This document shows, in pieces, positions 1-64,000 of a stretch of DNA of 64,000 nucleotides; the first letter of the stretch is position 1; each line of letters begins with the position of its first letter. Where the stretch lies: the NCBI GenBank assembly GCA_017533485.1, contig JAFXIC010000046.1, forward strand, positions 216 to 64,215, given 5' to 3'. A model generated the notes under the pieces. It saw nothing but the letters and a program-made list of their open reading frames with translations. It made no database searches and had not been told where the DNA came from. Both the position numbers and the translations under genes were made by a program. This DNA comes from Oscillospiraceae bacterium. GTDB taxonomy: Bacteria; Bacillota; Clostridia; Oscillospirales; Ruminococcaceae.

Positions 1-41
1 TATCAAAAGATAATATGTCAGTGATTCGGCATCATAAGTCA

Positions 42-70
42 TTGCATCCGAATGAAAAATGCGGTATATT
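42..70 (+). promoter_or_regulatory. sigma-A-type promoter upstream of pectate lyase gene
   Basis: TTGCAT (42-47), 17-nt spacer, TATATT (65-70); about 130 nt upstream of ATG 199. Confidence 0.4.
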
Positions 71-198
71 GTTATATGGAAATGATTATGTTGTACGGAC
101 ATCTGAGTGTGCCGAATCTTCAGGCTGTCTGCCAACCGATCGTTTCCGCATACAGAAATGCACAAACCCAAACCAATTTTTTAAAGGGGATCAGAGTT

Positions 199-2571
199 AT
201 GAAGAAACGCAGCTTTACAAAGAAACTCAGCATTTGTACTGCGGCAGTCATGGCATATTCGGCATTTTCCATGACGCTGCCGCAAACGCCTGTCCTACCC
301 ATCCGCAGCCTCTCCGCGTCGGCAGCCTCTGCCATCAGTACCGCGGTCAGCCACAATTTTACCACACAGGGTATCACAAGCGACTATTTCGAGATTTCAG
401 GCAATCTCTCAACCTCCAAAGGGTCTATGAACTTTCAGGGACAGAATTTAACCCAATGTCTGAAGATGGAAACCGAAACGCGTGTTTCCTTTTCCACATC
501 CGTCGGGGTCATGCTTTCTCTCGCGGTAAAAGACGGCGATACGCTCTATATCGACGAGGTGAAGACAGCAATCGACACAAGCGGTATTACAACCGTTGCG
601 CTCGCTGCCGGTACGCATACCATCCGTAAGGGAAGCGGCACCTCCAATCTCTACTATATCGACATTGTTCCAAGCGGCAGCACCGGCACAACCGCTCCTG
701 TCGGCACACAGTCGTCTGTCACCACAACTACAGCATCCGCTGCGGTATCCCAGCCGTCTTCTACTACCCCTCCCGTCTGGCAGCAGGGGGAACTTGCAGT
801 TGTCTGTTCGGGCGGCTGGAACGAGATGCTGTTCGCGACAATTTCCGGTGTGCGCGATGACGAAATTACTGCGGTGTCGTACAGCGGTACCGCCAACGGC
901 AGTCTGAACGGTCAGGATCTGATGTATCTGGTGCGGGATACCGCGCAGGGCGCACGCATCGACATTCCGGGTCTGAGCGCAGGCACCTACACGCTCTCGG
1001 TTGCCACGAAAAAGGGTGACATCACAATCCGTGAGATCGCAGTCAGTGCACAGGACCGCTCCGGTTATGCGCATTTCAATGCTGCCGCAGGCGTGGGCGC
1101 GTATCAGGACAACGGAAGCCTCAAGGAAAATGCGATCGTACTCTATGTCACGGACGAGAATAAGAATTCCGTCACGCTGACTGCAAAGGACGGCACAAAG
1201 GTTACCGGTATCGGCAATATTCTCAATTCTGTCGGTCAGGATTCCGGCGGCGGAAAGGCTTCGAACGGCGGTGCCGCCAACACCAATCAGGGCATCATCA
1301 AGAAAATTGCCAAGGACAATACCCCGCTTGTCATCCGGATCATCGGTGATGTCAAAGCACCGGATGGACTTACCGCATATAATTCACTGGATTATGGCGG
1401 AACGGTCGGAGATAACGGATATATGGCACGCATCAAGTCCGGAAAGGATATTACCATTGAGGGAATCGGTTCGGATGCTGTCGTCAACGGCTGGGGCTTC
1501 CATTTCATGGCTGAATCCTCAAGCACCGATCTCGGAAAGAGTTTTGAGGTTCGGAATCTGCAATTCCGGAATGTACCGGAGGATTGTATCGGTATGGAGG
1601 GCGTACAGTCGGGTACAACGCTGACCGCACCCGTAGAACGCTGCTGGATTCACAACAACGAATTCTATAAACCGACCGTTGCAAACCCTGCGGAGGATGA
1701 CAAGGACGGCGGCGACGGAGCCTGTGATTTCAAGCGCGGAATGTATTATACCAACAGCTACAATTTCTATGACAGCTACCATAAAACCAACCTCCTCGGC
1801 GGCTCCGATTCCAATCTTCAGTATCATATCACATTCCATCACAACTACTGGAAGAACTGTGATTCCCGTGCACCGCTTGCGCGTCAGGCGAATATCCATA
1901 TGTACAACAATATTTTCGAGGGACAGACCAGCTATTGCCAGAATCCGCGTGCAGACGCCTATATCTTCTCCGAATACAACCTCTTTTCGGGCTGTAAGAA
2001 CCCCCAGCAGATCAGACAGGGTGCCATCAAGAGCTTCCATGATACCCTGCTGAACTGTACCGGAACGATGGATGCAACCGTCGTATCCGACCGCAGCCAG
2101 TATGTACCGAGCAGCAATCTGTACAGTGATTTCGATACGAATTCCACACTTTCCTATATCCCGTCCGGAAAATACCTGCTCCATACGGATACCTCTGCAC
2201 TGATGCAGCAATTTTCCACGGACGGCGGCACATTGCATGACGCGCCGCTTTCCGGCACACCGGTTCTCCCGTCTGTGACTTCATCCACCACAGCATCTTC
2301 TTCCACAACTACAACAACCACCACGACCGCCACCAGCAGCAGTTCTGTTACAGAAGAAATGACGGCGCTGGTCGGAGACGCGAATTGTGACGGGGAAGTG
2401 GATATTTCGGATGTCATTCTCGTATCCCGTATTGCTGCGGAAGATACCGCAGTTACGATGACCGCGCTTGGCAGAAAAAATGCCGACTGCGATGGAAACG
2501 GGCTGATTTCGGCTGCTGACGCCACAAAAATCCTGCTTCTGATCGCTAAAATCCCAGAAGCAGCCTTCTGA
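199..2571 (+). CDS. secreted PL1-family pectate lyase with Thr/Ser-rich linkers and C-terminal dockerin
   Basis: ORF 52..2571 trimmed to ATG 199 (RBS AAAGGGGA 183-190; signal peptide MKKRSFTKKLSICTAAVMAYSAFS). PL1-like core: WIHNNEFY, DGACDFKRG, HKTNLLGGSD, HHNYWKNCDSRAPLARQANIHMYNN. C-terminal duplicated Ca-binding dockerin segments GDANCDGEVDISD / NADCDGNGLISAAD. Confidence 0.85.
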   Translation: MKKRSFTKKLSICTAAVMAYSAFSMTLPQTPVLPIRSLSASAASAISTAVSHNFTTQGITSDYFEISGNLSTSKGSMNFQGQNLTQCLKMETETRVSFSTSVGVMLSLAVKDGDTLYIDEVKTAIDTSGITTVALAAGTHTIRKGSGTSNLYYIDIVPSGSTGTTAPVGTQSSVTTTTASAAVSQPSSTTPPVWQQGELAVVCSGGWNEMLFATISGVRDDEITAVSYSGTANGSLNGQDLMYLVRDTAQGARIDIPGLSAGTYTLSVATKKGDITIREIAVSAQDRSGYAHFNAAAGVGAYQDNGSLKENAIVLYVTDENKNSVTLTAKDGTKVTGIGNILNSVGQDSGGGKASNGGAANTNQGIIKKIAKDNTPLVIRIIGDVKAPDGLTAYNSLDYGGTVGDNGYMARIKSGKDITIEGIGSDAVVNGWGFHFMAESSSTDLGKSFEVRNLQFRNVPEDCIGMEGVQSGTTLTAPVERCWIHNNEFYKPTVANPAEDDKDGGDGACDFKRGMYYTNSYNFYDSYHKTNLLGGSDSNLQYHITFHHNYWKNCDSRAPLARQANIHMYNNIFEGQTSYCQNPRADAYIFSEYNLFSGCKNPQQIRQGAIKSFHDTLLNCTGTMDATVVSDRSQYVPSSNLYSDFDTNSTLSYIPSGKYLLHTDTSALMQQFSTDGGTLHDAPLSGTPVLPSVTSSTTASSSTTTTTTTTATSSSSVTEEMTALVGDANCDGEVDISDVILVSRIAAEDTAVTMTALGRKNADCDGNGLISAADATKILLLIAKIPEAAF

Positions 2572-2581
2572 TATACCAAAA

Positions 2582-2616
2582 TCTCCCGACTGTGATTACG
2601 GTCGGGAGATTTTTTT
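2582..2616 (+). terminator. intrinsic terminator between convergent pectate lyase and addA genes
   Basis: Stem TCTCCCGAC (2582-2590) / GTCGGGAGA (2600-2608) followed by TTTTTTT. Confidence 0.75.
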
Positions 2617-2646
2617 GTACTGTGGATAAGAAGCGGCGTAAAGCCC

Positions 2647-5600
2647 TTATATCAGCTTTACAGGAATTGCTTTTTTGAGTGCGAACGAATAAATCCAGCA
2701 TTCAGACGGGGCGTGACCATCCAGCAGACGGAGTGCGCTTGCATAAAGACGGATCTGCTCGGTATATCGCTCCAGCAGCTCCGATTCCGATTTGACATGG
2801 TCGGTCTTATAGTCGAGAAGAATCGTGTTCCCATTTTCTTCAAACACCAGATCCATGATACCGATCAGCATACCTTCGGTATCCCGATATTGTTCATACA
2901 GCGCTGCGAGTGCACCGTCAGCCTCCAGATCAGACAGACGGACCGTGAATTTTTCTTCCCGGCGAACCTTGTCCGCGCCGCAGATTCTTTCATACAAATC
3001 CGAGGTGAAGAATTCGGAGATCGCAGATGTGCGGACAGCCTTTGCCTGCCGTTTTGTCAGTCTCCCCTCTGTGGTCAGCCGCTCCACTTCCTGTTCCGGA
3101 TCCGCTTTCGCCGCCTTGAAATCCGCATACTGCAAAAAGGTATGGAGTGCCGTGCCGCGTTCCGCGCCCGAAAGTCCATGACGTTCTCTCACAAACAGCG
3201 GTCTGCGCAGCGGTGCGGAAAATTCTTCGCCGTGTGCGATTTCTGAAACACCATATTTCGCCGGCAGATTCATCAGCGGACTGTCATATTCCCATGCACA
3301 TTGTTCGGAAAGGCAATGGAGCAGTGAGGGATCCGTCTCCGTTTCTGTTTTTGCATCCGCGGCGTCCGTTTCCGCTTCATCAGAAGCCTGTGGTTCCGAT
3401 ACCGGTTCTTCCAGCTCTGTGATGACCGAAAGCGGCAGCATCCGGTCATCCGCATCATAATCCGAAAGCTCCATACACCTGCGCAGATGCGCACAGCCGG
3501 GATTCCGCAGCAATGCCATCAGCAGCCAGTCACGCATCGAATCGGCGGACGCGGTCAGCAGGTCTGTCTGACCGCAAAACGCGATCTGTTCACAAAGATA
3601 TCCCTGTGCTTTCTGCTTGACATAATTTGCACTGTATACGATCGGAAGGATGAGGTATTCGCGTGCGCGCGTCAGCGCAACATAGAGCAGCCGCAGTTCT
3701 TCGCTGAGCGATTCCATACGGTTGCGGTTTGCAATGACCATAAAGGGGAGCGTCGTATCATAGGTCAGCGCATCCGGATCACGGAGCTTAAAGCCGAAGC
3801 CGAGATCACTCCGGAACTGGAATGGATTTTTATCATCCTCTTTGGAAAACGCGGTATCGGAGTGTGCGAGAATCACAAAGGGGGCTTCGAGACCTTTGGA
3901 CTTATGGATGGTTTTCAGCGCAACCACATCCTCGGAGACTGCCGGTGCACTATTCGCGGCAAGATCGCTTTTTCGTGCGAGGATCGCATCCAGATAACGC
4001 AGAAAGGCGGACAGTCCGCCGCCGCGGTTTTCTTCGAACTGCCTGGCGTATACGGTCAGGGTACGGAGATTGGCTTTTTTTCGGTCGCCTGACTCCGACA
4101 TCTGCATCAGACCGAGGAAATCCGTCTGCCGATAGATGCGGCGGATGAGCTGTTCGGGCGTTTCCATTGCCGAAAATAACCGCATAGACTCTAAGAATGC
4201 GAGAAGCTCCCGACATTTCATCCGCAGCAGTTCCGGCGCATCCTCCTGTTCGGAGACAAGCTTCACCCCGTAATAGAGGCTCTGTCTGCGGTTCGAAAGC
4301 CGGACGGTAATCAGGTCATCCAGCGTAAATCCGAACATCGGGGACAGCATTGCTGCGGCAAGCGGGAGATCCAGCAGCGGATTATCGACTGCACGCAGAA
4401 TATCCAGCAGCAGCCTTATTTCCTGTGATTCCAGATAGCCCTTCTGTTCAATCGGACAAACCGGAATGCCGTGTTCGGACAGCGCTTCCGCATATGCGGG
4501 CATTCGTGTCGCAGTCCGGAGCAGAATCAGGAAATCCTTCGGACGGCAGGGCCGCATGGTACCATCACGGTCTTTGACCGGTGTTTTTCGGGCGAGATGT
4601 CCCGCAATCAGCGATGCGACGGCGTGCGGTTCATCTGCTTTTGCATCCTTTGTACTCGGAAGCAGCAGCAGCGTCAGCGGACGCTTTGCTTCCGGATAAT
4701 CTGCGCCTTGTACGAGCTTCTGGGTATCATCATATCGGATTTCTCCCACGGATTCTGTCATCAGCGTTTCAAAAATATGATTCACCGTATCGACAACTTC
4801 TTTCGCGCTTCGGAAATTGCAGTTTAAGTGGATACAGGTATTTTGCGTCAGCCGCGGTGTTCTGTACGGTGCACCCTCGCGCATGGCGCGGTAGAAATTA
4901 TTCGGATTGGCATTCCGGAAACGGTAAATACACTGCTTGCTGTCACCGACCATAAAGAGATTGTCGCCGTAATGGGATGCGTCACCGCCGTGCGACAGCA
5001 TACGGAAAATCAAATCCTGCTGGTTATCGGCATCCTGAAATTCGTCGATCATAATACAGGCGTACTGTTCGGAGAGCCGGCTTGCAAGCGGTGTCTTTCG
5101 GATTTCACCGGTTTCTGTGCGTTCCGCGAGCAGCCGGAGCGTCAGCCGCATGGCATCCCCGAAGCCAATCACACAGCGTTCCTGCTTGCGCAGAAAGAGT
5201 GCGTCGTCGAATGCCTTGACCAGTCGGTAGAGTGCAGAAAGCAGCGCCGCATGGCGCGGCAGGTCCTCCTTCGCATACATCAGCGGTGTTGCAAGCGGCT
5301 GTAAGGACAGCAGAATATCCTTTGCACGGTTCCGGAGGGTGCGGATCGGCGCAGCTTCGGGTTTTCTCGGAAGGGAGAATGTTGCGAACGAGAGTGTCCG
5401 GAGCAGCATACCGAGCTGTTCGGCATCTTTCGCCGCGACTGCGCCGCGGAGACGGTCCGCGAGCACGATCTCATCCATCAGCACGGCAATCTGGGTATCC
5501 TTACAAATCGGCAGCATCAGTTCTTTTGCACGGTCATGCAGCTGTCGGACATGGTCGAGCTGTACGGCAATATCGGAAAGTGCCGCGTCCAGCATCTTCT

Positions 5601-6216
5601 CTCCCTGACAGGCTTCTGCCGCTTCCAGAAGCAGTGCTTCGCCAAAGGGGGCGGCTTCGATACAGCGGTATAATTCCAGAATCAGCTGTTCGAGCGGCAT
5701 ATCATCCTTTTGGCAGAACGCCGAGAACAGCAGCTTTTGGCGGCTTGCCGCTTCTGCATCGGTTTCCGCTTCCTTGCTGAATGCTTCCATCACTGCGGAG
5801 AGGGCTTCCCCGCGCAGAACCTTTTCTTCATTTTCTTCGATGATACGAAAACCTGCGGAAATACCCGCGCTTGCGAACTGTTCACGGAGCAGGTCAAAGC
5901 AAAAGCTGTGAATTGTGGAGATATGGGCACTCTGGAGAAGCGTCTGCTGGCGGCGCAGCCAGTCATTTTCCGGTTCTGCCGCCATTTTCTGCGTCAGTGC
6001 AAGATTCAGTCGGCTGCGGACTTCTGCCGCGGCGTCGTTTGTGAATGTTACGACAACCAGCGCTTCCGCAGGCGTCCGATGTTCGGAATCTGCCAGCAGT
6101 CGGATCAGACGTTCTACCAGTACCGATGTTTTTCCGCTGCCTGCCGCCGCGCTCAGCACCAGCGATGCGCCGCGTGCGCTGATGGCGGCGTCCTGTTCGG
6201 GCGTCCATTGCCTCAT
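2647..6216 (-). CDS. addA: ATP-dependent helicase/nuclease subunit A (AddA)
   Basis: ORF 2647..6342 trimmed to ATG 6216, which forms an ATGA overlap with the addB stop. UvrD-type P-loop AAAGSGKT; C-terminal RecB-type nuclease motif IMDLVFE...LLDYKTD; 1189 aa. Confidence 0.9.
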   Translation of the reverse strand: MRQWTPEQDAAISARGASLVLSAAAGSGKTSVLVERLIRLLADSEHRTPAEALVVVTFTNDAAAEVRSRLNLALTQKMAAEPENDWLRRQQTLLQSAHISTIHSFCFDLLREQFASAGISAGFRIIEENEEKVLRGEALSAVMEAFSKEAETDAEAASRQKLLFSAFCQKDDMPLEQLILELYRCIEAAPFGEALLLEAAEACQGEKMLDAALSDIAVQLDHVRQLHDRAKELMLPICKDTQIAVLMDEIVLADRLRGAVAAKDAEQLGMLLRTLSFATFSLPRKPEAAPIRTLRNRAKDILLSLQPLATPLMYAKEDLPRHAALLSALYRLVKAFDDALFLRKQERCVIGFGDAMRLTLRLLAERTETGEIRKTPLASRLSEQYACIMIDEFQDADNQQDLIFRMLSHGGDASHYGDNLFMVGDSKQCIYRFRNANPNNFYRAMREGAPYRTPRLTQNTCIHLNCNFRSAKEVVDTVNHIFETLMTESVGEIRYDDTQKLVQGADYPEAKRPLTLLLLPSTKDAKADEPHAVASLIAGHLARKTPVKDRDGTMRPCRPKDFLILLRTATRMPAYAEALSEHGIPVCPIEQKGYLESQEIRLLLDILRAVDNPLLDLPLAAAMLSPMFGFTLDDLITVRLSNRRQSLYYGVKLVSEQEDAPELLRMKCRELLAFLESMRLFSAMETPEQLIRRIYRQTDFLGLMQMSESGDRKKANLRTLTVYARQFEENRGGGLSAFLRYLDAILARKSDLAANSAPAVSEDVVALKTIHKSKGLEAPFVILAHSDTAFSKEDDKNPFQFRSDLGFGFKLRDPDALTYDTTLPFMVIANRNRMESLSEELRLLYVALTRAREYLILPIVYSANYVKQKAQGYLCEQIAFCGQTDLLTASADSMRDWLLMALLRNPGCAHLRRCMELSDYDADDRMLPLSVITELEEPVSEPQASDEAETDAADAKTETETDPSLLHCLSEQCAWEYDSPLMNLPAKYGVSEIAHGEEFSAPLRRPLFVRERHGLSGAERGTALHTFLQYADFKAAKADPEQEVERLTTEGRLTKRQAKAVRTSAISEFFTSDLYERICGADKVRREEKFTVRLSDLEADGALAALYEQYRDTEGMLIGIMDLVFEENGNTILLDYKTDHVKSESELLERYTEQIRLYASALRLLDGHAPSECWIYSFALKKAIPVKLI

Positions 6217-9200
6217 GCGTTCTTCGCCTCCTCTCCGTTTAATATCGCCTGTATCGCGGCGAGAGATTCTTTTTCTGTCATCGGACTGCGGCTGCACTGC
6301 GGCGATTCGGGGTCTATGCCGCAAAGCCCTCTGTACTGACAATACTGACAGGCGTTTTCATAGTATTGATCGCTGCTTCCGCGCTTTTTCATCGGATTGG
6401 GTGCGACATCGCCTTCTGTATACTGTACCATGCAGTCGATTATGGTCTGTTCGATATAGGCGCGGAGTCTTTCGAGCTGTCGGATATCAAAAACCTGAGA
6501 ATCCTTCGTCAGAACGGGTGCGCCTTCTCCCGTATCTTCCGGTGCCAGCTGTGCCGGAATATAGATACCGGCAATATCCTTTTCCATCGCGGAGAGAATG
6601 CCGCGGTCACAGAGCACTGTTCCGCTCATGCGGAAATAGCGGTTGACATATTCTGCAACAGACTGTGTATCATTGCGCGGACGATTGCCATCGGGTGCGC
6701 CCGACGGCATATACAATACACCTGCGGGCTGCATATCAGCATACTGCTCCGCGCCGTCGAGGATGGCGAAGAGATACAGCAGCATCTGTAAATTCAAGCC
6801 ATAGTAGATGTCGGCAAGATGGAATTGCTTGACGCCGGTTTTATAGTCCACAATCCGCAGATAATGCCTGCCGTCCTGTTCACAGAGATCCACGCGGTCT
6901 ACCTTTCCGTTCAGCGTCAGCTCCATACCATTGGGCAGCGTCAGCCGATAGGGGGCGGTACCGACCGTATCGCCGAGCCGTCCGATGACCAGCTCACAGG
7001 CATCGGGCGAAAATTCGGATTGTGCCATCTCCGCCTGCGTATGCGTCAGAAGTCCGACCATGCGGTTTGTGAGGCGGCGATAGCTCTGGAGAAAGCGAAG
7101 CGGCTTACCCTGTGCACCGCCCAGCTCATTTTTTAAGAAGCTTGCCGCACATTCTTCCGCGTGGGCACGCAGTTCGTTTCCGGAAAGTGCCAGGAATGCT
7201 TCCCGTGTCGGATAGCGGAGAAAGAGCTGCTCCATACAGGCGTGGACAAGATTTCCGGCGGAGAGGGGATTGATATTATTCTTCCGGCGGATATAGAGCC
7301 GAAGACCGTTTTCACAGAATCCCTTGAACGGACACTGCATCGTATTCTCGATCTGGGTCGATGAAACACGAAGCTCTGTGCCGATGAGACGGCGCATCAG
7401 CTGTTTGTCCCTGACATAGAGCCGCGAGGGGTCGGTGGTATTGCGGAGCCGCTCTAAGCGTGCCGCATCTTCGGGGAACTGTGCGAGCATCGCCCGGACG
7501 GTTTCGCGTTCACGGGCTGACATGGCATAATCCTGTACGAAGCTGTAATATGCCGCCGCTTTTGTGGAAACATAGAACGCGGTTCCCATACGGTCAGCGA
7601 AATCTGTTTCCAGTGCCGGGAGCAGCCGATGAACCTGTTGAAGAATCGCAGAGGGCTGGAGATGCTTTCCGCTTTCGCTCGTCAGCGGATAGCTGAGAAA
7701 CAGCCGCTCAGAAGCAGCGGAAATGGTCTTACAGACAATCAGCCGTTCATCTGCACAAAGGTCACGTACCGAACGGGAAAGCGCAATCCCCGCTTCCGCA
7801 AGCATCGACCGTTCCTGTTCGGAGAAGAATCCGCCGCTTGCAATATCCGCCGGAAATGTGCCTTCGTTTACGCCGAGAATAAACACGATTCTGGGTGCGT
7901 CAAACCGTGCGGCTGCGGCACTCTGGACAGTCACTGCGTCGAGCATCTGCGGCGGAAGTGCAATCCGGTTCTGACGCAGCACCGTTGTCAGCAGCGAAGA
8001 AAGCTGGATTGGCGTCAGCGGTGTTTCCCCGAGTGCGTCATGCAGCGCGTCCAGAATCTCAGTGAAGCGGTTCCAGAGCTTTCGAAGTGCACGTCCGCCT
8101 GTCACATCGCCGTTGTCCTTCATACGGGATGCCAGTCCGCCGACACGAAGCGGGATGCCGAGTGCGTCGATACAGCCATATAGTGCACGGCAAAGCCTGC
8201 TGCCGGGAACGGGGCTGTTTCCGCCGCCGCATTGTCTGCGGAAGTCTAAAATCGGCTGCATGACCGTATTCCGGAGTGTTTCCGCTTCTCCGTCGGCATC
8301 TGTTTCGGACAGAAACGGCGTTTCCCATTGTTCATACTCGATATCCCATGTAAACGCGTAGTTTTCGAGTCTTGCCGCATCTTCGGGCGGCAGCGGGGAG
8401 AGCTGGGTCTTTAGAAATAACAGGAGCTGTTCGGTGGTGGTGCGGTGGGCGAGCGCGAGCAGACACAGCGGCAGCTTCATCACTGCGGTATGCAATACAC
8501 TCCGGTGCAGATCCATAAAACAGGGAATCTCATAGCGGGAAAAAGCGGCTTCGAGGAGTGCACCGTAGGAAGAAAGGTCATGCGTCACAACGGTGATATC
8601 CCGACAGACTGCCTTATGCTCCATCAGAAGCTTACGGATCATAGCAGCGGTATATTCCACCTCCAGCGTCATATCTCTTGCTTCACAGATCTGAACCGCC
8701 GCAGGCCCCGGATAGGGCGGAAGATCAGCGGTCAGAATATGGCGGCTGAGGTGGGAAAGAGATGCGTCATGAAACCGTCTGAGGTCTGTGAGGGGATGCA
8801 TTTCACAGGCAGCTCCCAGCTCGGATGCGAGTCTGCAAAGACGGCGGCAGGTGAGATTGGCGGCATCAAAACGGGAATAATCAGGGGCGTTCGGATCATC
8901 GGTGCGCATCGCAATCCAGACATCCGTACAGTCGCGCAGAATGACCTCCAGCATAATATACTGGTCACCCGTAAACGATTCGAATTCATCCAGATAGACC
9001 GTCTGACCGCAAAACAGCCGGCTGCCATCCGCTGCTGCGGCGGCAGTCACCGTATCACAAAGCGTATCCCGCATCCCCATGCGTTCGAGTTCGTCCAGAT
9101 AATCTGCATAGATGCGTGCGATATCAAATATTTTTTCGGGAAGCGAGCCTTGTATACGGCTAGCAGCGTCGATGAGTGCTTCGGGCGTGCTGCCCGACTG

Positions 9201-9587
9201 CATCAGCTCGCTGAGCTGGTTTTGCAGTTCGGAGAAAAACGCAGGCTGATCTGCCTGCGTACCGTAATATCGAAGCCCATGGCTTTTCGAGAGGTTCTGG
9301 AGTACACGATGCAGCACGACGGTCTTGATGACATCATCCGCAGCATCTCTTGGGGCAGCGGCAATTTCCGAGAGGATTTCTGCCGTGAGGCTTCGGAAGC
9401 TTCCGGTGCGGCAGCGGTTAAAATCGCTGACGCCCAGCGCATCGTACAGGTTTTTATCATATGTAAATGCGAATTGTTCGGGTACGAGTGTACGGACGGT
9501 TTTTCCGCCGCATAAATCGGTCCGCAGCTTCTCCATCAGAAATGTGGATTTTCCTGCGCCGACGCCGCCGTAGACAATATGCAGCAT
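6213..9587 (-). CDS. addB: ATP-dependent helicase/nuclease subunit B (AddB)
   Basis: N-terminal P-loop GGVGAGKST; nuclease motif VDRVD...IVDYKTG; Cys cluster CPFKGFC ... CQYCQYRGLC typical of the AddB Fe-S domain; translationally coupled to addA. Confidence 0.9.
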   Translation of the reverse strand: MLHIVYGGVGAGKSTFLMEKLRTDLCGGKTVRTLVPEQFAFTYDKNLYDALGVSDFNRCRTGSFRSLTAEILSEIAAAPRDAADDVIKTVVLHRVLQNLSKSHGLRYYGTQADQPAFFSELQNQLSELMQSGSTPEALIDAASRIQGSLPEKIFDIARIYADYLDELERMGMRDTLCDTVTAAAAADGSRLFCGQTVYLDEFESFTGDQYIMLEVILRDCTDVWIAMRTDDPNAPDYSRFDAANLTCRRLCRLASELGAACEMHPLTDLRRFHDASLSHLSRHILTADLPPYPGPAAVQICEARDMTLEVEYTAAMIRKLLMEHKAVCRDITVVTHDLSSYGALLEAAFSRYEIPCFMDLHRSVLHTAVMKLPLCLLALAHRTTTEQLLLFLKTQLSPLPPEDAARLENYAFTWDIEYEQWETPFLSETDADGEAETLRNTVMQPILDFRRQCGGGNSPVPGSRLCRALYGCIDALGIPLRVGGLASRMKDNGDVTGGRALRKLWNRFTEILDALHDALGETPLTPIQLSSLLTTVLRQNRIALPPQMLDAVTVQSAAAARFDAPRIVFILGVNEGTFPADIASGGFFSEQERSMLAEAGIALSRSVRDLCADERLIVCKTISAASERLFLSYPLTSESGKHLQPSAILQQVHRLLPALETDFADRMGTAFYVSTKAAAYYSFVQDYAMSARERETVRAMLAQFPEDAARLERLRNTTDPSRLYVRDKQLMRRLIGTELRVSSTQIENTMQCPFKGFCENGLRLYIRRKNNINPLSAGNLVHACMEQLFLRYPTREAFLALSGNELRAHAEECAASFLKNELGGAQGKPLRFLQSYRRLTNRMVGLLTHTQAEMAQSEFSPDACELVIGRLGDTVGTAPYRLTLPNGMELTLNGKVDRVDLCEQDGRHYLRIVDYKTGVKQFHLADIYYGLNLQMLLYLFAILDGAEQYADMQPAGVLYMPSGAPDGNRPRNDTQSVAEYVNRYFRMSGTVLCDRGILSAMEKDIAGIYIPAQLAPEDTGEGAPVLTKDSQVFDIRQLERLRAYIEQTIIDCMVQYTEGDVAPNPMKKRGSSDQYYENACQYCQYRGLCGIDPESPQCSRSPMTEKESLAAIQAILNGEEAKNA

Positions 9588-9616
9588 TGTGGATGAACAC
9601 CTCGTTTCGGGAATGA

Positions 9617-10939
9617 TTATTGGGCTTCTTCGAGACAGCGGAAGGGAATTTCATGTTCCTTTGCGTATGCTTCGGCGGTACTTCCCTGCGGCGCATAGAT
9701 TGTGAGATTCAGACAGCCGAGGAATGCGTCCGCGCCGATTTCAACATCCATACCGGCAATCCGGACTGCTTCCAGCGAGAAACAGCTGAGAAATGCTTCA
9801 TCGCCGATTGTTGTGACTGACTGCGGGATATCCGCCTCCCTGAGTGCGGTACAGCTGGCAAATGCCGCATGATCAATCAGAAACAATCCTTCCGGCAATA
9901 TGACTTCCGTGACGCCGCCGCAGCCCGATACCGCACCGCAGTCGATCATGGTAACGGTTTCGGGGAGTACCAGCGTACCGTGAAATGCGCCGTAACAGGC
10001 AATCAGAACGGTCTGTTCCTTATCGTAAAGCACGCCGTCCACATCACTGAAGGCAGGATTGTATTCGCTGACCTCGAACCGCGGCAGCGAACAGCAGTCA
10101 ATCCATGCGAAATCTATCACATTGTCTGCCACCTGCATCACCGGTACAAAGCTCTGGTCGAGTGCACGCTCGGAAATGTCGATGACACATTCCAGAAGCT
10201 GCAGCGGCTTTCTTCTGCCCTGCGGCAGCATCATCAGCGTGGTGCCCTCCTTATCGTAGAGCACACCGTCCCATGAGCCATAGGTCGGGTGATTGTCGTC
10301 TGCATATATCGCAGGCAGCTTCATACAGCGATCAAAGGCATCGGGGATGAATTCCGTATCCGCATCCAGAAATACCGCACGGTCGCGTGTTTCCGGACAG
10401 CGCAGCAGCATCGTCTTGTCATAGTTATAGAGAATACCTTCTTCGGCGGAAAAGAATTCGTTTTCCTGCGGCACATGAAATGCGGTCAGACTCGGACATT
10501 CCTGAAATGCGGTCGGCGCGATCTCACGGCAGCCCTTGCCGAGGCTGACCTCCATCAGCGAGATACAATCCTTAAACGCATAGGCTCCGACCGTTTCGAG
10601 CGTATCCGGAAATACGGCGTTCCGAAGCTGGAAACACTGTGCAAAGCAGGACTCCTCCAGTATCCGGAGCTGATTCGGGAAACGGAACGTCCGGAGCTTT
10701 TCACAGCCGCGGAATGCCTCTTTTCCGATCTGTCCGACAGAATCCGGCAGTGTAATCCGGGAAAGCGCGGAACAGCCTGCAAATGCCTGTTCTGCGATAC
10801 CCGTTACGGGGATGTGTTCGATCATAGGGGGGATTGTGATATTCTCGATAAACGGAAGACAGCCGATGACTTCCGCGTGGCTGTCCGGTATCATCCGGTA
10901 CCAGACCGGACCGATTGACAAAGTTTTTTCCTGCTGCAT
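9617..10939 (-). CDS. BspA-type leucine-rich-repeat (LRR_5-like) protein, no signal peptide
   Basis: Repeated AF.GC..L..I.LP..V..IG..AF..C units across 440 aa; ends 29 nt upstream of the addB start. Confidence 0.7.
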   Translation of the reverse strand: MQQEKTLSIGPVWYRMIPDSHAEVIGCLPFIENITIPPMIEHIPVTGIAEQAFAGCSALSRITLPDSVGQIGKEAFRGCEKLRTFRFPNQLRILEESCFAQCFQLRNAVFPDTLETVGAYAFKDCISLMEVSLGKGCREIAPTAFQECPSLTAFHVPQENEFFSAEEGILYNYDKTMLLRCPETRDRAVFLDADTEFIPDAFDRCMKLPAIYADDNHPTYGSWDGVLYDKEGTTLMMLPQGRRKPLQLLECVIDISERALDQSFVPVMQVADNVIDFAWIDCCSLPRFEVSEYNPAFSDVDGVLYDKEQTVLIACYGAFHGTLVLPETVTMIDCGAVSGCGGVTEVILPEGLFLIDHAAFASCTALREADIPQSVTTIGDEAFLSCFSLEAVRIAGMDVEIGADAFLGCLNLTIYAPQGSTAEAYAKEHEIPFRCLEEAQ

Positions 10940-11075
10940 GGAACAATCCTTTCTGCTTGGTTCGTAAGATTCCGTTTTATTATATCACATCTCTCCCGAA
11001 AAAGCAACGACCTGATATCCGGATAAAAATTATACAGCTGTCCATCTTCTAAATCAAATGGACAGCTGTATTTTC

Positions 11076-11293
11076 TTACATCAGACGTTCCCAGAACAGC
11101 ATTCCGATCGCAAATATGACGGCGGTCAAAATGGATGCCAACAGGAAAAAGCTTTTGATCCACGGCGCTTCATAGATGCCGATATCATTTGCCGGAACAG
11201 CATGAATACAGGGGTGAGACAAAAGGCAATCACTGTGCCCGGCATCACGGCGACAGCGCCGCATACGATTGCCTTCGCGATCAGTTCCGACAT
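11076..11293 (-). pseudogene. small two-TM membrane protein, apparently frameshifted
   Basis: ATG 11293 with RBS AAGGAGA opens a 55-codon frame (MSELIAKAIVCGAVAVMPGTVIAFCLTPVFMLF...). The hydrophobic continuation (..ANDIGIYEAPWIKSFFLLASILTAVIFAIGMLFWERLM) lies in ORF 11076..11264. The frames could join near the C4 run at 11211-11214. Confidence 0.3.
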
Positions 11294-11347
11294 TTTCCCG
11301 TTCTCCTTATATATACTTTAATCCCGATCAAATCAGATTCCCGATGA

Positions 11348-11388
11348 ACAAAAAAGCCGTCCATTCACCAGATTGTGAATGGACGGCT
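11348..11388 (-). terminator. intrinsic terminator of rubrerythrin gene
   Basis: 14-bp arms 11355-11368 / 11375-11388; the A-run on the plus strand gives a U-tract on the minus strand. Confidence 0.8.
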
Positions 11389-11415
11389 TACCGAATGCAT
11401 CTTCGGATTCAGCAA

Positions 11416-11955
11416 TCAATAGTTCTCGGCATGAAGCTTGAAATATGCCTGCGGATGTGCACAGACCGGACACATCTTCGGTGCGTTCTTTCCGACAACG
11501 ATATGGCCGCAGTTGCCGCATTCCCAGATCATATCTCCGTCACGGGAGAAGACCAGTCCGCCTTCGACATTTGCCAGAAGCTTGCGGTAACGCTCTTCAT
11601 GTGTCTTTTCGATTTTGCCGACCAGCTCGAACAGTGCTGCGATACGGGTAAAGCCCTCCTCGCGTGCAGTTTCTGCAAAACCCTTATACATATCGGTCCA
11701 CTCATAGTTCTCACCGGCTGCTGCGTCATTGAGGTTTGCGACAGTGTCGGGCATCTCGCCGCCGTGCAGCTCCTTGAACCAGATTTTTGCGTGTTCCTTT
11801 TCATTGTTTGCGGTTTCCTCGAAAATCTCCGCAATCTGGACATAGCCTTCCTTACGAGCCTTGGAAGCATAGTAAGTGTATTTGTTTCTTGCCTGAGATT
11901 CGCCGGCAAATGCCGCCTGAAGATTTGCTTCGGTTCTGGATCCTTTGAGTTCCAT
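11416..11955 (-). CDS. rbr: rubrerythrin
   Basis: Ferritin-like diiron domain ([16 protein letters not shown]) plus C-terminal rubredoxin-type CGNCGH...CPVCAHP; 179 aa. Confidence 0.9.
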
Positions 11956-12015
11956 AGTAAATTACCTCCTGTGTCATGTTTTGAGCAGTCTGTCCGATAC
12001 AGTGCTCATATTCAG

Positions 12016-12045
12016 ATTATACCATGTCCGGAGCTGTTTGGTCAA
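12016..12045 (-). promoter_or_regulatory. sigma-A promoter of rubrerythrin gene
   Basis: Minus strand TTGACC, 18-nt spacer, TGG-TATAAT (extended -10). Confidence 0.6.
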
Positions 12046-12173
12046 GAGCCTTTTTCGAAAATTACATGAAATTTTTACCGCGGATCCCCCTGTAATAATG
12101 CCATGTTCCGTATGGATGGCAGGGCGGGATTTTGTGAAATATCGTAGAAATCGGGGGAGCAGAGAAAAAATGC

Positions 12174-12202
12174 TTGACAAATCGGCGGAAAATGCATAAA
12201 AT
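12174..12202 (+). promoter_or_regulatory. sigma-A promoter of T-box/aspS transcript
   Basis: TTGACA (12174-12179), 17-nt spacer, TAAAAT (12197-12202). Confidence 0.7.
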
Positions 12203-12204
12203 AA

Positions 12205-12477
12205 TATCCAGAGACCCGCGCCGGATGGAAATCCGTCCAGAGAGATTATGTGCCGTCAGGCTGGAAGCACAATCACGGAGAGTAGCGGATGCGGCAACAC
12301 TCGTCCCCTTGATTCCGATATCAGGGGATTCCCCGAAAATGCCCCATAAAAGAGAACGGAACCGATCATAATGTTCCGTTAATTCGGGTGGCACCGCGGG
12401 CTGTTTTTTTCAGAAACGCTCGTCCCGAAGCAAGCGTATACCGGATGGATTGGCTTGCTTTGGGGCGTTTTTCTTTT
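12205..12477 (+). promoter_or_regulatory. T-box riboswitch leader with terminator/antiterminator
   Basis: AGAGA bulge element (about 12239-12245). Stem III hairpin AACGGAAC..GTTCCGTT. T-box core AATTCGGGTGGCACCGCG (12381-12398). Terminator arms 12421-12435 / 12453-12467 plus U-tract. The 5' terminator arm contains CCCGAA, which can pair alternatively with TTCGGG of the T-box. Confidence 0.85.
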
Positions 12478-12528
12478 ATCCGTTCCCTTTTTCTTTATTT
12501 TCTATTCTTTATAAGGAGGCTATCTTTT

Positions 12529-14268
12529 ATGTATCGTACCGTTATGTGCAATGATCTTCGCGTCGAAAATATCGGCCAGACTGTTTCGCTTGCCGGCTGG
12601 GTTGACACCATCCGTGACCACGGCGGCGTCATCTTCCTTGACCTGCGCGACGAAACCGGTATCACACAGGTCGTATTCCACGATGGTACACAGCTCGATG
12701 GAATCGGCAGAGAAACTGTCATTACCGTCACCGGCGAGGTCGTCAAGCGTGACGAGGAAACCGTGAACACCAAGCTTGCAACCGGTCTGATTGAGGTCCG
12801 CGTCAGCGAGATGGAAGTGCTCGGCGGCTGTAAGTCCATGCTCCCGTTCATTCCCGCGGATTCGATGGAAACCCGTGAGGAAGTCCGCCTCAAGTACCGT
12901 TATCTCGACCTGCGGAATCCTTGGGTGCACAACAACATCATCCTCCGCTCCAAGGTGATTACCCATCTCCGCAGAAAGATGGAGGAACAGGGCTTCCTCG
13001 ATATCCAGACCCCGATTCTGACCGCTTCTTCTCCTGAGGGCGCAAGAGACTTCCTTGTGCCGAGCCGCAAGCATAAGGGTAAGTTCTATGCACTCCCGCA
13101 GGCTCCCCAGCAGTTCAAGCAGCTGCTGATGGTTTCGGGCTTCAATAAGTATTATCAGGTCGCACCCTGTTTCCGTGACGAGGACGCAAGACAGGACCGC
13201 TCCCCCGGTGAATTCTACCAGCTCGACTTCGAGATGGCATTCGCTTCCCAGGATGAAGTTCTCAATGTCTGCGAGGATGTTATCGCAGATACCTTCCGTA
13301 CCTTCGCACCCGATAAGAAGATTTCCGATGCACCGTTTGAACGGATTACCTACCGCGATGCAATGCTCAGATACGGTACCGATAAGCCTGATCTGCGCAA
13401 CCCGCTCGAAATGATTGACCTCACCGATTTCTTCGCACAGGTCGATTTCCCGATCTTCAAGGGCCGTCCGGTCCGCGGCATTGTTGCTGACTGCTCGGCT
13501 TGTTCCAAGAAATTCTTCGAGAATTCCCTGAAATTCGCAACCTCGATCGGCATGAAGGGTCTGGGCTACCTGACCGCAGCCGGCGATCTCTTCAAGGGCC
13601 CGATTGATAAATTCCTCTCGGACGCACAGCGTGCCGAAATCCGCGAGATTACAGGCATTAAGGACGGCGAGACTGTGTTCTTCATCTGTGACGCGGCAAA
13701 GAGCGTCGATTCCTATGCCGGTCAGATCCGTACATGGCTCGGCGAGACGCTCGATATCATCGAAAAGGATGCGTTCCGCTTCTGCTTCATCGTAGACTTC
13801 CCGATGTACGAGATCAACGAGGAAACCCATAAGCTCGACTTTACCCATAACCCGTTCTCTATGCCGCAGGGCGGACTGGACGCGCTCAACGAGAAAGATC
13901 CGCTCGATATCCTTGCTTACCAGTATGACCTCGTCTGCAACGGTATCGAGCTGGCTTCGGGTGCAGTCCGTAACCACAATGTCGAGATTATGAAAAAGGC
14001 ATTCGCGCTCGCCGGTTATTCCGAGGAAGAGCTTGCCGCAAGATTCTCCGCGCTCTATACCGCTTTCCAGTATGGTGCACCGCCGCACGCCGGCATGGCA
14101 CCCGGTATCGACCGTATGATTATGCTCCTCGCAGATACCGAAACTATCCGCAATGTCATTGCGTTCCCGCTGAACGGCAATGCGCAGGATCTCCTCCTCG
14201 GCGCGCCTTCCCAGGTCACAGAGCTCCAGCTCCGTGAAGCAAATATCCGTATCCGCGAAGACGACTGA
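12529..14268 (+). CDS. aspS: aspartyl-tRNA synthetase, bacterial type (paralog 1)
   Basis: ORF 12388..14268 trimmed to ATG 12529 (RBS AAGGAGG). OB-fold N-terminus MYRTVMCNDLRVENIGQTVSLAGWV; class II motifs FYQLDFE and GAPPHAGMAPGIDR; 579 aa. Confidence 0.92.
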   Translation: MYRTVMCNDLRVENIGQTVSLAGWVDTIRDHGGVIFLDLRDETGITQVVFHDGTQLDGIGRETVITVTGEVVKRDEETVNTKLATGLIEVRVSEMEVLGGCKSMLPFIPADSMETREEVRLKYRYLDLRNPWVHNNIILRSKVITHLRRKMEEQGFLDIQTPILTASSPEGARDFLVPSRKHKGKFYALPQAPQQFKQLLMVSGFNKYYQVAPCFRDEDARQDRSPGEFYQLDFEMAFASQDEVLNVCEDVIADTFRTFAPDKKISDAPFERITYRDAMLRYGTDKPDLRNPLEMIDLTDFFAQVDFPIFKGRPVRGIVADCSACSKKFFENSLKFATSIGMKGLGYLTAAGDLFKGPIDKFLSDAQRAEIREITGIKDGETVFFICDAAKSVDSYAGQIRTWLGETLDIIEKDAFRFCFIVDFPMYEINEETHKLDFTHNPFSMPQGGLDALNEKDPLDILAYQYDLVCNGIELASGAVRNHNVEIMKKAFALAGYSEEELAARFSALYTAFQYGAPPHAGMAPGIDRMIMLLADTETIRNVIAFPLNGNAQDLLLGAPSQVTELQLREANIRIREDD

Positions 14269-14290
14269 GGTTTCAAATCCGTTTTCTTCT

Positions 14291-14332
14291 GCCGCCCCCT
14301 GTGCCTGACGGTCATAAGGGGCGGCTTTGCTT
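14291..14332 (+). terminator. intrinsic terminator after aspS
   Basis: GCCGCCCCT (14291-14299) / AGGGGCGGC (14317-14325) followed by TTTGCTT. Confidence 0.7.
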
Positions 14333-14437
14333 CGCGTCCGCCTTGACATTTCGGATGCGATTCTGTATAATAAAGGAAAAGCTTGTAAATAATATGAACG
14401 GCGTCATGCTGTCCATATCCGGAAAGGAAGAATTGTT

Positions 14438-15277
14438 TTGTTCCATGCTTCTGCACGGCGCGGCGGGATGCCGCCCAAGCGTTCCAAGGCGGCACGCGGT
14501 TTAACACTCGTTGCTGTTTTTACGTTGGTGATGTCATTCGGCAGCGGGCTCTGGTATACCTATACCAACGGCTATTCCGCTGTCGTCAATCTGGATGATA
14601 TCGAGCTGATTCAGCTCGAACCGCCGAAGAACGGTGATCCTGTCGCGATTATGCATACAACAGCCGGAGACATGAAATACTGTCTCTACCCATCCAAATG
14701 TCCGCAGGCTGTCGAAAATTTTGTGCAACTTGCCGAAAGCGGATATTACGACGATACTTTCATCTTCACCGTGGAAAAGGGTGTGCTCTTCGCCGGCGGT
14801 GCACCCAATCCCGATGGCTCCCTTCATCCGGATGTGCAGAATGATGCAAAAGAGGAGTCGGTGCCGCGTGAATTGTCCGAGGATCTCTGGCCGCTGCGCG
14901 GTGCGCTCTGTGCGCTCAAAACCAAGACGGATGGTGGATTTTTCCGCACACTTGCTGGAAAACAGCAGTTTTATAACGGCAGCCGCTTCCTTGTCGCCGA
15001 CAGCATCGAGATGACGGCGGATATCCGAGAGAATCTCCTCGCGGACGAGGAGAAACGCATCATTGCCGAAGCCTTTCTCGAATATGGCGGTATCCCGAAT
15101 TATTCCCAGCAGATGACTGTATTCGGTCAGCTTTATGACGGTTTCGAGGTGCTCGATGCAATTACCGATACCGAACTCATCGGTGAAAAAGGCGCGATGC
15201 GCCCGAAAGAGGAAATCCGGATCGAATCCATCGAAATCGACGTGTATTCGGAAGAAACAGGGGAAGACGCCGGATGA
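14438..15277 (+). CDS. membrane-anchored cyclophilin-type peptidyl-prolyl isomerase
   Basis: TTG start at 14438 after GGAAAGGAAG. N-terminal TM LTLVAVFTLVMSFGSGLW; cyclophilin-like core AVENFVQLAESGYYDDTFIF. Confidence 0.75.
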   Translation: MFHASARRGGMPPKRSKAARGLTLVAVFTLVMSFGSGLWYTYTNGYSAVVNLDDIELIQLEPPKNGDPVAIMHTTAGDMKYCLYPSKCPQAVENFVQLAESGYYDDTFIFTVEKGVLFAGGAPNPDGSLHPDVQNDAKEESVPRELSEDLWPLRGALCALKTKTDGGFFRTLAGKQQFYNGSRFLVADSIEMTADIRENLLADEEKRIIAEAFLEYGGIPNYSQQMTVFGQLYDGFEVLDAITDTELIGEKGAMRPKEEIRIESIEIDVYSEETGEDAG

Positions 15278-15333
15278 GCATCGCCCAATGTCGAAAAATC
15301 TTTGAAAAAAGTTACAAAAAAGTTAAAATTCGC

Positions 15334-15362
15334 TTTACAAACGCAAATGATTGTGATATACT
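15334..15362 (+). promoter_or_regulatory. sigma-A promoter of second cyclophilin gene
   Basis: TTTACA (15334-15339), 17-nt spacer, TGA-TATACT (15357-15362). Confidence 0.6.
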
Positions 15363-15406
15363 AGATATATATGTATTGCTATCTCATGAAAAGGGAGAAT
15401 TTTCTT

Positions 15407-16189
15407 ATGCGTAAGCATCTTCTTGCAAAATTTACTGCGGCTGCAATCTGCGGCGCGCTTTCTCTTGGAACACTGACCGCTTGTGATCAGAAAAAAGTAA
15501 CCCTCGATAATGAGCAGGTCATGAACTTTATCGCGCCCGAACAGGGCGAGAAAATTGCCGTCATTACCTTCAAGGATTACGGCGATGTCAAGATTAAGCT
15601 GTTCCCCGAAGCCTGCGAAAAGGGCGTCGAGAACTTTATGACACATATCGAAAACGGCTACTACGATGAGCTGATTATGCACCGCGTCGTCAAGAATTTC
15701 GTCATTCAGGGCGGCGATCCTACCGGTACCGGCAGCGGCGGTGAGGACTGCTGGGGCAACGAGGGCTTTGCACAGTGCATCTCCCCCGACCTCCATCACT
15801 TCGTCGGTGCTGTCGCTTATGCGGTCAACGCCATGGACAAGCTCAACGGCAGCCAGTTCTATATCGTAACCGGTGAGGCAATCAACGAGGATTACCTCAA
15901 AAATCTTGCCGCAGGCTATGGCAAATCCTTCAGCGAACAGGTTCAGAAGATGTACTACCAGTTCGGCGGCCAGCCCTTCCTCGATAATGATTACGAGGTC
16001 TTCGGTCAGGTCTTCGATGGTCTGGATGTCTGTCTCGAAATCCAGAATGTCGCTGTCGATGAAGCCAGCAAGCCCTTCGAAACCGTCATGATCGAAAAAG
16101 CCGAAATCGTAGAGTATGACGGAAGCGGCACCAATTACCGCGACCACCTGGGCGAAATTCAGGTTCCGGGCGGCTCTGACAACAAATAA
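15407..16189 (+). CDS. cyclophilin-type peptidyl-prolyl isomerase lipoprotein
   Basis: ATG 15407 (RBS AAGGGAGA). Lipobox LGTLTAC; cyclophilin core GVENFMTHIENGYYDELIMHRVVKNFVIQGGDPTGTG. Confidence 0.85.
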   Translation: MRKHLLAKFTAAAICGALSLGTLTACDQKKVTLDNEQVMNFIAPEQGEKIAVITFKDYGDVKIKLFPEACEKGVENFMTHIENGYYDELIMHRVVKNFVIQGGDPTGTGSGGEDCWGNEGFAQCISPDLHHFVGAVAYAVNAMDKLNGSQFYIVTGEAINEDYLKNLAAGYGKSFSEQVQKMYYQFGGQPFLDNDYEVFGQVFDGLDVCLEIQNVAVDEASKPFETVMIEKAEIVEYDGSGTNYRDHLGEIQVPGGSDNK

Positions 16190-16299
16190 AAGGATGATGA
16201 ATCCAAGTGGATATAATCGACGGAGCGAGCAGTATAAAAAAGAAACAATGCTCGGATGCTCCGATCACAAAAACTCGTGGAGAACAAGGAGATAATACC

Positions 16300-17607
16300 G
16301 TGAAATCATCTGACAGATTTGTCATCCGCGGCGGCCGCAGACTTTGCGGTGAAGTGGAAATCAGCGGCGCGAAAAATGCTGTCGTTGCGATTCTGCCTGC
16401 CACAATCCTTGCGGATGAACCATGTGTGATTGAGAATGTTCCCGATATCAGCGATGTCGAGATCAGCTTCCGTATCCTCAAAGAACTCGGTGCGACCGTT
16501 GAATGTATCGCGCCGCATACCTATCGTGTGGACGCAACCGGCGTTGACAGCTGCTGCGTTCCTTACGAGAGTGCGAGAAGAATGCGTGCATCCTACTACT
16601 TTATGGGCGCGCTCCTCGGTAAGTTCAGCCATGCCAGAGTTTCGATGCCCGGCGGATGTCCGCTCGGCGATCGCCCCATCGACCAGCATATCAAGGCGTT
16701 TTCCAAGCTCGGTGCCGTCTGTAAGCTGGATCGCGGGATGATGGATATCACCTCCGACGGGCTGCGCGGAAACCAGATTTTCTTCGATGTCGTAACCGTC
16801 GGCGCAACCATGAACGCTATGCTCGCTGCCGTAAAGGCGGAAGGTCTGACGATCATCGAAAATGCGGCGAAGGAACCCCATATCGTCGATCTCGCAAGCT
16901 TCCTCAATTCGATGGGTGCCGATATTATGGGCGCCGGTACCGATACCATTAAGATTCGCGGCGTGAAGTACCTCCGCGGCACCGATTATGCTGTCATTCC
17001 CGACCAGATTGAAGCCGGTACCTATATGGTCGCCGCTGCCGCAACCGGCGGTGATGTGCTGGTGAAGAATGTCATCCCGAAGCACCTCGAATCCATTATC
17101 TCCATCATGGAGAAAATCGGCGTCAATATCGACCAGTATGATGACAGCGTCCGCGTCAGCGTAGACGGCCCGCTCGTCAAAACAAGCGTCAAAACACGCC
17201 CCCATCCCGGCTTCCCGACCGATATGCAGCCGCAGATTTCTGCTCTGCTCTGTCTCGCGGAAGGCACCTCTATGATTAAAGAAGGCGTCTCCGAACAGCG
17301 CTTCCAGTATGTCGAAGAACTGCGCCGTATGGGTGCGGATATTCAGGTCGATGGTAAGGTCGCTGTCATCGAGGGTACGGGTTCACTGACCGGTGCTCCG
17401 GTCAAAGCCTGCGATCTGCGCGCCGGTGCCGCACTGATGATTGCCGGTCTTGCTGCAACGGGCGTCACCTATATCGAAGATATTTTCCATATCGAACGCG
17501 GTTATTCCGATATGGAAGGAAAGCTGAATGCGCTGGGTGCGTGTATTACAAAAGAAGCAATTTCTGATGCGAAGGAAACTGCTGCACCACAGGCGGATGC
17601 TGTTTAA
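16300..17607 (+). CDS. murA: UDP-N-acetylglucosamine 1-carboxyvinyltransferase
   Basis: GTG 16300 after AAGGAGA. VIRGGRRLCGEVEISGAKNA; active-site loop PGGCPLGDRPIDQHI; 435 aa. Confidence 0.92.
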   Translation: MKSSDRFVIRGGRRLCGEVEISGAKNAVVAILPATILADEPCVIENVPDISDVEISFRILKELGATVECIAPHTYRVDATGVDSCCVPYESARRMRASYYFMGALLGKFSHARVSMPGGCPLGDRPIDQHIKAFSKLGAVCKLDRGMMDITSDGLRGNQIFFDVVTVGATMNAMLAAVKAEGLTIIENAAKEPHIVDLASFLNSMGADIMGAGTDTIKIRGVKYLRGTDYAVIPDQIEAGTYMVAAAATGGDVLVKNVIPKHLESIISIMEKIGVNIDQYDDSVRVSVDGPLVKTSVKTRPHPGFPTDMQPQISALLCLAEGTSMIKEGVSEQRFQYVEELRRMGADIQVDGKVAVIEGTGSLTGAPVKACDLRAGAALMIAGLAATGVTYIEDIFHIERGYSDMEGKLNALGACITKEAISDAKETAAPQADAV

Positions 17608-17622
17608 ATATCAGATCAGACA

Positions 17623-17655
17623 GAGGGCGAATCCAGATTCGCCCTTTCCTTTTGT
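17623..17655 (+). terminator. intrinsic terminator after murA
   Basis: AGGGCGAATC / GATTCGCCCT stem followed by a T-rich tract. Confidence 0.7.
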
Positions 17656-17692
17656 CATCCCGACAAAGAAAACTTGCGAAGAGGAATAGAAA

Positions 17693-18475
17693 ATGGCACG
17701 GATGTACTCACTTTTTAGCTCCAGCCGCGGAAATGCAACCTTCATCGGTTCTCCGGGCGGCGGTGTGCTGATCGACGCAGGCGTCAGCTATAAGCGGCTT
17801 GTGGGCGCAATGCATCGCTGCGGTTTGTCGATGGATGCGGTGCAGGGCGTTTTTATTACCCATGACCACTCTGACCATGTCCGCGGGCTGAAAACACTGA
17901 CCGATCATCACCGGATTCCGGTCTATGCCCAGAGCCAGACGCTCCGCCATCTCATTGATACGGATTCTGTGGCGGCTTCTGCCGTGCTCGCGGAAATGAA
18001 TGGGACGGTCAATCTCGCGGATATGGCACTCTCTGCCTTCGATACGCCGCATGATACGGTACAAAGCTGCGGATATCGGATTGCAATGCCGGACGGGAGA
18101 ATATGTGCGGTCTGTACGGATCTGGGCTATGTCACGAAAACAGTCGATGATGCGCTGACCGGCTGTGATCTGGTGCTGCTCGAAGCAAATTATGACGAGA
18201 AGATGCTGCGGTCGGGCCCTTATCCGCCTTATGTCAAGGCGCGGATTCTCTCCGAATCAGGCCATCTTTCCAATGAGATGTGCGCGAGACAGGCGAAGAA
18301 TCTCATTGACCGCGGAACAACCCGTCTGCTGCTGGGCCATCTCAGTCAGGAGAATAATCGTCCGGAGCTTGCGGAAGCTGCGGTCGTCCGCGCACTCGAA
18401 GGCTATGTGCGCGGTCAGGATTACCTGCTCTCGGTGGCGAATGTCGAAACAACAGGGGAGATGATTGCGTTTTGA
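17693..18475 (+). CDS. MBL-fold metallo-hydrolase (YycJ/WalJ-like)
   Basis: HxHxDH motif ITHDHSDHVRGL; 260 aa; stop overlaps the rlmH start (TGATG). Confidence 0.8.
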   Translation: MARMYSLFSSSRGNATFIGSPGGGVLIDAGVSYKRLVGAMHRCGLSMDAVQGVFITHDHSDHVRGLKTLTDHHRIPVYAQSQTLRHLIDTDSVAASAVLAEMNGTVNLADMALSAFDTPHDTVQSCGYRIAMPDGRICAVCTDLGYVTKTVDDALTGCDLVLLEANYDEKMLRSGPYPPYVKARILSESGHLSNEMCARQAKNLIDRGTTRLLLGHLSQENNRPELAEAAVVRALEGYVRGQDYLLSVANVETTGEMIAF

Positions 18476-18945
18476 TGCATCTGCGTATGATTACAGTCGG
18501 AAAGCTGAAGGAAAAATGGCTGAGAGACGGCTATGAGGAATATGCGAAACGGCTCGGTCGGTATTGCAGACTCGAATTGATTGAGCTTCCCGAAGCCCGT
18601 CTTCCGGAACATCCGTCCGGCGGAGAGATTGCTTGTGCACTCGAATCCGAGGGAAAAGAAATCCTGAAACGCTGCGAGGGAAAGGTCATTGCGCTTTGTA
18701 TCGAGGGGAAACCCTGTTCCAGCGAACAGCTCGCACAGAAAATTGAGGCGTTCGCACAGCAATGCGGTACGATCTGTTTTATCATCGGCAGCAGCTTCGG
18801 TCTGCACGAATCCGTGAAACAGCGTGCGGATTTCCGGCTCTCGATGTCTCCGATGACCTTTACCCATCAGATTGCACGCGTGCTCCTTTCCGAACAGATT
18901 TATCGTGCATATCAGATTATGACCGGTGGAAAATATCATAAGTGA
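18475..18945 (+). CDS. rlmH: 23S rRNA (pseudouridine1915-N3)-methyltransferase
   Basis: SPOUT-family RlmH pattern: MHLRMITVGKLKEKWLRDGYEEYAKRL ... FIIGSSFGL ... HQIARVLLSEQIYRAYQIMTGGKYHK. Confidence 0.88.
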   Translation: MHLRMITVGKLKEKWLRDGYEEYAKRLGRYCRLELIELPEARLPEHPSGGEIACALESEGKEILKRCEGKVIALCIEGKPCSSEQLAQKIEAFAQQCGTICFIIGSSFGLHESVKQRADFRLSMSPMTFTHQIARVLLSEQIYRAYQIMTGGKYHK

Positions 18946-18947
18946 AA

Positions 18948-18985
18948 AACGCCGCTTTTGCTTTGGTTTTGCAGAAGCGGCGTTT
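18948..18985 (+). terminator. probable terminator after rlmH
   Basis: ACGCCGCTT (18948-18956) / AAGCGGCGT (18974-18982); weak U-tract. Confidence 0.55.
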
Positions 18986-19225
18986 GCTGTACAGCAGGGG
19001 AAAACAGGACGGATTGCCGGATATAAGATCCCACCCCCTCTCGGATTGCGCTTGTAGAAATTTTAAGCTCTATTTTGTGCAAATCGCTAGCGGCGGCTTG
19101 AAAATCAACAGAATGTGATATAATTTCAGTTCCGATCGCTTAAATTTGTATCATTTTGCTTTCGTAAAGTAAAATTTTACAATTTTCAGCGGAAAATTAT
19201 ACAGATAGTTTTTTTTTACCGGGTA

Positions 19226-19254
19226 TTTACAAAATCGAATCTATATGGTATAAT
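19226..19254 (+). promoter_or_regulatory. sigma-A promoter upstream of LacI-family regulator
   Basis: TTTACA (19226-19231), 17-nt spacer, TGG-TATAAT (19249-19254), inside a 400-bp AT-rich intergenic region. Confidence 0.6.
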
Positions 19255-19352
19255 GGTACAATACATATTAGGGTAAAATTAAGATTGGAGCTTCCGGTCT
19301 TATACTATTATAATAGGGTAAAATGTGTTTCGTCGAAAGGAGGCATATTCCT

Positions 19353-20408
19353 GTGAAAAACGGTGTTCGGATGTCCGATATCGCAAAAGAGCTGAACGTC
19401 AGCGTCGTAACCGTATCCAATGCGCTCAACGACCGCGGCGGCGTCAGCGAGGAAATGCGGCGGAAAATCAGAGAGCGTGCTTCACAACTCGGTTATCGAC
19501 CCTCTGCTCCGCGTGCGCCGCGGAAACCTGCCGGTGATGTCCTCACCGAAAGCGGCAGCATCGGAATTCTTACCAGCGAACGCTTCGCCGGTGTGCGCGG
19601 TACGTTCTACTGGTTTTTAACGGCAGGCGTTTCGAAAGAACTGACGCGCTGTAACCTCTATTCCGTTTATGAAAGTGTTTCGGTTGCGGACGAACACAGC
19701 GGTACGCTTCCGAGAATCGTAACGGAACGTCAGGTGCGCGGACTGATTATTGTCGGCCAGCTCGCCAGAACCTATCTCGATCGCCTGACTGAAATGCATA
19801 TTCCGGTTCTGTTCCTCGATTTTTATGATAAACACAGCGATATCGACGCGGTTGTGTCCGATAATTTCTACGACAGCTATCTCATGACGGAACGGCTCGT
19901 CGATAAGGGCCATCGTAAAATCGGCTTCATCGGTACGCCAACTGTGACAAGCAGTATTCATGACCGCTGTCTGGGCTATGTCAAGTGTATGATGGAAAAT
20001 GATTTCCCGATCGCAAAGGAATGGGTCATTGATGACCGGCTGCCCGACGGAACGGTGTTCCATTCGTTCGATTTTCCGTTTGACAATATGCCTACCGCAT
20101 TTGTTTGCAATTGTGACGAAACCGCGTTCCGTGTCATCAGTGAGCTCCAGAGACTCGGATACCGTGTGCCGGAGGATATCTCGGTTACCGGATATGATAA
20201 TTATACCGTATCCGATATGTGTACGCCCGCAATTACCACGGTTGAGGTCAATCTCACCGAAATGGCGCGTGCTGCCGTCTCGCTCCTCGTCCAGCGCCTC
20301 CAGAATCCCCAGAAACCTGCGCGCCGTCATGTCATCCCCGGACGCCTGATTGTCAAGGATTCTATGGCGGATGTGCCGCCCGGAAATGATGTGGATTCAG
20401 TCAAATGA
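19353..20408 (+). CDS. LacI-family transcriptional regulator
   Basis: GTG 19353 after AAGGAGG (ATG 19371 is an alternative). HTH MSDIAKELNVSVVTVSNALN; periplasmic-binding-protein-like sugar-binding core. Confidence 0.88.
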   Translation: MKNGVRMSDIAKELNVSVVTVSNALNDRGGVSEEMRRKIRERASQLGYRPSAPRAPRKPAGDVLTESGSIGILTSERFAGVRGTFYWFLTAGVSKELTRCNLYSVYESVSVADEHSGTLPRIVTERQVRGLIIVGQLARTYLDRLTEMHIPVLFLDFYDKHSDIDAVVSDNFYDSYLMTERLVDKGHRKIGFIGTPTVTSSIHDRCLGYVKCMMENDFPIAKEWVIDDRLPDGTVFHSFDFPFDNMPTAFVCNCDETAFRVISELQRLGYRVPEDISVTGYDNYTVSDMCTPAITTVEVNLTEMARAAVSLLVQRLQNPQKPARRHVIPGRLIVKDSMADVPPGNDVDSVK

Positions 20409-20457
20409 TTTTGGCGAAACAACTAAAAATTGAGTGGAAATTTTGGCTAAAAAACTG

Positions 20458-20486
20458 TTGCAATCGAAAAAAATCTATGTTATAAT
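20458..20486 (+). promoter_or_regulatory. sigma-A promoter of pilC-led pilus operon
   Basis: TTGCAA (20458-20463), 17-nt spacer, TATAAT (20481-20486); about 150-nt leader. Confidence 0.7.
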
Positions 20487-20646
20487 ATGTATGGTTCGTA
20501 GTGTGGCTATTGCTATGCCCATTTGACAATGATGCCGGCAAAGCAATTGCTTCGGCGAAAGCCCTTACACACGGAATAGACCGGTGTCCGTGTTCGCTCA
20601 AAGAGATACCGGAAAACACAAATCATGGCTTGTAGGAGGTGGTTTT

Positions 20647-21837
20647 ATGCCAAGTTATGCTTATACTGCGAAAGATGCTGTCGGTAATGTGCGACAGGGT
20701 AATATGTATGCGGAAAATGAGCAGGAATTCAGGGCAAAAATCAGAGAAAAGGGACTGTATGTCAGCGACTTTAAAGAACGGCGTACCGATGTTAAAACCG
20801 TTAAAAAGTTCAAGACGAAGGATTTGGCATTCTGTACGAGACAGCTCGCAGCAATGCTGACTTCCGGTCTGACCCTTGTAAAGGCGTTGGACATTCTTTG
20901 TAAAGAGCAGGAGAGCGAAGCTGCTCGTAACGTATGGAGAGATGTTTACGAAAACGTCCAAAAGGGTGAGTCCTTCTCCGATGCGCTGGAAGTACACGGC
21001 GGTGTATTCCCCACACTGTTCTCTGCAATGGTCGGTGCCGGTGAGGCCTCCGGTTCTCTGGACGTCATCATGCAGCGACTCAGCGACTATTACGCAAATC
21101 AGAACAAGATTTCAAATACCATCAAGAGTGCGATGATCTACCCGATCATCCTCGTTATCCTGACTGTTGCCGTCGTTATCGGCGTATTCGTATTCATCAT
21201 GCCGACATTTACCGACCTGTATGAAGACGAAAACCAGATGCCGATGCTGACAAAGGCTATGGTTGGTATCGGTAACTTCCTCGTATCTTACTGGTATATC
21301 GTGATCAGCTTGACGGCGGCCCTCATCTTCGCCTTCATTTACGGCATGAAAGTTCCCAGCTTCCGATTGAAATGGGACCGCTTCATCATCAAGGGACCCG
21401 GCTTCGGAAAGCTCGTCGTCAAAATCTATACCGCACGTTTTGCGCAGACAATGGCATCTCTCTATTCGTCAGGTCTGCCGATGGTTGAATGCTTGAAGCG
21501 TTCTTCCGATACGCTGAACAATTCTTATATTTCTTTGAAATTCCGTGACATCATTGATGAGGTCAAGAGCGGTGAAACGCTGAGTTCTTCGGTTCAGAGA
21601 GCCGATATCTTTGACTCGATGTTCTGCTCGATCATCTTCGTCGGTGAAGAAGCCGGTGCACTGGACGACATCCTCGCGAAAACTGCTGCTTACTACGATG
21701 AAGAAGCAGACTCCGCTGTAAAACGTCTGTGCGCAATGCTCGAACCGGTCATGCTCATCGTACTGGGCGTTGTCATCGGTCTCGTCTGCGGCGCGTTCTT
21801 CCCGGCAATGTACGGCGCATTCGAAAACGTCGGCTAA
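20647..21837 (+). CDS. pilC: type IV pilus platform protein PilC (T2SS F family)
   Basis: ATG 20647 after GTAGGAGGTGG. MPSYAYTAKDAVGNVRQG... N-terminus; two GspF-type repeats; three TM segments; 396 aa. Confidence 0.88.
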   Translation: MPSYAYTAKDAVGNVRQGNMYAENEQEFRAKIREKGLYVSDFKERRTDVKTVKKFKTKDLAFCTRQLAAMLTSGLTLVKALDILCKEQESEAARNVWRDVYENVQKGESFSDALEVHGGVFPTLFSAMVGAGEASGSLDVIMQRLSDYYANQNKISNTIKSAMIYPIILVILTVAVVIGVFVFIMPTFTDLYEDENQMPMLTKAMVGIGNFLVSYWYIVISLTAALIFAFIYGMKVPSFRLKWDRFIIKGPGFGKLVVKIYTARFAQTMASLYSSGLPMVECLKRSSDTLNNSYISLKFRDIIDEVKSGETLSSSVQRADIFDSMFCSIIFVGEEAGALDDILAKTAAYYDEEADSAVKRLCAMLEPVMLIVLGVVIGLVCGAFFPAMYGAFENVG

Positions 21838-21949
21838 TTCCCAAAATCAGCAATCCCCCAAAAGGAATCAAAAGCTTTCTCTGCGGCAGATATTACCGCC
21901 GCAGAGAGGCTCTGACTATTGAATTAATTTAGAGAGGTGGAACTCGTAA

Positions 21950-23632
21950 ATGCTTTCATTTGATATTACCGACCGAAATATACGAATCATTAAGGGTACC
22001 GAGAGCAACGGTAAAATCCGTATCAACTCTGCTGCAACCCTCAATCTGGATCCCGAAATCATCGAGAACGGCCACGTTTGTGACGTCCCCAGACTCGCTA
22101 CCCAGATCAACCAGATCCTTCGTACCAATAAGATGGCTGACAAAGAAGCAATCGTCAGCATCTCCTCCAACATGACCATTTTTAAGGAACTCCATATCCA
22201 GAAGGCGACCAAAGAACAGGACTGCATGAAGATGGTCCGCGCTGAAATGGCTGCCGCACTCGGTATTGATGATTCCTACTCCGTTTCCTATATCATCGTC
22301 GGTGACTCCGATCAGCTCGAGGGCGGAGATAAGATCCTCGCAACTGCTTGTCCGTACGAGGTTGTTGAATCCTATAAGCGCGTGTTCGCAATGCTCCAGA
22401 TTTCTCTGAGAAGCGTTATGATCGGCTGCAACTGTATTACAAAGGTTCTGCTCGCAGATACCAAGGTAAGATCCAAGATGCCGCTGCTCGCTGTCCAGAT
22501 CGACAACAACTTCATCTCCCTCAACCTTTATGAAAAGGGTCAGCTCTCGTTCTCCCGTTTCGCTTCGATCTCCGCAGAAGACTATGCCGGTTCTTCCGAC
22601 TATGTATTCGAAGCTGTCAACGAGAACATCTTCCGTATGCTCCAGTTCCAGAAGTCCAAGTCTGATGGCGAAAATATTGAGAATGTTATCTTCTACGGCG
22701 ATACCCACGAATATGTCCGCTTGACCAACGAGCTGGATAAGATGGGCATCCGTACCAGCATCATCAATGTCCCGCCGCAGATCCACGGCTACGAGAACCT
22801 CGAATTCTCCTCTTACGCAAATGCCATCGGCGCAATGTTCAAGCGTAATAAGGATACCGAGCGCATCAACCTTCTCGAAACCGATACCTTTAATAACAAC
22901 AAGATTAAGTCTGACTCCAGCTACTACATCATTCTCCTCATTTCTGTACTCGCTGCTGCTGCAGCTTGTTTCGCAGGCTGGCTGTTCTTCTTCGTCCGTA
23001 ATCAGGTTGTCACTGGTAAGATTAAGGAAATCAATGACAAGCAGAATTCGGCGCTCTGTAAGGATCTCGAATTGCAGATGGAAGATCTCAAACAGCTCCG
23101 TACAGCCGTTAATACATACTATAATGGTGTAACATCCGCAAACGAGGCTTATAAGAGCCGCGCATATGTGCTTTCTGAGGACTATGAGCTCATCCTGGAT
23201 ACCGTCCGTGCAACTGCAATGGAAGTATATAAGGAACAGGGTATCACTGAGGAAACAGCAGAAGATTTCTATCGTTTCGATAAGTTTGATTTTGTAACCG
23301 GTACTTTCAACATTGACCTGATTGCAGATGCACAGAACCTGCCGCTCGAAGTTTTCCCGACCACATTGTACGAGAACCTCAATGCACTCGACAGCGTTTA
23401 TCATGTTGCTTACAAAGGCTATGAGTACGACACCAAGAAAGAGGATTCGAATAAGCAGCAGACACAGCAGCCGCAGCTGGATGAAGAGGGCAATCCGATT
23501 CCGCAGGACAACGCAGGCAATAAGAATACCGATGAAATGAAAACTATTAAAATGAGCATGAGCATTATTATGAAGGGCGACGGCGTCAGCCTCGATGACC
23601 CTAGCGTTGGTACTGAGGAGGTAGCAAAATGA
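21950..23632 (+). CDS. pilM: PilM (actin-like ATPase fold) fused to a PilN-like TM/coiled-coil domain
   Basis: N-terminus MLSFDITDRNIRIIKG... is typical of PilM. Single TM YYIILLISVLAAAAACFAGWLFFFV at about aa 325, followed by a ~210-aa extracytoplasmic coiled-coil region. Confidence 0.7.
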   Translation: MLSFDITDRNIRIIKGTESNGKIRINSAATLNLDPEIIENGHVCDVPRLATQINQILRTNKMADKEAIVSISSNMTIFKELHIQKATKEQDCMKMVRAEMAAALGIDDSYSVSYIIVGDSDQLEGGDKILATACPYEVVESYKRVFAMLQISLRSVMIGCNCITKVLLADTKVRSKMPLLAVQIDNNFISLNLYEKGQLSFSRFASISAEDYAGSSDYVFEAVNENIFRMLQFQKSKSDGENIENVIFYGDTHEYVRLTNELDKMGIRTSIINVPPQIHGYENLEFSSYANAIGAMFKRNKDTERINLLETDTFNNNKIKSDSSYYIILLISVLAAAAACFAGWLFFFVRNQVVTGKIKEINDKQNSALCKDLELQMEDLKQLRTAVNTYYNGVTSANEAYKSRAYVLSEDYELILDTVRATAMEVYKEQGITEETAEDFYRFDKFDFVTGTFNIDLIADAQNLPLEVFPTTLYENLNALDSVYHVAYKGYEYDTKKEDSNKQQTQQPQLDEEGNPIPQDNAGNKNTDEMKTIKMSMSIIMKGDGVSLDDPSVGTEEVAK

Positions 23633-24540
23633 AATTAGGATATCGTGAACGTGTTGCATTACTCGTTGTAATTGTACTTGCCATTCTGGCACTCGGCATC
23701 TTTGCTTTTATGAGACCGCAGTGGAAGAAGCTGGCAGAAAACCAGAAAAAACTGGAACAGGGAGAATCTGACTGGACCGCAAAGCTCGGAAGTTTCCAGA
23801 CAATTAACCCCATGAGAGAGAACATTACTAAGCGCCGCGATGAGGCATATAATGTTTCTCAGAACTTTACCGATGAGATGACTTCTCTGGAGCTCGACCG
23901 CTTTATGCAGGATACATTCCTCAATATCGATAAGTTCAAGGAAGATAAGGTCGAAGGTGATAAGGAAGTCATGATCTCCGACGAGACGACCACTACACTC
24001 GGCTACTACTACTATACGCCTTCTATTGCAACCTATCCGCTTTATACAACCGCTGACTTTGACGGCACACTCCAGAAAGCAGCTGCTGAAAAGCTGAAGG
24101 AAGCTACCGCCCTCAGCAGCCGTTCCGCTGAAACCGTTGGCTGCGGTAATGTTGCAGTAACACTCAAAATTACCCGCGAAGATACTTATGCATTCATCGA
24201 CGCTGTTCGTGAATATGCAAAGAAGAATAACGACGCAATGCTGATTCAGTCGGTCGAAATCGAAGAACCGGACTTCAATGGTGAAGTTGAAAAAGAAGGC
24301 ACTGCAGCACCTTCTGTGGACGCAGAAGGCAATCCGATTCCGCAGGACAATAAGAAGGAAGACAGCAAAGTTACCCCCGGTTATACAAATGTTACATTCA
24401 AATATCAGGTATTCTATATGCAGGAACCGATGGAAGTAAAGGAAAAGATTGGCCCCGCTTATGACGAAACCATCTGGGAAGGCAAAGAGTGGAAAAGCTA
24501 TACTTCTTCCAGAACTCCTGCTGAAACCGCTGCACAGTAA
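23629..24540 (+). CDS. PilO-like pilus assembly protein
   Basis: ATGA overlap with the preceding gene. N-terminal TM VALLVVIVLAILALGIFAF followed by coiled coil KKLAENQKKLEQ; position after pilM/N. Confidence 0.55.
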   Translation: MKLGYRERVALLVVIVLAILALGIFAFMRPQWKKLAENQKKLEQGESDWTAKLGSFQTINPMRENITKRRDEAYNVSQNFTDEMTSLELDRFMQDTFLNIDKFKEDKVEGDKEVMISDETTTTLGYYYYTPSIATYPLYTTADFDGTLQKAAAEKLKEATALSSRSAETVGCGNVAVTLKITREDTYAFIDAVREYAKKNNDAMLIQSVEIEEPDFNGEVEKEGTAAPSVDAEGNPIPQDNKKEDSKVTPGYTNVTFKYQVFYMQEPMEVKEKIGPAYDETIWEGKEWKSYTSSRTPAETAAQ

Positions 24541-24618
24541 TCCCTGAACGCAAACGAGAGGATTTGGCAAACCCTTTCTGGGAAAAGGGTTTGCCACTAT
24601 GGGAAAGGTGGATGCCAT

Positions 24619-27576
24619 ATGAAGAAACGAAATGGGAAAGGAAAGGTTAAGGGCAGCGTCCTCTTTACTGTCGTTACTGTTATGATGGTAATGGTCGTAT
24701 TCCTGATGTCTACCCTGATTCTCACAGCATCTTCACAAAAACGTACTTATTATACGTATTATCAGAAACAGGCACAGTTTGCCTGCCAGTCTGCGCTCGA
24801 TGTCATTACCCAGCAGCTCTATGGATATGCTGCGGCGGATTCCGGCGCACTGGATGAACTCGCAAACCACGGCACGTTCTATGATTGGGTAAAGAACGAA
24901 GTTACCGAAGCAAATGGCCCAAAAGAAATTTTTATCGAATATAATTACGCGAATAATGTGTCGGGTAATGCACATGTTATGGGTCTTACACCTACAAATA
25001 CATCTACAGGTGCGAAGACGATGGTGAGCTGCGTCATTGAGAAGCTCCCCGATAAGCATATCGTCTGGGATCCGGTCAATAACGCCGTTCTCGCACAGGA
25101 TCAGTGGAAGATTACTGCGTCTGCTTCTGTCGGTTCAGGCAGAAATGCTGCGCAATATTCTATCTGCAACTATATTTACGATGAAATTCCGTCCGAACAT
25201 ACGGACGGTATTACCCCCCCGCAGAATATTGCGGACTGGGATCTGATGAATGAGTTAACACTGCTTCCGGGCGTACCGGTTCTAGTTCCGGGCAATCCGA
25301 TTGAAGAAGGAAGAACCGGATCTATCTCCAACGCAGTCTATACCATGAGCCCGGTGGTCGGTGCAACCGCGAACAATATGCTTTGTCTCGGACCGCAGAT
25401 TACGGGTATTACCACGTTCCCTGCCGGCAGAGGCAGATATGACGCTTACGACGCGATCCAGAATCGAAATGATATGGTTTCCGTTGGTCAGGCGACAATT
25501 GTTGGTAATGTGAACCAGAAAACACATTGGGAATATACATTCCAGACTGCGGGTGAGGGTGCTGTCATCTATGGTAACTATACCGGCGAGAACCCCTCTG
25601 TATTCCGTTCTACCATAAATCCGGAACCGGCCAATTATAAGGACCTTGCATATTTTTATGTAGACGGTGTGTTAACTCCGGCTCACTTTAATCTGGATGG
25701 CGACCAGCCGGTCAATCTCTATTGCGGCGCAATTCAGAAGTCCCCAAATCAAATTCAGTTTAAAGAGGGAGCAAATCCGTTCTCGGATATCTATCTCTAC
25801 GATCCCGCAGAGGACTCTGAGATTCAGCTGACAAATGGTGTTACGAATCTGTATAGCTTCGCTTACAACAACATCAAGAAGCAGGATGTTTCCACAAAAG
25901 ACAAAATCGGCGGCGATGTGATTTCCAATAACAAGTCGCTGACAATTCGCGGCAATGGTGTCATTGACGGTGATGTTGTTATGGCGAATCCGCTTGGCAC
26001 GCTGACGATTGAAAACACAATTACCATCAATGGTGCTGTCATTTGTAACGGTACTTATAATGTTCCGGCAGGAAGCGCGGTCACAGTTGCAAATGGTGTT
26101 GCAGCCAGAAATGGCGACCTGAGCGCAACCGTTACAGCAGCCAAATCCATCGGTATCTCTGAACCGAAGACAGCGGAAGAAATCCTGAACGGCTATACCT
26201 GTCCCGGTTATGACAATGAAGTCAACAACAATAACTACAAGGGCGCGCTTCAGGGCGACCTTGGCGCAAGTGCAGACGACTATAATTACGGATTGTTCCC
26301 GTATGGCAGCCGTCTCGATGAGATCTTTGAATGCTATATCCGCTGGGATCTTGCAGAAACAACAGAAGCCGCAGCGCAAGCGCATATCAATTCGGACTCG
26401 CTGATTCTTGAAAGCCGCTCCGCAGGTCATACATGGGGTGTCAAGCAGAAGGTTTCTGATGCCGGCGCAGTTTATGTTCCGTATACGACTCCGAGAAATA
26501 AAGACGCGAACGCATTTATTAAAGAGCTTGTAACGCAAAGATCGAGTGAATGTATTCCGAACTGTATCACCAGTCTTGCTGCACTGAATGCAAAATATGG
26601 CCCGACACCGGATATTGCTACTCTGCAGCAAGTACCTTCTGTTAAGATTGTAAGCCATATGGCAGACGGTGACCCGAACGATCATACAGTTGATCTGAAT
26701 AACGCTTATGTAATCAGACAAAGTGGAACGCTGGATCTTTCCAGAGCTGAATTCCAAAACAGAAACAATGAAACGGTAACAGTCTTTGTGGATCCCTTCC
26801 AGATGGAACACAGACCGCTCGTTCTGGTTTTGAAGGGTACCGTGCAGAACAGTATTGTTGATATTGTTGTCAACAACACCGCACTTTATACCGGAAACGG
26901 TCCCGAAATCTATCAGAATCCGGATGCGTTCTATGACAATGACAACAGCTACTATGCCGGAAGATCGGATGTCATTATCTTCCTCGACAATGGTGCCCCC
27001 AATGCCGAACAGCGCGACATCACAAATAAACCGTTTAACATCACAACGACCGGCGCTTATCGCCAGATGAAAGCAAAAGAGTATAACGTCGTCAGCAACC
27101 CGTACTATCCCGGCCAGTCCGGATATACAAATCTTCCTGACCACGAGAAGTTCCGCTTTGAGATGGTTCCGAATATTGTTGTCTACGGTAACGCAGGTGT
27201 TACTTACTGGGCACAAAACGGTATTGGCATGAGTGCTGAAGTCCTGATGCCGCAGTCGAACTTCCATTCTCCTTCCGGTGAGGCTTCGTCGAAGGCAGCT
27301 TGTACTTATCGTGAATTCCACGATTCTACACCTTATAATTATACAAAGGGCGTTGCAAACTGTAACGGCGTCGGTACGCTCTGTCTCAATCAGTTTAGAG
27401 GCGAAAATATCCCGATGTCCATCTACGTCGGCGACCTCTATCGTGTATCCGTTCCGTATACGGAAGAAGTCCAGGATACGTACGAATTTGACTTTGGTTC
27501 GGCTGAACAGCAGGTTCAGGATCAGATCGGTAACTCGATCGGTAACTTTGGTAATGATCACCAGGGTGCAAACTAA
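24619..27576 (+). CDS. 985-aa GspK/PilX-like minor-pilin-type protein (putative pilus tip adhesin)
   Basis: N-terminus MKKRNGKGKVKG|SVLFTVVTVMMVMVVFLMSTLILTASS is a prepilin-like hydrophobic helix without Glu5. Large Asn/Gly/Thr-rich body with beta-helix-like repeats (LTIRGNGVIDGDVVMANPLGTLTIENTITINGAVICNG). Confidence 0.55.
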   Translation: MKKRNGKGKVKGSVLFTVVTVMMVMVVFLMSTLILTASSQKRTYYTYYQKQAQFACQSALDVITQQLYGYAAADSGALDELANHGTFYDWVKNEVTEANGPKEIFIEYNYANNVSGNAHVMGLTPTNTSTGAKTMVSCVIEKLPDKHIVWDPVNNAVLAQDQWKITASASVGSGRNAAQYSICNYIYDEIPSEHTDGITPPQNIADWDLMNELTLLPGVPVLVPGNPIEEGRTGSISNAVYTMSPVVGATANNMLCLGPQITGITTFPAGRGRYDAYDAIQNRNDMVSVGQATIVGNVNQKTHWEYTFQTAGEGAVIYGNYTGENPSVFRSTINPEPANYKDLAYFYVDGVLTPAHFNLDGDQPVNLYCGAIQKSPNQIQFKEGANPFSDIYLYDPAEDSEIQLTNGVTNLYSFAYNNIKKQDVSTKDKIGGDVISNNKSLTIRGNGVIDGDVVMANPLGTLTIENTITINGAVICNGTYNVPAGSAVTVANGVAARNGDLSATVTAAKSIGISEPKTAEEILNGYTCPGYDNEVNNNNYKGALQGDLGASADDYNYGLFPYGSRLDEIFECYIRWDLAETTEAAAQAHINSDSLILESRSAGHTWGVKQKVSDAGAVYVPYTTPRNKDANAFIKELVTQRSSECIPNCITSLAALNAKYGPTPDIATLQQVPSVKIVSHMADGDPNDHTVDLNNAYVIRQSGTLDLSRAEFQNRNNETVTVFVDPFQMEHRPLVLVLKGTVQNSIVDIVVNNTALYTGNGPEIYQNPDAFYDNDNSYYAGRSDVIIFLDNGAPNAEQRDITNKPFNITTTGAYRQMKAKEYNVVSNPYYPGQSGYTNLPDHEKFRFEMVPNIVVYGNAGVTYWAQNGIGMSAEVLMPQSNFHSPSGEASSKAACTYREFHDSTPYNYTKGVANCNGVGTLCLNQFRGENIPMSIYVGDLYRVSVPYTEEVQDTYEFDFGSAEQQVQDQIGNSIGNFGNDHQGAN

Positions 27577-27590
27577 TCGGAGGTGATTTT

Positions 27591-28484
27591 ATGAAACGCA
27601 AGAAACTAAAAGGTCTATCGTTAATGGAAATCATTATTTCGATTGCCGTTTATGCCATTATCGCACTTCTTATGGCTGAGATTATGGGCTGTATTAATGC
27701 GACAATGACGAGCACTTCCCGATTGAATGAGCGTCTCGATTCCGAAGCGCTTCTGGTTGACAATAAGGATACCAATCCCGGAAGTACACCGTATCGAAAT
27801 CCGAATCGCGTTAATGTCATTGCACATATCGAGAACAACAGTTCTGCCGGTCTTGCACTCGATCAGGGTACGGAGCTGATTCCTGCAACCAGTTCAGAGC
27901 CCGGAAGAATTGAGTTCGGAGATAACCAGAATTCAACGCATTTTCGTTTTATGTCCTTTACCAACCGAAATCTGAATATTACGCTTGATCCCAATGCTAG
28001 ATTTACTTTTAAAATTAAACTAACGCAAAATCTCGATGATGCAAGCTTTGCGGCACTTCCCGGTAATGCGGCAAGAAAAGTTATCGGTATTGATAAGGTA
28101 GTCGTTAGTTCGACTGCTGGTATGATTGATGATGCCGATAACATCGTGAACACACCCAGAGAATTTACCGGTGCCGAGCTTATCAATAGAAATGCCGGTG
28201 ATGACTTCATTACGCTTCAGTTGCCATACGATCAGTTAAACGATCGTGTTGTAGTCACAGTCGATATCTATCCGATCTTCGAGAGCGGCGTTGTTTTCAA
28301 TGATCCTGCCGCGGATACAAGATATATCCGGAATGCAAGACTCGATTTCGTACAGTTCATGGAAACCGGCGGTTCTGAGAATCAAACCTATCGTTACTTT
28401 GATGCGATTTATGAGTTTGACGGTCAGGGATTCACTCCGTGTACTTCTTCCCAGCGTCCGGTTCTTGTACCGGACGGAACTTGA
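27591..28484 (+). CDS. minor pilin / pseudopilin
   Basis: Class III signal KKLKG|LSLMEIIISIAVYAIIALL with Glu at +5; RBS GGAGGTG. Confidence 0.7.
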   Translation: MKRKKLKGLSLMEIIISIAVYAIIALLMAEIMGCINATMTSTSRLNERLDSEALLVDNKDTNPGSTPYRNPNRVNVIAHIENNSSAGLALDQGTELIPATSSEPGRIEFGDNQNSTHFRFMSFTNRNLNITLDPNARFTFKIKLTQNLDDASFAALPGNAARKVIGIDKVVVSSTAGMIDDADNIVNTPREFTGAELINRNAGDDFITLQLPYDQLNDRVVVTVDIYPIFESGVVFNDPAADTRYIRNARLDFVQFMETGGSENQTYRYFDAIYEFDGQGFTPCTSSQRPVLVPDGT

Positions 28485-28504
28485 CACGAAAGGAGCATGA
28501 ATAG

Positions 28505-29527
28505 ATGAAACAAAAGCTAAAAGCCTTTACGTTGGTCGAACTTGTCATCGTAATGGGTATGTTTACAATTATCATGTTCAGCGTGCTGCAGTTGTTGGAT
28601 CCGGTTTCGAAATTCTTTGTCCGAAGCAGCAACTTCGAGTATACGACAGCCTGCGTGGATAATATCAAGCGTGCAGTCGATGGTAACCTGAAGTATGCGG
28701 ACCGCGTTCGTCTTTACTACGGATTCGATCCGTATGATCAAGGCGTTACCGGCACAGCAAAATGCGGCACGGCTCCCTTTGATACAATCAGAACTGCGGT
28801 CAATCGTTTCTATTCCGAGTTCTTCTATCAGAGAGTCTGTACCGCGACCTCCGGCACCATTTATGTCATGACCTTCGATAACCGCGTGAAAAATCCGAAT
28901 TATCGCGACTTGCAGCAGCTCAGCGCCTATAATGAGGGTAAGTTTAACCGCGGTGAAATCGACCTTTTCGAGTTCCGGTTCGATAACTATGATCCGAACC
29001 TGTGTAATCCGGATGATGTTGCAAATCAGACTCCGGGTGTTAAGGAATGGTATGTCAACGAGTCCCTCTACGGTAATTTTGACTACATCTTTACCATGGA
29101 TACAACTGGATCTGCACTGAGCTTCGACCCCAGAAACTTCCAGATGAATATCGACATTGTCGAGGTTCGTAAGGCAGAGGGCGGCGGTCTGATGAAAACC
29201 GATGCCACGAATAATGCGAGTATATCCTTCTCCATGAAGAATGTTCTTGACGTTACCACCGGAAACAGCAGTTTGGATTATAGAATTACACTTCCTCCCG
29301 GTATTGATGAGGGCTCTGCACTCCCGACCGATTTTCAGGCGAATGAAGTTCAGCGCTATATTCCGTTTAATGGCGGAGACTATTTTGGCGCGAATGCCCC
29401 TTCAATCGACATGAATAATCCGGATGTGATGGACGAAACCTGCTTCTTCTTCGTATTTACCGTTCCGGAGCAGATTTTCGACGGCGGTCCTTATGTTGAA
29501 GGTCTGAGCGCAACTCCCATCACTTGA
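28505..29527 (+). CDS. minor pilin / pseudopilin (Ala at -1)
   Basis: KQKLKA|FTLVELVIVMGMFTIIMF with Glu at +5 but Ala instead of Gly before the predicted cleavage site. Confidence 0.65.
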   Translation: MKQKLKAFTLVELVIVMGMFTIIMFSVLQLLDPVSKFFVRSSNFEYTTACVDNIKRAVDGNLKYADRVRLYYGFDPYDQGVTGTAKCGTAPFDTIRTAVNRFYSEFFYQRVCTATSGTIYVMTFDNRVKNPNYRDLQQLSAYNEGKFNRGEIDLFEFRFDNYDPNLCNPDDVANQTPGVKEWYVNESLYGNFDYIFTMDTTGSALSFDPRNFQMNIDIVEVRKAEGGGLMKTDATNNASISFSMKNVLDVTTGNSSLDYRITLPPGIDEGSALPTDFQANEVQRYIPFNGGDYFGANAPSIDMNNPDVMDETCFFFVFTVPEQIFDGGPYVEGLSATPIT

Positions 29528-29543
29528 TTTGAATCCAAGAGAT

Positions 29544-29574
29544 AAAAAAGGCAGCCGGTGTTGCCCGGCTGCCT
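29544..29574. terminator. bidirectional hairpin terminator between the minor-pilin operon and pilD
   Basis: AGGCAGCCGG (29549-29558) / CCGGCTGCCT (29565-29574). The flanking A-run gives a U-tract for the minus-strand pilD; the plus-strand U-tract is weaker. Confidence 0.65.
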
Positions 29575-29593
29575 ATCTCTTAAACCCTTTTTC

Positions 29594-30496
29594 TTATCGC
29601 ATGAGAATACAGTTTGCGTAGTATTCATATGTCTCCGGCTGCGGAAATCTGGAGATGTACCACTCGGTAATCATCGGACCGAACATTGCGCCGAGATATA
29701 ATCCCATACAAAGATACGGCCCAAACGCAAATTTCGATTCTCCGGTCTTTTTCTTTAGGATTGATCCGAATACTCCGGCAAAAAGAATGCCGATGAATGC
29801 GGACGGAACCATCGCTTTCCACCCAAGCAGCAATCCCGAAAATGCCATCAGGATTGTATCACCAAGTTCCACTCCGCGGACATCTTCACCGGTTTTCTTT
29901 TTGGCGTAGGGTCTTGTCAATTCACCAATCAGGAAAAACGGAAGCCCGATGCTGGCGGCTCCGATCAGCCGATCCGCTATCGTCAGTTCCGATGCAAAAT
30001 AGCTCGGAATCACAAGCAGCACGATTACCAGCAATACGCGCATATCCATTTCCTGTGTGTCCCAGTCCATGAACCCCACGACCACAAGTACAGATGTGAA
30101 AATGCACATGATGAACATATTCGCGGTCAGCCCGAAAATCAGGAAATCTGCAACGTACAATAGTCCGTTCAGCGTTTCTACGATCGGATAGCGCGGCGAA
30201 ATCTTTTCCCCGCAGCTATGGCATTTTCCTTTCAGAAACAGCCAGCTGAATACCGGAATCAGATCTATGATCCGGATCTTCGTTCCGCAGGTCATGCAGT
30301 GTGAGGCGCGCTTCGTCAGCGACTCCCCAATCGGAAGCCGTATGATGACGACATTGAGGAAGCTACCGATACAGATTCCGTAGAGAAATACGACAGGAAT
30401 CGCAAATAAGAAAAATGTCGGTTCCATGTACTTCCAGTCGTCGAAGCCTGCCGGTGCTGCGGGAATGCTCGCAGCAAGCAATAATTTTTGGTACAT
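29594..30496 (-). CDS. pilD: prepilin peptidase / N-methyltransferase (A24 family)
   Basis: Zn-finger CMTCGTKI...CHSCGEKISPRYPIVE; polytopic membrane protein; RBS AAGGAGG; 300 aa. Confidence 0.88.
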   Translation of the reverse strand: MYQKLLLAASIPAAPAGFDDWKYMEPTFFLFAIPVVFLYGICIGSFLNVVIIRLPIGESLTKRASHCMTCGTKIRIIDLIPVFSWLFLKGKCHSCGEKISPRYPIVETLNGLLYVADFLIFGLTANMFIMCIFTSVLVVVGFMDWDTQEMDMRVLLVIVLLVIPSYFASELTIADRLIGAASIGLPFFLIGELTRPYAKKKTGEDVRGVELGDTILMAFSGLLLGWKAMVPSAFIGILFAGVFGSILKKKTGESKFAFGPYLCMGLYLGAMFGPMITEWYISRFPQPETYEYYANCILMR

Positions 30497-30526
30497 AGCG
30501 GTACCTCCTTTATGGTTTGTACTGTT

Positions 30527-30555
30527 ATTCTAACACAGAAATGCAAATTTTGCAA
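30527..30555 (-). promoter_or_regulatory. sigma-A promoter of pilD
   Basis: Minus strand TTGCAA (30555-30550), 17-nt spacer, TAGAAT (30532-30527), in the 80-bp pilD/pilB divergent region. Confidence 0.55.
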
Positions 30556-30577
30556 GTTAAATTTTTGGAGGTTGAGT

Positions 30578-32236
30578 ATGAGAAACATCCGTATCGGTGA
30601 CTATCTCGTTGAGGAGGGTCACATCACACCGGAGCAATTGCAGCAGGTGCTGCTAAAGCAGCATGAATCGACAGAATCGAAGCGTTTCGGTGATGTCCTC
30701 GTCGAACTCGGTTTCATGACTGATGTCAAGTTCGCACAGGCACTCTCCGGTAAGCTTAAGGTTCCGTATGTCGATCTCAACAGCGTAGATATCGACGGCG
30801 AAATCGCTCGTAAGGTTCCGCAGGATCTTGCGGAGCGTAACTGTGTCATCGCAATCAGCATGACCGGACGTCGTCTGACTGTCGCAACGGATGACCCGAT
30901 CAATTTCAATATCCTTGAAGATATTAAAGTAAAAACCGGTTATGATACCATTCCTGTCCTCGCTACCCGTGCCGCAATCAAGAAGGCAATCGGTAAGGCT
31001 TACCAGATGTCCGACCTCGGCGATATCGAAGGCATCGGCGGCCCGATTATTGAGGAAGATGATGAATCCAAGGACAGAGTCGAGAGCGCTCCGATCGTTA
31101 AGCTCGCAACGCAGGTCGTTGAAAATGCGTTCCGTATGGAAGCAACGGATATTCATATCGAGCCGTTCGAGAAGTATACCCAGATTCGTGTCCGTGTCAA
31201 CGGTGACCTCGTTCCGCTCATGAATGTTTCCAGTAATGTCCAGAACCAGCTCGCTACCCGTCTGAAGCTCATCTCCGGCATGAACATCGCTGAAAAGCGT
31301 ATCCCGCAGGACGGCCGTTTCTCCCAGACGGTTGACGGCATCCCGCTCGACGTCCGTGTGTCTGCACTCCCGATGGTTCACGGCGAAAAGATCGTTATCC
31401 GTATCCTTTCCACTGGTGCAATCAAAACCCGTCGTCTGCAGGATCTCGGTATGTCCGAATATAACTACGACCTCTTTAATAGTATGATTAAGTGTCCGCA
31501 CGGCGTTATCCTCGTTACCGGCCCTACCGGTTCCGGTAAGTCTACGACGCTCTATGCGGCTCTCGGCGCAATCGCCAGACCTGATGTGAACGTCGTTACT
31601 GTTGAGGACCCGGTCGAGAAACAGATGGAAGGTATCAACCAGTGCCAGGTTAACGTAAAGGCCGGTATGACCTTCTCCGCTGCACTCCGTTCTATCCTCC
31701 GTCAGGACCCTGACGTTATCATGATCGGTGAGATGCGTGACGGCGAGACCGCTGAAATCGGTATCCGTGCTGCTATCACGGGCCACTTGGTTCTCTCCAC
31801 ACTCCATACCAACGATGCTGCTTCCACGATCGTCCGTCTGGTCGATATGGGTATCCCCGCTTACATGGTTGCTTCTTCCCTCATCGGCGTTGTCGCACAG
31901 CGTCTCGTTAAGGTTCTCTGCCCGAAGTGCAGAAAACAGAGAATGTCTACCCCCGAAGAGAATAAGCTCATGCACATCGACCACTCTGTTCCGATTTATG
32001 ACGCTGTCGGCTGTAATGAATGCGGAACCGGCTACCACGGCCGTACCGCTATTCACGAAATTATCCACTGCTCCGCTGGTATCTCTACCCTCATCGCCAA
32101 TGGCGCCGGTAAAGAGGAAATCGAGATCCTCGCTAGAAAGAACGGTACAAAGCTGCTGCGTGATAACGTATCTGACCTCGTTATGCAGGGCGTTACCTCC
32201 ATGGACGAGCTTGTCCGTGTAACCTACGCTGTATAA
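30578..32236 (+). CDS. pilB: type IV pilus assembly ATPase PilB (GspE family)
   Basis: ATG 30578 after GGAGG. N-terminal MshEN-like domain; Walker A GPTGSGKSTTLYA; tetracysteine CPKC...CNECGTGYHGR; 552 aa. Confidence 0.92.
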   Translation: MRNIRIGDYLVEEGHITPEQLQQVLLKQHESTESKRFGDVLVELGFMTDVKFAQALSGKLKVPYVDLNSVDIDGEIARKVPQDLAERNCVIAISMTGRRLTVATDDPINFNILEDIKVKTGYDTIPVLATRAAIKKAIGKAYQMSDLGDIEGIGGPIIEEDDESKDRVESAPIVKLATQVVENAFRMEATDIHIEPFEKYTQIRVRVNGDLVPLMNVSSNVQNQLATRLKLISGMNIAEKRIPQDGRFSQTVDGIPLDVRVSALPMVHGEKIVIRILSTGAIKTRRLQDLGMSEYNYDLFNSMIKCPHGVILVTGPTGSGKSTTLYAALGAIARPDVNVVTVEDPVEKQMEGINQCQVNVKAGMTFSAALRSILRQDPDVIMIGEMRDGETAEIGIRAAITGHLVLSTLHTNDAASTIVRLVDMGIPAYMVASSLIGVVAQRLVKVLCPKCRKQRMSTPEENKLMHIDHSVPIYDAVGCNECGTGYHGRTAIHEIIHCSAGISTLIANGAGKEEIEILARKNGTKLLRDNVSDLVMQGVTSMDELVRVTYAV

Positions 32237-32272
32237 TGTTCGCCTAATTTGAAATGAATGGAGGAAAACCCC

Positions 32273-33382
32273 ATGCCTACTATTGTGATCAATAAAATTC
32301 TGGACGATGTTCGTTCGCTTGGCTGCTCTGACCTGCACTTCACCGTCGGTATTAACCCCGTTGTTCGTCTCCACGGTCAGCTCCGTAAAATGTCCAGCTA
32401 TCCCGAAATGACCGACGAAATGATCGGCGAAATTATCGACCAGATGACCAACGAGCGTCAGCGTAAAACTGTTACGCAGCATATCGACACCGACTTCTCC
32501 TATGTGACGCGTGCAGGCTTCCGCCATCGTTGTAATATCTTCTTCCAGCGCGACCACGCTGCAATCGCAATCCGTTTGCTCCGTAACGATATCCCGACGC
32601 TGGATGACCTCTTTATGCCGCCCGTTATGGCTGAGTTCGCAATGCGTCCTCGTGGTCTTGTTCTCATCACCGGCCCGACCGGTTCCGGTAAGTCCACAAC
32701 CCTCGCCGGCATGATCGACTACATCAACTGCAATAAGAGCGCACATATCATCACCATCGAAGACCCGATCGAGTATGTTCACGAGCATAAACGCTGCATG
32801 ATTAACCAGCGTGAAGTCGGTTCCGACGTCGAGAGCTTCGCAATGGCGCTGAGAGCTGCACTTCGTGAAGACCCGGACGTTATCCTCGTCGGAGAAATGC
32901 GTGACTTCGAAACGATTCAGGCTGCCATTACTGCGGCTGAAACCGGTCACCTGGTCTTCTCAACCTTGCATACCACTTCCGCGCCCGATACCATCAACCG
33001 TATCATCGACGTTTATCCGGAGCATCAGCAGGTTCAGATCCGTACACAGCTCGCGAATGTTCTTGTCGGCGTTGTCTCTCAGACACTTCTTCCGCTCAAG
33101 AATGGTACCGGCCGTATCGCTGCTATGGAAATTCTTGCGGTTACCGACGCAATCTCTGCGATGATTCGTGAGGGTAAGATTCACCTCATCCTCTCCAGCA
33201 TTCAGGCTGGTAAGGCTCACGGCATGATGTGTCTCGACCAGGAGCTCGCTCGCCTCGTTAAGAACAATACCGTTAACGAAATTGACGCGCTCGAAAAATG
33301 TCAGGATAAGACCGAATTCTATCGCTATCTCACTGCTATGGGCGGTCAGTCCGTTATCACGCGTGAGGGCGTCCTCGGCTAA
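32273..33382 (+). CDS. pilT: twitching-motility retraction ATPase PilT
   Basis: ATG 32273 after GGAGGA. SDLHFTVG, GPTGSGKSTTLAGMIDYIN, GHLVFSTLHT; 369 aa. Confidence 0.9.
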   Translation: MPTIVINKILDDVRSLGCSDLHFTVGINPVVRLHGQLRKMSSYPEMTDEMIGEIIDQMTNERQRKTVTQHIDTDFSYVTRAGFRHRCNIFFQRDHAAIAIRLLRNDIPTLDDLFMPPVMAEFAMRPRGLVLITGPTGSGKSTTLAGMIDYINCNKSAHIITIEDPIEYVHEHKRCMINQREVGSDVESFAMALRAALREDPDVILVGEMRDFETIQAAITAAETGHLVFSTLHTTSAPDTINRIIDVYPEHQQVQIRTQLANVLVGVVSQTLLPLKNGTGRIAAMEILAVTDAISAMIREGKIHLILSSIQAGKAHGMMCLDQELARLVKNNTVNEIDALEKCQDKTEFYRYLTAMGGQSVITREGVLG

Positions 33383-33402
33383 AATGATATGCAAATCCTC
33401 TC

Positions 33403-33437
33403 CGATCCGGAGGGGATTTGTTTTATTCGGGCGCATT
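33403..33437 (+). terminator. intrinsic terminator after pilT
   Basis: 12-bp arms 33403-33414 / 33418-33429 (one G-U pair) followed by a T-rich tract. Confidence 0.75.
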
Positions 33438-33702
33438 GTCAGAATGACGGAAAATTTTGTCCGATTCATGAACAAAATGATGCGAAGATATGTCTCGAAT
33501 AAGTAATCTCACTTACCAATAAATCGAAAATTCACGCAGCATCACACTTTTATAGAAAAGAATATGCGTTTTTGATAATTTGATTTGGTTACAAATGTGT
33601 TACAATTTTTGTGCAAAACAGCGAAAACGTATCTGAAAAAACGTGTAAAAAAACCGTTTTCGTAAAAGTTTGTTCATAATCTCGAAAAAAACTCGAAATC
33701 TA

Positions 33703-33731
33703 TTGACAATTCTTTCGTAATGTGGTATACT
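33703..33731 (+). promoter_or_regulatory. strong sigma-A promoter of major pilin gene
   Basis: TTGACA (33703-33708), 17-nt spacer, TGG-TATACT (33726-33731). The ~100-nt 5'UTR carries the hairpin GTTTGGA-CAT-TCCAAAC. Confidence 0.75.
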
Positions 33732-33840
33732 CTAAACATGGAGAACAGGAGAACACTTAGACGTCGAGTGAGCTCCTCGATACTCTAAAGAAAATTTCGT
33801 TTGGACATTCCAAACACAACTTTTTGAGGAGGTTTTTATC

Positions 33841-34320
33841 ATGAAAAAGAAAGGTTTTACTCTCATTGAGCTGATCGTCGTTATCGCTATCATCGGCGTT
33901 CTGGCTGCTATTCTCGTTCCGGCAATGCTCGGCTACATCAAGAAGTCCAAGATCACCAACGCTAACGCTGCTGCGAAGTCTATCATGACTGCTGCTACTT
34001 CTGCTGTTACTGATATCGATGCAGAGGATAGACTGAGTGTTACTGCCATTACTGACGTTGCTTCTTCTGATCCCGCTGCTGATTTTGCTAACACCAGCAC
34101 TAGCAATGTTAACATTCGTTTCAGGGGCAAGGTTGGTACCTACTTCTCTGACATTGAGAAGCTTGATGCTGTTTCCATCGATATGGAAAATGGCGTTCCG
34201 GTAGCTGTTGCAGTTCAGGATGGTCGTTATTACGGCACCAACCCTCATCAGCTTTCTGTTGATGACTACGATGCAAACTCTACTTGGACTATGACTAACT
34301 GGATTGCTTACGCAAAATAA
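33841..34320 (+). CDS. pilA: type IV major pilin
   Basis: MKKKG|FTLIELIVVIAIIGVLAAILVPAMLGY is a canonical class III signal with Glu5; RBS GAGGAGG; 159 aa. Confidence 0.9.
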   Translation: MKKKGFTLIELIVVIAIIGVLAAILVPAMLGYIKKSKITNANAAAKSIMTAATSAVTDIDAEDRLSVTAITDVASSDPAADFANTSTSNVNIRFRGKVGTYFSDIEKLDAVSIDMENGVPVAVAVQDGRYYGTNPHQLSVDDYDANSTWTMTNWIAYAK

Positions 34321-34368
34321 TTTGCTTTAATCGTTACGTCATAAGCATTTTTAGTTGAATGAAAATTT

Positions 34369-34396
34369 GAATGCCCCCTTTTAAAAGGGGGCATTC
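34369..34396 (+). terminator. perfect hairpin after pilA1 (attenuating terminator or stabiliser)
   Basis: GAATGCCCCCTTTT / AAAAGGGGGCATTC 28-nt palindrome; only a weak U-tract downstream. Confidence 0.5.
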
Positions 34397-34425
34397 CTTG
34401 TATACAGGGAATATTGTGAGGGTAT

Positions 34426-34965
34426 ATGATGAAGAAAAAGGGTTTTACTTTAATTGAGCTGATCGTTGTCATTGCGATCATTGGCGTACTTGCTGCAATG
34501 CTTGTACCTGCCATGATGGGATATATTTCGAAATCTAAGATTATGAATAGCAACGGAGCTGCCAATTCTGTTTTAAAGGGCGCAAACATTGCAATTGTTG
34601 AGCTTTCTAACCGCGATTATAATTATTCGCTTCTGGATGGCAATATTACAGTGGACGCTGCGGATATTGTCGCGTGTAAGGACGTTATAATGTCCTCCGT
34701 TTCCAGAGATTCTACGAACGTGAATGAGCTGAGATCCATTCTCTATGCCAGTATTTATCGGTATTTTACTGATGTCGAGGAGCTTGATGAGGTTTCCTTC
34801 CAAATTAGCAATGGAGAATGTGTTGGTGTCGGTGTATTGAAGGGAAGATACCCCGGTTCCGCGCCGATTGCTATCGGCATTGAAGATTTTCAGCAGGTCG
34901 AAGAAACCGGTACTTGGGATTCGGATGTTGCGCTCGATTACGCAACAGGCACTACCACTCCGTAA
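34426..34965 (+). CDS. second type IV pilin paralog
   Basis: MMKKKG|FTLIELIVVIAIIGVLAAMLVPAMMGY. The first ~37 aa are near-identical to PilA1; the C-terminal globular part is unrelated by eye; 179 aa. Confidence 0.88.
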   Translation: MMKKKGFTLIELIVVIAIIGVLAAMLVPAMMGYISKSKIMNSNGAANSVLKGANIAIVELSNRDYNYSLLDGNITVDAADIVACKDVIMSSVSRDSTNVNELRSILYASIYRYFTDVEELDEVSFQISNGECVGVGVLKGRYPGSAPIAIGIEDFQQVEETGTWDSDVALDYATGTTTP

Positions 34966-35001
34966 TTGCCGGAGTCTTTCATTGAATATCGAAAAATAAT
35001 A

Positions 35002-35036
35002 CCGCGGCATCCGTGATAGATGCCGCGGCTCTTTTA
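35002..35036. terminator. bidirectional terminator between pilA2 and GH5 gene
   Basis: CCGCGGCATC (35002-35011) / GATGCCGCGG (35019-35028), flanked by an A-run and a T-run. Confidence 0.75.
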
Positions 35037-37154
35037 TTATTTGGAGGATGCGAGTTCTTCTTTGGTGATGAGTTTTGCGATGAATTTCAGGATCTTAGCC
35101 GCGTCTGCTGCGGAGATACCCGTCTTTCCGTCAACGTCTGCATTCAAAGCACCCTGTGCGGTCAGCGAAACAGAGGTGTCTTCGGCTGCGATTCTTGATA
35201 CGAGAATTACGTCGGAGATATCGACTTCACCACTGAGATCTGCGTCACCGGGGTGGATCTTAGTACCTTCAGTACCTAGGACTAAGTTGACTTCAACCTT
35301 GGTCAGCTCTGTTTTGTATTTGCTGGAGCCTGCATTGCTGTACTCAATTGCCTGGATCGAGAGCTTGACTTGTGTACCGACCGGATGCTCCATCAGCTCG
35401 CTCAGGCCTTCACAGTCTTCTGCAAACTGGAAAATAATTGTCGTTCCATTCGACTGATCTTCGAGGGTAACAGATTGATCGCTGAGGTCTTTGATGACAG
35501 CTGTCATTTCATACGAAACCGGCGTTGTTACAATGTTCGAGGAGACGATCGGAGTAGGTGTCGTTGTGGTGGTGGTAGTGGTTGTGGATGCGGTTGTGAC
35601 GCTCTGCGGCGGTTTGGTGTCACCGGAGGTGCTGCCCTTTGTGCCGCCGTCTAAGTTGCTTCCCTCGGAGTTCGCATAGCTCGAATAGAATTCCGAAAGC
35701 GAAATGCCGTTTTGTCCGAGCGGAATCTGGTGGTCGAGTCCGATATATTTACCGGAAGACGAGGTCTGCCAGAGGGATTCCTCGAACAGCGCATACTTCT
35801 TATTGTCCCATGTCGAGAAGGTTGCGTCCAGCAATCCGCCCGTATCACCCGAGTTCGGGTTCAGACACCAGAAGGTATGGTTGATATGGTTGTCGATCAT
35901 ATAATCACGCAGCAGCTCCATCCATTTCTGGTTCTTGCCGCCGTCCATATGACCGCCCCATTCGCCGATCAGCAGCGGTGCGATATCTTCTTCTACGATG
36001 TATGCCCAGGTATCATACCAGTAATCGTCCAGCAGCGTCTGGGTTGTGAAGTCCTTATCGAACCATGTCTGTGCATAAACGGACGGGCCGTAATCGTGCG
36101 GGGAGTAGACAATCTGGGATGTACCGCTCGTCGGGGTAACCGGATATTCACGGACACCGCGGAGATTTCCGCCCCACCATGCGCCATACCAGCGTTCTTC
36201 ACCTGCCTTCGGCTGGAAGACATCGGGTGTATCAAAGGTATATCCCTTTTCGGTAATCGGAGACTGTTCGATACCCTCGATGAGGATCAGTGCATTCGGA
36301 TTGACCTTGAGAATGGAGTTTGCGCACATCTCAGCGGAATATTTCCAGTTGTTCTTAAACTCCGTATCATCCCAGCGTGCCATATCCGGCGGACAGGTAT
36401 CTCCGTTATAGCCGCGCTTGCCGTGCGGCTCGTTCTTCAGGTCATAGGCTACGATCGTATCATCATTTGCATACTTCTGCGCGAGCCATGTCAGCGACTC
36501 AATCCAGTCATCCCATGTGACCTGTGCGCCCTTATCTCCGGCAGCCTCCGCGATGGTTGCCATACCGTCACAGTCTGCGGCGGTCGGCTCATAGTACCAG
36601 AGGTTGTAGTTATGACCGGAGTTATGGGATGCGGGGCTATGGACATCTACAAGCGCCTTGATGCCGTATTTCTTACACTTCTGGATAATGACATCGAACA
36701 CTTCCATACTGTTCATTTCCGAGCCGTCCTCGTGACAGAAATCGGGGTTGAACTTATAGGCTTCGGTATTCTTCGGGTTGAGGCCTACGGTCATATAGGG
36801 GTCGCCGTTCATCCACGAGAGCAGAAGCTCGGTGGATACAGGGAAACGGATGATATTGATACCGTGGTCAGCAACCGACGAGAGCAGAACATCTACATCT
36901 GCACTCCAAAGACCGTGGGGGAAATTCTCTGTACAGTTCATGCCGAACCAGTTTGCACCGGTCAGCCAGACTTCTTTGCCGTCCTTATCATACAGGCGGC
37001 TTCCTTTCGCGTGGAGCCAGTCATCATTGGTGTCGTCAGCAGCGGACGCGATATTGACATTCTTTACGCTGCTGTTGCTGGTCAGGATTGCAGTCGAGCT
37101 GACCGCTAGAATAGACGCCAGTCCCAGCGACAGGATACGATGATAAGATTTCAT
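35037..37154 (-). CDS. GH5 endoglucanase with Thr-rich linker, ~110-aa unknown module and C-terminal dockerin
   Basis: Signal peptide MKSYHRILSLGLASILAVSS. GH5 acid/base YDLKNEPHG and nucleophile LLIGEWGGH. Dockerin GDADLSGEVDISD...NADVDGKTGISAAD. Confidence 0.88.
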   Translation of the reverse strand: MKSYHRILSLGLASILAVSSTAILTSNSSVKNVNIASAADDTNDDWLHAKGSRLYDKDGKEVWLTGANWFGMNCTENFPHGLWSADVDVLLSSVADHGINIIRFPVSTELLLSWMNGDPYMTVGLNPKNTEAYKFNPDFCHEDGSEMNSMEVFDVIIQKCKKYGIKALVDVHSPASHNSGHNYNLWYYEPTAADCDGMATIAEAAGDKGAQVTWDDWIESLTWLAQKYANDDTIVAYDLKNEPHGKRGYNGDTCPPDMARWDDTEFKNNWKYSAEMCANSILKVNPNALILIEGIEQSPITEKGYTFDTPDVFQPKAGEERWYGAWWGGNLRGVREYPVTPTSGTSQIVYSPHDYGPSVYAQTWFDKDFTTQTLLDDYWYDTWAYIVEEDIAPLLIGEWGGHMDGGKNQKWMELLRDYMIDNHINHTFWCLNPNSGDTGGLLDATFSTWDNKKYALFEESLWQTSSSGKYIGLDHQIPLGQNGISLSEFYSSYANSEGSNLDGGTKGSTSGDTKPPQSVTTASTTTTTTTTTPTPIVSSNIVTTPVSYEMTAVIKDLSDQSVTLEDQSNGTTIIFQFAEDCEGLSELMEHPVGTQVKLSIQAIEYSNAGSSKYKTELTKVEVNLVLGTEGTKIHPGDADLSGEVDISDVILVSRIAAEDTSVSLTAQGALNADVDGKTGISAADAAKILKFIAKLITKEELASSK

Positions 37155-37184
37155 ATCGGGTTCCTCCTTTTTTTCGTACTGTGC

Positions 37185-37250
37185 TGCAGCAGGCAGTTTG
37201 CTGCGGTTGTTTTCGGAAATACCTCCGACCTTTTCCGGGACGGAGGTATT
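37185..37250 (-). other. stem-loops between the tandem GH5 genes (no U-tract)
   Basis: AATACCTCCG (37218-37227) / CGGAGGTATT (37241-37250) and GCAGCA..TGCTGC (37185-37203). Neither has a U-tract on the minus strand, so the two genes may be co-transcribed. Confidence 0.4.
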
Positions 37251-37274
37251 CTTCTTGGAAAGCTATGGCCGGAC

Positions 37275-39248
37275 TCAGCCGCGCTGCGGTTCGAGTGTGT
37301 CAATCAGCTTTGCGATATATCGGAGAATCATTGCCGCATCACCGGCAGAAATTCCTGCATCCGAATCCACGTTTGCATTTACCGCGCCGCGTGCAGTCAG
37401 CGAAACGGAAGTATCTTCTGCGGCAATTCTCGAAACGAGAATGACATCAGAAATATCGACTTCTCCGCTGCAGTCTGCATCGCCGTACAGGATACGACCC
37501 AGGCCGGTATCAATCGTCGTGGTGACCGTCGTGGTTGTGGTGGTAGCGGAAGAAGTTGTCGTGGAGGTTGTGGTTGTTGTTTTCGGTGTGGTGCTGGTCG
37601 TTGTTGTAGTGGTTGTGGATGTTGTAGAAGTGGTGGAGGTTGTAGAAGTAGTGGAGGTTGTAGAAGTAGTGGATGTTGTAGAAGTGGTAGACGTTGTAGA
37701 TGTTGTGGTAACCGTCTGCGGCGGCTTTGTATCACCGGGTGTGCTGCCCTTTTTGCCGCCGTCCAAGTTACTGCCCTCGCTGTTTGCATAGCTTGCATAA
37801 TACTCAGAGAGGGAAATACCATTCTTTCCGAGTGCTTTCTGATGGTCAAGACCGATATACTTTCCGGATGTGGAAGTCTGCCAGAGCGACTTTTCCATCA
37901 GTCCGTATTTCTCGCTGTCCCATGTCAGGAAGTCATGGCTCAGAAGACCGCCGGTATCACCGGAGTTCGGATTTAAGCACCAGAAGGTATGGTTGATATG
38001 GTTTGCGATCATATAATCACGCAGCAGCTCCATCCATTTCTGGTTCTTGCCGCCGTCCATATGGCCGCCCCACTCGCCGATCAGCAGCGGTGCAATATCC
38101 TCCTCTACGATATATGACCATGTGTCATACCAGTAGTCATCGAGGAGCGTCTGGGTTGTAAAGTCCTTATCGAACCATGTCTGTGCATAGACGGACGGGC
38201 CGTAGTCATGCGGAGAGTAGACGATCTGGCTGGTACCGCTTGCGGGCTGGATCGGGTAATCGCGGACACCGCGGAGATTACCGCCCCACCATGCGCCGTA
38301 CCACGGGGAAACATCCGGACTTGCCTGCCAGATATCGGGCGTATCATAGGTATAGCCCTTTTCGGTCTTGGGGTACTGTTCGACGCCCTCGACGAAGATC
38401 AGTGCATTCGGGTTGACGGCGAGAATGGCGTCTGCGGCACGCGTTGCGGCATATGCCCAGTTATTCTCATCCTTTGTGCCGTCCCACTTTGCGATATTCG
38501 TCGGGCAGGTCGGATCGAATTCACGTTTTCCGTGCGGTTCGTTCTTCAGGTCATAGCCGATCAGCGTATCATCATTCGCATATTTTTCCGCAAGCCATGC
38601 CAGCGTTTCGATCCAGACTTCTGTTGTCACGCCGGCTTTTCCGTACCAGAGCTCATAGTTATGACCGGAGTTGTCGGAATGCGGGCTGTGGATGTCGATA
38701 AACGCCTTGACACCGTATTTCTTGCACTTCTGCATGATGATGTCGAAGATTTCCATGCTGTTCTTGATGGTCTTTCCGTCTGCTTCACAAAAGTCGGGGT
38801 TGATGTTGACATAGGTACCGGCGGGTGTAATACTGCCGTCCTCGTTTACAACATCTTCCGGTGGAGAAAGTCCTGCCTGTACCGAGCTGACAGGATTGGG
38901 GCTTCCTTTCATCCACGAAACCAGAAGCTCCGAGGAGATGGGGAAGCGGATGACATTGATGCCGTGATCCGCAACGCCTTCCAGGAACTTATCCACGTCT
39001 GCGGTATAAAGACCGTGGGCACAGTTCTCCGTACAGTTGAAGCCGAACCAGTTTGCACCGGTCAGCCATACTTCATTGCCGTCCTTGTCATACAGACGGC
39101 TGCCCTTGGCATGGAGCCAGTCGTCGTTGCAGTCATCGACTGCCGCAACGCTGTCCAGTCCGGGCGCGAGGTCTGCGCTCAGCACTCCCGTCGTGCCGAG
39201 TGCGAGGGCTGCCGCCAGACTGAGCGACAGCACGCGCTTGTGTTTCAT
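37275..39248 (-). CDS. GH5 endoglucanase paralog with (Thr-Thr-Ser)n linker and C-terminal dockerin
   Basis: ORF trimmed to ATG 39248 (MKHKRVLSLSLAAALALG signal peptide). YDLKNEPHG and LLIGEWGGH; dockerin GDADCSGEVDISD...NANVDSDAGISAGD. Confidence 0.88.
   Translation of the reverse strand: MKHKRVLSLSLAAALALGTTGVLSADLAPGLDSVAAVDDCNDDWLHAKGSRLYDKDGNEVWLTGANWFGFNCTENCAHGLYTADVDKFLEGVADHGINVIRFPISSELLVSWMKGSPNPVSSVQAGLSPPEDVVNEDGSITPAGTYVNINPDFCEADGKTIKNSMEIFDIIMQKCKKYGVKAFIDIHSPHSDNSGHNYELWYGKAGVTTEVWIETLAWLAEKYANDDTLIGYDLKNEPHGKREFDPTCPTNIAKWDGTKDENNWAYAATRAADAILAVNPNALIFVEGVEQYPKTEKGYTYDTPDIWQASPDVSPWYGAWWGGNLRGVRDYPIQPASGTSQIVYSPHDYGPSVYAQTWFDKDFTTQTLLDDYWYDTWSYIVEEDIAPLLIGEWGGHMDGGKNQKWMELLRDYMIANHINHTFWCLNPNSGDTGGLLSHDFLTWDSEKYGLMEKSLWQTSTSGKYIGLDHQKALGKNGISLSEYYASYANSEGSNLDGGKKGSTPGDTKPPQTVTTTSTTSTTSTTSTTSTTSTTSTTSTTSTTSTTTTTTTSTTPKTTTTTSTTTSSATTTTTTVTTTIDTGLGRILYGDADCSGEVDISDVILVSRIAAEDTSVSLTARGAVNANVDSDAGISAGDAAMILRYIAKLIDTLEPQRG
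37615..37704 (-). repeat. five tandem 18-bp units encoding the TTS/TST linker
   Basis: Plus-strand unit GTGGAGGTTGTAGAAGTA is exact at 37633-37650 and 37651-37668, with degenerate copies on both sides. Confidence 0.8.
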
Positions 39249-39374
39249 TGAGATTACCCCCTCTTTATGATGCTCCGGTGCTGCGTGCAGCCGGAGTATA
39301 TTCCGAAAGCCGTATGGGATATGTTTTCGGTACAGCATATGACAGACGGCTTTTTTGGAAACAAAGTGGAATGA

Positions 39375-40283
39375 TCAGAAGATGCCGAAACGCTTTTTCT
39401 CGTAGAACGGTTTTTCGTTTGCGACAAGTTCCTTTGCACGGATATTGCCTGCTGCGACACATTCAAACGGCAGATCCGAGTAGTCGGCACATTCTGTGGA
39501 AACGGTATTGCCGATTTCGGTGAGGTCAGCACTTTCGTCTGCTTCGAGTGCGACCAGAAGATAACGCTCGCCGCTCTCGGAATCCACACGGATATAGGCT
39601 TTCTTGACGGACTTCTGCTTCTTGAGACAAGCCTTCAGTGCGGAAATCAGTTCATCGGTGATGACTTCCGCTGCGTCCTCTGCGGTATTGTCCGAAGCGT
39701 TTGCAGCTTCCATATCTGCCATTGCCTGACGGATTGCTGCCTGCTGCTGCTCACGGCTGTTGGAGACTGCGCCGAGCGGATTGGAGGGATTGGAAGGCTG
39801 GGGTGCAGCGGGCTTGTTCTGTGCGATCACAGCGTCGAGATTGCCTGCGTTATCGCCGATCAGGATGACCTGACGGCGGATGAGGCAGAGATTGCTGCCG
39901 AACGGGTTGATGACAGCGCCGCTGACGGATTCATTGTTCTTGATAAAGCGGTAGAGATCCATGAATCCCATAACAGCGACCTGGAAGCGTTCACCGGGCT
40001 TCCGGTTTTTCCGAAGCTCGATTTCATCGGTGAATGCGGGCATAAACTTATCGCCCTTGGGATTTGTGAGGAGCTGGAATGCAACACGGGTCGGAACGGG
40101 TTCACCTTCGGGTGCGTCCGCGGGCTGTTCTACCATAGCCGGAATGAGATATCTTGCATTGATTGCAGCTTCGAGAAAAGCACGTTCGTGCTCACGATTG
40201 GTCAGGTCTAACTTAAAGGTTGCCATTGCATCCACGAGCAACGGGTTGGTAATGGGCTGCATTGGCTGATTGGGTTCTGGCAT
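39375..40283 (-). CDS. SseB-family protein (function unknown)
   Basis: N-terminal pattern FLEAAINARYLIPAM...FQLLTNPKGDKFMPAFTDEIELRK resembles the SseB N-domain; 302 aa; recognition by eye only. Confidence 0.45.
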   Translation of the reverse strand: MPEPNQPMQPITNPLLVDAMATFKLDLTNREHERAFLEAAINARYLIPAMVEQPADAPEGEPVPTRVAFQLLTNPKGDKFMPAFTDEIELRKNRKPGERFQVAVMGFMDLYRFIKNNESVSGAVINPFGSNLCLIRRQVILIGDNAGNLDAVIAQNKPAAPQPSNPSNPLGAVSNSREQQQAAIRQAMADMEAANASDNTAEDAAEVITDELISALKACLKKQKSVKKAYIRVDSESGERYLLVALEADESADLTEIGNTVSTECADYSDLPFECVAAGNIRAKELVANEKPFYEKKRFGIF

Positions 40284-40449
40284 AATTCAGATTCCTCCGT
40301 TTCAGAGATTCGCCGTGCCCGTAAAAGAGCACTATGGCGTTCATACTTATTCTAACATATTTTCCCCAAAAATGCAAGTGTTTTTGAAGATTATATCTCC
40401 CGGAAAATATACAGAACGGATAATTTTTTGGGCTTTCGGATTTTTTTTA

Positions 40450-40476
40450 GAAACTTGTATGTTCCGGTACAAGAAA
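40450..40476 (+). promoter_or_regulatory. 27-nt conserved element, copy A (GAAACTTGTAT-N8-ACAAGAAA)
   Basis: GAAACTTGTATGTTCCGGTACAAGAAA, 58 nt upstream of ATG 40534. The second copy lies at 50436-50462. Confidence 0.5.
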
Positions 40477-40533
40477 TCACAGGTTTTTACCTATGAATGG
40501 AGGGCGATTTGAAATGAAAGGAGATTTTGCTGC

Positions 40534-40998
40534 ATGAATCTTGAGATTCGGATTGCGGAGAAGACGGCGGCTTTACAGGGGAGTCCGCAGATTATCTGCG
40601 GCAACAGCGACTATACGCTGACCTTTTTCTTCGACAGCGAGTGGGATGCATATCCCGTAAAAACCGCACGATTTGTGTATTTCCAAAACGGAATCGCAGT
40701 GCATCAGGATGTTCTCTTCGAGGGTGATACGGTGACGGTACCGGTGCTGCATGGCGTCTATGAGGTTGCAGTTGGCGTATATGCCGGCGATATCCATACG
40801 ACCACACCGGCCCGTATCAGCTGTGTACCGTCAATTACCTGCGGCAGCTCGCCGCATGACGCACCGTCACAGGATGTGTATGATCAGCTGATGGCATACT
40901 TAGCGAGCATCCGCAACGGCAATTTCGTGGATGCACAGCGTCTTGCCGCTGTCTGCACAGGGAAGACGGTAATTTCAATTGCACAACAGGAGGAATGA
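40534..40998 (+). CDS. hypothetical beta-rich protein, possibly phage baseplate/fibre accessory (BppU-N-like)
   Basis: RBS AAAGGAG. Pattern ...VTVPVLHGVYEVAVGVYAGDIHTTTPARISCVPSI resembles Ig-like phage tail accessory domains; weak. Confidence 0.3.
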   Translation: MNLEIRIAEKTAALQGSPQIICGNSDYTLTFFFDSEWDAYPVKTARFVYFQNGIAVHQDVLFEGDTVTVPVLHGVYEVAVGVYAGDIHTTTPARISCVPSITCGSSPHDAPSQDVYDQLMAYLASIRNGNFVDAQRLAAVCTGKTVISIAQQEE

Positions 40999-41001
40999 GA
41001 G

Positions 41002-41661
41002 ATGGCAATGACAAAGGAATATATCGGATATCATTTTGACGCGGACTTTCTGGCGTGGCTTCGCAGTCATCTTATCCCCGAATATGTGGACAGCATCGAG
41101 GTCAGCGCGGACGGTACTTCCTATCAGATGCTGCGCGGCGGCAATCAGATTGCGAAAATTACAGCGACGGATTGGACGCTCTATCCCACATCCCAAACGA
41201 CGCCAAGCCAGTCGGCAATGGCAAATGTCGGCAGTCAGGTTTATGGGTATGCCGGTCAGAATGCGATCGCAATCTGTTACCGCGGTTATGGCAGTGCGGC
41301 GAAAAACAATCAGAGTCTTGTGCTTTTTACGCATGATAACCATGGCGGGGCTGTCGTACTTATGGCGATGCGGCTGTCCGAGAATTCTACCGGCGCGACA
41401 TTGTTCTCTCAGACAGCTACGACATACCTCATGCGCTTACAGACTTCGGAAATCAATACCGTCACATCGCTTCAATTGAAGTATAATTCCGGTTCTGTGA
41501 GCTGTCTTTGTCCGTTTGTGCTCAATACCGAGGAGCCGGAAATTTTTTATACGCCCGATGTCTTCTGGTGTCCGGTCTATCAGCATTCTGCGATCGGTAC
41601 GCTGCTGATTGACGGCGCACGGTATTTTACGTTCGGACCATGGATGGTGAAGGACGCGTAA
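41002..41661 (+). CDS. hypothetical protein (partner of 40534 gene)
   Basis: Starts 4 nt after the previous stop; 219 aa; no recognisable motif. Confidence 0.4.
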   Translation: MAMTKEYIGYHFDADFLAWLRSHLIPEYVDSIEVSADGTSYQMLRGGNQIAKITATDWTLYPTSQTTPSQSAMANVGSQVYGYAGQNAIAICYRGYGSAAKNNQSLVLFTHDNHGGAVVLMAMRLSENSTGATLFSQTATTYLMRLQTSEINTVTSLQLKYNSGSVSCLCPFVLNTEEPEIFYTPDVFWCPVYQHSAIGTLLIDGARYFTFGPWMVKDA

Positions 41662-41667
41662 CGGCAT

Positions 41668-41709
41668 GAAAAAACGCGGCTGCATGAAATTTGCAGCCGC
41701 GTTTTTTTA
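41668..41709. terminator. bidirectional intrinsic terminator
   Basis: ACGCGGCTGCA (41673-41683) / TGCAGCCGCGT (41691-41701), flanked by A6 and T7 runs. Confidence 0.85.
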
Positions 41710-41727
41710 TATGGATCAGGATTCCGC

Positions 41728-43812
41728 CTATGCTTGTTCGATGAATTTCAGTGCGCCGGTCGGACAGACATCCGTACATTTCCGACAGTCCTTACAGCCG
41801 GCGATGACCGAAGGATCACGGAATTCCGGGCGGACAGCGGTCGGAAAACCGCGCCCGACCAGTCCGAGAATGCCCTTTTTCGCCTGTTCCTCACAGACGC
41901 GTACACAGAGTGCACAGAGGATACATTTCTCGTTGTTCCGCTCGATACAGACAAGCTTCCGCTCGGTGGGGTGGCTGTTTTTCAAGCCCGCAAGCCGTTC
42001 CGGGTGGATTTCCTGCCGGTTGGCATACCGGATCAGCTTACAGTCTTCATAATCATGACATCCGCATTCCAGACAGCGTCCGGCTTCTTTCTGTGCGATT
42101 TCGTCCGTCAGTCCGAGATTGACTTCATCAAAATCATGGCGGCGTACTTCCGGTGCCCGCGTCGGCATCTCGCAGCGTGCCTGCTTCACCCGATCCTTGA
42201 ATTCGTCCGCCGATACGTTCTCCCGCTTCGATACAAATGGTGCACGATAGGGGGTAAGGCTGCCGCTGAGTGCGCTGTGTACCACCTCCGCACAGCGATT
42301 CGCTTCTCCGATTGCCGCGATGGCAATATCTGCGCCGCGGTTGGTCGCGTCACCGATCGCGTAGACATCCGGAAGATTGGTCAGATAGGTTGCGGTATCT
42401 GCGGCAATGGTTCCTTTCGCTGTCAGTTCAACACCGTCCAGTCCCTGTGCATCGAGCTTCTGGCCGATCGCCATAATCACAAGATCAACATCCAGCTCCT
42501 CGAATTTTCCGTCTACCGGAACCGGCGCACGCCGTCCGGATGCGTCCGGTTCGCCGAGTGCCATGACCTGTAAGCGGATTTTCGAAACATGACCGTTTTC
42601 ACCGATGATTTCGGCAGGGTTGGTGAGGAATTTATAGGTCACGCCTTCTTCGATGGATTCTTCGATTTCGAGCGCGTCCGCCGGCATCTCATCTCTTGTA
42701 CGGCGATAGATCACATAGACATTTTCCGCGCCGCAGCGTATCGCTGTTCTGCACGCGTCCATTGCGGTATTTCCGCCGCCGCAGACTGCGATATTCTTTC
42801 CGCGCAGATCGGGTGCTTCGCCCTCTCCCGACGAGATATCATGGAGAAATCCGATGCCGCCGATGACGCCGCTTAGCTCCTCTCCCTTGCAGCGCATTCC
42901 CATGGATGACCATGCGCCGACTGCGAGAATGACAGCGTCATATTCCCGGCGCAGCTCCGAAAGTGTGATGTCCTTACCGAGCCGCACACCGTTTTTCATC
43001 TCGATGCCGAGCGCGGCGATTTCCTCGATTTCCCGATCCAGTACCGCTTTCGGAAGCCGGTATGCCGGAATTCCGTAGCGCAGCATTCCGCCCATTTTTG
43101 CGGCTGCATCCAGAATCGTCACACGATGTCCTTTTTGGCGGAGGAAATAGCCTGCGGTCAATCCGGCAGGGCCGCCGCCGACAATCGCAATGCGCTTTCC
43201 GGTATCGGGCTTGCATTCCGCACGATAGGGCGCATCCGCGAGATCTTTATCTGCCGCAAAGGCTTTCAGGTAGGCAATCGACAACGGCTGCTCCACGAGT
43301 GCACGCCGGCAGTTCGATTCACAGGGATGCGGACAGACTCTTCCGATCGCCGCAGGAAGCGGTAATTTTTCCTTGATGATACGGACAGCACCGTGATAAT
43401 CACCCGCCGCGATTTTTTTGAGATAGCCCTGACAGTTCGTTCCGGCAGGACAATTCAGTTTGCACGGCCCGACGCAATCGCCCGTATGATCGGACATCAG
43501 CAGTTCGAGTGCAATTTTCCGGGACTGGTTGACGCGCTCGGTATCAAACGATACCACATAGCCGTCCATGGCTTTGGCGGAACAGGCACGCAGCAGCTTC
43601 GGAATCGGTTTTCCGTTTCCATCGTCTGTGACCTCGACCGCACAGAGTCCGCACGCGCCGTATACGCGGACAGACGCATCATTGCAGAGATTTGGGATTT
43701 CAATGCCGTTTTGCCGGGCGGCCTCTAAAATCGACACGCCTGCTTCACAGCGGCAGGGGATGCCGTTAATGGTAAGCTGAATCTGGTTCATGTATTTCGT
43801 TCCTTTCAGCAT
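41728..43812 (-). CDS. 2Fe-2S ferredoxin domain + GltD-like NAD(P)H/FAD oxidoreductase + C-terminal Fe-S cluster fusion (StnC/Bfu catalytic-subunit-like)
   Basis: N-terminus QLTINGIPCRCEAGVSILEAA..CGLCAVEV. GltD-type CPAGTNCQGY...CPHPCESNCRR and IAIVGGGPAGLTAGYFL. C-terminal CLECGCHD, CILCALCVRVC, CRKCTDVCPTGA. Start may be ATG 43791. Confidence 0.7.
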   Translation of the reverse strand: MLKGTKYMNQIQLTINGIPCRCEAGVSILEAARQNGIEIPNLCNDASVRVYGACGLCAVEVTDDGNGKPIPKLLRACSAKAMDGYVVSFDTERVNQSRKIALELLMSDHTGDCVGPCKLNCPAGTNCQGYLKKIAAGDYHGAVRIIKEKLPLPAAIGRVCPHPCESNCRRALVEQPLSIAYLKAFAADKDLADAPYRAECKPDTGKRIAIVGGGPAGLTAGYFLRQKGHRVTILDAAAKMGGMLRYGIPAYRLPKAVLDREIEEIAALGIEMKNGVRLGKDITLSELRREYDAVILAVGAWSSMGMRCKGEELSGVIGGIGFLHDISSGEGEAPDLRGKNIAVCGGGNTAMDACRTAIRCGAENVYVIYRRTRDEMPADALEIEESIEEGVTYKFLTNPAEIIGENGHVSKIRLQVMALGEPDASGRRAPVPVDGKFEELDVDLVIMAIGQKLDAQGLDGVELTAKGTIAADTATYLTNLPDVYAIGDATNRGADIAIAAIGEANRCAEVVHSALSGSLTPYRAPFVSKRENVSADEFKDRVKQARCEMPTRAPEVRRHDFDEVNLGLTDEIAQKEAGRCLECGCHDYEDCKLIRYANRQEIHPERLAGLKNSHPTERKLVCIERNNEKCILCALCVRVCEEQAKKGILGLVGRGFPTAVRPEFRDPSVIAGCKDCRKCTDVCPTGALKFIEQA

Positions 43813-43817
43813 GGTTT

Positions 43818-45581
43818 TCAGTAGACTTCGACTGCGGCGAATTTACAGACAGTATGACACTGACCGCAGCGGATACAGATCTCGGCGTCAATGCAGTGGG
43901 CGGATTTCACGGTTCCTGTAATCGCACCGACCGGACAGCGTTTTGCACAGAGCGTACAGCCCTTGCACTGATCCGCATGGATACGGTATCGGAGGAGTGC
44001 GCCGCAGGCGAGAGACGGACAGCGCTTTTCTTCAATATGCGCTTCGAATTCATCACGGAAATACCGGATTGCGGTCAGCACCGGATTCGGTGCGGTCTGA
44101 CCCAGTCCGCAGAGTGCGCCGTCCTTAATCGCTGCGCAAAGCTCCTCCAGCAGCTCGATATCGCCCGTTTTTCCGTTTCCTTCTACGATCCGTCCAAGAA
44201 TTTCCTGCATCCGCTTTGTACCGATCCGACAGTGGACGCATTTTCCGCAGGATTCCTTTGCGGTAAAATCAAGGAAGAATTTTGCCATAGATACCATACA
44301 GGTGGATTCGTCCATGACAACCATACCGCCCGAACCCATAATCGCACCCGTCGCACCAAGCTTCTTATAGTCGATGACCGTATCCAGCAGCGATTCCGGT
44401 ATGCAGCCGCCCGACGGACCGCCCATCTGAACTGCCTTGAACTGCTTTCCGTCACGGATTCCGCCGCCGATTTCGAAAATAACCTGTCGGAGCGTCATCC
44501 CCATCGGAATCTCAACCAGTCCGCCGCGGCGGATTTTACCCGTCAGCGCAAAGACCTTTGTGCCCTTGGAATCGGGCGTGCCGAGTGCGGCATAGGCTTC
44601 ACCGCCGTTATTGATAATCCATGCGACATTCGCATAGGTTTCGACATTGTTGATATTGGACGGCTTGCGCCAGTAGCCTGCTGCGGCAGGAAACGGCGGC
44701 TTTAAACGCGGCATTCCGCGCTGACCCTCCAGCGATTCGATCAGGGCGGTTTCTTCACCGCAGACAAATGCGCCGGCACCCGCCTTAATCCGGAAGCTAC
44801 AGGAGAAATCCGAGCCTAAGATATGTTCGCCGATATAGCCTGCGGCTTCTGCCTGTGCAATCGCAGCCTCCAGACGCTTGATCGCGAGAGGGTACTCCGC
44901 TCGTACATAGACAATCGCTTCCTTGGCACCGATTGCGTAGGCGCCGATCAGCATTCCTTCAATCAGCGTATGCGGATCGGATTCAATCACCGCGCGGTCC
45001 ATGAATGCGCCGGGATCGCCCTCGTCTGCATTGCAGATCAGGTATTTTTCCTCGCCGGCAGACTGGCGTGCCGCATTCCATTTAAACCATGTCGGGAAGC
45101 CCGCTCCGCCTCGTCCGGCAAGTCCGGATGTCTTGATACAGTCGATGACGGCTTCGGGACGCATTCCGCCGTCTTTTCTAAGAATTCTGCCGATCGCTTC
45201 GTATGCGCCGGCTTTTACGGCACTTTCCATCGAATTCGGGTCGATGATGCCGCAGTTGCGGAGTGCAATTCGGGTCTGACGCGTGAGGAATGCGCTGTCC
45301 TCCTCGGTGATTTCGAGGGCAGAGAGCGCGTCGAGGGTATTGTTCCGACAAGCCGCCGCAATCTGTGCTGCGTGGTCGGCGGAAACACGGACAAGCCGCT
45401 TTTTCAGCGTATCATCTTCATAAATATCGACAATCGGTTCCAGCCAGCACATTCCGATGCAGCCGGTTACGCCGAGGGTGACCGAAGAATCTGCGAGCAG
45501 CGGTCTGAGTGCATCATAGACCTTTGCCGCGCCTGCTGCGATGCCGCAGCTTCCTTCTCCGACAAGAATACGGTAGCTCAT
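43818..45581 (-). CDS. NuoF-like FMN/NADH-binding subunit with C-terminal 2x[4Fe-4S] (HydB/StnB-like)
   Basis: GLAGRGGAGFPTWFKW, CNADEGDPGAFMDR, ESCGKCVHCRIG, and a C-terminal ferredoxin pair CKGCTLCAKRCP / CIRCGQCHTVC. Confidence 0.85.
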   Translation of the reverse strand: MSYRILVGEGSCGIAAGAAKVYDALRPLLADSSVTLGVTGCIGMCWLEPIVDIYEDDTLKKRLVRVSADHAAQIAAACRNNTLDALSALEITEEDSAFLTRQTRIALRNCGIIDPNSMESAVKAGAYEAIGRILRKDGGMRPEAVIDCIKTSGLAGRGGAGFPTWFKWNAARQSAGEEKYLICNADEGDPGAFMDRAVIESDPHTLIEGMLIGAYAIGAKEAIVYVRAEYPLAIKRLEAAIAQAEAAGYIGEHILGSDFSCSFRIKAGAGAFVCGEETALIESLEGQRGMPRLKPPFPAAAGYWRKPSNINNVETYANVAWIINNGGEAYAALGTPDSKGTKVFALTGKIRRGGLVEIPMGMTLRQVIFEIGGGIRDGKQFKAVQMGGPSGGCIPESLLDTVIDYKKLGATGAIMGSGGMVVMDESTCMVSMAKFFLDFTAKESCGKCVHCRIGTKRMQEILGRIVEGNGKTGDIELLEELCAAIKDGALCGLGQTAPNPVLTAIRYFRDEFEAHIEEKRCPSLACGALLRYRIHADQCKGCTLCAKRCPVGAITGTVKSAHCIDAEICIRCGQCHTVCKFAAVEVY

Positions 45582-46078
45582 GTATCGGATTCCTCCTTGT
45601 CCTTGATTTCTTTCAGAATCTCAAGTGCTTTTTCCGGCGTCAGTGAGCCGTAGGTATCTTCGTTGATCATCATGACAGGGGAGAGCGAGCAGCAGCCCAG
45701 ACAAGCGACGATGCTCAGCGAGAACAGCCCGTCTTCCGAGGTTTCACCACTCCCGATTCCGAGATATTCCGAAATTGCCGCTGCAATCTTCTCGCTGCCG
45801 TTGACATGGCAGGCGGTTCCGTCACAGAGCATAATTAGATACTTTCCCATCGGCTGGAACCGGAACTGGGTATAGAATGTCGCAACGCCCAGCACCTTTG
45901 CAGGAGTGTTGCCGGTTGCTTCTGCGATATGGTAGATCACATCCATCGGGAGATAGCCATAAATTTCTTGTGCCTGCTGTAAAATCGTGATAAGACTTCC
46001 CGGAATCCCGGCATATGCCGAAAGGATCGGGCCAAGCTTTGAAAGATCACTGTTTTGATGCTTGCAATCGCATTTCAT
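45578..46078 (-). CDS. NuoE-like thioredoxin-fold [2Fe-2S] subunit (HydC/StnA-like)
   Basis: ATG 46078 after GGAGG. CDGTACHVNG ... CLGCCSLSPVMMIN; ATGA-type overlap with the downstream gene. Confidence 0.85.
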   Translation of the reverse strand: MKCDCKHQNSDLSKLGPILSAYAGIPGSLITILQQAQEIYGYLPMDVIYHIAEATGNTPAKVLGVATFYTQFRFQPMGKYLIMLCDGTACHVNGSEKIAAAISEYLGIGSGETSEDGLFSLSIVACLGCCSLSPVMMINEDTYGSLTPEKALEILKEIKDKEESDT

Positions 46079-46123
46079 AGTATACGCCTCCATTGATACT
46101 TGGATAAATTGGCTGATATTCTT

Positions 46124-46152
46124 ATTATATCAGCCCGAAAAAACTTTGTCAA
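46124..46152 (-). promoter_or_regulatory. consensus sigma-A promoter of the NuoE/F-like operon
   Basis: Minus strand TTGACA (46152-46147), 17-nt spacer, TATAAT (46129-46124). Overlapped by the 9-7-9 inverted repeat GGCTGATAT/ATATCAGCC (46111-46135). Confidence 0.7.
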
Positions 46153-46411
46153 TGCCGCGGTGCCAAGAAACCATCGAAGAAATTTGGCAGGAGAGCAAAA
46201 AAGTGCAAACCATTGCAAGAAAGGCAATGCGGAAATGATAGCATCTGCAAGGAATAAAACTGCTAAAACCACATAGCTCCATGAATCCGGACGCAAAGCT
46301 TCTGAAAACGGGAATCATATCACTATTTATTTCCATTTTTGTTAAATTTGCAATTTTTGGTGAAAACTTCACTTTTATTAAGTTTACATTATTAAAAATA
46401 CATAGAAAGTG

Positions 46412-46440
46412 TTGACAAAATATTACGAATATGTTACAAT
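46412..46440 (+). promoter_or_regulatory. sigma-A promoter of dockerin-protein gene
   Basis: TTGACA (46412-46417), 17-nt spacer, TACAAT (46435-46440); ~170-nt purine-rich leader with CAGATA repeats. Confidence 0.65.
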
Positions 46441-46614
46441 GAGGTTGCAATGAACAGAAATATGCACAGAATATACAAACTATCTTCATGGTAATTGTAT
46501 ATTGTGCTTCATCCAGCTAAAACAGATACAGATAGATAAAGAACAGATAGAGAAATAGGGAAAAGGCTGTGGGAGAATAACATCCCCTGCGATGCAGGAG
46601 AAAGAGGTGCTCTC

Positions 46615-47850
46615 ATGCGAAATGTGTGTACTACAATGAAAAAGATAATCCCTGCGATCGTAAGCACTGTGCTTGCGCTGACGGGAGCGGTTTCTTTCCC
46701 TGCATCCGCAGCGGAAACAATGCGCGCGGAGCTGACCGGCGTCAGCTTCACCGACTCCGAAACCCTTGCCGCGCTGGTCTATGAAACACAAGCCGGCAAC
46801 TGTAATCTTTATGAAGACGAAGACCATACCATTCCGGCAATTCTGCCGCTCGATTCCGTCTACTCCACCAGCCAGAAATTCTATCTGCTCTGCGGCACAA
46901 GTCCGATGAAAACATGGGGCAAACAATGCTATATCTATGCACAGGGTGTGTTTGCCCATCTCTTTGATGAAATGCCCGCACATGGGCCGGAAAATAGTTA
47001 CAGCTTTCACCACTGTATCAGCGTTATGGGCTCCAGCCCCGAAGTCTCCTTCAGCCAGTTCCTCGACAGCCGTGTCATGCCGGGCGCTTATCTGCGCACA
47101 ACAAATCAAGCCGACGGAAAATATTCCGGAAGCGCCGGCCATTCCCTTATCATCCTCGGCTATAATCAGGATTCTGTCACAATTCAAGAGGGCAATGCAT
47201 TCGGCGGCGGCGAAATCCGTCTGGCAACCATGGACTGGGATCGCTTCAACCGCTCCTTCCTCTCCGGAAAAGGAAGATATGTTTCGCATATCGTTCAGCC
47301 GCGCGAGGACTATTATCTCAGTCAGTTCGGTCTTTCTTATGACTTCTCGAAGGAAAATCAGCAGGTTTCCTATGAGCCGGAGCAGCTCCTGCTCCGAAGA
47401 CTGGGCAGCGGTCTGCGGCTCTCTCTCCCAACAACCGCAAAGCCCGATGACTATGTCTGGACCAGCAGCGATGAGCAGATCGCAACGGTTGATCCCTCCG
47501 GCAATGTCACCGTACACGAGGACGGCAATGTGACCATTCAGGCAGAAGATGCGAATGCGATCTATTCCTTTGATGTCACAGTCGATGCTGTGAAATGGGA
47601 AAAGATCGGGGATGTGGACGGAAACGGTACGATCAATTGTGACGATTCCACCGCGATCCTCCTGACCTATCTCAATGACATGATGGAAGGCTCTGATGTG
47701 AGCGCGGAGGAGTTCGCACTCTACGATATCGACAATGACGGCAATATCACTGCGGATGACGCGACACTCGTTCTGTATTACTACCTCAGCAATGCGATGA
47801 GCGGGGGGGCGCTTGATGCGGAAACACTTTGGAAAGAAATTCTTGCTTGA
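46615..47850 (+). CDS. secreted dockerin protein with papain-like Cys/His domain and Big_2-like domain
   Basis: Signal peptide ..MKKIIPAIVSTVLALTGAVSFPASAAE. Candidate catalytic GKQCYIYAQGVF and AGHSLIILGY...QEGN. Ig-like VWTSSDEQIATVDPSGNVTVHEDGNVTI. Dockerin GDVDGNGTINCDD...DIDNDGNITADD. Confidence 0.7.
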   Translation: MRNVCTTMKKIIPAIVSTVLALTGAVSFPASAAETMRAELTGVSFTDSETLAALVYETQAGNCNLYEDEDHTIPAILPLDSVYSTSQKFYLLCGTSPMKTWGKQCYIYAQGVFAHLFDEMPAHGPENSYSFHHCISVMGSSPEVSFSQFLDSRVMPGAYLRTTNQADGKYSGSAGHSLIILGYNQDSVTIQEGNAFGGGEIRLATMDWDRFNRSFLSGKGRYVSHIVQPREDYYLSQFGLSYDFSKENQQVSYEPEQLLLRRLGSGLRLSLPTTAKPDDYVWTSSDEQIATVDPSGNVTVHEDGNVTIQAEDANAIYSFDVTVDAVKWEKIGDVDGNGTINCDDSTAILLTYLNDMMEGSDVSAEEFALYDIDNDGNITADDATLVLYYYLSNAMSGGALDAETLWKEILA

Positions 47851-47875
47851 AATTTCCCGAAAAATATGGTATCAT

Positions 47876-47914
47876 ATCGTCTGTAAGCATACGATGCTTG
47901 CAGACGATTTTTTC
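47876..47914 (+). terminator. strong intrinsic terminator after dockerin-protein gene
   Basis: 15-nt arms 47876-47890 / 47894-47908 (one G-U pair), loop ACG, then T6. Confidence 0.85.
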
Positions 47915-47967
47915 TCGCTTTTGCAGGCAATCAGATGAATATCCGAATATACGGGAAGGAGAACGGT

Positions 47968-48780
47968 ATGATAGATCTGCATATGCACAGCAGTTGTTCG
48001 GACGGTCAGCACTCCCCTGAAAAACTCGTGGAAATTGCGGAAACATATGGGATTACCCATCTCGCGCTGACCGATCATGACACCATCAGCGGACTTTCTG
48101 CGGCTCGTACTGCTGCGCAAAAACACGGAATCCGGTTCCTATGCGGCATCGAAATCAGCACGAATGTCCGCCATCAGCATATTCTGGGACTCGGGGTCTC
48201 TCCGGCGTCCGATGTGCTCAGGGATGCCTGTGAACAATTCGAACAGCGCCGCATCAAGCGGATGCACGGGATTCTCGATGCACTCAACGGGCTTGGGATT
48301 GCGCTCGATCCCGAACAGGTCACACGCTATGCGTCCGGTCAGGTCGGAAAACCCCATATTGCACGCGCGATGATGGACAAGGGGTATGTTTCTTCGGTTT
48401 CGGAAGCATTCGAAAAGTACCTGAGTCTGCCTCCGGTGCGTGCGGTCAAGGATTCCAAGATTTCGGATGCGGATGCGATTGCGCTGATCCACGCTGCCGG
48501 CGGACACGCCATTCTTGCGCATCCGCTGGAGCTTTCGGATTCGATGGATGCGATCGTAGAACGGATGGACTGTCTGCGCGATATGGGGCTTGACGGCGTT
48601 GAGGCGTTCTATCGTACCCATACACCTGAGCAATGTGCGTTTTTCTCTGCCTATGCCGAGCGGTATGGGCTGATTGTGACCGGCGGTTCGGATTACCACG
48701 GCGAGCTGATAAAACCGGATGTGCTTCCGGGCATCCCGCCCTACCCGCAGATCTTATCCCAGACTGCGCTTTGCTGGTAA
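47968..48780 (+). CDS. PHP-domain phosphoesterase (TrpH/YciV-like)
   Basis: ATG 47968 after GGAAGGAGA. MIDLHMHSSCSDGQHSP...LALTDHDT; 270 aa. Confidence 0.85.
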   Translation: MIDLHMHSSCSDGQHSPEKLVEIAETYGITHLALTDHDTISGLSAARTAAQKHGIRFLCGIEISTNVRHQHILGLGVSPASDVLRDACEQFEQRRIKRMHGILDALNGLGIALDPEQVTRYASGQVGKPHIARAMMDKGYVSSVSEAFEKYLSLPPVRAVKDSKISDADAIALIHAAGGHAILAHPLELSDSMDAIVERMDCLRDMGLDGVEAFYRTHTPEQCAFFSAYAERYGLIVTGGSDYHGELIKPDVLPGIPPYPQILSQTALCW

Positions 48781-48799
48781 TCCTCTATTCCCATATATA

Positions 48800-49463
48800 C
48801 AAAAACAGAGGGAAAGCCTTCCTGCTTTCCCTCATGTTCGTTATTCAATTGTAAAGCGCCCAAAATGACTCTATATCAGACCGCAAGGGTCGTAAAGGGA
48901 GCATCCGCTCCAAAAGGGGATGTTTTTTCTTTTATTTCCCATTACGCCATTGACACGAGAGTTTTGTCATTCTTTTTTCGGGTGCGGCAAAATCTATCTG
49001 CCGCGTCTGATGCACTCTGCATTTGGCCCCTACATATCGCAAACCCATTGGTCCACGGTTCTTACTGTGCGGCTTCCATATCGGAATGCAAGTTGCATCG
49101 CGGCGAAATCAAATCAACCGTTCAGTCGATCCTTGCGTTATGCACAGAAGAAGCTGTTTTCGAGCCTGCATCAATGGACGGGACGCTTGTTTCCGTATCC
49201 ATGGGACTCACACAACCTTTCCGATTCAGTTTTTCGGCGGAGGGATCTGCTTTCGTGCCGTCTGCAATACAGCGCAGACTCTGATGCGAGACTGCGGAGG
49301 CAGCCGGGAGAAACGCCGCCGGGATTCTTCAGGATTCCATGCAAACCTTGCGTGAATCATCAGCGCAACGGATGCTGCGTTGAATCCGAAGCATAGTATA
49401 CGCTGATACCCTAATTCACGTATTCCCCTTCGGATCTGTGAGGGATGTCTTGCTGTATCCTGT
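48800..49463 (-). ncRNA. candidate ~660-nt structured non-coding RNA (family unassigned)
   Basis: Consensus promoter immediately upstream and a hairpin plus U-tract at the 3' end. No RBS-preceded ORF on either strand, and the minus strand is full of stops. Includes a 10-bp long-range helix 49327-49337 / 49382-49391 enclosing smaller hairpins. Confidence 0.4.
48808..48833. terminator. bidirectional hairpin terminator, with the better U-tract on the minus strand
   Basis: GAGGGAAAGC (48808-48817) / GCTTTCCCTC (48824-48833). The minus strand continues TGTTTTTGT; the plus strand continues ATGTTCGTT. Confidence 0.7.
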
Positions 49464-49469
49464 GATTGT

Positions 49470-49498
49470 ATTATAGCACATATTCCTACAAATGTCAA
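49470..49498 (-). promoter_or_regulatory. consensus sigma-A promoter driving the candidate ncRNA
   Basis: Minus strand TTGACA (49498-49493), 17-nt spacer, TGC-TATAAT (49475-49470). Confidence 0.7.
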
Positions 49499-49543
49499 GA
49501 GGTTTTTGAAAAATTTTATGAGAAATTTTCAAAAGATTAGGGC

Positions 49544-49572
49544 TTGACATTTCGAAAAAAATAAGGTACAAT
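49544..49572 (+). promoter_or_regulatory. sigma-A promoter of DUF1292 gene
   Basis: TTGACA (49544-49549), 17-nt spacer, TACAAT (49567-49572). Confidence 0.7.
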
Positions 49573-49646
49573 ATACCCAGCGAATATCATGTTCGCAATA
49601 ATCAGCCCAAAGCTTCCCCGCTTTGGCAGAACGGAGTTAAGATACT

Positions 49647-50009
49647 ATGCTGGATCACAATGCTGAAAATGCACAGGATGAAATGATGGAAGATTTTGAA
49701 CCGGATCTCTATACCCTCGTGGATGAGGACGGCAACGAAAAGCTCTTTGAGCTCGTGGATGTGCTGGAGGAGGGCGATAAGGCTTACTTTGCGCTGATTC
49801 CTCATGTCGAGAATCCCGAAGAACTGCTCGAAGAATGTGAACTCGCTGTTCTTTCTGTCGTGAAGGATGATAAGGGCAACGAAATCCTTACACCCGTCGA
49901 GAGCGATGAAGAATATGAGCGGATCGCAAATCTCTTTATCGAACGCCTCGAAGAAGACTGTGACTGCGGCTGTGAAGATGATGACTGCGGCTGCCATCAC
50001 CACGACTGA
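49647..50009 (+). CDS. DUF1292-family acidic protein with Cys/His-rich tail
   Basis: LYTLVDEDGNEKLFELVDVLEEGDKAYFALIP is typical of DUF1292; C-terminus CDCGCEDDDCGCHHHD. Confidence 0.8.
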   Translation: MLDHNAENAQDEMMEDFEPDLYTLVDEDGNEKLFELVDVLEEGDKAYFALIPHVENPEELLEECELAVLSVVKDDKGNEILTPVESDEEYERIANLFIERLEEDCDCGCEDDDCGCHHHD

Positions 50010-50121
50010 TACACCGACAAGCGCTGACACGCTTTGGCAAAATCTCTCAGGAAATTCCGGTTGATTTTCTGGAGCGATGGGTGTATACTACTATCATCAG
50101 CCTTTTCATTTGATTTCTGCC

Positions 50122-50150
50122 TTGTTCGACCAAGTCCGATATGATATAAT
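50122..50150 (+). promoter_or_regulatory. sigma-A promoter with extended -10
   Basis: TTGTTC (50122-50127), 17-nt spacer, TGA-TATAAT (50145-50150). Confidence 0.55.
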
Positions 50151-50156
50151 CCAACA

Positions 50157-50362
50157 CTTCATATCAGGGAATCTTGGCTCTGCGCGTGGATTGCAGACCT
50201 CCCGCTTTCTCCGGTTCCGGAGCGATGCGGACGAAGGGAGCGTGAAAGGCGCAGGCGGATACCCACCTGCTTTGTGCGGGTTTTATGCGTCGGACGACGG
50301 CAAGGCGGAGCTTGAATATTTACGCGGATGCGGCAACTCGTTTTGCTGCATCCGCTTTTTTG
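50157..50362 (+). ncRNA. ~200-nt promoter-to-terminator unit (candidate sRNA or first leader segment of the phage-like operon)
   Basis: No RBS-preceded ORF. Internal helices include CTCCC..GGGAG (50209-50250 region) and GCAGG..CCTGC. Ends at terminator 50324-50362. Confidence 0.3.
50324..50362 (+). terminator. intrinsic terminator T1
   Basis: 13-bp arms 50324-50336 / 50343-50355 (one G-U pair) followed by T6. Confidence 0.8.
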
Positions 50363-50435
50363 TCATTCCGACGAATCCGGATACAAGTTATAGAGAACAT
50401 CTGTTCTATTCTCTAAATCCAAAAAAGAATCTGTT

Positions 50436-50462
50436 GAAACTTGTATCCCGGAATACAAGAAA
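50436..50462 (+). promoter_or_regulatory. 27-nt conserved element, copy B
   Basis: GAAACTTGTATCCCGGAATACAAGAAA; 20 of 27 positions match copy A at 40450-40476, with identical length and flanks. An extra inverted half-site TCCGGATACAAGTT sits at 50376-50389. Confidence 0.5.
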
Positions 50463-50504
50463 ACGCCGCTTTTGCCATATGGGTGAAGGCGGCGTTTCTT
50501 CTCC
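50462..50504 (+). terminator. terminator-like hairpin T2 in the terS leader
   Basis: AACGCCGCT / GGCGGCGTT arms followed by TTCTTCTCC; about 70 nt upstream of the terS ATG. Confidence 0.5.
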
Positions 50505-50572
50505 GCGGAGTGCCGCCGGGATTCCCCCCCACACACATAGATTCACAAAATGTTCGAAAGGTGGTTTTCAGA

Positions 50573-51127
50573 ATGACGGATACTGCGCGTTCCGAAACAC
50601 GGATTGCAGCACTGCGGCGGAAGAATTTCTGTCGCTACTACCTGCTGCTCGGCAACCCGACCGAAGCGGCGCTCCAAGCCGGTTTTGCACCGGAGAAGGC
50701 TGCGGAGGAAGCCCTCGCGCTCCTCCAGAATCACAGCTGTCGTGCGTACCTCGCAAAACTTGCCGCACAGCCCGCACTTCCGATTCAGACGCTTGTTCTT
50801 TCGGGGCTGAGCCGGCTTGCGTTCGGTTCGGCAAAGGATGCCGTAAAACTTGTGTTCTCGGAAGAAATGCCCTCGGACGAAATGCTTTCGCGTCTCGACC
50901 TTTTTCAGGTTGCTGAGCTGAAGCGCGTCAAGGGCGGCGGCGTTGAAATAAAACTCTTCGACCGCCAGAAAGCGCTCGAACGGCTGCTGGAATGTGCGAT
51001 GTCGGCAGATTCTTCTGCTGCCGCAAATGCGCTCCTTTCCGCCCTGAGCATTCCGCAGGAGGAGGCGAATGCACTTGACGATGATGAAGCCGACGCGCTT
51101 CTCCCAAAAACAACGGCGCGTTCTTAA
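50573..51127 (+). CDS. phage terminase small subunit (XtmA/Terminase_2-like)
   Basis: ATG 50573 after GAAAGGTGG. RYYLLLGNPTEAALQAGFAPEKAAEEALALLQN is an HTH-like motif typical of this family; overlaps terL. Confidence 0.7.
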   Translation: MTDTARSETRIAALRRKNFCRYYLLLGNPTEAALQAGFAPEKAAEEALALLQNHSCRAYLAKLAAQPALPIQTLVLSGLSRLAFGSAKDAVKLVFSEEMPSDEMLSRLDLFQVAELKRVKGGGVEIKLFDRQKALERLLECAMSADSSAAANALLSALSIPQEEANALDDDEADALLPKTTARS

Positions 51128-52346
51128 CTGGTGGATGCAGCCCGAAACAATGCACTATGACGCGATTATCTGTGACGGTGCGATTCGTTCGGGAAAAACC
51201 ACTGCGCTTGCGCTCGGATTTGTCATCTGGGGCTGTACGAGATTTGACCGCCAGAGCTTTGCGCTTTGCGGAAAAACCGTCACCTCGCTCCGCCGCAATC
51301 TTGTGACACCCCTCATCGCACAACTCTCTCTCCTTGGCTTTCAGGTCGAGGAAAAGGTCAGCAAGGCTTATCTCGATATCTCCTTCGGCAACCATCGGAA
51401 TCGGTTTTACTGTTTCGGCGGTAAGGACGAGGGCTCGGCTGCCCTGATTCAGGGGATTACGCTGGCTGGAGTTCTGATGGATGAGGTGGCGCTGATGCCG
51501 AAGTCCTTCGTCGAACAAGCACTCGCTCGTTGTTCTGTACCGCGCTCAAAGATGTGGTTTTCCTGTAACCCCGATAAGCCGTCCCATTGGTTTTATCGGG
51601 AATGGATTCTGATGGCGAAGCAGAAAAACGCCCTCTATCTGCATTTCACCATGGAAGACAATGCAGCGTTGACACCTGAAATCCGTGCGCGGTATGAACG
51701 GATGTATGACGGCGCATTTTATGACCGCTATGTGAAGGGGCTATGGGTGGCATCACAGGGGCTTGTCTATCCGATGTTCTCGCCGAGTAAGCATATCGCA
51801 GAACCGCCTGCACCCTGCGAACGGTATGTGATTTCCTGCGACTATGGTACAATGAACCCGACATCCTTCGGACTCTGGGGACTCAGCGAAGGCTGCTGGT
51901 ACCGGTTTGCGGAATCCTATTATGACGCTCGGAAAGCAGGTGTGCCGAAAACCGACGAGGAGCATTATCTTGCCCTCGAAGCACTCGCAAAAGACTATCC
52001 GATTGAACAGATTGTGATCGACCCTTCGGCTGCAAGCTTTATCGCCTGTATCCGAAAACACGGACGCTATGTGGTGGTACCGGCAAAGAATGATGTGCTC
52101 GCCGGAATCCATCGCGTTGCAGACGCGATTCGTGCGGAGAAAATCCGCATCGGTGCGGCGTGTCAGGATGCGCTGCGTGAATTCTCCCTCTATGCATGGG
52201 ATGCGCACGCGGGCTCGGACGCGCCTGTGAAGGAACATGACCACGCGATGGACGATATCCGCTATTTCGTGAGTACGGTTCTGGATTCTGAGGAGCGCAC
52301 GGGCTTTTATGTCACCTCGCTCTCCCGCACCGATGCAGCAAACTGA
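51069..52346 (+). CDS. phage terminase large subunit (PBSX/XtmB family)
   Basis: RBS AGGAGGAGG. Walker A ICDGAIRSGKTTAL; Walker B-like GVLMDEV; C-terminal nuclease-type acidic motifs (ISCDYG, HDHAMDDIRY). Confidence 0.85.
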   Translation: MHLTMMKPTRFSQKQRRVLNWWMQPETMHYDAIICDGAIRSGKTTALALGFVIWGCTRFDRQSFALCGKTVTSLRRNLVTPLIAQLSLLGFQVEEKVSKAYLDISFGNHRNRFYCFGGKDEGSAALIQGITLAGVLMDEVALMPKSFVEQALARCSVPRSKMWFSCNPDKPSHWFYREWILMAKQKNALYLHFTMEDNAALTPEIRARYERMYDGAFYDRYVKGLWVASQGLVYPMFSPSKHIAEPPAPCERYVISCDYGTMNPTSFGLWGLSEGCWYRFAESYYDARKAGVPKTDEEHYLALEALAKDYPIEQIVIDPSAASFIACIRKHGRYVVVPAKNDVLAGIHRVADAIRAEKIRIGAACQDALREFSLYAWDAHAGSDAPVKEHDHAMDDIRYFVSTVLDSEERTGFYVTSLSRTDAAN

Positions 52347-52362
52347 AAGGAGGTTTTTGATT

Positions 52363-53559
52363 TTGCGATTCCCCATTCCTCCCAAGAAACAGCGTGCAGC
52401 AGACTTACCGTCGGTTCCGATGCTGCTGGCGCCCAAACGCACCGCGCCAACGCATACGGCAGAAAATCTGCCGCTGCGGACGCCGCCGCCTCCGTCACCT
52501 GCGGAGTGGAAGCTCTATGACGCGCTGCGGTATGCGGTGCCGGTCGTGGACGCTGCACTCCATAAGATTGTGCGGCTCTGCGGCGGATTCCGGCTGACGG
52601 CTCAGACCCCCGAAGCACAGGCGGTTCTGGATGCGTTTTCGGAGAATGTTCCGGTGAATGCGGCAGGCTGTTCCCTCCAGTCTTTTGCGGATCAGATGCT
52701 CGATGCACTGCTGACCTACGGAAATGCAGTCGGTGAGCTGATTTGCGACGCACAGAGCGGTATGCCGCAGGGACTTGTGACTGCGCATCCGTCCATGCTC
52801 GAAATTTGTCCCGATACGCCGGTTTCCTGTCGGTATTATCTCCGCGGCACGGATGAAGCAAAGCGTCAGCCGCTTGCACATCCCGAACGAATTCTGTTCG
52901 CGGCACTTTCTCCTCCGCCCTCCGGCATTTATGGTGTATCGGTATTGCGCGGTCTTCCGGCACTTTCCAAAATCCTGCTTCGGATTTACGAATGTGTCGG
53001 TCAGAACTATGACCGCGCCGGAAATGTCCGCTATGCGGTTACCTATCACCCCGATGCGAATGCCGCAGCGTTCGCACAGTCCCACGCAAAGGAAATCAGT
53101 GATGCCTGGAAACATGGCATTCAGGCGGCTTCCTATGGCGAGGTTCAGGACTTTGTTGCGGTCGGCGATATCGACATCAAGGTGATTGGTGCCGAAAACC
53201 AGCTCTTCGATACGAATGTGCCGGTGCGCCAGCTCCTGGAGCAGATCGTCTCGAAACTCTCTATTCCGCCGTTCCTGCTGGGATTTTCGTGGTCCACAAC
53301 AGAACGGATGTCTACCCAGCAGGCAGATATTCTCACTTCCGAGCTGGAATATTTCCGCAGACTCCTTTCCCCGATTCTCCGGAAAATCGGAAATGCCGTT
53401 CTCCATAGCGCCGGCTTTTCCGAATCGGTTCAGGTCGCTTGGGACAGCATCAATCTTCAGGATGAAACGGAGCTTGCGGAAGCACGCCTGAAAAATGCGC
53501 AGGCAAAGCAAATCGAACAGCAGCTGGATGCGTCCGGCTGTCAGTCCCCCGAATCATGA
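52363..53559 (+). CDS. phage portal protein (probable)
   Basis: Position immediately after terL; ~400 aa. Start uncertain: TTG 52363 lies 9 nt after GAAAGGAGG, and ATG 52333/52309 are alternatives. Confidence 0.6.
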   Translation: MRFPIPPKKQRAADLPSVPMLLAPKRTAPTHTAENLPLRTPPPPSPAEWKLYDALRYAVPVVDAALHKIVRLCGGFRLTAQTPEAQAVLDAFSENVPVNAAGCSLQSFADQMLDALLTYGNAVGELICDAQSGMPQGLVTAHPSMLEICPDTPVSCRYYLRGTDEAKRQPLAHPERILFAALSPPPSGIYGVSVLRGLPALSKILLRIYECVGQNYDRAGNVRYAVTYHPDANAAAFAQSHAKEISDAWKHGIQAASYGEVQDFVAVGDIDIKVIGAENQLFDTNVPVRQLLEQIVSKLSIPPFLLGFSWSTTERMSTQQADILTSELEYFRRLLSPILRKIGNAVLHSAGFSESVQVAWDSINLQDETELAEARLKNAQAKQIEQQLDASGCQSPES

Positions 53560-53575
53560 AAGGAGCAGTAGGATT

Positions 53576-54544
53576 ATGTACGATTCTGTAAAACTCGAAA
53601 AAGGTATGTACCATCTCGCCAATCAGTCTTTTCTGGATGCGCTGGAGCACGCCGACCCGTCCGAACAGTATCTGGGTACGCCGCTTGCATCGCTGGACGC
53701 GTTCGAGCGTCAGCTCAAGCGTTTCGATATCCACCTCAGCGGTGAACACTGCGATAAGGTCGAGAAATTCTTCTCCACCACCGAGAGCGCAGTCCTTTTC
53801 CCTGAATTCGTCCGCAGAGCCGTGAAGCAGGGTATGGAGGAATCCATTCTGCCGGAGCTTTGTGCGGCGGTCACGAAAACCAATGGCACTTCCTATAAGG
53901 GCTTTGCCATCGACGAGGCGGACGGCGCATATTCCGAGACGGTCGAACAGGGTGAGTCGCTGAAAATCACTGCGCTGACCGAGGCGGAGACTGCCATCGT
54001 CCTCGAAAAGTATGGCAGAGTCATTACCGCATCCTATGAGATCGTCCGTCAGCAGCGTATTGATGTGTTCGCGGTTATGCTGCGCGCCATCGGTCATAAG
54101 CTTGCGGGGGCGATCGCCGGTGCGGCACTCGCGAAGCTCGGTACTGCGCTGACGCCCCTTACCCTCAGCGGCAGTACCCTCGCATATGCAGATCTTGCGG
54201 CACTGTACGGCGAGTTCTCTGACTATGATATGACCACCGTGATCGCCTCTCCGAAGAATGTTGCCGCAATCCTCGCGATGGATGAGATGGCTGACCATAC
54301 AACCGATGCGGACGGTACGATCCGTCTTCCGTTCGGCGCAAAGCTCCTCAAGGATTCTTCGCTTTCCGATACAACCATTATCGGTATCGCAAAGGATTTC
54401 GCACTCGAATGCGTAACCGGTTCGGATGTGCTCCTCGAAACCGACCAGCTGATTAACTGTCAGCTCGATCGGATCGCAGTATCTGTGCGTGTGGGCTTCC
54501 AGCCGCTGATGGAGGGTGCCGCAGCTTCGATCGACTGGACATAA
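53576..54544 (+). CDS. HK97-fold major capsid protein (probable)
   Basis: ATG 53576 after AAAGGAG; 322 aa. Pattern LEKYGRVITASYEIVRQQRIDVFAVMLRAIGHKLA and the C-terminal beta-rich region resemble Phage_capsid family members. Followed by a G/C-rich hairpin. Confidence 0.55.
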   Translation: MYDSVKLEKGMYHLANQSFLDALEHADPSEQYLGTPLASLDAFERQLKRFDIHLSGEHCDKVEKFFSTTESAVLFPEFVRRAVKQGMEESILPELCAAVTKTNGTSYKGFAIDEADGAYSETVEQGESLKITALTEAETAIVLEKYGRVITASYEIVRQQRIDVFAVMLRAIGHKLAGAIAGAALAKLGTALTPLTLSGSTLAYADLAALYGEFSDYDMTTVIASPKNVAAILAMDEMADHTTDADGTIRLPFGAKLLKDSSLSDTTIIGIAKDFALECVTGSDVLLETDQLINCQLDRIAVSVRVGFQPLMEGAAASIDWT

Positions 54545-54653
54545 TACCGCAGGGGTGCGGGGGGGACCTCGGATTGGGTTCCCCCCATCCGCTCTCCCCG
54601 ATTTTTCCGGCTTTTTTATGCCTTGAATATCATCCGAACGATATGGAGGGATT

Positions 54654-55595
54654 ATGATGCAAAAGAATGATTCCGAGATGCTTGCGGCACTGAATCACTT
54701 CACGCGCCGTGCGCATACGCTCGAAGAGGTCTATCTCTTTGACCTGATTCTCTGTGACAATGAAATTGACCGTGACGGGGATTGTTTCTCCGAACAGGCA
54801 CTCAAAGCGATGCAGAAGCTGTTTGTCGGCGTCACGGGGATCTTCGACCATAACTTAAAATCCGGCAATCAGACTGCCCGTATTTTCCGCACAGAGGTTC
54901 TGACGGATGCTTCGCGCCGGACAAAGACCGGTCAGCCCTATCAGTATCTGAAGGCAAATGCCTATATGGTGCGGACGAACGCGAATGCCGACCTCATCCG
55001 CGAGATTGATGCCGGAATCAAAAAGGAGGCCAGTATCTCCTGTGCCGCGTCCGAACAGATCTGTTCGATTTGCGGTACGAACCGGCTGAAACAGCACTGT
55101 GGGCATATCAAGGGCCGCTCGTATCAGGGTGCGCTCTGCTATACCACACTCGACGGGATTTCCGATGCATACGAATGGAGCTTCGTCGCGGTACCGGCAC
55201 AAAAATATGCCGGCGTTACGAAAACACTCGGCGGAAGCACAGCCGCACAGCCCGAAACCAAGATGCTGGAACGTGCGCTGGAGGCTGCGAGCGGTACACT
55301 CGATAAGCTGACGGACGCGCTGAGAAAGGATGTCATCCGACTCTGTTACCGCGGCGGAGAAACTGCCTGTGCGAAGGCGCTGGCGGATTCCACGATTCAT
55401 ATGGACGCGGAAGCCCTCTTAAAGCTGCGCCAGAGTCTTCTGATCGGCGCACAGGCACAGTCAGAGCGTGAAGCCGCCGCCGCAAAGGCGAACTCTCAGC
55501 TCTATCCGCAGAAAAATGCTGCCTCCGCATCCGAACCGCTGCCTGCAATGGACGAATTCCGGATGCACCGCAAAAAGGAAGGGGACGCGAGATGA
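54654..55595 (+). CDS. XkdF-like prohead protease with C-terminal scaffold-like coiled coil (probable)
   Basis: CDNEIDRDGDCFSEQALKAMQKLF...GIFDHN resembles the XkdF/S78-type protease N-terminus. The C-terminal ~120 aa are Ala/Glu/Leu-rich. Confidence 0.5.
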   Translation: MMQKNDSEMLAALNHFTRRAHTLEEVYLFDLILCDNEIDRDGDCFSEQALKAMQKLFVGVTGIFDHNLKSGNQTARIFRTEVLTDASRRTKTGQPYQYLKANAYMVRTNANADLIREIDAGIKKEASISCAASEQICSICGTNRLKQHCGHIKGRSYQGALCYTTLDGISDAYEWSFVAVPAQKYAGVTKTLGGSTAAQPETKMLERALEAASGTLDKLTDALRKDVIRLCYRGGETACAKALADSTIHMDAEALLKLRQSLLIGAQAQSEREAAAAKANSQLYPQKNAASASEPLPAMDEFRMHRKKEGDAR

Positions 55596-55945
55596 ATACA
55601 GCACTGGCAATGCGATTGTTTGTGTTATTCGCCGGTCTTTCCGATGGTACCGAGTATCAGGCGCTCCTGGATGCGGCGGCAGAGGAGGTAAGCGGCGAGC
55701 TTTTGCCGGAGGCGGATGCGAATGACCGCCGCCTCAGCTATTATTGTGCCGCAATCGCCCATCTGCGCTATGTCCAGATGCTTGCCGCACGCAGCGAGCT
55801 GTCCCATACCTATGCCGGTACGGTTGCAAAACAAAAGGACGCAACCGTACCCTGTGGATTTGCGGAGCGGCTGGTCTGTCAGTACCGCAATGCGGCGGCT
55901 GATCTCTTAAAAGACCGCTGCTTTGTCTTTACGGGCATCGCCTGA
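55592..55945 (+). CDS. head-tail connector (gp6-like) candidate
   Basis: 117 aa; ATGA overlap with the previous gene; size and position fit, motif recognition is weak. Confidence 0.4.
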   Translation: MNTALAMRLFVLFAGLSDGTEYQALLDAAAEEVSGELLPEADANDRRLSYYCAAIAHLRYVQMLAARSELSHTYAGTVAKQKDATVPCGFAERLVCQYRNAAADLLKDRCFVFTGIA

Positions 55946-55991
55946 ATCCACGGACGAGAAATTATCTGAACAAAGGGGGGGACAGCCGATT

Positions 55992-56426
55992 ATGGCATAT
56001 TACGCAACATTTCTGAATCAGATCGTGACCATGCTCCGGGAACGCGGTGTGGACGCAGACCTCGAATATCCGCGCAAGTCACTTTCTGTCCATGCATCCG
56101 GACGCTACCTGACCATCGGGCTGGAGTCCGCGGAATATCAGCCCGCACTCGCATACCGGGATGGGCTTGCATTCCCCGTGACACTGCATCTGCGCCTGCG
56201 GATGCACCAGAATCCGACGAAGAATGTACAGGCACTTTCTGCACTTTATGAAGCGGTTGTGCTGCCGGCATTCGTGGATGCGGGGTATGATCTGCGGAGC
56301 ATGAAGCTCCATAGCCCCGAATATGACAGGTCGCTGGATCGAATGGTGATGCGGGCGGACTGTATGCTGCATGGCTATGTGGTGAAAACGGCATCAGCGG
56401 CGGAAACGGAGCGTGAGGAAGTATGA
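55992..56426 (+). CDS. phage head-completion / hypothetical protein
   Basis: ATG 55992 after AAGGGGGGG; 144 aa; call based on synteny only. Confidence 0.4.
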   Translation: MAYYATFLNQIVTMLRERGVDADLEYPRKSLSVHASGRYLTIGLESAEYQPALAYRDGLAFPVTLHLRLRMHQNPTKNVQALSALYEAVVLPAFVDAGYDLRSMKLHSPEYDRSLDRMVMRADCMLHGYVVKTASAAETEREEV

Positions 56427-56809
56427 CGAATCTGATGACAGCGGAAGATAAGCTGCGGCTGAAGCTGGGGACGCTGGAGCTGACGGCGGACAGCTACCGT
56501 ATGGAGCTGCACCGTCCGACACGCCGACAGACGCTTGTGGACGGACGCTTCCGGGAAACGATGCTGGATGTCGAACCATGCGTGCTGCGGATTGAGAGCC
56601 GTGTGATTTCCGCTGATGCTGCCGCGCTGAAAGCGGCGATCCGGACGGCAATCCATGAGAATACGGTCTTTTCGTTTTCCTTCGACAGAATGCGCTTTAC
56701 GGAGATGACGATCCGGGATATTCTTTTCTGCCGGTCGGAAAACCAACAGTATATGACCTTGACGCTGACGCTCGGCGGAACATTCTCCGGAGAGGAGGAT
56801 GATGTGTGA
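56423..56809 (+). CDS. phage-associated hypothetical protein
   Basis: ATGA overlap at both ends; 128 aa. Confidence 0.4.
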   Translation: MTNLMTAEDKLRLKLGTLELTADSYRMELHRPTRRQTLVDGRFRETMLDVEPCVLRIESRVISADAAALKAAIRTAIHENTVFSFSFDRMRFTEMTIRDILFCRSENQQYMTLTLTLGGTFSGEEDDV

Positions 56810-57741
56810 TGCCGACAGCAGTCCTGACGCTTTATGCGGCAGACGGAAGTTTCGTGACGCAAACAGATTGTGCGGCATTTTCTCTTTTAAAGGAGCGGTA
56901 TCTGCCGTATGATACATTCCATGCGGTGTATTGTCTGACGGAGGAACGTCTGCCGCAGCCGCCGGTGCGTGCGGTCTTTACACTGGATGGTGTGAAGCTG
57001 CACGACGGGATTGTACGCAGCGTAAAAGCGGAACGCCGGAATCATCTCACACAGCTGACGCTCACCTCGCGCGGTTATACGGAATCGCTGATGCAGAATC
57101 AGATGGTACCGGGGCTGTATACGGATGTCACACTCGATTCACTGATGACAACCTACGCGCTGCCGCATATCACATACGAAAGCGGATTGTCCGCGTCAAA
57201 TTATATCTATGTCAAAGCAAATACGGCGATGTGGGATGCACTGTCCGCGTTTTGCTATAAGTATAACCGTTCTCTGCCGTATGTGACGCGCTGTAATCAT
57301 CTGCGGCTGAGCGCGAAACCGGAGGATGCGGCAATCCTTCTGCCTGCGGAAGGCTTGCTGCGGTATTCCGAGGACGGGGACGCTTCAACCATCATCAGCC
57401 GTATCGACATGGCAGATATCGACGGAACCTACGGGCAGTTCACCTGTACCAACGAAAAAGCTGCGGAACGTCAGATTGTTCGTGTGAAACAGATGCTGTT
57501 TGACCGCCAGTTTCTCTATCAGCCCGAGGACGCACTGCGTTACCGGATCGCGTACAGCAATCGGAAGCTGATCGGAAAAACAGTTTCCTACTGCGGCTAC
57601 TGCGGCGAGGATATCGAGGACATGGTGGAGCTTTCGGGCGTGCTTCGCGGTCATGTCAGCCGGATACTGCTTCGGGGAAACGAAAACGGGCTCGAAACAA
57701 CGGATACACTCTATTTCGACAGCTTCTGCAATGTCGGCTGA
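56806..57741 (+). CDS. phage-associated protein, possibly XkdQ/gpD-like hub
   Basis: 311 aa. Pattern FTLDGVKLHDGIVRSV......LTLTSRGYTESL loosely resembles XkdQ/late-control-D proteins; weak. Confidence 0.35.
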   Translation: MMPTAVLTLYAADGSFVTQTDCAAFSLLKERYLPYDTFHAVYCLTEERLPQPPVRAVFTLDGVKLHDGIVRSVKAERRNHLTQLTLTSRGYTESLMQNQMVPGLYTDVTLDSLMTTYALPHITYESGLSASNYIYVKANTAMWDALSAFCYKYNRSLPYVTRCNHLRLSAKPEDAAILLPAEGLLRYSEDGDASTIISRIDMADIDGTYGQFTCTNEKAAERQIVRVKQMLFDRQFLYQPEDALRYRIAYSNRKLIGKTVSYCGYCGEDIEDMVELSGVLRGHVSRILLRGNENGLETTDTLYFDSFCNVG

Positions 57742-57754
57742 GGGTACGGAATCC

Positions 57755-57804
57755 ATCTGCCTTTTCCGGGAACACATACGCGGAGAAGGCAGATTGTTTT
57801 TTTT
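57755..57804 (+). terminator. intrinsic terminator closing the phage-like module
   Basis: ATCTGCCTT (57755-57763) / AAGGCAGAT (57786-57794) followed by TGTTTTTTTT. Confidence 0.8.
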
Positions 57805-57834
57805 CGGAAAAATATGGAGAATTTGAAAATTTGC

Positions 57835-57863
57835 TTGACATCTTGACCATTTTATGCTATGAT
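57835..57863 (+). promoter_or_regulatory. sigma-A promoter
   Basis: TTGACA (57835-57840), 17-nt spacer, TATGAT (57858-57863). Confidence 0.65.
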
Positions 57864-57940
57864 AATAAAAATCACAAAATCTATGCTGTCATAGGATATC
57901 TTTTTCGGACAGTTTGAATAGTATGAATGGAGGCATATGG

Positions 57941-58822
57941 ATGTTTCAATCGAGCGATTGCGGATATGATGACGCAGCATTGACTGCGCGCGGAGAATCT
58001 TTGGATGCGCTGTTACAGGAAGCGCATATCTCGGAACAGGATAAACAGAATGCCTTAATGGAGTATCTGGAGCTGCTGCACAGCAAGCGTGCCGCAAAAG
58101 TCGGTGTAGAATTTGCCGAGCGGCTGATGGATCGTGTGTATCAGGCGTTTCTTGCACATCCGACCTCGGAGGTGGCAGTAGACCTGCTGTATAACTGTCT
58201 GCTGGTTCAGCAGTTCCATGCGATGAATTTCGACCAATGGCGGTCGCATCCCTCAATTGTGAAGTGTGAAAATGCGCTGGCGTCGCTCGAAGCAGACGGC
58301 AGATTATCGGACTGTTTCCGTTTTTGTCAGGAGACTGCGGCGACCTATGCTGACGCAAGATTCTGGCCGGAGGCACTGCGTTATGCGACGCGTGCGCACG
58401 GTTACAGCAAGCAGCTCATCCAGAAAAAGATTACGGTTCTGGAAAATGACGAGATGCTGGATTTGCGGGATACCGCCTGTCTGATCTGCGAGTATGCGCT
58501 GCATACGGCAGAGGGGCTGACGGAGCGGCTGGAAGCAATGCTGCAGTCGGATCTGGGCGCAGAGAATTTCGCGTTCGTCCTTCAGGAAGCACAGGATAAT
58601 GTGGATGATATTATCGTGGATCCCGTGGAGTTCACACCCGAATATCTTGCCATCCGGTATGAGCTGGAAGAAAAGATTGATGACGCGCTGGAGCATCAGC
58701 GTGGGTATTATGAATATTGTAAGGATTATTGGATGGCAAAGCGGCTGATTCTTCGTTCGGAGTTCGGTATTTCATGGAAATCGCCTGCCGCGCTGAATCC
58801 GAACATGGATTTTGACGGATAA
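57941..58822 (+). CDS. hypothetical cytoplasmic alpha-helical protein
   Basis: ATG 57941, 7 nt after GGAGG; 293 aa; no recognisable motif. Confidence 0.5.
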   Translation: MFQSSDCGYDDAALTARGESLDALLQEAHISEQDKQNALMEYLELLHSKRAAKVGVEFAERLMDRVYQAFLAHPTSEVAVDLLYNCLLVQQFHAMNFDQWRSHPSIVKCENALASLEADGRLSDCFRFCQETAATYADARFWPEALRYATRAHGYSKQLIQKKITVLENDEMLDLRDTACLICEYALHTAEGLTERLEAMLQSDLGAENFAFVLQEAQDNVDDIIVDPVEFTPEYLAIRYELEEKIDDALEHQRGYYEYCKDYWMAKRLILRSEFGISWKSPAALNPNMDFDG

Positions 58823-58835
58823 AAAATGGATAAAA

Positions 58836-58878
58836 AACGCTGTCGGCTCAATAGAGAGCTGACAGCGTTTTTGTTTGA
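58836..58878. terminator. bidirectional intrinsic terminator
   Basis: 14-nt arms 58836-58849 / 58857-58870 (one G-U pair), with an A-run upstream and a T-run downstream. Confidence 0.8.
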
Positions 58879-58995
58879 AAGAAAAGATTGTTTTGTGGTG
58901 AGGAACGATGCGACTCGTTCTATGCCTGCCCCAAAGAGTCGTGTACGGATCGTGCGAGCGTGCCGGACAGACGTATGAAAAAGCTGAGCCGAATT

Positions 58996-59646
58996 TCAGA
59001 TTTCCTTGCGAAGCGATTTGGCATACTTGAGGTTCTCGGCGTTATACCCGAAGCGTGCATTGGTACAGCGGTTCGCAATTTCATTGCAGGCATTTTCGAA
59101 AACTGCCGCATTGCGTTTTCCGACCTTAAACGGATAGTCAAACGAGTCGCCGTATTCATCCCATGCCACGAGAAAGATGCCGTCTAAGATTCCGTTGGTA
59201 CGGTGTTCTTTTTTATAGAGCAGACGGACGGATTCATAGGGCATAAAGCTTTCAAAATTGTTCACGGCAAGCAGAAAGCGGTCGGAAACAAGCACCTGCT
59301 TGCTGTCGATGAGATTATTGAAAGCGGCCTCGGAAATCTCCGCAGCCAGTTCATCAGGCGAGCCGTATTTCCGGAATACCTTGCAGTTTGCAACGTCCTT
59401 CAGTATGACCAGCTTTGCGATAAAGAGTGCGCCGCCGCCGATGAGGAGTGCGGCACCGACCAGCATCATGAGGATGGCGCTGGCATAGTCGTGGTTATTC
59501 CGGACATTGGCAACTGCCGCGAGGATCACGACGACACCGAGCACCCACAGTAAAACTCCGCCAAATGCGCTGGCGAGATTGGCGTTCCGGATTTTTTTCA
59601 CCATCTGTTTTCCGGTCAGAAAAGCGAGTTTGGACATCTTTTGCAC
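58996..59646 (-). CDS. hypothetical two-TM membrane protein with cytoplasmic C-domain
   Basis: TMs FGGVLLWVLGVVVILAAV and ILMMLVGAALLIGGGALFIAKLV; 216 aa; last gene of the aspS2 operon. Confidence 0.55.
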   Translation of the reverse strand: MQKMSKLAFLTGKQMVKKIRNANLASAFGGVLLWVLGVVVILAAVANVRNNHDYASAILMMLVGAALLIGGGALFIAKLVILKDVANCKVFRKYGSPDELAAEISEAAFNNLIDSKQVLVSDRFLLAVNNFESFMPYESVRLLYKKEHRTNGILDGIFLVAWDEYGDSFDYPFKVGKRNAAVFENACNEIANRCTNARFGYNAENLKYAKSLRKEI

Positions 59647-59666
59647 ATCCTTTCTGTCGGAAAACT

Positions 59667-60707
59667 TCAGGCTTCGGGCTGTTTGAAGCCGAGCTGTTCA
59701 TCAATACGTGTCAGGATTTCCTTAAATTTCGGTTCGCGCGTCAGGTCATAGGCAACGCGGTAGAACAGCCCCTCCAGCTCCGGACGATTGTATTCATGCG
59801 CCTGTTCGCCGAGTTTGATGGCGAGCTCCACGATATTGTCATTGGGGGGCGGCTGGATGCCGTATTTCTCGTAGGTATCGAGCACCTGACCATTCGTCGG
59901 CGGATTGAATTTCTGACCGAGTGCCTTCATGTGCTTGACAACATCCTGCAATTCCAGTTCGACAGCCTTGCTGGGGCTGAAGCGGACGCTTTCGAAGTAG
60001 AAGACTGCCGCCGAGAAATAATCTCCGACCATATTACAGTAGTATCCCATATTGCAGAGTGCTCTTGCGATACGGTCCGCGGAGGTGCAGACGCGCAGTG
60101 TATCGAGATTGACGTTCATCAGCGATTTTGCATCGCCGCCGAATTTACAGATTTCTGCAAGCTCGAAGCGGAAGTCTGCATTCACCGGATTGAATGCGAT
60201 GCCGCGCTCGACCGCCTTTGCCGCAGCAGGGAGATTCCGCTGTTCGAGGAGCACATAGCCATAGATGGTGAGGTAATGTGCGAAATCGAACGGTGCGCGT
60301 TCAAATTCGGTCATCGTGGGGTAGTAGGTGCGGAACAGGTGGTATTCAAACGGATTGCGGAAGCTGAACCATTTGATATCGCCCTGTTCGAAGTGTTCAT
60401 GGATTTTATCGGAGATTTCGGAAAGGAGTGCCTCTGCTTCGTTCATCTTATCTTCTGAGATGTACTGGAGTGCGACGCTGAAAGCCTTATCCATCCGCAT
60501 ATCACGGACGAAGGTGGCTTCGAGCATATACTTTTTCTGTTCATCGGGTAAGAGCTTGAACGCATAGTCAGCGAGAACGGAGAGAAGCTCCTCGGCATTC
60601 TCCTCTTTTTTGAGTGTATCGGAGAGCGTATGGATATAATGGATATCCGCCTGGGGATCGCCGGTCATTTCGCCCTCGATTTGTTGCAACAGTTCATCTG
60701 CGGTCAT
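59667..60707 (-). CDS. hypothetical TPR-like helical-repeat protein
   Basis: 346 aa, all-helical repeat character; 37 nt downstream of aspS2. Confidence 0.5.
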   Translation of the reverse strand: MTADELLQQIEGEMTGDPQADIHYIHTLSDTLKKEENAEELLSVLADYAFKLLPDEQKKYMLEATFVRDMRMDKAFSVALQYISEDKMNEAEALLSEISDKIHEHFEQGDIKWFSFRNPFEYHLFRTYYPTMTEFERAPFDFAHYLTIYGYVLLEQRNLPAAAKAVERGIAFNPVNADFRFELAEICKFGGDAKSLMNVNLDTLRVCTSADRIARALCNMGYYCNMVGDYFSAAVFYFESVRFSPSKAVELELQDVVKHMKALGQKFNPPTNGQVLDTYEKYGIQPPPNDNIVELAIKLGEQAHEYNRPELEGLFYRVAYDLTREPKFKEILTRIDEQLGFKQPEA

Positions 60708-60744
60708 GTTATTTTCCCTCTCTTTTCATGTTGGTATATGGTGT

Positions 60745-62517
60745 TCAGTCTTCTTCGACCGTGCGGATTGCGAGTACGTCGAGGTCAGCCTTGTTGACGG
60801 GCGACGGACAGCCGCTCATCAGTTCTCTTGCGTTCTGAACCTTCGGGAACGCGACAACATCGCGGAGGCTGTCTGCCTCGGCGAGGGTCATTGCCAGGCG
60901 GTCGAGTCCGATGCCAAGGCCGCCGTGCGGCGGTGCACCGTACTGATAAGCCTGAACGAGGAAGCCGAATTTCGCTTCGATTTCTTCCTCGGTGAGACCG
61001 AGCGATTCGAACATTTTCTGCTGCAATTCATAGTCTGTGATACGGATAGAGCCGGAGCAGAGCTCGGTGCCGTTGAGTACGAGGTCATATGCTTTTGCAA
61101 AGACCTTTTCGGGTGCGGAATCGAGATATCGGAGCGAGTCGTCCATCGGCATGGTAAACGGATGATGCATCGCGAGCCATTCGCCGGTTTCCTCGTCCTG
61201 TTCAAAGAACGGGAATTCGGTAATCCAGAGGAAGTTGAATGTGCCGGCGGGAATGAGGTCAAGGCGTTTTGCGACCTGTGTACGGAGCGCACCGAGGACA
61301 GGGAGTGTGACGGAATTCTTATCTGCGATGATGAGGACAACGTCACCCTGCTGTGCGCCGACCGCATTGAGGATCGCGGAAAGTTCACCGTCCTTGAGGA
61401 ATTTTCCGAACGAACAGGCAGGTTCGGCATCTACCCAGCGGACATAAGCCATACCCTTTGCGCCGATGCCCTTCACCATTTCGGTGAGCTTGTCGATTTC
61501 CTTACGGGTATAGGTTTTTGCGGCGTCCTTGGCGACGATGCAGCGGACAGACCCGCCGTCAGCGAGTGCGTTTGCGAATACAGGGAATTCCGAATCCTTC
61601 ACCAGTGCAGAAAGATCCTGAAGTTCCATACCGAAGCGGGTATCGGGCTTATCCGAGCCATAACGGTTCATCGCTTCGGTATAGGTCAGTCTCGGAATCG
61701 GCATTGCGAGTTCCTTGCCCATAACATCCTTCCAGAGACGGGAGAGGAAGCCCTCGGTGATATCGAGGATATCGTCTACGTCCACAAAGGACATTTCGAG
61801 GTCGATCTGTGTAAATTCCGGCTGGCGGTCTGCGCGCAGGTCTTCGTCACGGAAACAGCGTGCGAGCTGGATATAGCGGTCGTAGCCTGCGACCATCAGG
61901 AGCTGTTTATAGATCTGGGGGGACTGGGGGAGCGCATAGAATTCGCCGTGATGGACGCGGGAGGGGACGAGATAATCTCTTGCGCCTTCGGGCGTGGATT
62001 TCATCATCATCGGGGTTTCGATTTCGAGGAAGCCGTTCTCGTAGAAATATTCTCTTGCGCACATCGCAATCTTATGACGGAGGATGAGATTCTGCTGGAG
62101 CGGTGCACGGCGGAGATCGAGATAGCGGTATTTGAGCCGCAGTTCTTCATTGACCTTTGTTTCGGGGGTGATTTCGAAGGGTGGTGTTTTTGCTTTTGCG
62201 AGGATGCGAAGTTCTGTGACATAGATTTCGACATGACCGGTCGGGATTTTATCATTTTTGCTTTCGCGTTCGCGCACTTCGCCCTGTGCGAGAACGACAT
62301 ATTCGCTCTTACAGGAAGCTGCCTTTTCGAACACACTGCGGTCGGTGGTATCATCAAAGGTAAGCTGAACGACGCCGGTGCGGTCGCGCAGTACGATAAA
62401 GATAATACCGCCCTTATCGCGGATGGTATCACAGAAACCGCCGACTGTGACTGTCTGACCGGCGGTGAGGACTTCGCCGCAGTAGTGCGTGCGTTTTAAG
62501 CCTTGCATATTGTCCAT
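60745..62517 (-). CDS. aspS: aspartyl-tRNA synthetase, bacterial type (paralog 2)
   Basis: ORF trimmed to ATG 62517 (GGAGG 10 nt upstream). MDNMQGLKRTHYCGEV...; FTQIDLEMSF; GAPPHGGLGIGLDRL; 590 aa; no T-box leader. Confidence 0.9.
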   Translation of the reverse strand: MDNMQGLKRTHYCGEVLTAGQTVTVGGFCDTIRDKGGIIFIVLRDRTGVVQLTFDDTTDRSVFEKAASCKSEYVVLAQGEVRERESKNDKIPTGHVEIYVTELRILAKAKTPPFEITPETKVNEELRLKYRYLDLRRAPLQQNLILRHKIAMCAREYFYENGFLEIETPMMMKSTPEGARDYLVPSRVHHGEFYALPQSPQIYKQLLMVAGYDRYIQLARCFRDEDLRADRQPEFTQIDLEMSFVDVDDILDITEGFLSRLWKDVMGKELAMPIPRLTYTEAMNRYGSDKPDTRFGMELQDLSALVKDSEFPVFANALADGGSVRCIVAKDAAKTYTRKEIDKLTEMVKGIGAKGMAYVRWVDAEPACSFGKFLKDGELSAILNAVGAQQGDVVLIIADKNSVTLPVLGALRTQVAKRLDLIPAGTFNFLWITEFPFFEQDEETGEWLAMHHPFTMPMDDSLRYLDSAPEKVFAKAYDLVLNGTELCSGSIRITDYELQQKMFESLGLTEEEIEAKFGFLVQAYQYGAPPHGGLGIGLDRLAMTLAEADSLRDVVAFPKVQNARELMSGCPSPVNKADLDVLAIRTVEED

Positions 62518-62620
62518 AGAAGAAATTCCTCCTGAAAAAAAATAGATTTCGGTGCTGACGCAGCGGGACAGCATCCGGTATGATGACAGTATGGGTTTGC
62601 AGCAGGGGGGCTGGGGGAGA

Positions 62621-63184
62621 TCAGCGTCTTTTGTTTTTTCCGAGTACACGCGGCAGGAATATTTTGCGAAGAAAGAATCCGAGCTTTCCGAGAACCGCGT
62701 CATACAGGAAAAAGACAGCGTTTGCAGCAATGGCGAGTGCGAGGAGCATCCATGCCTTGCTGTCCTCGAAGGTCGGAAGCCCCAGCACATAGACGGTGAT
62801 CCAGTAGTCCAGCACAAGGAAGCTGTTATAGAGCACAAGCCGCCAGAGAAAGCGGAAAAGTCCGGATTTTGCACGCATTCCATAAGGTCTCAGAATGGGG
62901 TAGTATCCGTAGAACAGGATAAACATCAGTGCGGCTTCCTTATCGAAGGTGACCACGAGTGACAGCAGGGAAACAGCGAGATAGGTAAGGAGTGCCCAGC
63001 CGACGGAGACCTCCTCGACCAGTATCATCAGCAGCATACCGGCAGCCATGGGTGCCGCGATATAGAGTGCAGGCATGATGCCTGTCAGAAACATTGTCAT
63101 CAGACAAAAAGCGGCAACGATGCCGCCGAGCGCAACCCGATAGCTTGTACGGATAGGAGGCGCATTGGAATTTCTGGATTTCAT
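62621..63184 (-). CDS. polytopic membrane protein (function unknown; first gene of the aspS2 operon)
   Basis: ORF trimmed to ATG 63184; about 5 TM segments; 187 aa. Confidence 0.55.
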   Translation of the reverse strand: MKSRNSNAPPIRTSYRVALGGIVAAFCLMTMFLTGIMPALYIAAPMAAGMLLMILVEEVSVGWALLTYLAVSLLSLVVTFDKEAALMFILFYGYYPILRPYGMRAKSGLFRFLWRLVLYNSFLVLDYWITVYVLGLPTFEDSKAWMLLALAIAANAVFFLYDAVLGKLGFFLRKIFLPRVLGKNKRR

Positions 63185-63314
63185 CGGTTGATACAAGGCC
63201 CCCTTGGCTTCGCAGCAGGATTCCGGAGTGAGGGAATGGGGAGACTTCGGCGGCAGAAAGCTTTGCTGCGGATGATTCGGAACTGCCGGAAAAGCGTTCG
63301 GCAATACATCTTAT

Positions 63315-63343
63315 ATTATACTGTTTTTTGTAGAATCTGTCAA
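63315..63343 (-). promoter_or_regulatory. consensus sigma-A promoter of membrane-protein/aspS2 operon
   Basis: Minus strand TTGACA (63343-63338), 17-nt spacer, TATAAT (63320-63315). Confidence 0.7.
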
Positions 63344-63476
63344 GAGGAAATCGGGCGCTTTGGGGGGAGCGGTGATGGATGACGAGGCGCTGCGGCGCTA
63401 TCTCCGTCACACAAACAGGAACGCATAGAAAATTTCGGGATTTCCTGTGCAAAACACACAAAGTTTGTCGGTGTGC

Positions 63477-63505
63477 TTGACATCTTTGCAAAAACGTGGT
63501 ATTCT
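63477..63505 (+). promoter_or_regulatory. sigma-A promoter of hrcA operon
   Basis: TTGACA (63477-63482), 17-nt spacer, TGG-TATTCT (63500-63505). Confidence 0.7.
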
Positions 63506-63509
63506 ATGT

Positions 63510-63536
63510 TTAGCACTCAAAGAGATTGAGTGCTAG
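63510..63536 (+). promoter_or_regulatory. CIRCE operator (HrcA binding site)
   Basis: TTAGCACTC-N9-GAGTGCTAG; matches the CIRCE consensus TTAGCACTC-N9-GAGTGCTAA at 17 of 18 positions. Confidence 0.92.
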
Positions 63537-63596
63537 CACATGAACCGCCGGTTTGCGACCGACAGATTCTCAAGGGGGAAAGGAGCGTGATGCGCA

Positions 63597-64000
63597 TTGG
63601 ACGACCGCAAGCTGAAAATACTTGCCGCTGTTGTGGATGCGTATGTGACAACGGGAGAACCGGTTGGCTCGAAAGCCATTGCTGCGCTTCCGGATATTCA
63701 CGTTTCTCCTGCGACAATCCGAAATGATATGGCGATGCTCGAACAGCTCGGACTGCTGGAGCAGCCGCACACCTCTGCCGGAAGAATCCCGACGTTTCAG
63801 GGCTATAAGCTCTATATTGAAAAATGTATGCCCGGCGCAAAGCTCAGCGAAGATGAACGCCGTCAGCTTGACGGGATGTTTTCGGAGGATGTGCCGCTGA
63901 CCGAGGAGCTGCTGATCCAGTCCGCCACGACCGCGCTTGCGGAAATCACGAAATGTGCCGCAGTCGCTGTGAATGCAATGCCGCAGTTCTCGGTGATTTC
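63597..64000 (+). CDS. hrcA: heat-inducible transcription repressor HrcA (5' part, runs off the window)
   Basis: TTG 63597 after GGAAAGGAG. Translation LDDRKLKILAAVVDAYVTTGEPVGSKAIA...VSPATIRNDMAMLEQLGLLEQPHTSAGRIPT. Not in the ORF track because it has no stop inside the window. Confidence 0.85.
   Translation, partial: MDDRKLKILAAVVDAYVTTGEPVGSKAIAALPDIHVSPATIRNDMAMLEQLGLLEQPHTSAGRIPTFQGYKLYIEKCMPGAKLSEDERRQLDGMFSEDVPLTEELLIQSATTALAEITKCAAVAVNAMPQFSVI

Follow-up and report, generated by a model that had tools for sequence, protein, structure and literature searches.

A conserved inverted repeat upstream of dispersed phage-derived operons in Oscillospiraceae, a putative operator of a gene transfer agent-like element

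Results

Two copies of an inverted repeat precede two phage-like gene sets

In the 64,000-nt stretch of Oscillospiraceae DNA analyzed here (the window), two separated sets of phage-like genes are each preceded by the same inverted repeat, followed at an equal distance by a -10-like box. The two copies are real and non-random, and the module to which they belong is conserved across many species in front of three kinds of operon. We propose that the repeat is probably the operator half of an activator-dependent promoter serving the regulon of a split, phage-derived element that resembles a gene transfer agent (GTA). The elements of the two upstream regions are:

40450-40476, plus strand: element copy 1, CTTGTA-N8-TACAAG, with the core TTGTA..TACAA at 40455-40472 and the flanks GAAAC and GAAA
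40492-40503, plus strand: -10-like box TATGAATGGAGG, 18 nt 3' of copy 1, with spacing and box as in copy 2 and 12 foreign sites
50395-50406, plus strand: GAACATCTGTTC, a palindrome resembling a Cheo/LexA box, 30 nt upstream of copy 2; its membership of the system is uncertain
50436-50462, plus strand: element copy 2, inverted repeat CTTGTAT-N6-ATACAAG, with the core at 50441-50458
50461-50502, plus strand: strong hairpin (50461-50497) followed by UUUCUUCU, -25.2 kcal/mol, z = -6.2, enclosing the -10-like box
50478-50489, plus strand: -10-like box TATGGGTGAAGG, 18 nt 3' of copy 2

The repeat, GAAACTTGTAT-N8-ACAAGAAA, occurs exactly twice in the window, as GAAACTTGTATGTTCCGGTACAAGAAA (copy 1) and GAAACTTGTATCCCGGAATACAAGAAA (copy 2), both on the plus strand. 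A search of both strands tolerating up to 3 mismatches yielded only these copies, compared to 0.01 expected by chance, and none of 100 shuffles of the window held two or more. The relaxed core TTGYA-N8-TRCAA likewise matched at copies 1 and 2 only (0.21 expected). The copies agree at 20 of 27 positions, the central 8 nt not being the same in the two; the ATG at 40534 follows copy 1 after 57 nt, and the terS ATG at 50573 follows copy 2 after 110 nt. The original prediction had placed this pair on the coding strand with a 20/27 match and had found no further copy by eye, and it was right on both counts. It overlooked that the ungapped likeness of the copies extends downstream, where 18 of the next 30 positions match by manual count.

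The repeat and the downstream box form a module of about 57 bp with the consensus (c/g)TTGYAC-N6-GTRCAA(g/c)-N18-TAtgGGTGAAGG, in which the repeat half occupies 18-20 bp and contains a GTA-N8-TAC core. The box of copy 2 differs at 1 position from the box in front of an amidase gene in another genome (TAAGGGTGAAGG, locus L190; L numbers denote loci other than those of the window). The spacing from repeat to box is 18 nt at both window copies, at L001, L002, L003, L016, L083 and L085 and at all lysis loci, compared to 22-23 nt in a set of head operons that we call group B; measured from the repeat center, the distance is 28.5 bp in the window and 12 other sites and 32.5 bp in group B. The final-position T of the box is missing in most sites and the best-conserved part is the subsequent TGA(A/G)GG, suggesting that the box is poor as a sigma-A -10 and that an alternative sigma factor might read it. 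No canonical sigma-A promoter was found around copies 1 and 2 by eye or by a consensus scan. Transcription would start near 40503-40505 for copy 1, leaving a 5' UTR of about 30 nt, and near 50489-50491 for copy 2. A leader peptide starting at the ATG within the box was considered and rejected by eye, since this ATG has no preceding ribosome-binding site.

The locus of copy 1 encodes a tail-fiber pair

Copy 1 sits in front of a two-gene tail-fiber cassette that consists of a BppU-like anchor and a fast-evolving, receptor-binding-like protein:

40534-40998, plus strand: o154, BppU-like N-terminal anchor domain of tail-fiber/baseplate proteins, assigned from an AF2 model and structure matches
41002-41661, plus strand: o219, candidate receptor-binding protein, fast-evolving, with conserved ends and a variable middle

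The AF2 model of o154 (pLDDT 84.6) had as its top PDB match 4v96, the TP901-1 baseplate (E 2e-4), in a chain that we take to be BppU from its length. Its BFVD matches were the N-termini of tail-fiber, BppU-domain, baseplate and tailspike proteins, with E values down to 2e-15. One o154 homolog carries PF24243 (Phage_tail_C), and in prophage L089 the homolog is positioned between the tail genes and the lysis genes. A single near-identical homolog was found for o219; the partners at this position elsewhere are 25-28% identical, compared to 56-69% for the neighboring o154 homologs. In L081, a fiber pair with an o154 homolog lies under a CI/Cro-type switch beside an HTH + Peptidase_S24 gene; the operators of this switch are ACGCT-N4-AGCGT and the element is absent. 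Since the L081 pair is under an unrelated switch, the element is not simply a trait of the o154 gene family.

The locus of copy 2 is a head and packaging operon

Downstream of copy 2, nine head and packaging genes form an operon that runs from terS to p311:

50573-51127, plus strand: terS, small terminase subunit (PF03592, 1.6e-15; phrog_51)
51069-52346, plus strand: terL, large terminase subunit (PF03237 and PF04466)
52309-53559, plus strand: portal protein (phrog_30703, 1.7e-118)
53495-54544, plus strand: major head protein-like (phrog_3922, 2e-60; PF25209 Phage_capsid_4)
54654-55595, plus strand: conserved phage protein (phrog_16951), present in all related loci
55592-55945, 55923-56426, 56423-56809 and 56806-57741, plus strand: four operon genes, presumed connector or tail parts, in a gene order kept in relatives
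57755-57805, plus strand: terminator-like hairpin with a T-run that closes the head operon, read from the sequence, with host genes downstream

The four last genes (55592-57741) are intact, with dN/dS of 0.06-0.35. Their products and p313 had no matches in Pfam, PHROGs, NCBIfam or PDB sequences, and the single-sequence AF2 model of p311 was unusable (pLDDT 32.6). The genes 3' of the operon include AspRS, a TPR protein and hrcA.

The hairpin at 50461-50497 is retained in L001 with a compensatory change (ACACCGC..GCGGTGT). This hairpin occurs in the window and L001 only, which are also the only two loci with this upstream neighborhood, consisting of DUF1292 and a region that in the window contains the 6S RNA gene. 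As a possible terminator, the hairpin may shield the operon from transcription running on out of the 6S RNA gene; should it function as RNA, the transcript would have to begin upstream of the box. The GAACATCTGTTC palindrome has counterparts at a comparable site in L012 and L016, and degenerate forms of it are present in L001 and some R. flavefaciens loci. We considered LexA control and rejected it: judged on the window alone, the GAAC-N4-GTTC box near copy 2 does not reach significance (2 found, 1.19 expected), and copy 1 has no such box. The 27-nt element is itself not a LexA box, as its half-site and spacing differ from those of the LexA (Cheo) box CGAAC-N4-GTTCG.

The two gene sets are separated and domesticated

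The genes between the two loci encode a GltD-like protein, NuoF and NuoE-like proteins, a dockerin protein, a PHP-domain protein, DUF1292 and the 6S RNA. These are ordinary host genes, and the phage-like sets are thus truly separated. The nine-gene operon occurs with the same gene order in at least 80 species-level genomes of Ruminococcus and Oscillospiraceae, always among host genes: in the window the 6S RNA gene and DUF1292 lie upstream and the terminator and host genes downstream, and in relatives the neighbors include FeoA and AzlC/AzlD. With dN/dS of 0.05-0.35, dS above 1 and no stop codons, the operon is under purifying selection. No integrase or repressor was found within 10 kb in about 60 loci. 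As expected of a GTA, the chromosome carries the structural and packaging genes with no integration, replication or lysogeny modules, and these genes are maintained lineage-wide under purifying selection with no decay. The genes are spread over several loci that may be co-regulated, the shared module preceding head and fiber genes in the window and in the MAG JAZLJA01 and preceding lysis cassettes in other genomes.

We looked for a regulator gene in several places. None lies next to either window locus, no CRP/FNR-family protein was seen among the window ORFs scanned, and no regulator gene recurs as a neighbor in relatives, where the ORF clusters of the flanks are host genes (FeoA, AzlC/AzlD). 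A search of IMG/VR with the portal protein for a full phage relative with a linked late regulator returned fragments of up to 10 kb only.

The module is conserved in other genomes

The module also precedes orthologous head operons and fiber pairs elsewhere, as well as stand-alone amidase-holin lysis cassettes. The repeat is found at the orthologous place upstream of terS in nearly every relative outside R. flavefaciens. L083 and L085 have it in front of their o154 homologs, and L114/118, L115, L154/161/169 and L187-191 have it in front of their amidase-holin cassettes; in the genomes with these lysis cassettes no link to a head operon of the window type was established. The R. flavefaciens clade has a positional counterpart that differs in sequence, TTCAAYG-N6-CRTTGAA. 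The exact window-type motif gave few matches across 80 related head loci, indicating that what is conserved is a degenerate dyad rather than the literal sequence.

We trained a weight matrix on 12 sites from other genomes only, leaving out the window sites. Applied to the window, this matrix ranked copy 2 best (34.6 bits) and copy 1 second (21.8 bits); the next matches, at about 5 bits, were reverse-strand readings of the same sites, and the shuffle maximum was 12.3. Across 1.65 Mb of DNA, 26 of 40 core matches lay exactly at these positions in front of head, fiber and lysis operons, and the matrix scan revealed no locus kind beyond these three. No second copy of a locus's own motif was found within its 20 kb, suggesting that the partner loci lie elsewhere in the related genomes. 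The head and fiber variants of the repeat agree in the two genomes in which this was checked: both loci have CTTGTA..TACAAG in the window, and both have CTTGCA..TGCAAR in JAZLJA01 (L003 and L083). Such agreement could be due to chance (about 1 in 16 per genome), as the Y/R position is degenerate.

The position of the element is thus conserved upstream of the orthologous head operon and fiber pair, for which the original prediction had called for a test. That prediction named many scattered copies, or absence from orthologous clusters, as evidence against it; we found neither. Its proposal that the element links two separated phage-like sets into a putative GTA-like regulon is supported by the comparative evidence. 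A metagenome scan with the 27-nt pattern gave 78 matches, mostly by chance and from unrelated habitats and none adjoining o154 or terS; its useful yield was the amidase loci. The R. flavefaciens-type pattern gave four chance matches inside coding regions in IMG/VR.

Conservation of the repeat points to a DNA operator

T, G and A never vary in either half-site across 31 sites, and the arm spacing is constant at N8, the pattern of a symmetric 5-N6-5 site with a GTA-N8-TAC core. The combinations T-A, C-G, C-A and T-G occur 9, 7, 7 and 8 times at the variable Y/R pair, showing that the arms vary independently, and the flanking pair is symmetric (C..G or G..C) in 24 of the 31. The count of A.C (7) against G.U (8) at this pair is not that of a structured RNA or terminator. 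By itself the element folds into only a weak hairpin (-6.8 and -6.2 kcal/mol, z about -2), a U-tract is missing from both window copies, and Rfam gave no matching family. The GAAAC flank is found only in the window, L001 and L083; L003 has GAATC, and elsewhere the flank is AAAAG, TTTTC, TTTAC or GTTTG.

The independent degeneration of the arms, with G.T as frequent as A.C, and the weak hairpin favor a DNA operator for a dimer, and the conservation pattern as a whole points to a predicted operator of this kind, compared to an RNA structure or an ECF-type -35. All three had been offered in the original prediction. The binding site for a dimeric regulator is the option favored by the two-fold symmetric conservation of the 31 sites; the hairpin is disfavored by its weak stem and by A.C being as frequent as G.U at the variable pair, and the ECF-type GAAAC -35 by the confinement of GAAAC to close relatives of the window, other lineages carrying AAAAG, TTTTC or TTTAC instead. 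The inverted repeat itself stands as described, and the CCGG core assigned to it does not, being unconserved in relatives and outside the motif.

Discussion

A model for the module and its alternatives

We suggest that the module stands in front of the scattered operons that make up a domesticated, phage-derived particle system, namely the head and packaging operon, the fiber pair and, elsewhere, the amidase-holin lysis cassette. A predicted dimeric transcription factor would bind the repeat, with its center 28.5 bp upstream of the box and at about -41 from the expected start. This factor would most likely act on RNA polymerase as class II activators of the CRP/FNR or NtcA type do, since a usable -35 is lacking and the -10 is poor. 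Particle parts and lysis genes would then be induced jointly. Several observations count against this explanation: an alternative sigma factor might read the box, the 22-23 nt spacing of group B is unusual for a strict class II geometry, the R. flavefaciens counterpart differs in sequence, and a very stable hairpin encloses the copy 2 box.

The same regulon could be under negative control, the repeat being the operator of a repressor (CI- or LexA-like, for example, and cleaved in the SOS response) that covers the -35, with induction by loss of the repressor from a promoter that is active on its own or driven by another factor. The repeat does overlap the expected -35 position, 17-18 nt upstream of the box, SOS-cleavable repressors often control phage-derived elements, and both the LexA-box-like GAACATCTGTTC upstream of copy 2, which recurs in L012 and L016, and the Peptidase_S24-associated switch over the o154 homolog of L081 would fit. 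However, neither the -35 region (ACAAGA or TACAAG) nor the box is a good sigma-A element, so that little activity is expected of the bare promoter; none of about 100 element-carrying loci has a linked repressor gene; the L081 switch uses other operators and lacks the element; and the LexA-like box has neither statistical support nor a counterpart at copy 1. We therefore regard repression as unlikely. A promoter for an alternative phage- or ECF-type sigma factor, with part of the repeat as the -35, TAtgGGTGAAGG as the -10 and the dyad incidental, is more doubtful still. The fixed distance of 17-18 nt from the right arm (ACAAGn) to the box is a sigma-type spacing, the conservation of the box extends beyond the hexamer into TGA(A/G)GG, unlike that of sigma-A, and PBSX-like elements use a sigma-like late factor; a phage with an o154 homolog (L088) also encodes a weak Sigma70_r2 protein. 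A -35 would need neither the left arm, which equals the right arm in conservation (T, G and A do not vary in the 31 sites), nor the symmetric flanks, and both the restricted occurrence of GAAAC and the longer group B spacing speak against it.

The repeat might also act as an RNA hairpin in a leader transcribed from a promoter farther upstream, either as an antiterminator site of the nut/boxB type or as part of an attenuator, together with the downstream hairpin and U-run. Antitermination controls the GTAs of Caulobacter and Bartonella (PMC11150451; bioRxiv 10.1101/2024.11.20.624540), a strong terminator-like hairpin follows copy 2 (kept in L001 with its compensatory change), and a T-run directly follows the repeat in group B and some R. 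flavefaciens loci. The repeat's own stem is weak, however, half of the sites are mismatched at the variable pair, and the arm spacing is constant although the length of an RNA loop would be free to vary. With no terminator after the repeat at copy 1 or the lysis loci, no Rfam match and no convincing promoter visible upstream, we consider an RNA element very improbable. A chance resemblance or a functionless generic repeat, for which one could cite the presence of just two copies in the window with different central 8 nt, is effectively refuted by the very low expectation, by the cross-species conservation at orthologous positions and by the recovery of both copies with a matrix built from foreign sites.

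Comparison with known systems

The predicted activator-dependent promoter resembles class II sites of the NtcA and CRP/FNR type in form only, and we claim no membership of that class. NtcA-type class II promoters reportedly contain GTA-N8-TAC about 22 nt upstream of a -10 of the form TAN3T. Here a symmetric GTA-N8-TAC core (TGTAC-N6-GTACA) replaces the -35 and lies 21 nt before a TA-rich box, and its center is about 41 bp from the expected start. Class II sites overlap the -35 and are centered near -41.5, with which the 28.5 bp from repeat center to box would be consistent. NtcA differs in being cyanobacterial, the box of the module is usually without the final T, and the spacing is 4 nt longer in one clade. 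The nutL/nutR boxB sites of lambdoid phages are similar in that two short dyads of lineage-specific sequence precede two operons; boxB, however, is an RNA hairpin downstream of the promoter, whereas the arms of the repeat are free of RNA-type pairing constraint and the repeat precedes the box by a fixed distance.

GafA, the regulator of the Rhodobacter capsulatus GTA (RcGTA), binds three promoters, those of the structural cluster, the lysis cassette and its own gene (PMC6363796). The likeness lies in the control of separate loci of a domesticated phage, by one regulator in RcGTA and, putatively, through one cis-module before the head, fiber and lysis operons here. RcGTA belongs to Alphaproteobacteria, compared to Bacillota here, and its structural genes are unrelated. 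Its motif differs from the window module, the text of PMC6363796 containing no GafA consensus that we found for comparison, and we saw no GafA-like gene here.

FpGTA of Faecalibacterium prausnitzii consists of a head operon and a separate fiber/lysis operon: FpGTA I comprises ten ORFs over 10.5 kb, and FpGTA II holds the fiber and lysis genes together in 5.5 kb (PMC12946183). The same study found that R. callidus packages 4.6-kb fragments, to which it assigns no locus, and it reports no promoter or regulator for FpGTA (PMC12946183). FpGTA and the present element share family and habitat, near-ubiquity within a genus and a split layout, in which a head and packaging operon devoid of integrase and replication genes stands apart from fiber, receptor-binding and lysis genes. 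They differ in that the head operon here has nine ORFs in 7.2 kb, with the fiber pair and the lysis cassette as separate units. The 4.6-kb fragments of R. callidus would lend indirect support to GTA-type packaging of quasi-random host DNA by the present element.

Implications

GTA-like packaging of host DNA was recently reported to be common in gut Ruminococcaceae/Oscillospiraceae; among those packaging elements only that of Faecalibacterium is gene-assigned, and the control of any of them is undescribed (PMC12946183). A tentative and rather doubtful extension of our proposal is that the module marks the targets of a dedicated master regulator, and that this regulator serves an undescribed GTA, widespread in Ruminococcus/Oscillospiraceae and possibly behind the packaging in R. 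callidus. If so, the motif alone would enumerate all the loci of the system (head, fiber, lysis and perhaps the regulator gene) in any genome, and Gram-positive gut anaerobes would have evolved GafA-like single-activator control independently of Alphaproteobacteria. A CRP/FNR-like dimer could, in that case, tie particle release to a metabolic or stress signal.

As the repeat is most likely the shared promoter half of the head, fiber and lysis genes, it could be used to track down the regulator and the rest of the system. The motif could serve for the computational listing of every system locus in a genome, as bait for the regulator in a DNA pull-down or DAP-seq, and as a reporter for the triggers of particle production and lysis in rumen and gut fiber degraders such as R. 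flavefaciens and relatives. The system would be a second, independent example, outside Alphaproteobacteria, of how scattered genes of a domesticated phage are kept co-ordinated.

Two copies of an inverted repeat and box in the window

We confirmed on the sequence that the 27-nt element of the original prediction occurs at both proposed positions on the plus strand, with 20 of 27 positions identical between the copies. The sequences downstream of the repeats share 18 of 30 positions (ungapped, counted manually), and in both copies a box begins exactly 18 nt past the final base of the inverted repeat. The elements, as read from the sequence, are:

40450-40476, plus strand, element copy 1, GAAACTTGTATGTTCCGGTACAAGAAA
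40492-40503, plus strand, box of copy 1, TATGAATGGAGG
50436-50462, plus strand, element copy 2, GAAACTTGTATCCCGGAATACAAGAAA
50478-50489, plus strand, box of copy 2, TATGGGTGAAGG

The lack of another copy, previously judged by eye, was upheld by a search of both strands of the window with up to three mismatches; dinucleotide-preserving shuffles gave 0.01 chance matches on average. The bare core TTGYA-N8-TRCAA was found in the window at copies 1 and 2 only, compared to 0.21 expected. The 27-nt repeat is real. With a weight matrix built from 12 sites of other genomes only, copy 2 scored 34.6 bits and copy 1 21.8 bits, against a shuffled-window maximum of 12.3. The next scores (about 5 bits) came from the same two sites on the reverse strand, so a third site is absent from the window and each of the two is oriented toward its genes.

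The head operon downstream of copy 2

Copy 2 lies 110 nt 5' of a compact phage-like operon of nine genes (the head operon, 50573 to 57741), with the following features:

50111-50315, plus strand, 6S (SsrS) RNA gene directly 5' of the operon (Rfam RF00013, 68.8 bits, full length)
50324-50355, hairpin, terminator of the 6S RNA gene
50395-50406, plus strand, LexA (Cheo) box-like palindrome of the Gram-positive type, GAACATCTGTTC, 30 nt 5' of copy 2
gene 1, terS (PF03592)
gene 2, terL
gene 3, portal (phrog_30703, 1.7e-118)
gene 4, major-head-like protein (phrog_3922)
gene 5, phrog_16951 protein
genes 6-9, four small or family-less ORFs
57755-57805, hairpin and T-run closing the operon

The head operon is without genes for an integrase, a repressor, replication, a tape measure or lysis, and host genes including AspRS and hrcA lie 3' of it. 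A long ORF at 50077-50916 was rejected as spurious because it overlaps the 6S RNA gene. The GAACATCTGTTC-type box was not significant in the window (2 found, 1.19 expected); the related loci L012 and L016 have similar boxes, and degenerate versions are present in L001 and in some of the R. flavefaciens loci. Before hrcA, a CIRCE element, TTAGCACTC-N9-GAGTGCTAG, lies at 63510-63536 (plus strand, within 63477-63536) behind a TTGACA promoter; this is ordinary heat-shock control.

Portal relatives (52-83% identity) were recovered from 80 species-level genomes of Ruminococcus and Oscillospiraceae. The nine-gene order is identical wherever the contig reaches far enough, and the flanks vary by clade and are made up of host genes, among them FeoA and AzlC/AzlD. 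Compared with the two nearest relatives, all genes of the window's operon are intact, with a dN/dS of 0.05-0.35 and with synonymous sites saturated. No phage genome with this head module was found in IMG/VR, which yielded only fragments of at most 10 kb. Every ‘viral’ contig there with this portal (L090-L108) is of that size; these look like pieces of a chromosomal element and not phage genomes, so elements of this kind probably inflate viral catalogues.

The fibre pair downstream of copy 1

Copy 1 lies 57 nt 5' of two genes:

40534-40998, o154
41002-41661, o219

The 111 homologs of o154 are all without annotation. The best PDB match of its confidently predicted structure (pLDDT 84.6) was 4v96, the TP901-1 baseplate, in which the matched chain, judged by its length, is probably BppU. 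Many phage proteins of the tail-fibre, BppU-domain, baseplate and tailspike kinds also matched the model with their N-terminal domains; a Phage_tail_C domain is present in one homolog, and in a real prophage (L089) the o154 homolog and its partner lie between the tail genes and the endolysin. Only one relative of o219, near-identical, was found. In other genomes the protein encoded at its position shows 25-28% identity, compared to 56-69% for the neighboring o154 proteins, a pattern that would suit a receptor-binding protein. Between the two loci of the window lie 9 kb of ordinary metabolic genes, and elsewhere o154 and its partner form an isolated two-gene unit amid housekeeping genes, at a site that differs by genome.

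In the window as in the MAG JAZLJA01, genes of the type IV pilus/competence type lie a few kb 5' of the fibre pair; we note this as mere proximity to a possible DNA-transfer element:

29594-30496, minus strand, prepilin peptidase
34426-34965, plus strand, pilin-like N_methyl protein
L083 (JAZLJA01), 1-4355, T2SSE ATPases and N_methyl pilin-like proteins

In the MAG CAYMOJ01 (L081, 9440-10000), an o154-type fibre pair follows a CI/Cro-like switch made up of an HTH + Peptidase_S24 gene, three ACGCT-N4-AGCGT dyads and a promoter of perfect TTGACA-N17-TATAAT form; this locus lacks the TTGYAC element. One true phage (L088, 8657-12135) carries an o154 homolog and three small genes inserted between terL and portal, an unusual site for a tail-fibre-type gene, and also encodes a weak Sigma70_r2 protein.

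The module in other genomes

Conservation in orthologous loci, which the original prediction asked to be tested, was borne out. The inverted repeat occupies the orthologous position 5' of terS in nearly all relatives outside the R. flavefaciens clade, and GAAACTTGCATCTGCTTGTGCAAGAAA and TGATGCACGAAAACGTACAAG precede the o154 homologs of L083 and L085, respectively. JAZLJA01 holds both a fibre locus (L083) and a head locus (L003); each of these carries CTTGCA..TGCAAR, and the two loci of the window each carry CTTGTA..TACAAG.

Most matches to the 27-nt pattern in a metagenome scan were due to chance. A consistent group of gut contigs also emerged, with the element, on the opposite strand, in the same layout 5' of a gene for a protein of about 240 aa. 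This protein is an Amidase_3 cell-wall hydrolase. In every genome examined its gene is followed by a Phage_holin_4_1 gene, so the two form a stand-alone lysis cassette amid host genes. The module was present with amidase homologs of 85%, 69% and 58% identity:

L187, repeat CTTGCAC-GCAAAC-GTACAAG, spacer 18 nt, box TATGGGTAGAGG
L189, repeat CTTGTAC-GCCAAT-GTACAAG, spacer 18 nt, box TGTTAGTGAAGG
L190, repeat GTTGCAC-TGTTTC-GTACAAT, spacer 18 nt, box TAAGGGTGAAGG

All the lysis cassettes (L187-L191, L114/L118, L115, L154/L161/L169) have the bipartite module, lie amid host genes and run divergently to an amino-acid permease. The genes called in L187-L191 are Amidase_3 and Phage_holin_4_1, plus a small ORF on those contigs that extend further; several lysis loci have a GC-rich 5' hairpin after the module. 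One upstream module is therefore common to three functionally complementary kinds of operon. The core occurred 40 times in 1.65 Mb of collected DNA, 26 of them exactly 5' of terS, o154 or the amidase, and a matrix scan of all DNA collected for the analysis found no other locus type with the module.

Nature of the module

Folded as RNA, the two copies gave -6.8 and -6.2 kcal/mol (z about -2). Among 31 aligned sites, T, G and A are invariant in each half-site and the arm spacing is always N8. The single variable pair is T-A in 9 sites, C-G in 7, C-A in 7 and T-G in 8, all equally frequent; it is mismatched in half of the sites, with A.C as common as G.U. The flanking pair is C..G or G..C, changing symmetrically in 24 of the 31, and the outer T..A is swapped symmetrically in three lineages. 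In these alignments the repeat thus behaves as a protein-binding site of two-fold symmetry in which one position is degenerate, and unlike a conserved RNA stem; of the suggested ‘hairpin or dimeric-regulator site’ the symmetric DNA site is favored, and the hairpin, with its weak fold, is disfavored. The reading of GAAAC as an ECF -35 is likewise disfavored, as this flank is limited to the window's close relatives.

Comparison of the loci shows that dyad and box are both conserved, that the distance between them is fixed, and that the module lies before three operon types, oriented to the genes. The box would be the -10 region, and the right arm would occupy the place of a -35 without resembling one. 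Transcription would start 5-10 nt past the box, placing the dyad center, 28.5 bp 5' of the box, near -41, the geometry of CRP/FNR-family dimers in class II activation. The GTA-N8-TAC core, 21 nt before a TA-rich box, has the form of NtcA-activated promoters; the likeness is of form alone and we do not claim family membership. This dyad position and form favor an activator-dependent promoter. A repressor operator is possible and ranks first among the alternatives, followed by an alternative-sigma promoter; action at the RNA level, possible too, ranks last.

Four observations fit the promoter model less well. The box matches sigma-A poorly, and the repeat-to-box spacing is 22-23 nt in one head-operon clade (group B), whose loci also have a TGTGCAG-N4-CTGCACA dyad about 45 nt 5' of the main repeat. 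The R. flavefaciens clade (L025-L080) has a different leader about 60-170 nt 5' of terS, with an extra upstream box: in order, TTGTGCA-N3-TATACAAA, the dyad TTCAAYG-N6-CRTTGAA, and CTTATGAACGG, which forms a small hairpin (ATGAACG..CGTTCAT) just 5' of the ribosome-binding site. In the window, the copy 2 box is enclosed by a highly stable hairpin that ends in a U-run (50461-50502, plus strand, -25.2 kcal/mol, z -6.2). It is common only to the window and L001, where it has a compensatory change; L001 is also the sole relative with the window's upstream neighborhood, a stretch that in the window includes the 6S RNA gene. This hairpin may insulate against read-through; alternatively, its presence may call for a revised promoter model.

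Relation to gene transfer agents

GTA-like packaging was described in 2026 in these same bacterial families (PMC12946183). That paper reports FpGTA, a Faecalibacterium element of two operons, as well as packaging of 4.6-kb DNA in R. callidus from a locus that it does not identify, and is silent on promoters and regulators. By host and layout, FpGTA comes closest to the present element. In function the nearest parallel is RcGTA: its structural cluster, its lysis cassette and the gene for GafA itself all have promoters bound by GafA (PMC6363796). Neither this motif nor the sharing of one dyad-plus-box module by head, fibre and lysis operons of Bacillota was found in the literature searched. The suggested GTA-like organization is supported by the split loci, their residence among host genes and their conservation under selection, which make the element a candidate GTA.

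The proposal that the element links separated loci into one putative regulon holds at the sequence level, extended to head, fibre and lysis operons. Our main interpretation is that a phage-like element, domesticated and split, has its regulon defined by this module as a putative shared promoter. The module is of clear practical use in searching for the regulator and for the complete set of genes.

Follow-up and report, generated by a model that had tools for sequence, protein, structure and literature searches.

What is made from the gap between the PHP gene and the DUF1292 gene in the window, the whole 64-kb stretch of Oscillospiraceae DNA analysed here? An earlier note, written from the letters alone, had read this gap as an independently transcribed, structured RNA of ~0.66 kb on the minus strand, belonging to no recognisable family. 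That core reading is supported by 27 related loci, by covariation, and by the lack of an Rfam match.

The boundaries of the unit are set by a promoter and a terminator. A sigma-70-type promoter with an extended -10 lies at 49470-49498 on the minus strand, consisting of TTGACA (49498-49493), a 17-nt spacer, TG (49478-49477), and TATAAT (49475-49470). This TTGACA-17-TGcTATAAT site, singled out in the earlier note, scores 12/12 and is the top site in a 3-kb scan, and TTGACA-N17-(TG)nTATAAT is found in every family member. From the spacing, transcription is predicted to start at about A49463. The intrinsic terminator (48799-48833, minus strand) is formed by a 10-bp stem with six G-C pairs (48833-48808) and a U-run (48807-48799). 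On the minus strand the tail after the stem reads TGTTTTTGT (to 48799), while the plus-strand tail of the same hairpin reads ATGTTCGTTA, and the U-tract therefore favors the minus strand, as had been proposed. Terminators with compensatory changes in the stem are present in all family members. The whole predicted transcript, a large structured RNA, spans 48799-49463 on the minus strand and is ~665 nt long; the transcript, its ends, and its abundance are read from sequence signals. The RNA is single copy within the window. Fold energy alone does not pick a strand, because the z-scores of the minus (-3.6) and plus (-3.5) strands are nearly equal. The terminator hairpin may also serve the convergent PHP gene on the plus strand.

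The view that the interval holds no credible protein gene withstands scrutiny. Three plus-strand ORFs (48865-49284, 48920-49396, and 49023-49355) overlap across all three frames, and neither these nor a 90-aa minus-strand ORF match Pfam. The latter starts at the TTG within the -35 hexamer and so lies outside the predicted transcript. A stop-free stretch noticed earlier on the plus strand (~49011 to 49281) proves to be a 274-nt run at 49011-49284, a length attained in 0/300 dinucleotide shuffles. Although real in the window, the run keeps neither its position nor its frame in relatives, and a plus-strand gene was rejected. The run reflects a family-wide depletion of UUA, CUA, and UCA in the RNA strand. 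Taken as a whole, the element has no Pfam match and no conserved ORF longer than 30 codons. The earlier note had named 3-nt periodicity or a conserved protein among homologues as evidence against an RNA; indels across the element measure 1-37 nt and are not multiples of three.

Full-length profile matches place the RNA unit in 27 loci, comprising ~20 distinct sequences of 614-824 nt, in gut MAGs of Oscillospiraceae/"Ruminococcus" from horse, sheep, goat, buffalo, and deer. The members come from one clade of uncultured Oscillospiraceae living in gut and rumen. By nhmmer, the window RNA matches that of locus L015 (relatives are given by locus number) with E=2e-53. Nucleotide identity of the RNA is ~63%, whereas the flanking PHP protein is just 55% identical, and conservation runs the full length of the element in genomes with only 55-65% identity between their flanking proteins. 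A lack of conservation beyond this strain had also been named as evidence against an RNA; promoter and terminator are conserved across the 27 loci, and a single multi-domain architecture emerges from folds made independently.

In 27/27 loci carrying the RNA, it lies upstream of and divergent from a DUF1292 orthologue. In the window this constant neighbor occupies 49544-50009 on the plus strand, with a divergent promoter at 49544-49572 (TTGACA-17-TACAAT) and the gene itself at 49647-50009. The 6S RNA gene (50111-50315, plus strand; Rfam RF00013, 68.8 bits) is the third constant member, directly downstream of DUF1292 in the window and in 8/8 relatives tested. Large RNA, DUF1292, and 6S RNA are a conserved three-gene module. 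The phage-like genes nearby, earlier taken as a clue, are incidental: they are missing from relatives, and the neighbors that stay constant are DUF1292 and 6S. In L030, whose DUF1292 is 71% identical, the RNA is absent at this site and hence is dispensable or movable, and nhmmer found no copy beside more distant DUF1292 genes (L037-L080). Our literature search found no paper linking DUF1292 to a non-coding RNA and none describing such a large RNA. A stretch of 10 identical nt shared by the RNA and the start region of DUF1292 was attributed to chance, being same-sense rather than complementary and absent in aligned relatives.

Compensatory change is seen in helices of a central domain, 230-355 nt in the family and ~250 nt in the window, closed by P1. 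The P1 5' strand, UCCCGUCCAUUGAUGC (49168-49183, minus strand, as are all helices below), pairs with the 3' strand GUGUCAAUGG-CGUA-AUGGGA (48956-48937) and covaries, with radically different compensated versions in L019/L020, L082, and L086. When P1 is forced, the window MFE stays within 0.7 kcal/mol of the global MFE, and in 10/14 sequences forcing it costs nothing or no more than 1 kcal/mol relative to the global minimum. P2 pairs GGCUC (49162-49166), whose GGCU positions are invariant, with GGGCC (49029-49025), which is GAGCC in close relatives; most members, folded independently, show a GAGCC/AGCC partner in their MFE structure, and 90% of cells pair. P3 joins UUCUUCUGUGC (49142-49152) to GCACAG.AAGAA (49070-49059). 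Because MAFFT set its 3' strand one column off between subgroups, P3 was assessed by duplex prediction; RNAduplex placed the partner +71 to +111 nt away in 16/16 sequences tested, and compensatory versions include CUCUGUGU/ACACAGAG, CUCUGUAU/AUGCAGAG, CUUUCGUGCG/CGCACGAAA, and CCUGUCUG/CAGACAGG. The segment 49038-49086 holds, besides the P3 3' strand, the P3c hairpin UUCC-GAUAU-GGAA (49086-49074) and the P4 hairpin CGUGGACC-AAUG-GGUUUGCG (49057-49038), in which 7/8 pairs show changes on both sides.

P1, P2, P3, and P4 were recovered from independent single-sequence folds of 16 homologues, and L085 and L086, the most divergent members, fold into these helices too, with strand sequences that are unrelated. 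For P1, P2, P3c, and P4, 87.2% of cells pair, versus 34-49% in slid controls, and 16 pairs change on both sides. The covariation score was reached by 0/500 shuffles, a significance that may be overstated since the ~20 sequences are related and from one clade. G-U pairs outnumber A-C (49 versus 16), favoring the minus strand. A global full-length MAFFT alignment with RNAalifold recovered just four helices, because the variable regions misalign, and was outperformed by subgroup alignments, single-sequence folds, and concatenated conserved segments, the last of these being alignment A4, whose segments we selected. The generic features of a large structured ncRNA are present: compensatory changes on a defined strand together with the unit's own conserved promoter and terminator.

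The central domain is flanked by conserved structure on both sides. Domain I (49330-49462, minus strand; window MFE) is formed by pairing of the 5' end with downstream strands and encloses internal hairpins. CAGGAU (49462-49457) and CAGCAA (49455-49450) pair with AUCCUG (49335-49330) and UUGC (49344-49341), and relatives have a 5'-end closing helix of differing sequence, such as CAAGGUA/UACCUUG, AUAAGAACA/UGUUCUUAU, and AGAAAGUGAACAUG/CAUGUUAUCUUUC. The nested pairings quoted in the earlier note all exist, namely CUUCGGAUUC (49391-49382), which can pair with GAAUCCUGAAG (49337-49327), CAACG-N7-CGUUG, and GCAA-N3-UUGC. However, the first of them competes with the CAGGAU/AUCCUG pairing at the 5' end, and it is the latter type that relatives conserve. 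Details of domain I are not clear in the window RNA itself.

Domain II and the most conserved linker follow at 49198-49321 (minus strand), with invariant columns in alignments A3 and A4. They contain the block CGGCGGCGUUUCUCC (49321-49307), GAAAGG (49221-49216), GUGAG (49211-49207), and GAGUCCCAUGGA (49209-49198), which includes an invariant AUG. In most relatives GGAAAGG..GCGUG pairs with an upstream CAUGCGGCGUUUCC to form helix P0, which is not clear in the window itself. The 3' domain (48841-48911, minus strand) has conserved blocks in alignments A1 and A3, and hairpins are found in the 3' region of every member. Here the hairpins are GGAGCGGAUGCUCC (48911-48898) and GACC-CUUGC-GGUC (48891-48879), followed by the conserved UGAUAUAGAGUCA (48878-48866) and the near-invariant AAUUGAAUAA (48850-48841). 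Pairing of the conserved 3' AAUUGAAUA with the P1 3' strand, and a four-segment attenuator-like scheme, were considered and found unsupported; some members do show complementarity, but it fails to track the changes in L019/L020.

Taken together, the gap is probably an independent unit making a ~665-nt RNA whose function lies in its fold and not in a protein, and which represents a previously undescribed family of large structured RNAs. Its 5' domain is closed by the RNA's own 5' end, and the second domain ends in the conserved GAAAGG..GUGAG..AUGGA segment. The large central domain is closed by stacked long-range helices P1, P2, and P3, with a hairpin-rich 3' domain after it and variable-length hairpins decorating the conserved core.

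The interval had been described as ORF-free, which is wrong: a 26-codon minus-strand ORF at 49202-49122 is positionally conserved across the family. It runs from the invariant AUG to a UGA (MDTETSVPSIDAGSKTASSVHNARID) over the 5' strands of P1, P2, and P3, and measures 20-26 codons among members. This raises the possibility that the transcript is the mRNA of a micropeptide of 20-26 residues, the remainder being a structured 5'/3' UTR that controls its translation or stability. The ORF is open in 19/19 distinct sequences, whereas the other two frames contain stops in 9/19 (frame +1, scattered) and 15/19. The distance from the AUG to UCUGUG is 57, 60, or 69 nt and always a multiple of three; in L086, shifts of -1 and -2 together restore the frame. 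Synonymous differences are somewhat enriched in frame (180/1001 versus ~100/1000 off-frame), and a purine-rich GAAAGG lies upstream of the AUG. However, this GAAAGG is 13 nt from the AUG and base-paired in most members. The apparent peptide signature M[DE]xxExxPxIDxGS..SV, first read as a conserved micropeptide, was downgraded to an ORF that stays open around an unconserved peptide, since each of its blocks is a strand of a covarying helix (P-x-I-D corresponds to P1, G-S to P2, and S-V to P3). L086 keeps the helices and RNA motifs while its peptide is unrelated. Some third codon positions are invariant where first and second positions vary, and the stop position and C-terminus differ among members. 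Roughly 90% of the RNA sequence that is conserved and covaries falls outside this ORF, which has no Pfam match and no linked modifying or export genes. RNA pairing explains most of the ORF's apparent conservation, and we regard the micropeptide mRNA as unlikely, though an ORF that is always open may yet have a coding role.

A different question is whether the RNA belongs to a class already described. A search of all Rfam models, as the earlier note had advised, was run with cmscan, and none of the 4227 families of Rfam 15 matched the interval at E<=10; in 8 diverse homologue loci the sole match at E<=0.5 was the neighboring 6S RNA. Permissive filters were used in two of the Rfam searches. The suggested likeness to OLE, ROOL, GOLLD, and HEARO is borne out in kind, but no sequence or structure homology to them was detected. 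For OLE, there is no covariance match, and the neighbors are PHP, DUF1292, 6S, and, in relatives, variable housekeeping genes, with no oapA/oapB. The ROOL model matches neither the interval nor the 8 homologue loci. For GOLLD, there is no model match, no tRNA in the window, and no phage match by blastn, and for HEARO or IscB omega-RNA, neither a model match nor an adjacent called IscB/HNH gene. An ORF-less group II intron (domain V / D1-D4) likewise has no Rfam match at E<=10. Among the called genes of the loci examined we saw no oapA/oapB, IscB/HNH nuclease, or reverse transcriptase.

Signatures of RNase P and tmRNA had not been seen in the earlier note, and the searches agree: ARAGORN predicts no tRNA or tmRNA in the window, and no RNase P model in Rfam matches. 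RNase P RNA has conserved sequences in its own helix P4 (GAGGAAAGUCC, ACAGAA..GGCUUA); GGAAAGG..GAGUCC and CACAGAA do occur here, in an order and context unlike RNase P, and the similarity is superficial. Nor is the ORF that of a tmRNA, whose tag ORF lacks a start codon and ends in a hydrophobic tail, as it starts with AUG and has an unconserved C-terminus, and the 3' end of the RNA is an intrinsic terminator. Distant-mode blastn against 50,697 phage records gave no match, and no viral contig scanned contained the 19-base core motif, so a phage origin was rejected. A highly divergent member of one of these classes (OLE, ROOL, GOLLD, HEARO/omega-RNA, RNase P, tmRNA, or an ORF-less group II intron) would share the size, strong promoter, Clostridia host, rumen/gut origin, and ornate multi-helix build generally known of them, but given these searches and the absence of the core motif from scanned viral contigs we consider it very unlikely.

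It is just as improbable that the element acts in cis, either as a long leader or riboswitch for a downstream gene or on the convergent PHP gene, through antisense or termination. PHP does lie downstream on the same strand in L015, L019, L020, and L081, and the window terminator is shared with PHP. However, the RNA stops at a strong terminator in all loci, with a promoter-like site after it in several relatives. Across loci, no one gene was consistently found downstream within the transcription unit: the gene there varies (PHP, glycyl-tRNA ligase, or a 184-aa membrane protein) or is convergent, as in the window, and L008-L014 carry PHP with the RNA not adjacent to it. In the window the RNA (end ~48799) does not overlap the PHP coding sequence (stop 48780). 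The unit would thus not be a cis-leader, because the downstream gene differs or is convergent and has its own promoter-like site in several relatives. A decayed gene or mobile-element remnant with fortuitous promoter- and terminator-like sites, which overlapping ORFs in all plus frames and the adjoining phage-like module might suggest, is effectively refuted by end-to-end conservation with promoter, terminator, and compensatory helix changes, by the absence of Pfam matches to any ORF and of phage matches, by single copy, and by the fact that the genes of 220 aa and 155 aa that occupy this position after PHP in some relatives (L008, L012) have their tblastn homologues elsewhere in the window, at 40534-41661, so that a pseudogene of these neighbors was rejected.

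The preferred reading, an RNA acting through its fold, invites comparison with known systems. OLE, ROOL, and GOLLD are large 'ornate' bacterial ncRNAs (PMC12286853, together with general knowledge), and the new RNA is like them in general character. It measures 600-800 nt and is transcribed independently between a strong promoter and a terminator; it has numerous conserved helices, some of them long-range, and a conserved core whose peripheral hairpins vary; its phylogenetic range is narrow (Firmicutes or rumen samples); and its conservation can be explained without a protein product. The new RNA is encoded on the chromosome in linkage with DUF1292 and 6S, and, unlike OLE, has no oap genes adjacent. 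ROOL and GOLLD are often phage- or tRNA-linked, whereas the new RNA's core motif was not found in scanned viral contigs. Its main helices also have their 5' strands overlaid by a short ORF that is always open and starts at an invariant AUG; to our knowledge, no such feature is described for OLE, ROOL, or GOLLD.

Staphylococcus RNAIII, 514 nt long, encodes the 26-residue delta-haemolysin, and Bacillus SR1 is likewise dual-function. The new RNA resembles what is generally known of them in being long, highly structured, and independently transcribed, with a short ORF of ~20-40 codons. In RNAs of this type the peptide is conserved and functional and targets are regulated through exposed loops; by contrast, the peptide here is unconserved in L086, the ORF consists of helix strands, and there is no homology. 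Leader-peptide attenuators and translation-coupled switches also have a short ORF with an unimportant product that overlaps mutually exclusive pairings, and the corresponding parts here would be the AUG segment, the P1/P2 5' strand, and the distal P1/P2 3' strands. Unlike attenuators, the new RNA has no regulated downstream gene, is 5-10 times larger, has competing strands ~250 nt apart, and carries an ORF without a run of regulatory codons. With 6S RNA it shares the character of an abundant-type housekeeping RNA, a sigma-70 promoter, and the same conserved three-gene module; 6S, however, is ~190 nt with a single open-promoter-like bulged helix, while the new RNA is 3-4 times larger, multi-domain, and has no match to the 6S model.

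How such an RNA might work can be sketched from its conserved parts. We infer that it is abundant, because its promoter is of the rRNA/6S type. It may act in trans, in a structural or regulatory role, probably with a putative protein partner, for which DUF1292, the constant neighbor, would be the obvious candidate. An alternative local hairpin, in which the AUG segment pairs with the P1/P2 5' strands, costs 0-5.3 kcal/mol in 14/17 sequences, with almost no covariation; because this cost is small, the RNA probably switches between two folds. If ribosomes engage the ORF, the act of translation would matter, and not the product. Tentatively, and with a rather low probability of being right, one may picture a translation-gated switch of unprecedented size, in which a ribosome on the ORF controls closure of the central domain and the RNA reports translational capacity to its partner. 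A ribosome would initiate at the invariant AUG and read an ORF conserved just in its start, openness, and length. While translating, it would cover the 5' strands of P1, P2, and P3, preventing or undoing closure of the central domain. When translation is slow, the domain would close or the AUG would be caught in the alternative local hairpin. In this picture the RNA would act alongside 6S, which reports the status of RNA polymerase, and the co-located DUF1292 protein.

Few bacterial RNAs longer than ~500 nt have intricate conserved folds: rRNAs, RNase P, self-splicing introns, OLE, GOLLD, ROOL, and a handful more. Large structured RNA classes have each revealed new RNA biology, the latest being RNA-only cages (PMC12286853). 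The family described here would add a further class to this rare group, and its fixed module with 6S and DUF1292/UPF0473 would offer a first functional lead for the widespread DUF1292/UPF0473 proteins. The long-range helices, rebuilt several times from unrelated sequences, provide a clear structural target, and the always-open, unconserved ORF over them makes ribosome remodelling of a large ncRNA directly testable. The RNA family also explains spurious gene calls in the gap, one example being an antisense call of 114 aa in L086.

The 866 bp that separate the PHP-domain gene (47935/47968-48780, plus strand) from the DUF1292 gene (49647-50009, plus strand) were read on both strands. An earlier note had described this interval as an ORF-free candidate for a large structured RNA, bounded by a minus-strand promoter and terminator. 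Both boundaries are present. The promoter, TTGACA-17-TATAAT with a TG extension (49498-49470, minus strand), scores 12/12 and is the top site in a promoter scan of 3 kb. The terminator hairpin at 48808-48833 has 10 bp, six of them G-C, and is followed by TGTTTTTGT on the minus strand and ATGTTCGTTA on the plus strand. The internal pairings quoted in that note also occur in the sequence as written. The description as ORF-free does not hold: the three plus-strand ORFs, which overlap one another across all frames, and the 90-aa minus-strand ORF, whose start is the TTG of the -35 box, have no Pfam match, but every member of the family has a short ORF opening at the equivalent of 49202. Fold energy is better than that of shuffled sequences on both strands (z = -3.6 and -3.5), so thermodynamics alone says little.

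Between the divergent -35 boxes (TGTCAA ... TTGACA) lies a 45-bp A/T-rich spacer (49499-49543) with an inverted repeat, TTTTGAAAAATT / AAATTTTCAAAA, at 49504-49515 / 49523-49534; the spacer of one relative, L015, is similar (TTTTCA..GAAA-rich). This arrangement could supply UP elements to both promoters, or an operator through which the large RNA and DUF1292 are controlled jointly.

The exact DUF1292 protein is found on seven contigs with intergenic regions 99.7-99.9% identical, which are the same species and thus uninformative for comparison. Homologues of PHP pointed to two types of locus. At loci L008-L014, PHP is 64-65% identical and is followed by genes for 220-aa and 155-aa proteins. At L015, where PHP is 55% identical, 890 bp separate PHP from the DUF1292 gene, and the spacer is homologous to our interval over its full length (nhmmer E=2e-53, ~63% identity) and inverted jointly with DUF1292. 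Therefore, the element travels with DUF1292, not PHP. A DUF1292-protein scan of representative genomes returned 13 loci, 11 of which carry the large RNA, as do 8/8 further DUF1292 orthologues; another six full-length copies came from scanning metagenomes. Every source record that bears a name is a MAG labelled Oscillospiraceae or Ruminococcus, and the host animals are horse, sheep, goat, buffalo and roe deer, sampled from the gut. The large RNA is absent at loci whose DUF1292 is 52% identical or less. At L030 (JAEEGL010125043.1, 1-1640; DUF1292 71% identical), neither promoter nor large RNA is found upstream of the gene, where the space holds unrelated, hairpin-rich sequence; here the RNA was either lost or moved elsewhere.

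All copies, 614-824 nt in length, start from TTGACA-N17-(TG)nTATAAT and end in A(A/C)(U/C)UGAAUA, then a strong hairpin and U-run. This near-invariant motif (AAUUGAAUAA at 48841-48850, minus strand) lies a few bases before the terminator hairpin in every member and is single-stranded in most folds, with no consistent pairing partner found. In an alignment of 16 distinct sequences, brief invariant blocks alternate with indels of widely varying size, not multiples of three. Single-sequence MFE folds, made without the alignment, give a common plan in nearly every member. Domain I arises from pairing of the first 10-20 nt to a stretch 50-130 nt downstream, as CAGGAU/AUCCUG in the window and as CAAGGUA/UACCUUG, AUAAGAACA/UGUUCUUAU or AGAAAGUGAACAUG/CAUGUUAUCUUUC in other lineages. 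Domain II is closed in most members by helix P0 (CAUGCGGCGUUUCC with GGAAAGG..GCGUG), which is not clear in the window. After a nearly invariant linker, GAG.CC.AUGGA, domain III spans 230-355 nt and is closed by P1 (49183-49168 with 48956-48937, 16 bp), P2 (GGCUC 49166-49162 with GGGCC 49029-49025) and P3 (49152-49142 with 49070-49059); within it are the hairpins P3c (49086-49074) and P4 (49057-49038). The 3' domain contains several hairpins, conserved UGAUAUAGAGUCA and AAUUGAAUAA, and the terminator.

P1, P2, P3c and P4 were tested on conserved segments that we picked ourselves and joined into one alignment; because the sequences are related, the shuffle control may overstate significance. 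In this alignment, standard pairs fill 87.2% of cells, and sliding the partners by 1-3 columns lowers the share to 33.9-48.9%. Changes on both sides occur in sixteen pairs (6-12 in the slid controls), the covariation score is 0.359 (at most 0.145 in the slid controls), and 0/500 shuffles reach any of these pairing or covariation measures. P1 occurs in at least four unrelated versions, each fully compensated (5' strand named first): CCAUUGAYG with CRUCAAUGG in most members, GAUCUCC with GGAGAUU in L019 and L020, GCGGUCGGC with GCCGAUCGU in L082, and CGGUUUCCG with CGGAAACCG in L086. For P3 there are at least five compensated versions, with the partner at constant distance. With P1 forced, 10/14 full-length sequences stay within 1 kcal/mol of their global MFE. 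G-U pairs outnumber A-C pairs 49 to 16, identifying the window minus strand as the folded strand, as the earlier note had proposed. The large RNA is a predicted independent transcription unit conserved end to end, and its multi-domain fold explains that conservation.

The plus strand was also said to lack stop codons over a long stretch, and it does: the run covers 274 nt (49011-49284), a length reached by 0/300 shuffles. UUA, CUA and UCA are depleted in the RNA strand beyond its dinucleotide content (9-23 observed versus 19-30 expected), with counts below expectation in 16/16 family sequences, which results in long antisense stretches without stops. This depletion accounts for the three overlapping plus-strand ORFs in the window and for an antisense 'gene' of 114 aa that was called at 991-1335 in L086.

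At gathering thresholds, cmscan matches a single family across the window, 6S RNA (RF00013, 68.8 bits; 50111-50315, plus strand). A permissive Rfam search of 48700-49650 (E<=10) returned no credible family; its hits were background, for instance to eukaryotic miRNA and snoRNA models with E>0.4. Rfam searches of eight relatives' loci at E<=0.5 found no family besides 6S RNA, ARAGORN found no tRNA or tmRNA, and blastn against phage records had no match. In the literature searched, neither DUF1292 nor the taxon is connected with such a large RNA. It is alike in kind to OLE, ROOL and GOLLD (their properties taken from general knowledge and PMC12286853), but it belongs to none of them when judged by covariance model, by partner genes or by linkage to phage, the criteria that could be applied. 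Like RNAIII-type dual-function RNAs it carries a short ORF, but without a conserved peptide. We rate it as a novel bacterial family of large structured RNAs, unusual for the ORF embedded in it; that it is such a new RNA and functions at the RNA level is highly probable.

The main alternative is a micropeptide mRNA with long structured UTRs, which we consider improbable. The invariant AUG (49202) opens a frame of 20-26 codons, in the window MDTETSVPSIDAGSKTASSVHNARID, ending at 49122, with an apparent peptide consensus of M[DE]xxExxPx[IV][DG]xGS..SV. However, codons 7-12 are the P1 5' strand, 13-14 are P2 and 18-20 are P3, and some third positions are invariant where first and second positions vary. 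L086, the most divergent member, keeps the helices with an unrelated peptide (MDTEQFSVRFPAAHTWLSVMR) and has GGCUC and UCUGUG offset by -1 and -3 relative to the AUG. RNA pairing therefore explains the sequence conservation. It does not account for the frame itself. In 19 distinct sequences the distance from AUG to UCUGUG is 57, 60 or 69 nt, always a multiple of three, and the frame is free of stops in 19/19. Frame +1 is interrupted at scattered sites in 9/19 and frame +2 is interrupted in 15/19; the chance that a shuffled sequence remains open is only ~0.43. Nor does pairing explain why A-U-G-G never changes while its partners change to wobble pairs only. Judged from sequence, the frame is probably kept open by selection, though not for the peptide sequence.

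Returning to an RNA-level function, the GAG.CC.AUGG of the linker shows complementarity to the P1 and P2 5' strands (CCAUUG..GGCUC) and so mimics their distal 3' strands. The local hairpin that results can be forced at a cost of 0-5.3 kcal/mol in 14/17 sequences (0.6 in the window), and for some members it is itself the global MFE structure. Because it is cheap but shows almost no covariation, we treat it as a plausible, not demonstrated, second conformer. The short ORF covers precisely the P1-P3 5' strands, and its AUG lies in the only long single-stranded conserved linker, where the near-isoenergetic hairpin can sequester it. This suggests that ribosome engagement and domain closure would be mutually exclusive, a translation-gated switch that we regard as a tentative, rather unlikely form of the RNA function.

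The remaining rivals are each very improbable. A cis-leader role is rejected since the gene past the terminator varies by locus (PHP, glycyl-tRNA ligase, a 184-aa membrane protein and others), is convergent in the window and has its own promoter-like site in several relatives. A decayed copy of the 220-aa and 155-aa genes is likewise dismissed, as their homologues lie outside the interval, at 40534-41661 (plus strand).

6S RNA lies directly downstream of DUF1292 in 8/8 relatives tested and in the window (~100 nt past DUF1292, with a terminator at 50324-50355), making the large RNA, DUF1292 and 6S a conserved three-part module. 6S may be transcribed jointly with DUF1292 or from a weak promoter-like site (50061-50089). 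The promoter type and neighbourhood would fit an abundant housekeeping-type RNA acting in trans, with DUF1292, next to 6S, as a candidate partner. Among the DUF1292 proteins of the window and of L015-L026, those of the window's subgroup have a Cys/His/Asp-rich C-terminal tail (CDCGCEDDDCGCHHHD), suggestive of metal binding, and those of other subgroups a purely acidic one, e.g. EDEDEDGAAE. The large RNA is kept in both.

Beyond 6S, 50441-62600 (plus strand) holds a phage-like head and packaging module, with terminase small (50441-51127) and large (51069-52346) subunits, portal (52309-53559), major head protein (53495-54544) and further ORFs, followed by the 184-aa membrane-protein gene (62633-63184, minus strand). 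In L015 and L081 that gene is next after DUF1292, ~0.4-0.7 kb off, so the ~12 kb stretch looks like an insertion beside the 6S gene, possibly a prophage remnant or gene-transfer-agent-like element. The gene pair at 40534-41661 corresponds to L008 6164-7293 and L012 6207-7333 (the 155-aa product is 73% identical and the 219-220-aa product 42-43%; no Pfam match); it adjoins PHP in relatives and is ~7 kb from it in the window. Compared with L015, PHP and the 184-aa gene are also in inverted orientation. The neighbourhood is repeatedly rearranged while the RNA-DUF1292-6S unit stays whole. A 411-aa protein with a Big_2 domain and type I dockerin (46615-47850, plus strand) points to a cellulosome-type, fibre-degrading host, which would fit the rumen/hindgut origin of all relatives.

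Follow-up and report, generated by a model that had tools for sequence, protein, structure and literature searches.

The FpGTA of Faecalibacterium prausnitzii (Borodovich et al., Nat Commun 2026, PMC12946183) is, like the nine-gene module analysed here, an element of Gram-positive gut Clostridia. Its head and packaging operon, again like the module, encodes TerS, TerL, portal, scaffold, capsid and a few unknown proteins without replication or integration genes, and a second, unlinked operon with baseplate, fibre and receptor-binding genes may be compared with the unlinked two-gene operon that we term locus II (PMC12946183). FpGTA is near-ubiquitous in its genus, and its particles have been seen as tail-less or podovirus-like (PMC12946183), a look that is also predicted for the module. 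The head lineages differ: FpGTA has an N4-gp56-family capsid and a Prp-type protease, while in the module the capsid is of the PF25209/phrog_3922 type, TerL belongs to the PBSX family and the protein g5 is present. Operon I of FpGTA comprises 10 ORFs in 10.5 kb, as against 9 ORFs in 7.2 kb for the module, and its operon II includes holin and endolysin genes, whereas no lysis function was found in the two-gene locus II. FpGTA has been reported to be absent from Gemmiger and Subdoligranulum and has not been reported for Ruminococcus. FpGTA is the one characterised gut example, and its description sets the module apart as a distinct element.

GTA-like packaging of short chromosomal fragments has been described as prominent in Ruminococcaceae and Oscillospiraceae. 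One case is Ruminococcus callidus, whose packaged 4.6-kb fragments were not traced to any gene cluster (PMC12946183). GTA-like coverage has also been reported from murine Pelethomonas, where it was accompanied only by "an unknown MGE resembling a capsid-forming satellite" (bioRxiv 10.64898/2026.07.08.737213). This satellite-like element is probably the same as the module, and Porcipelethomonas (L058) is among the module's carriers. Carriers available in culture include R. flavefaciens MC2020 and Porcipelethomonas ammoniilytica. The module is a strong candidate for the missing machinery of GTA-like DNA packaging in these gut bacteria.

The PBSX-like defective prophages of Bacillus (the xkd cluster) share with the module a PBSX-family TerL (TIGR01547) and an XkdQ/gpD-type hub. 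They are chromosomally fixed, non-replicating particle producers, as is proposed for the module. PBSX is about 28 kb in size compared to about 7 kb for the module, which neither contains nor adjoins genes for sheath, tape measure, baseplate wedge, fibres, lysis or xre/xpf regulation. One related contig (L002) links homologous head genes to a tail sheath gene and a LysM/hub gene. As judged from the TerL family and from this continuation into a sheath gene, a PBSX-type ancestry holds, in line with the resemblance already noticed in a first-pass annotation of this DNA. In IMG/VR, g9 was found only on short contigs that represent the same module flanked by cell genes, and neither IMG/VR nor a phage collection contained a full prophage with this g7-g8-g9 set.

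RcGTA-type GTAs of the Alphaproteobacteria are likewise multi-locus, with a head-to-tail cluster, unlinked accessory (fibre) loci and a common regulator, and both they and the module show vertical inheritance, purifying selection and a lack of integration and replication genes. They represent an unrelated lineage, however, with a full siphovirus-type tail (tube, tape measure, distal tail protein, hub and megatron); the structural match to the module is limited to a shared tube fold, and the regulator GafA and the cis-elements differ from those of the module. Packaging and transfer have been demonstrated for RcGTA but are only predicted for the module. Finally, the cf-PICIs (Alqurainy et al. 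2023) have, as does the module, a compact TerS-TerL-portal-protease-capsid-connector set without a long tail. They differ from the module in having integrase, regulatory and replication modules, in their mobility and in their dependence on helper tails, whereas the module brings tube-fold and hub proteins of its own.

The module occupies positions 50573-57741 of the window (the whole 64-kb stretch of DNA that was analysed) and consists of nine co-directional ORFs on the + strand, all with undisrupted frames and with ATGA and TGATG start/stop overlaps. The operon ends at an intrinsic terminator (+ strand, 57755-57804; hairpin at 57755-57794, -30.2 kcal/mol, followed by U8, z=-5.6). It lies between housekeeping genes, with a DUF1292 gene upstream and, downstream, an AspRS gene on the - strand followed by hrcA-grpE-dnaK. 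Searches found no tRNA genes, holin, endolysin or regulator within the window and no convincing direct repeats around the module. In these respects, and for TerS, TerL with its GKT motif, portal and capsid, the first-pass annotation was borne out, the latter by Pfam, PHROG and TIGR01547 matches. Across the loci examined, integrase, replication, sheath, tape-measure and lysis genes never adjoin the module.

All nine genes are encoded on the + strand. TerS, the small terminase subunit (50573-51127; 184 aa), matches PF03592 (E=1.6e-15, profile positions 5-127 of 141) and phrog_51 (E=1.6e-16). It retains the full Terminase_2 domain, including the N-terminal part, and thus does not show the loss of the DNA-binding domain reported for the FpGTA TerS; packaging could be sequence-specific. 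TerL, the large subunit (51069-52346; 425 aa), is a member of the PBSX family (TIGR01547, E=1.9e-51; phrog_2, E=5e-51) and also matches Terminase_6N/Terminase_3. Of 81 loci, 79-81 retain its Walker A lysine K43, its Walker B pair D138/E139 and the nuclease residues D258/D395. The portal protein (52363-53559; 398 aa, with a longer ORF beginning at 52309) matches phrog_30703 (E=1.7e-118), with PF04860 on record for the called product, and the major capsid protein (53576-54544; 322 aa) matches PF25209 (E=2.7e-12) and phrog_3922 (E=7.6e-60) but not the N4-gp56 capsid family. The fifth gene, g5 (54654-55595; 313 aa), belongs to a family without assigned function (phrog_16951, E=1.2e-88) and had no Pfam match and no PDB sequence match. 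Its N-terminal 190 aa are strongly conserved and include a CxxC..CxH motif as well as D39, D41, H66 and S176, which are the same in all 95 sequences compared, while its C-terminal 100 aa are variable, and in some related loci it lies between portal and capsid, the usual protease/scaffold position. We infer that g5 combines a putative prohead protease with a scaffold-like region at its C-terminus. The earlier description of it as XkdF-like is supported by no HMM, and the gene order is portal, capsid, g5 rather than portal, protease, capsid.

None of g6 to g9 matched a Pfam, PHROG or NCBIfam family. By position, g6 (55592-55945; 117 aa) is a putative neck/head-completion protein and g7 (55992-56426; 144 aa) a putative neck protein. 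g6 is kept in 92 loci; on the phage-like contigs L001-L003, which are among them, it lies immediately 3' of the capsid gene. g7 was found by profile in 89 loci. About six loci have one ORF of ~250 aa that is hit by the profiles of g7 and g8 alike, and such fusions argue that the two proteins interact. For g8 (56423-56809; 128 aa), the AF2 model (pLDDT 93.4) indicates a tail-tube fold of the tube, tube-initiator or distal-tail-protein class, with Foldseek matches in the PDB to a diffocin baseplate protein (8v3w_T), phage E217 (8eon_A), the RcGTA neck (6toa_G) and Hcp (E=5e-5 to 1e-3, TM 0.6-0.69). The model of g9 (56809-57741; 310 aa; pLDDT 94.5, pTM 0.91) has the fold of a gp27 / Mu gp44 / P2 gpD-type baseplate hub, matching 3d37, 1wru and 3cdd in the PDB (E about 1e-16, TM about 0.7) and "43 kDa tail protein", "Mu gpP" and "protein D" in BFVD. 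An XkdQ/gpD-like assignment suggested before for the last gene is therefore upheld. Since g8 has a tube fold and g9 a hub fold, both integral to the module, the module is not truly tail-less, and neither the earlier label to that effect nor the tailless particle offered with it can be kept. An 8-gene variant without the hub is found in L001 and L083.

In a scan of one genome per species, relatives of g5 were found in at least 594 genomes, and the module is carried by many Ruminococcus and Oscillospiraceae species. Among the best 80 loci from species-level genomes, the nine genes recur in about 70 and are intact in about 68. The order TerS-TerL-portal-capsid-g5-g6-g7-g8-g9 is found in 59 of these 80 and the swapped g5/capsid order in a further nine; most of the remainder are simply cut at contig ends, and the module always spans about 6.9-7.3 kb. 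The fixed nine-gene content is thus seen across many species in differing chromosomal contexts: the flanks vary by species with no recurrent gene family beyond lineage synteny, and the four contexts with Pfam annotation contain solely housekeeping genes within 10 kb. Compared with a syntenic species (L012) at dS >1, dN/dS is 0.06-0.09 for the head genes and 0.13-0.34 for g7-g9, of which g8 and g9 evolve fastest, and 0.02-0.12 for the neighbouring housekeeping genes. Two conspecific strains are separated by 27 synonymous and 8 non-synonymous changes (pN/pS 0.09). The module is under purifying selection, with conserved terminase catalytic residues, and its syntenic position between species with dS >1 indicates vertical inheritance.

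The element GAAACTTGTAT..TACAAGAAA is present at two sites of the window, 40451-40478 and 50437-50464, as the first-pass annotation had recognised. Its core at TerS is an 18-bp palindrome, TTGTATCCCGGAATACAA (+ strand, 50441-50458), the window's version of TTGYAY-N6-RTRCAA, which the flanks GAAAC..GAAAA extend to 50437-50464. In a pattern search across 1.36 Mb of related loci, the strict pattern occurred 39 times, 35 of them just 5' of TerS; 35 of 67 loci carry it there, and elsewhere it hardly occurs. The palindrome arms covary across species at three positions (0 of 500 shuffles reached the observed score). A conserved box, ATATGGGTGAAGG (+ strand, 50477-50489; family consensus TAT(T/A)AGTGAAAGG), follows 19-20 nt 3' of the palindrome, and alignments of 38 sites, both ungapped and by MAFFT, show T48, G49 and G53 in at least 90% of sequences. 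Neither the stretch from the 6S RNA terminator to TerS nor the locus II operon yielded a sigma-70 type promoter. Palindrome and box may together have a promoter/activator role, and with the box read as a -10-like element the palindrome would be centred near -41; alternatively, the palindrome could work as a hairpin, in RNA or in DNA, or be a packaging site. A terminator-like leader hairpin followed by UUUCUUCU (+ strand, 50464-50494; -27.7 kcal/mol, z=-4.8) overlaps the box. Most other species do not conserve it; its stem is maintained in the orthologous L012 sequence through changes on both sides.

The second palindrome copy, TTGTATGTTCCGGTACAA (+ strand, 40455-40472), is the sole other strict match in the window. 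It has the same GAAAC..GAAA flanks, spanning 40451-40478, and its own downstream box, TATGAATGGAGGG (+ strand, 40492-40504), and it precedes locus II. Gene 1 of this operon (+ strand, 40534-40998; 154 aa) belongs to a family of 111 clusters, in which 10 of 40 members match phrog_19695 (best E=1.2e-7) and seven of 40 match phrog_25979; in one homologue the shared N-terminal domain is followed by PF24243 ("Phage tail tip domain"). Gene 1 is therefore putatively phage-derived and fibre/tail-tip-anchor-like. Gene 2 (+ strand, 41002-41661; 219 aa), for which a search returned no family match, is always paired with gene 1, and the operon is closed by a strong terminator (41666-41710, -30.5 kcal/mol). 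The gene pair is conserved in L018, L099 and L100, and the element lies ~75 nt 5' of the orthologous pairs in L099 and in L100, where it has one mismatch to the strict pattern and the context is different. The cis-element is thus specific and conserved at both loci. In the assembly CAYMOJ01 (L018 and L024, one genome), the pair lies beside an HTH-S24 repressor gene without the palindrome, so the link between module and locus II is not universal.

Of the four options that the first-pass annotation had listed without choosing, the GTA-like split locus is favoured by the fixed content, the purifying selection and the specific shared element before a conserved fibre-like operon. We consider it probable that the module is locus I of a domesticated, chromosomally fixed, multi-locus, GTA-like particle system derived from a PBSX-type myovirus. 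An unlinked regulator would act on the palindrome and adjacent box 5' of TerS and, since the same element precedes both loci, would switch on locus I and locus II together. A prohead would be built from g5, capsid protein and portal and filled with DNA by TerS and TerL, and the portal would then be closed by g6 and g7. A g8 ring capped by a g9 trimer would form a very short, podovirus-looking stub tail without sheath, tape measure or long tube; this stub is a prediction, as a tube-fold protein could still polymerise without a tape measure. Fibres or host recognition would probably come from the locus II proteins, and release would need lysis functions encoded elsewhere. We infer in the same way the roles of g6, g7 and locus II, the assembly of particles, the origin of their packaged DNA and any DNA transfer to recipients.

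It is less probable, and on balance unlikely, that the host maintains the particle for a selected role other than gene transfer, or that it is a pac-site packaging system. Such a particle might serve in PBSX-like killing or defence, its capsids soaking up degraded DNA and its hub and fibres hitting competitors; its production might abort phage infection; or packaging might be site-specific, with the palindromes as pac sites. PBSX, to which the ancestry points, packages DNA without delivering it (discussion of PMC12946183), and the fastest evolution is seen in the tail-tip genes g8 and g9, as expected for target-interacting parts. The complete Terminase_2 domain would also fit, as would two palindrome copies that share their orientation and are separated by 10 kb. 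However, PBSX killing requires a contractile tail, and no sheath gene lies beside the module in the loci examined; a role of the palindrome in transcription is favoured by the fixed distance to its box and by its place directly 5' of ribosome-binding sites, and the strict terminase conservation suggests that DNA packaging itself is the selected activity.

A cf-PICI-like satellite, which would build its own small capsids, package itself and use helper-phage tails, is improbable. The set of TerS, TerL, portal, capsid, protease and connectors without a long tail does resemble a cf-PICI packaging module, the probably identical Pelethomonas element was described as "resembling a capsid-forming phage satellite" (bioRxiv 10.64898/2026.07.08.737213), and the 8-gene variant of L001 and L083 lacks the hub. 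The comparative data contradict this option, however: no annotated context has integrase, alpA, primase/replicase or att repeats within 10 kb, synteny of the position extends across species with dS >1, the tube-fold and hub proteins that the module encodes would block a helper tail rather than admit one, and a co-regulated fibre-like locus lies elsewhere on the chromosome. A functionless, decaying prophage remnant or recent deletion derivative, as might be suggested by the tail, lysis and regulatory genes missing beside the module, by its housekeeping surroundings and by a few defective loci (L076 with a 61-aa capsid fragment, L095 without portal and capsid genes), is very improbable given nine intact genes in about 68 species-level genomes, dN/dS of 0.06-0.34 with pN/pS of 0.09, conserved catalytic residues and cis-regulatory element, and the lack in IMG/VR and the phage collection of a related full prophage bearing g7-g8-g9; the purifying selection and conserved terminase residues lead us to reject both recent prophage deletion and the satellite.

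A 6S RNA gene (50111-50315; Rfam, 68.8 bits), which had been missed in the first-pass annotation, lies directly 5' of the module.

Nine co-directional genes on the forward strand were confirmed at 50573-57741, with tight or overlapping junctions and no broken frame, in agreement with the intact appearance described in the first-pass annotation. The operon starts with the genes encoding TerS (50573-51127; PF03592), TerL (51069-52346; Terminase_6N/Terminase_3 and NCBIfam TIGR01547, "PBSX family", E=1.9e-51), the portal protein (52363-53559; phrog_30703, E=1.7e-118) and the major capsid protein (53576-54544; PF25209 and phrog_3922). These are followed by g5 (54654-55595), which matches phrog_16951, a family of unknown function, and by g6 to g9 (55592-57741), for which no sequence-family match was found in Pfam, PHROGs or NCBIfam; the start of g9 was called at the ATG at 56809 and not at an alternative GTG. 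A forward-strand terminator (57755-57804), consisting of a -30 kcal/mol hairpin and U8, closes the module. The neighbouring genes are DUF1292 and a PHP-domain gene upstream and, downstream, a gene encoding a 293-aa protein followed by AspRS and hrcA-grpE-dnaK-dnaJ. The 293-aa gene (57941-58822) was rejected as a part of the module, as it has its own strong sigma-70 promoter and is present in the closest relatives only. The 64-kb window contains no tRNA, and a search for att-like direct repeats around the module gave chance-level matches only. A 6S RNA (SsrS) gene (50111-50315, forward strand; Rfam RF00013, 68.8 bits), which has a separate terminator (50324-50355), was found approximately 120 nt 5' of the palindrome that precedes TerS; because the contexts of the module in other species are unrelated, this adjacency is probably incidental. 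The approximately 860 nt between the PHP-domain gene and DUF1292 (48781-49646) hold implausible ORFs only, and neither a called gene in matching metagenome contigs nor an Rfam match was found for this interval.

Structure prediction assigned folds to two of the genes without sequence-family matches. The AlphaFold model of g9 (pLDDT 94.5, from an alignment of 36 homologues) matched gp27-type baseplate hubs in Foldseek searches (E about 1e-16, TM about 0.7), among them the Neisseria Mu-like tail protein 3d37, Mu gp44 (1wru) and MuSo2 (3cdd), with further matches to the hubs of diffocin, pyocin and the T6SS protein VgrG; in BFVD, the matches were a "43 kDa tail protein", "Mu gpP" and "protein D". 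For g8, a word-indexed search returned a same-species protein only and an exhaustive search recovered the family; the resulting model (pLDDT 93.4, 30 homologues) has a tail-tube fold (E=5e-5 to 1e-3) resembling the diffocin baseplate tube-initiator, the phage E217 baseplate, the RcGTA neck, the monocin tube and Hcp. Searches with the g6 and g7 families (34-37 members) gave nothing consistent, and profile searches against PDB sequences yielded no match for g9, g5, g6, g7 or the gene 1 family of locus II, a separate two-gene operon in the window. In seven loci (L044, L048, L080, L085, L089, L094 and L096), g7 and g8 form one ORF of approximately 240-270 aa that matches both profiles, a natural fusion that implies joint action of the two proteins. 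The operon thus encodes a head, two small proteins in the neck position (g6 and g7), a single tube-fold protein and a hub, and it lacks genes for a sheath, a tape measure, chaperones, baseplate wedges and fibres. The module had initially been considered tail-less, possibly a tail-less DNA-packaging particle, and the folds of g8 and g9 change this description to stub-tailed. To our knowledge, nine genes without a tape measure would be among the smallest head-plus-tail architectures, which could inform both the study of tail reduction and the engineering of minimal DNA-packaging particles. The N-terminal 190 aa of g5 are conserved, with invariant D39, D41, H66 and S176 and a zinc-ribbon-like CxxC..CxH, and the C-terminal region is variable. 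In related loci, g5 is found between the portal and capsid genes, and it may encode a prohead protease or scaffold; its previous label as "XkdF-like" is backed by no HMM.

Homologues of g9 fall into 38 clusters at 90% identity, are 31 to 99% identical to g9 and are nearly all full-length (about 300-320 aa). Context look-ups showed the nine genes in unchanged order in divergent MAGs and in three unrelated chromosomal settings, none of which had phage genes near the module. A scan with the g5 alignment across one genome per GTDB species revealed at least 594 relatives, and gene orders were read with iterated profiles built from the window proteins in the best 80 loci, which belong almost entirely to Ruminococcus or Oscillospiraceae. 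Among these best 80 loci, the order TerS-TerL-portal-capsid-g5-g6-g7-g8-g9 was found in 59 and the order TerS-TerL-portal-g5-capsid-g6-g7-g8-g9 in 9, so that about 68 species carry all nine genes intact; the remaining loci were mostly ended by contig edges, and the module spans approximately 7 kb throughout. In one locus (L047, 3642-10843), the order is TerS-TerL-portal-g6-g7-g8-g9-capsid-g5 with no gene lost; therefore, the capsid/g5 pair can move as a unit. Clustering of flanking ORFs across the 80 loci identified no recurrent neighbour beyond lineage synteny, e.g., FeoA downstream in 14 loci. An 8-gene, hub-less sister form (TerS, TerL, portal, g5, capsid, g6 and two small genes in contig L001) is also found in an Acutalibacteraceae MAG (L083, 4689-10830).

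The module genes are under purifying selection. Between the window species (L004) and the syntenic species L012, for which dS is saturated (1.2-2.0), dN/dS was 0.06-0.09 for TerS to g6, 0.13 for g7, 0.34 for g8 and 0.16 for g9, compared to 0.02-0.12 for the neighbouring genes aspS, hrcA, grpE, dnaK and DUF1292. Two strains of the window species differ by 27 synonymous and 8 non-synonymous changes in the module (pN/pS 0.09). Moreover, the Walker A, Walker B and nuclease aspartate residues of TerL are kept in 79-81 of 81 loci. Taken together, these ratios and the conservation of the TerL catalytic residues indicate that DNA packaging itself is maintained.

The 27-nt element that had been reported as shared between two sites in the window is real and corresponds to a specific 18-bp palindromic cis-element, located at 50441-50458 before TerS and at 40455 before locus II. 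Its sequence is TTGTAT-N6-ATACAA in the window, compared to a family consensus of TTGCAC-N6-GTGCAA. Across 1.36 Mb of related loci, 39 strict matches to TTGYAY-N6-RTRCAA were counted, and 35 of them, in 35 of 67 loci, are within 600 nt before the TerS end. The other four include the copy at 40455; two of them, L023:2442 before a cation ATPase gene and L069:16492 inside a cellulase gene, were dismissed as chance matches. A second conserved box, TAT(T/A)AGTGAAAGG (also written GTGAAAGG), is found at a fixed distance of 19-20 nt 3' of the palindrome. If this box is -10-like, the center of the palindrome would be near -41, which is the position of a class II activator; no sigma-70 type promoter was found at either operon. 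The sigma-54 consensus is TGGCAC-N5-TTGCA, and a sigma-54 promoter reading of the palindrome was rejected on the basis of the GG dinucleotide and the spacing, which do not fit. The palindrome arms co-vary at three positions (none of 500 shuffles reached the observed score), which fits a dimeric protein co-evolving with its site, and a hairpin is also possible; RNAalifold analysis of the region downstream recovered the palindrome alone. A terminator-like leader hairpin that encloses the box is present between the palindrome and TerS (50464-50494 in the window, about 2441-2475 in L012). This lineage-specific hairpin persists in the sister species despite substitutions in both stem arms and is absent in most other species; it may be either an attenuator or coincidental.

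Locus II comprises two genes (40534-40998 and 41002-41661) closed by a strong terminator. Orthologous pairs elsewhere, one syntenic (L099) and one in a different context (L100), have the element approximately 75 nt upstream. The gene 1 family contains 111 clusters, its members match two PHROG families, and one homologue runs on into a "Phage tail tip domain"; the pair is read as encoding fibre or host-recognition proteins. One assembly (CAYMOJ01) carries the pair without the palindrome (L018, 8798-11136) and the nine-gene module as well (L024). Next to the L018 pair are a short Cro-like ORF and, divergently transcribed, an HTH-Peptidase_S24 (CI/LexA-like) repressor gene, which may hint at the mode of induction in some species. 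The conserved palindrome provides a handle for finding the regulator and any remaining loci, and no lysis genes were seen in the 64-kb window.

Among the four readings initially offered, the analysis supports a split-locus system resembling a gene transfer agent (GTA), in view of the cis-element common to the module and locus II, the conservation of all nine genes and purifying selection. With regard to GTA traits, the module is fixed and vertically inherited, with synteny retained in a species at dS above 1, and multi-locus organization under common regulation may be reflected in the element at locus II, which is kept in other species and missing there in one genome. In human faecal virus-like particles, bacterial DNA is most commonly encapsidated by GTA-like packaging, in which the chromosomal fragments are short and sharply sized, and this packaging is concentrated in Ruminococcaceae and Oscillospiraceae (Borodovich et al., PMC12946183). 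Recent virome work places it among the most frequent types of capsid-mediated DNA mobilisation in the gut. The only gene cluster tied to such packaging in the gut is that of the Faecalibacterium GTA, FpGTA, which is split between operon I (10.5 kb) and an unlinked operon II (5.5 kb) and forms 40-nm, tail-less-looking particles with 8.4-8.9 kb of DNA; for R. callidus, 4.6-kb packaging has been reported with no gene cluster identified (PMC12946183). A comparison of annotated family names showed that the capsid protein of FpGTA belongs to the N4-gp56 family and that FpGTA carries a Prp-type protease gene, whereas the module has neither; its capsid protein had no N4-gp56 match in NCBIfam (a weak HK97 match, E=0.0099), and no Prp-like gene is present. 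Therefore, the module represents a different lineage from FpGTA with a similar overall design. FpGTA operon II encodes a baseplate, a fibre, a receptor-binding protein, a holin and an endolysin, whereas locus II comprises two genes, of which one is fibre/tail-tip related. In murine Pelethomonas, GTA-like coverage was accompanied only by "an unknown MGE resembling a capsid-forming satellite" (July 2026 preprint, bioRxiv 10.64898/2026.07.08.737213), which is very probably the nine-gene module. For another GTA trait, the packaging of roughly random host DNA in fragments too short for the encoding genes, the support is circumstantial, and consists of these reports on R. callidus and Oscillospiraceae and of a chromosomal contig with a related module that was deposited from a faecal virome. 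A literature search found no paper describing the module or its distribution, nor any on the hub and tube components or the cis-element.

We tentatively propose, at a likelihood somewhat below even, that the module and the putatively co-regulated, fibre-like locus II are the genetic basis of GTA-like short-fragment packaging in Ruminococcus and Oscillospiraceae from gut and rumen, including the 4.6-kb packaging of R. callidus. They would represent an independently domesticated GTA family with a PBSX-type myovirus as its ancestor, occurring in hundreds of species, with a tail of one tube-fold ring and a hub without a tape measure, and with a dedicated and conserved regulator that binds the palindrome. 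The statements made on the evolution and structure of the module are computed evidence; we infer the formation of particles, the source of the DNA that they package and any transfer. The module provides a concrete, widely conserved candidate for GTA-like producers other than Faecalibacterium. Its carriers among the 80 loci include R. flavefaciens MC2020, Ruminococcus sp. CAG:254 and Porcipelethomonas ammoniilytica, and since cultured carriers exist (R. flavefaciens MC2020 and P. ammoniilytica), direct testing is possible.

A capsid-forming satellite, also considered initially, would similarly carry a compact set of packaging genes and lack a long tail. However, cf-PICIs have an integrase, att sites and regulatory and replication modules beside their packaging genes, which the module does not, and they use helper tails, whereas the module encodes its own g8 and g9 tail proteins. 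No replication, integration or excision genes were found within 10 kb in four Pfam-annotated contexts, and the satellite reading was rejected. A PBSX-like prophage shares the PBSX-family TerL and an XkdQ/gpD-type hub fold with the module, but its cluster also contains lysis genes and a contractile tail (sheath, tube, tape measure, baseplate wedge and fibres). Neither the module nor its flanks contain these genes, whether in the window or in any related locus; they are present in the phage-like contig L002 only, where the head genes lead into genes for a tail sheath and a LysM/hub protein. Contigs of faecal viromes deposited as "Bacteriophage sp.", of which L002 is one, have head genes 40-55% identical to those of the window, and the module is best seen as a reduced descendant of a PBSX-type myovirus. 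No complete phage with the g7-g8-g9 set was found in IMG/VR, where g9 relatives occur on ten short contigs only, each consisting of the module edged by cell genes. Contig L001 (MT835508.1, 46.7 kb, human faecal virome), also deposited as "Bacteriophage sp.", encodes an Rnf complex, NrdD, ABC exporters and an MCRA hydratase besides the 8-gene form, and is plainly a fragment of a bacterial chromosome; modules counted as "phages" or "satellites" in this way distort virome statistics. A functional or recently inactivated prophage was rejected given the absence of integrase, repressor, replication and lysis modules, of pseudogenised remains and of a patchy presence. Lastly, a decaying remnant or a recent deletion derivative is ruled out by nine genes intact in about 68 of the species with the best 80 loci, the low dN/dS (0.06-0.34) and pN/pS, and the kept TerL residues.

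The rest of the window is unremarkable chromosomal DNA from a cellulolytic, Ruminococcus-like organism. It contains two aspartyl-tRNA synthetase genes (12388-14268, forward strand, and 60745-62517, reverse strand), both with the Pfam domains tRNA-synt_2 and GAD. A type IV pilus/T2SS-like cluster at about 20584-34965 includes a PilC-like T2SSF gene, PilM, a prepilin peptidase, two T2SSE ATPases and four unknown genes (297-985 aa), and is closed by an N-methyl pilin-like gene (34426-34965); possible roles are adhesion to cellulose and the uptake of DNA. A hydrogenase-like NuoE/F cluster is also present. Two paralogous GH5-like cellulase genes on the reverse strand (35037-37154 and 37275-39338) encode long Thr/Ser-rich linkers and C-terminal dockerin-like repeats, and mark the organism as a cellulosomal Ruminococcus-like species.
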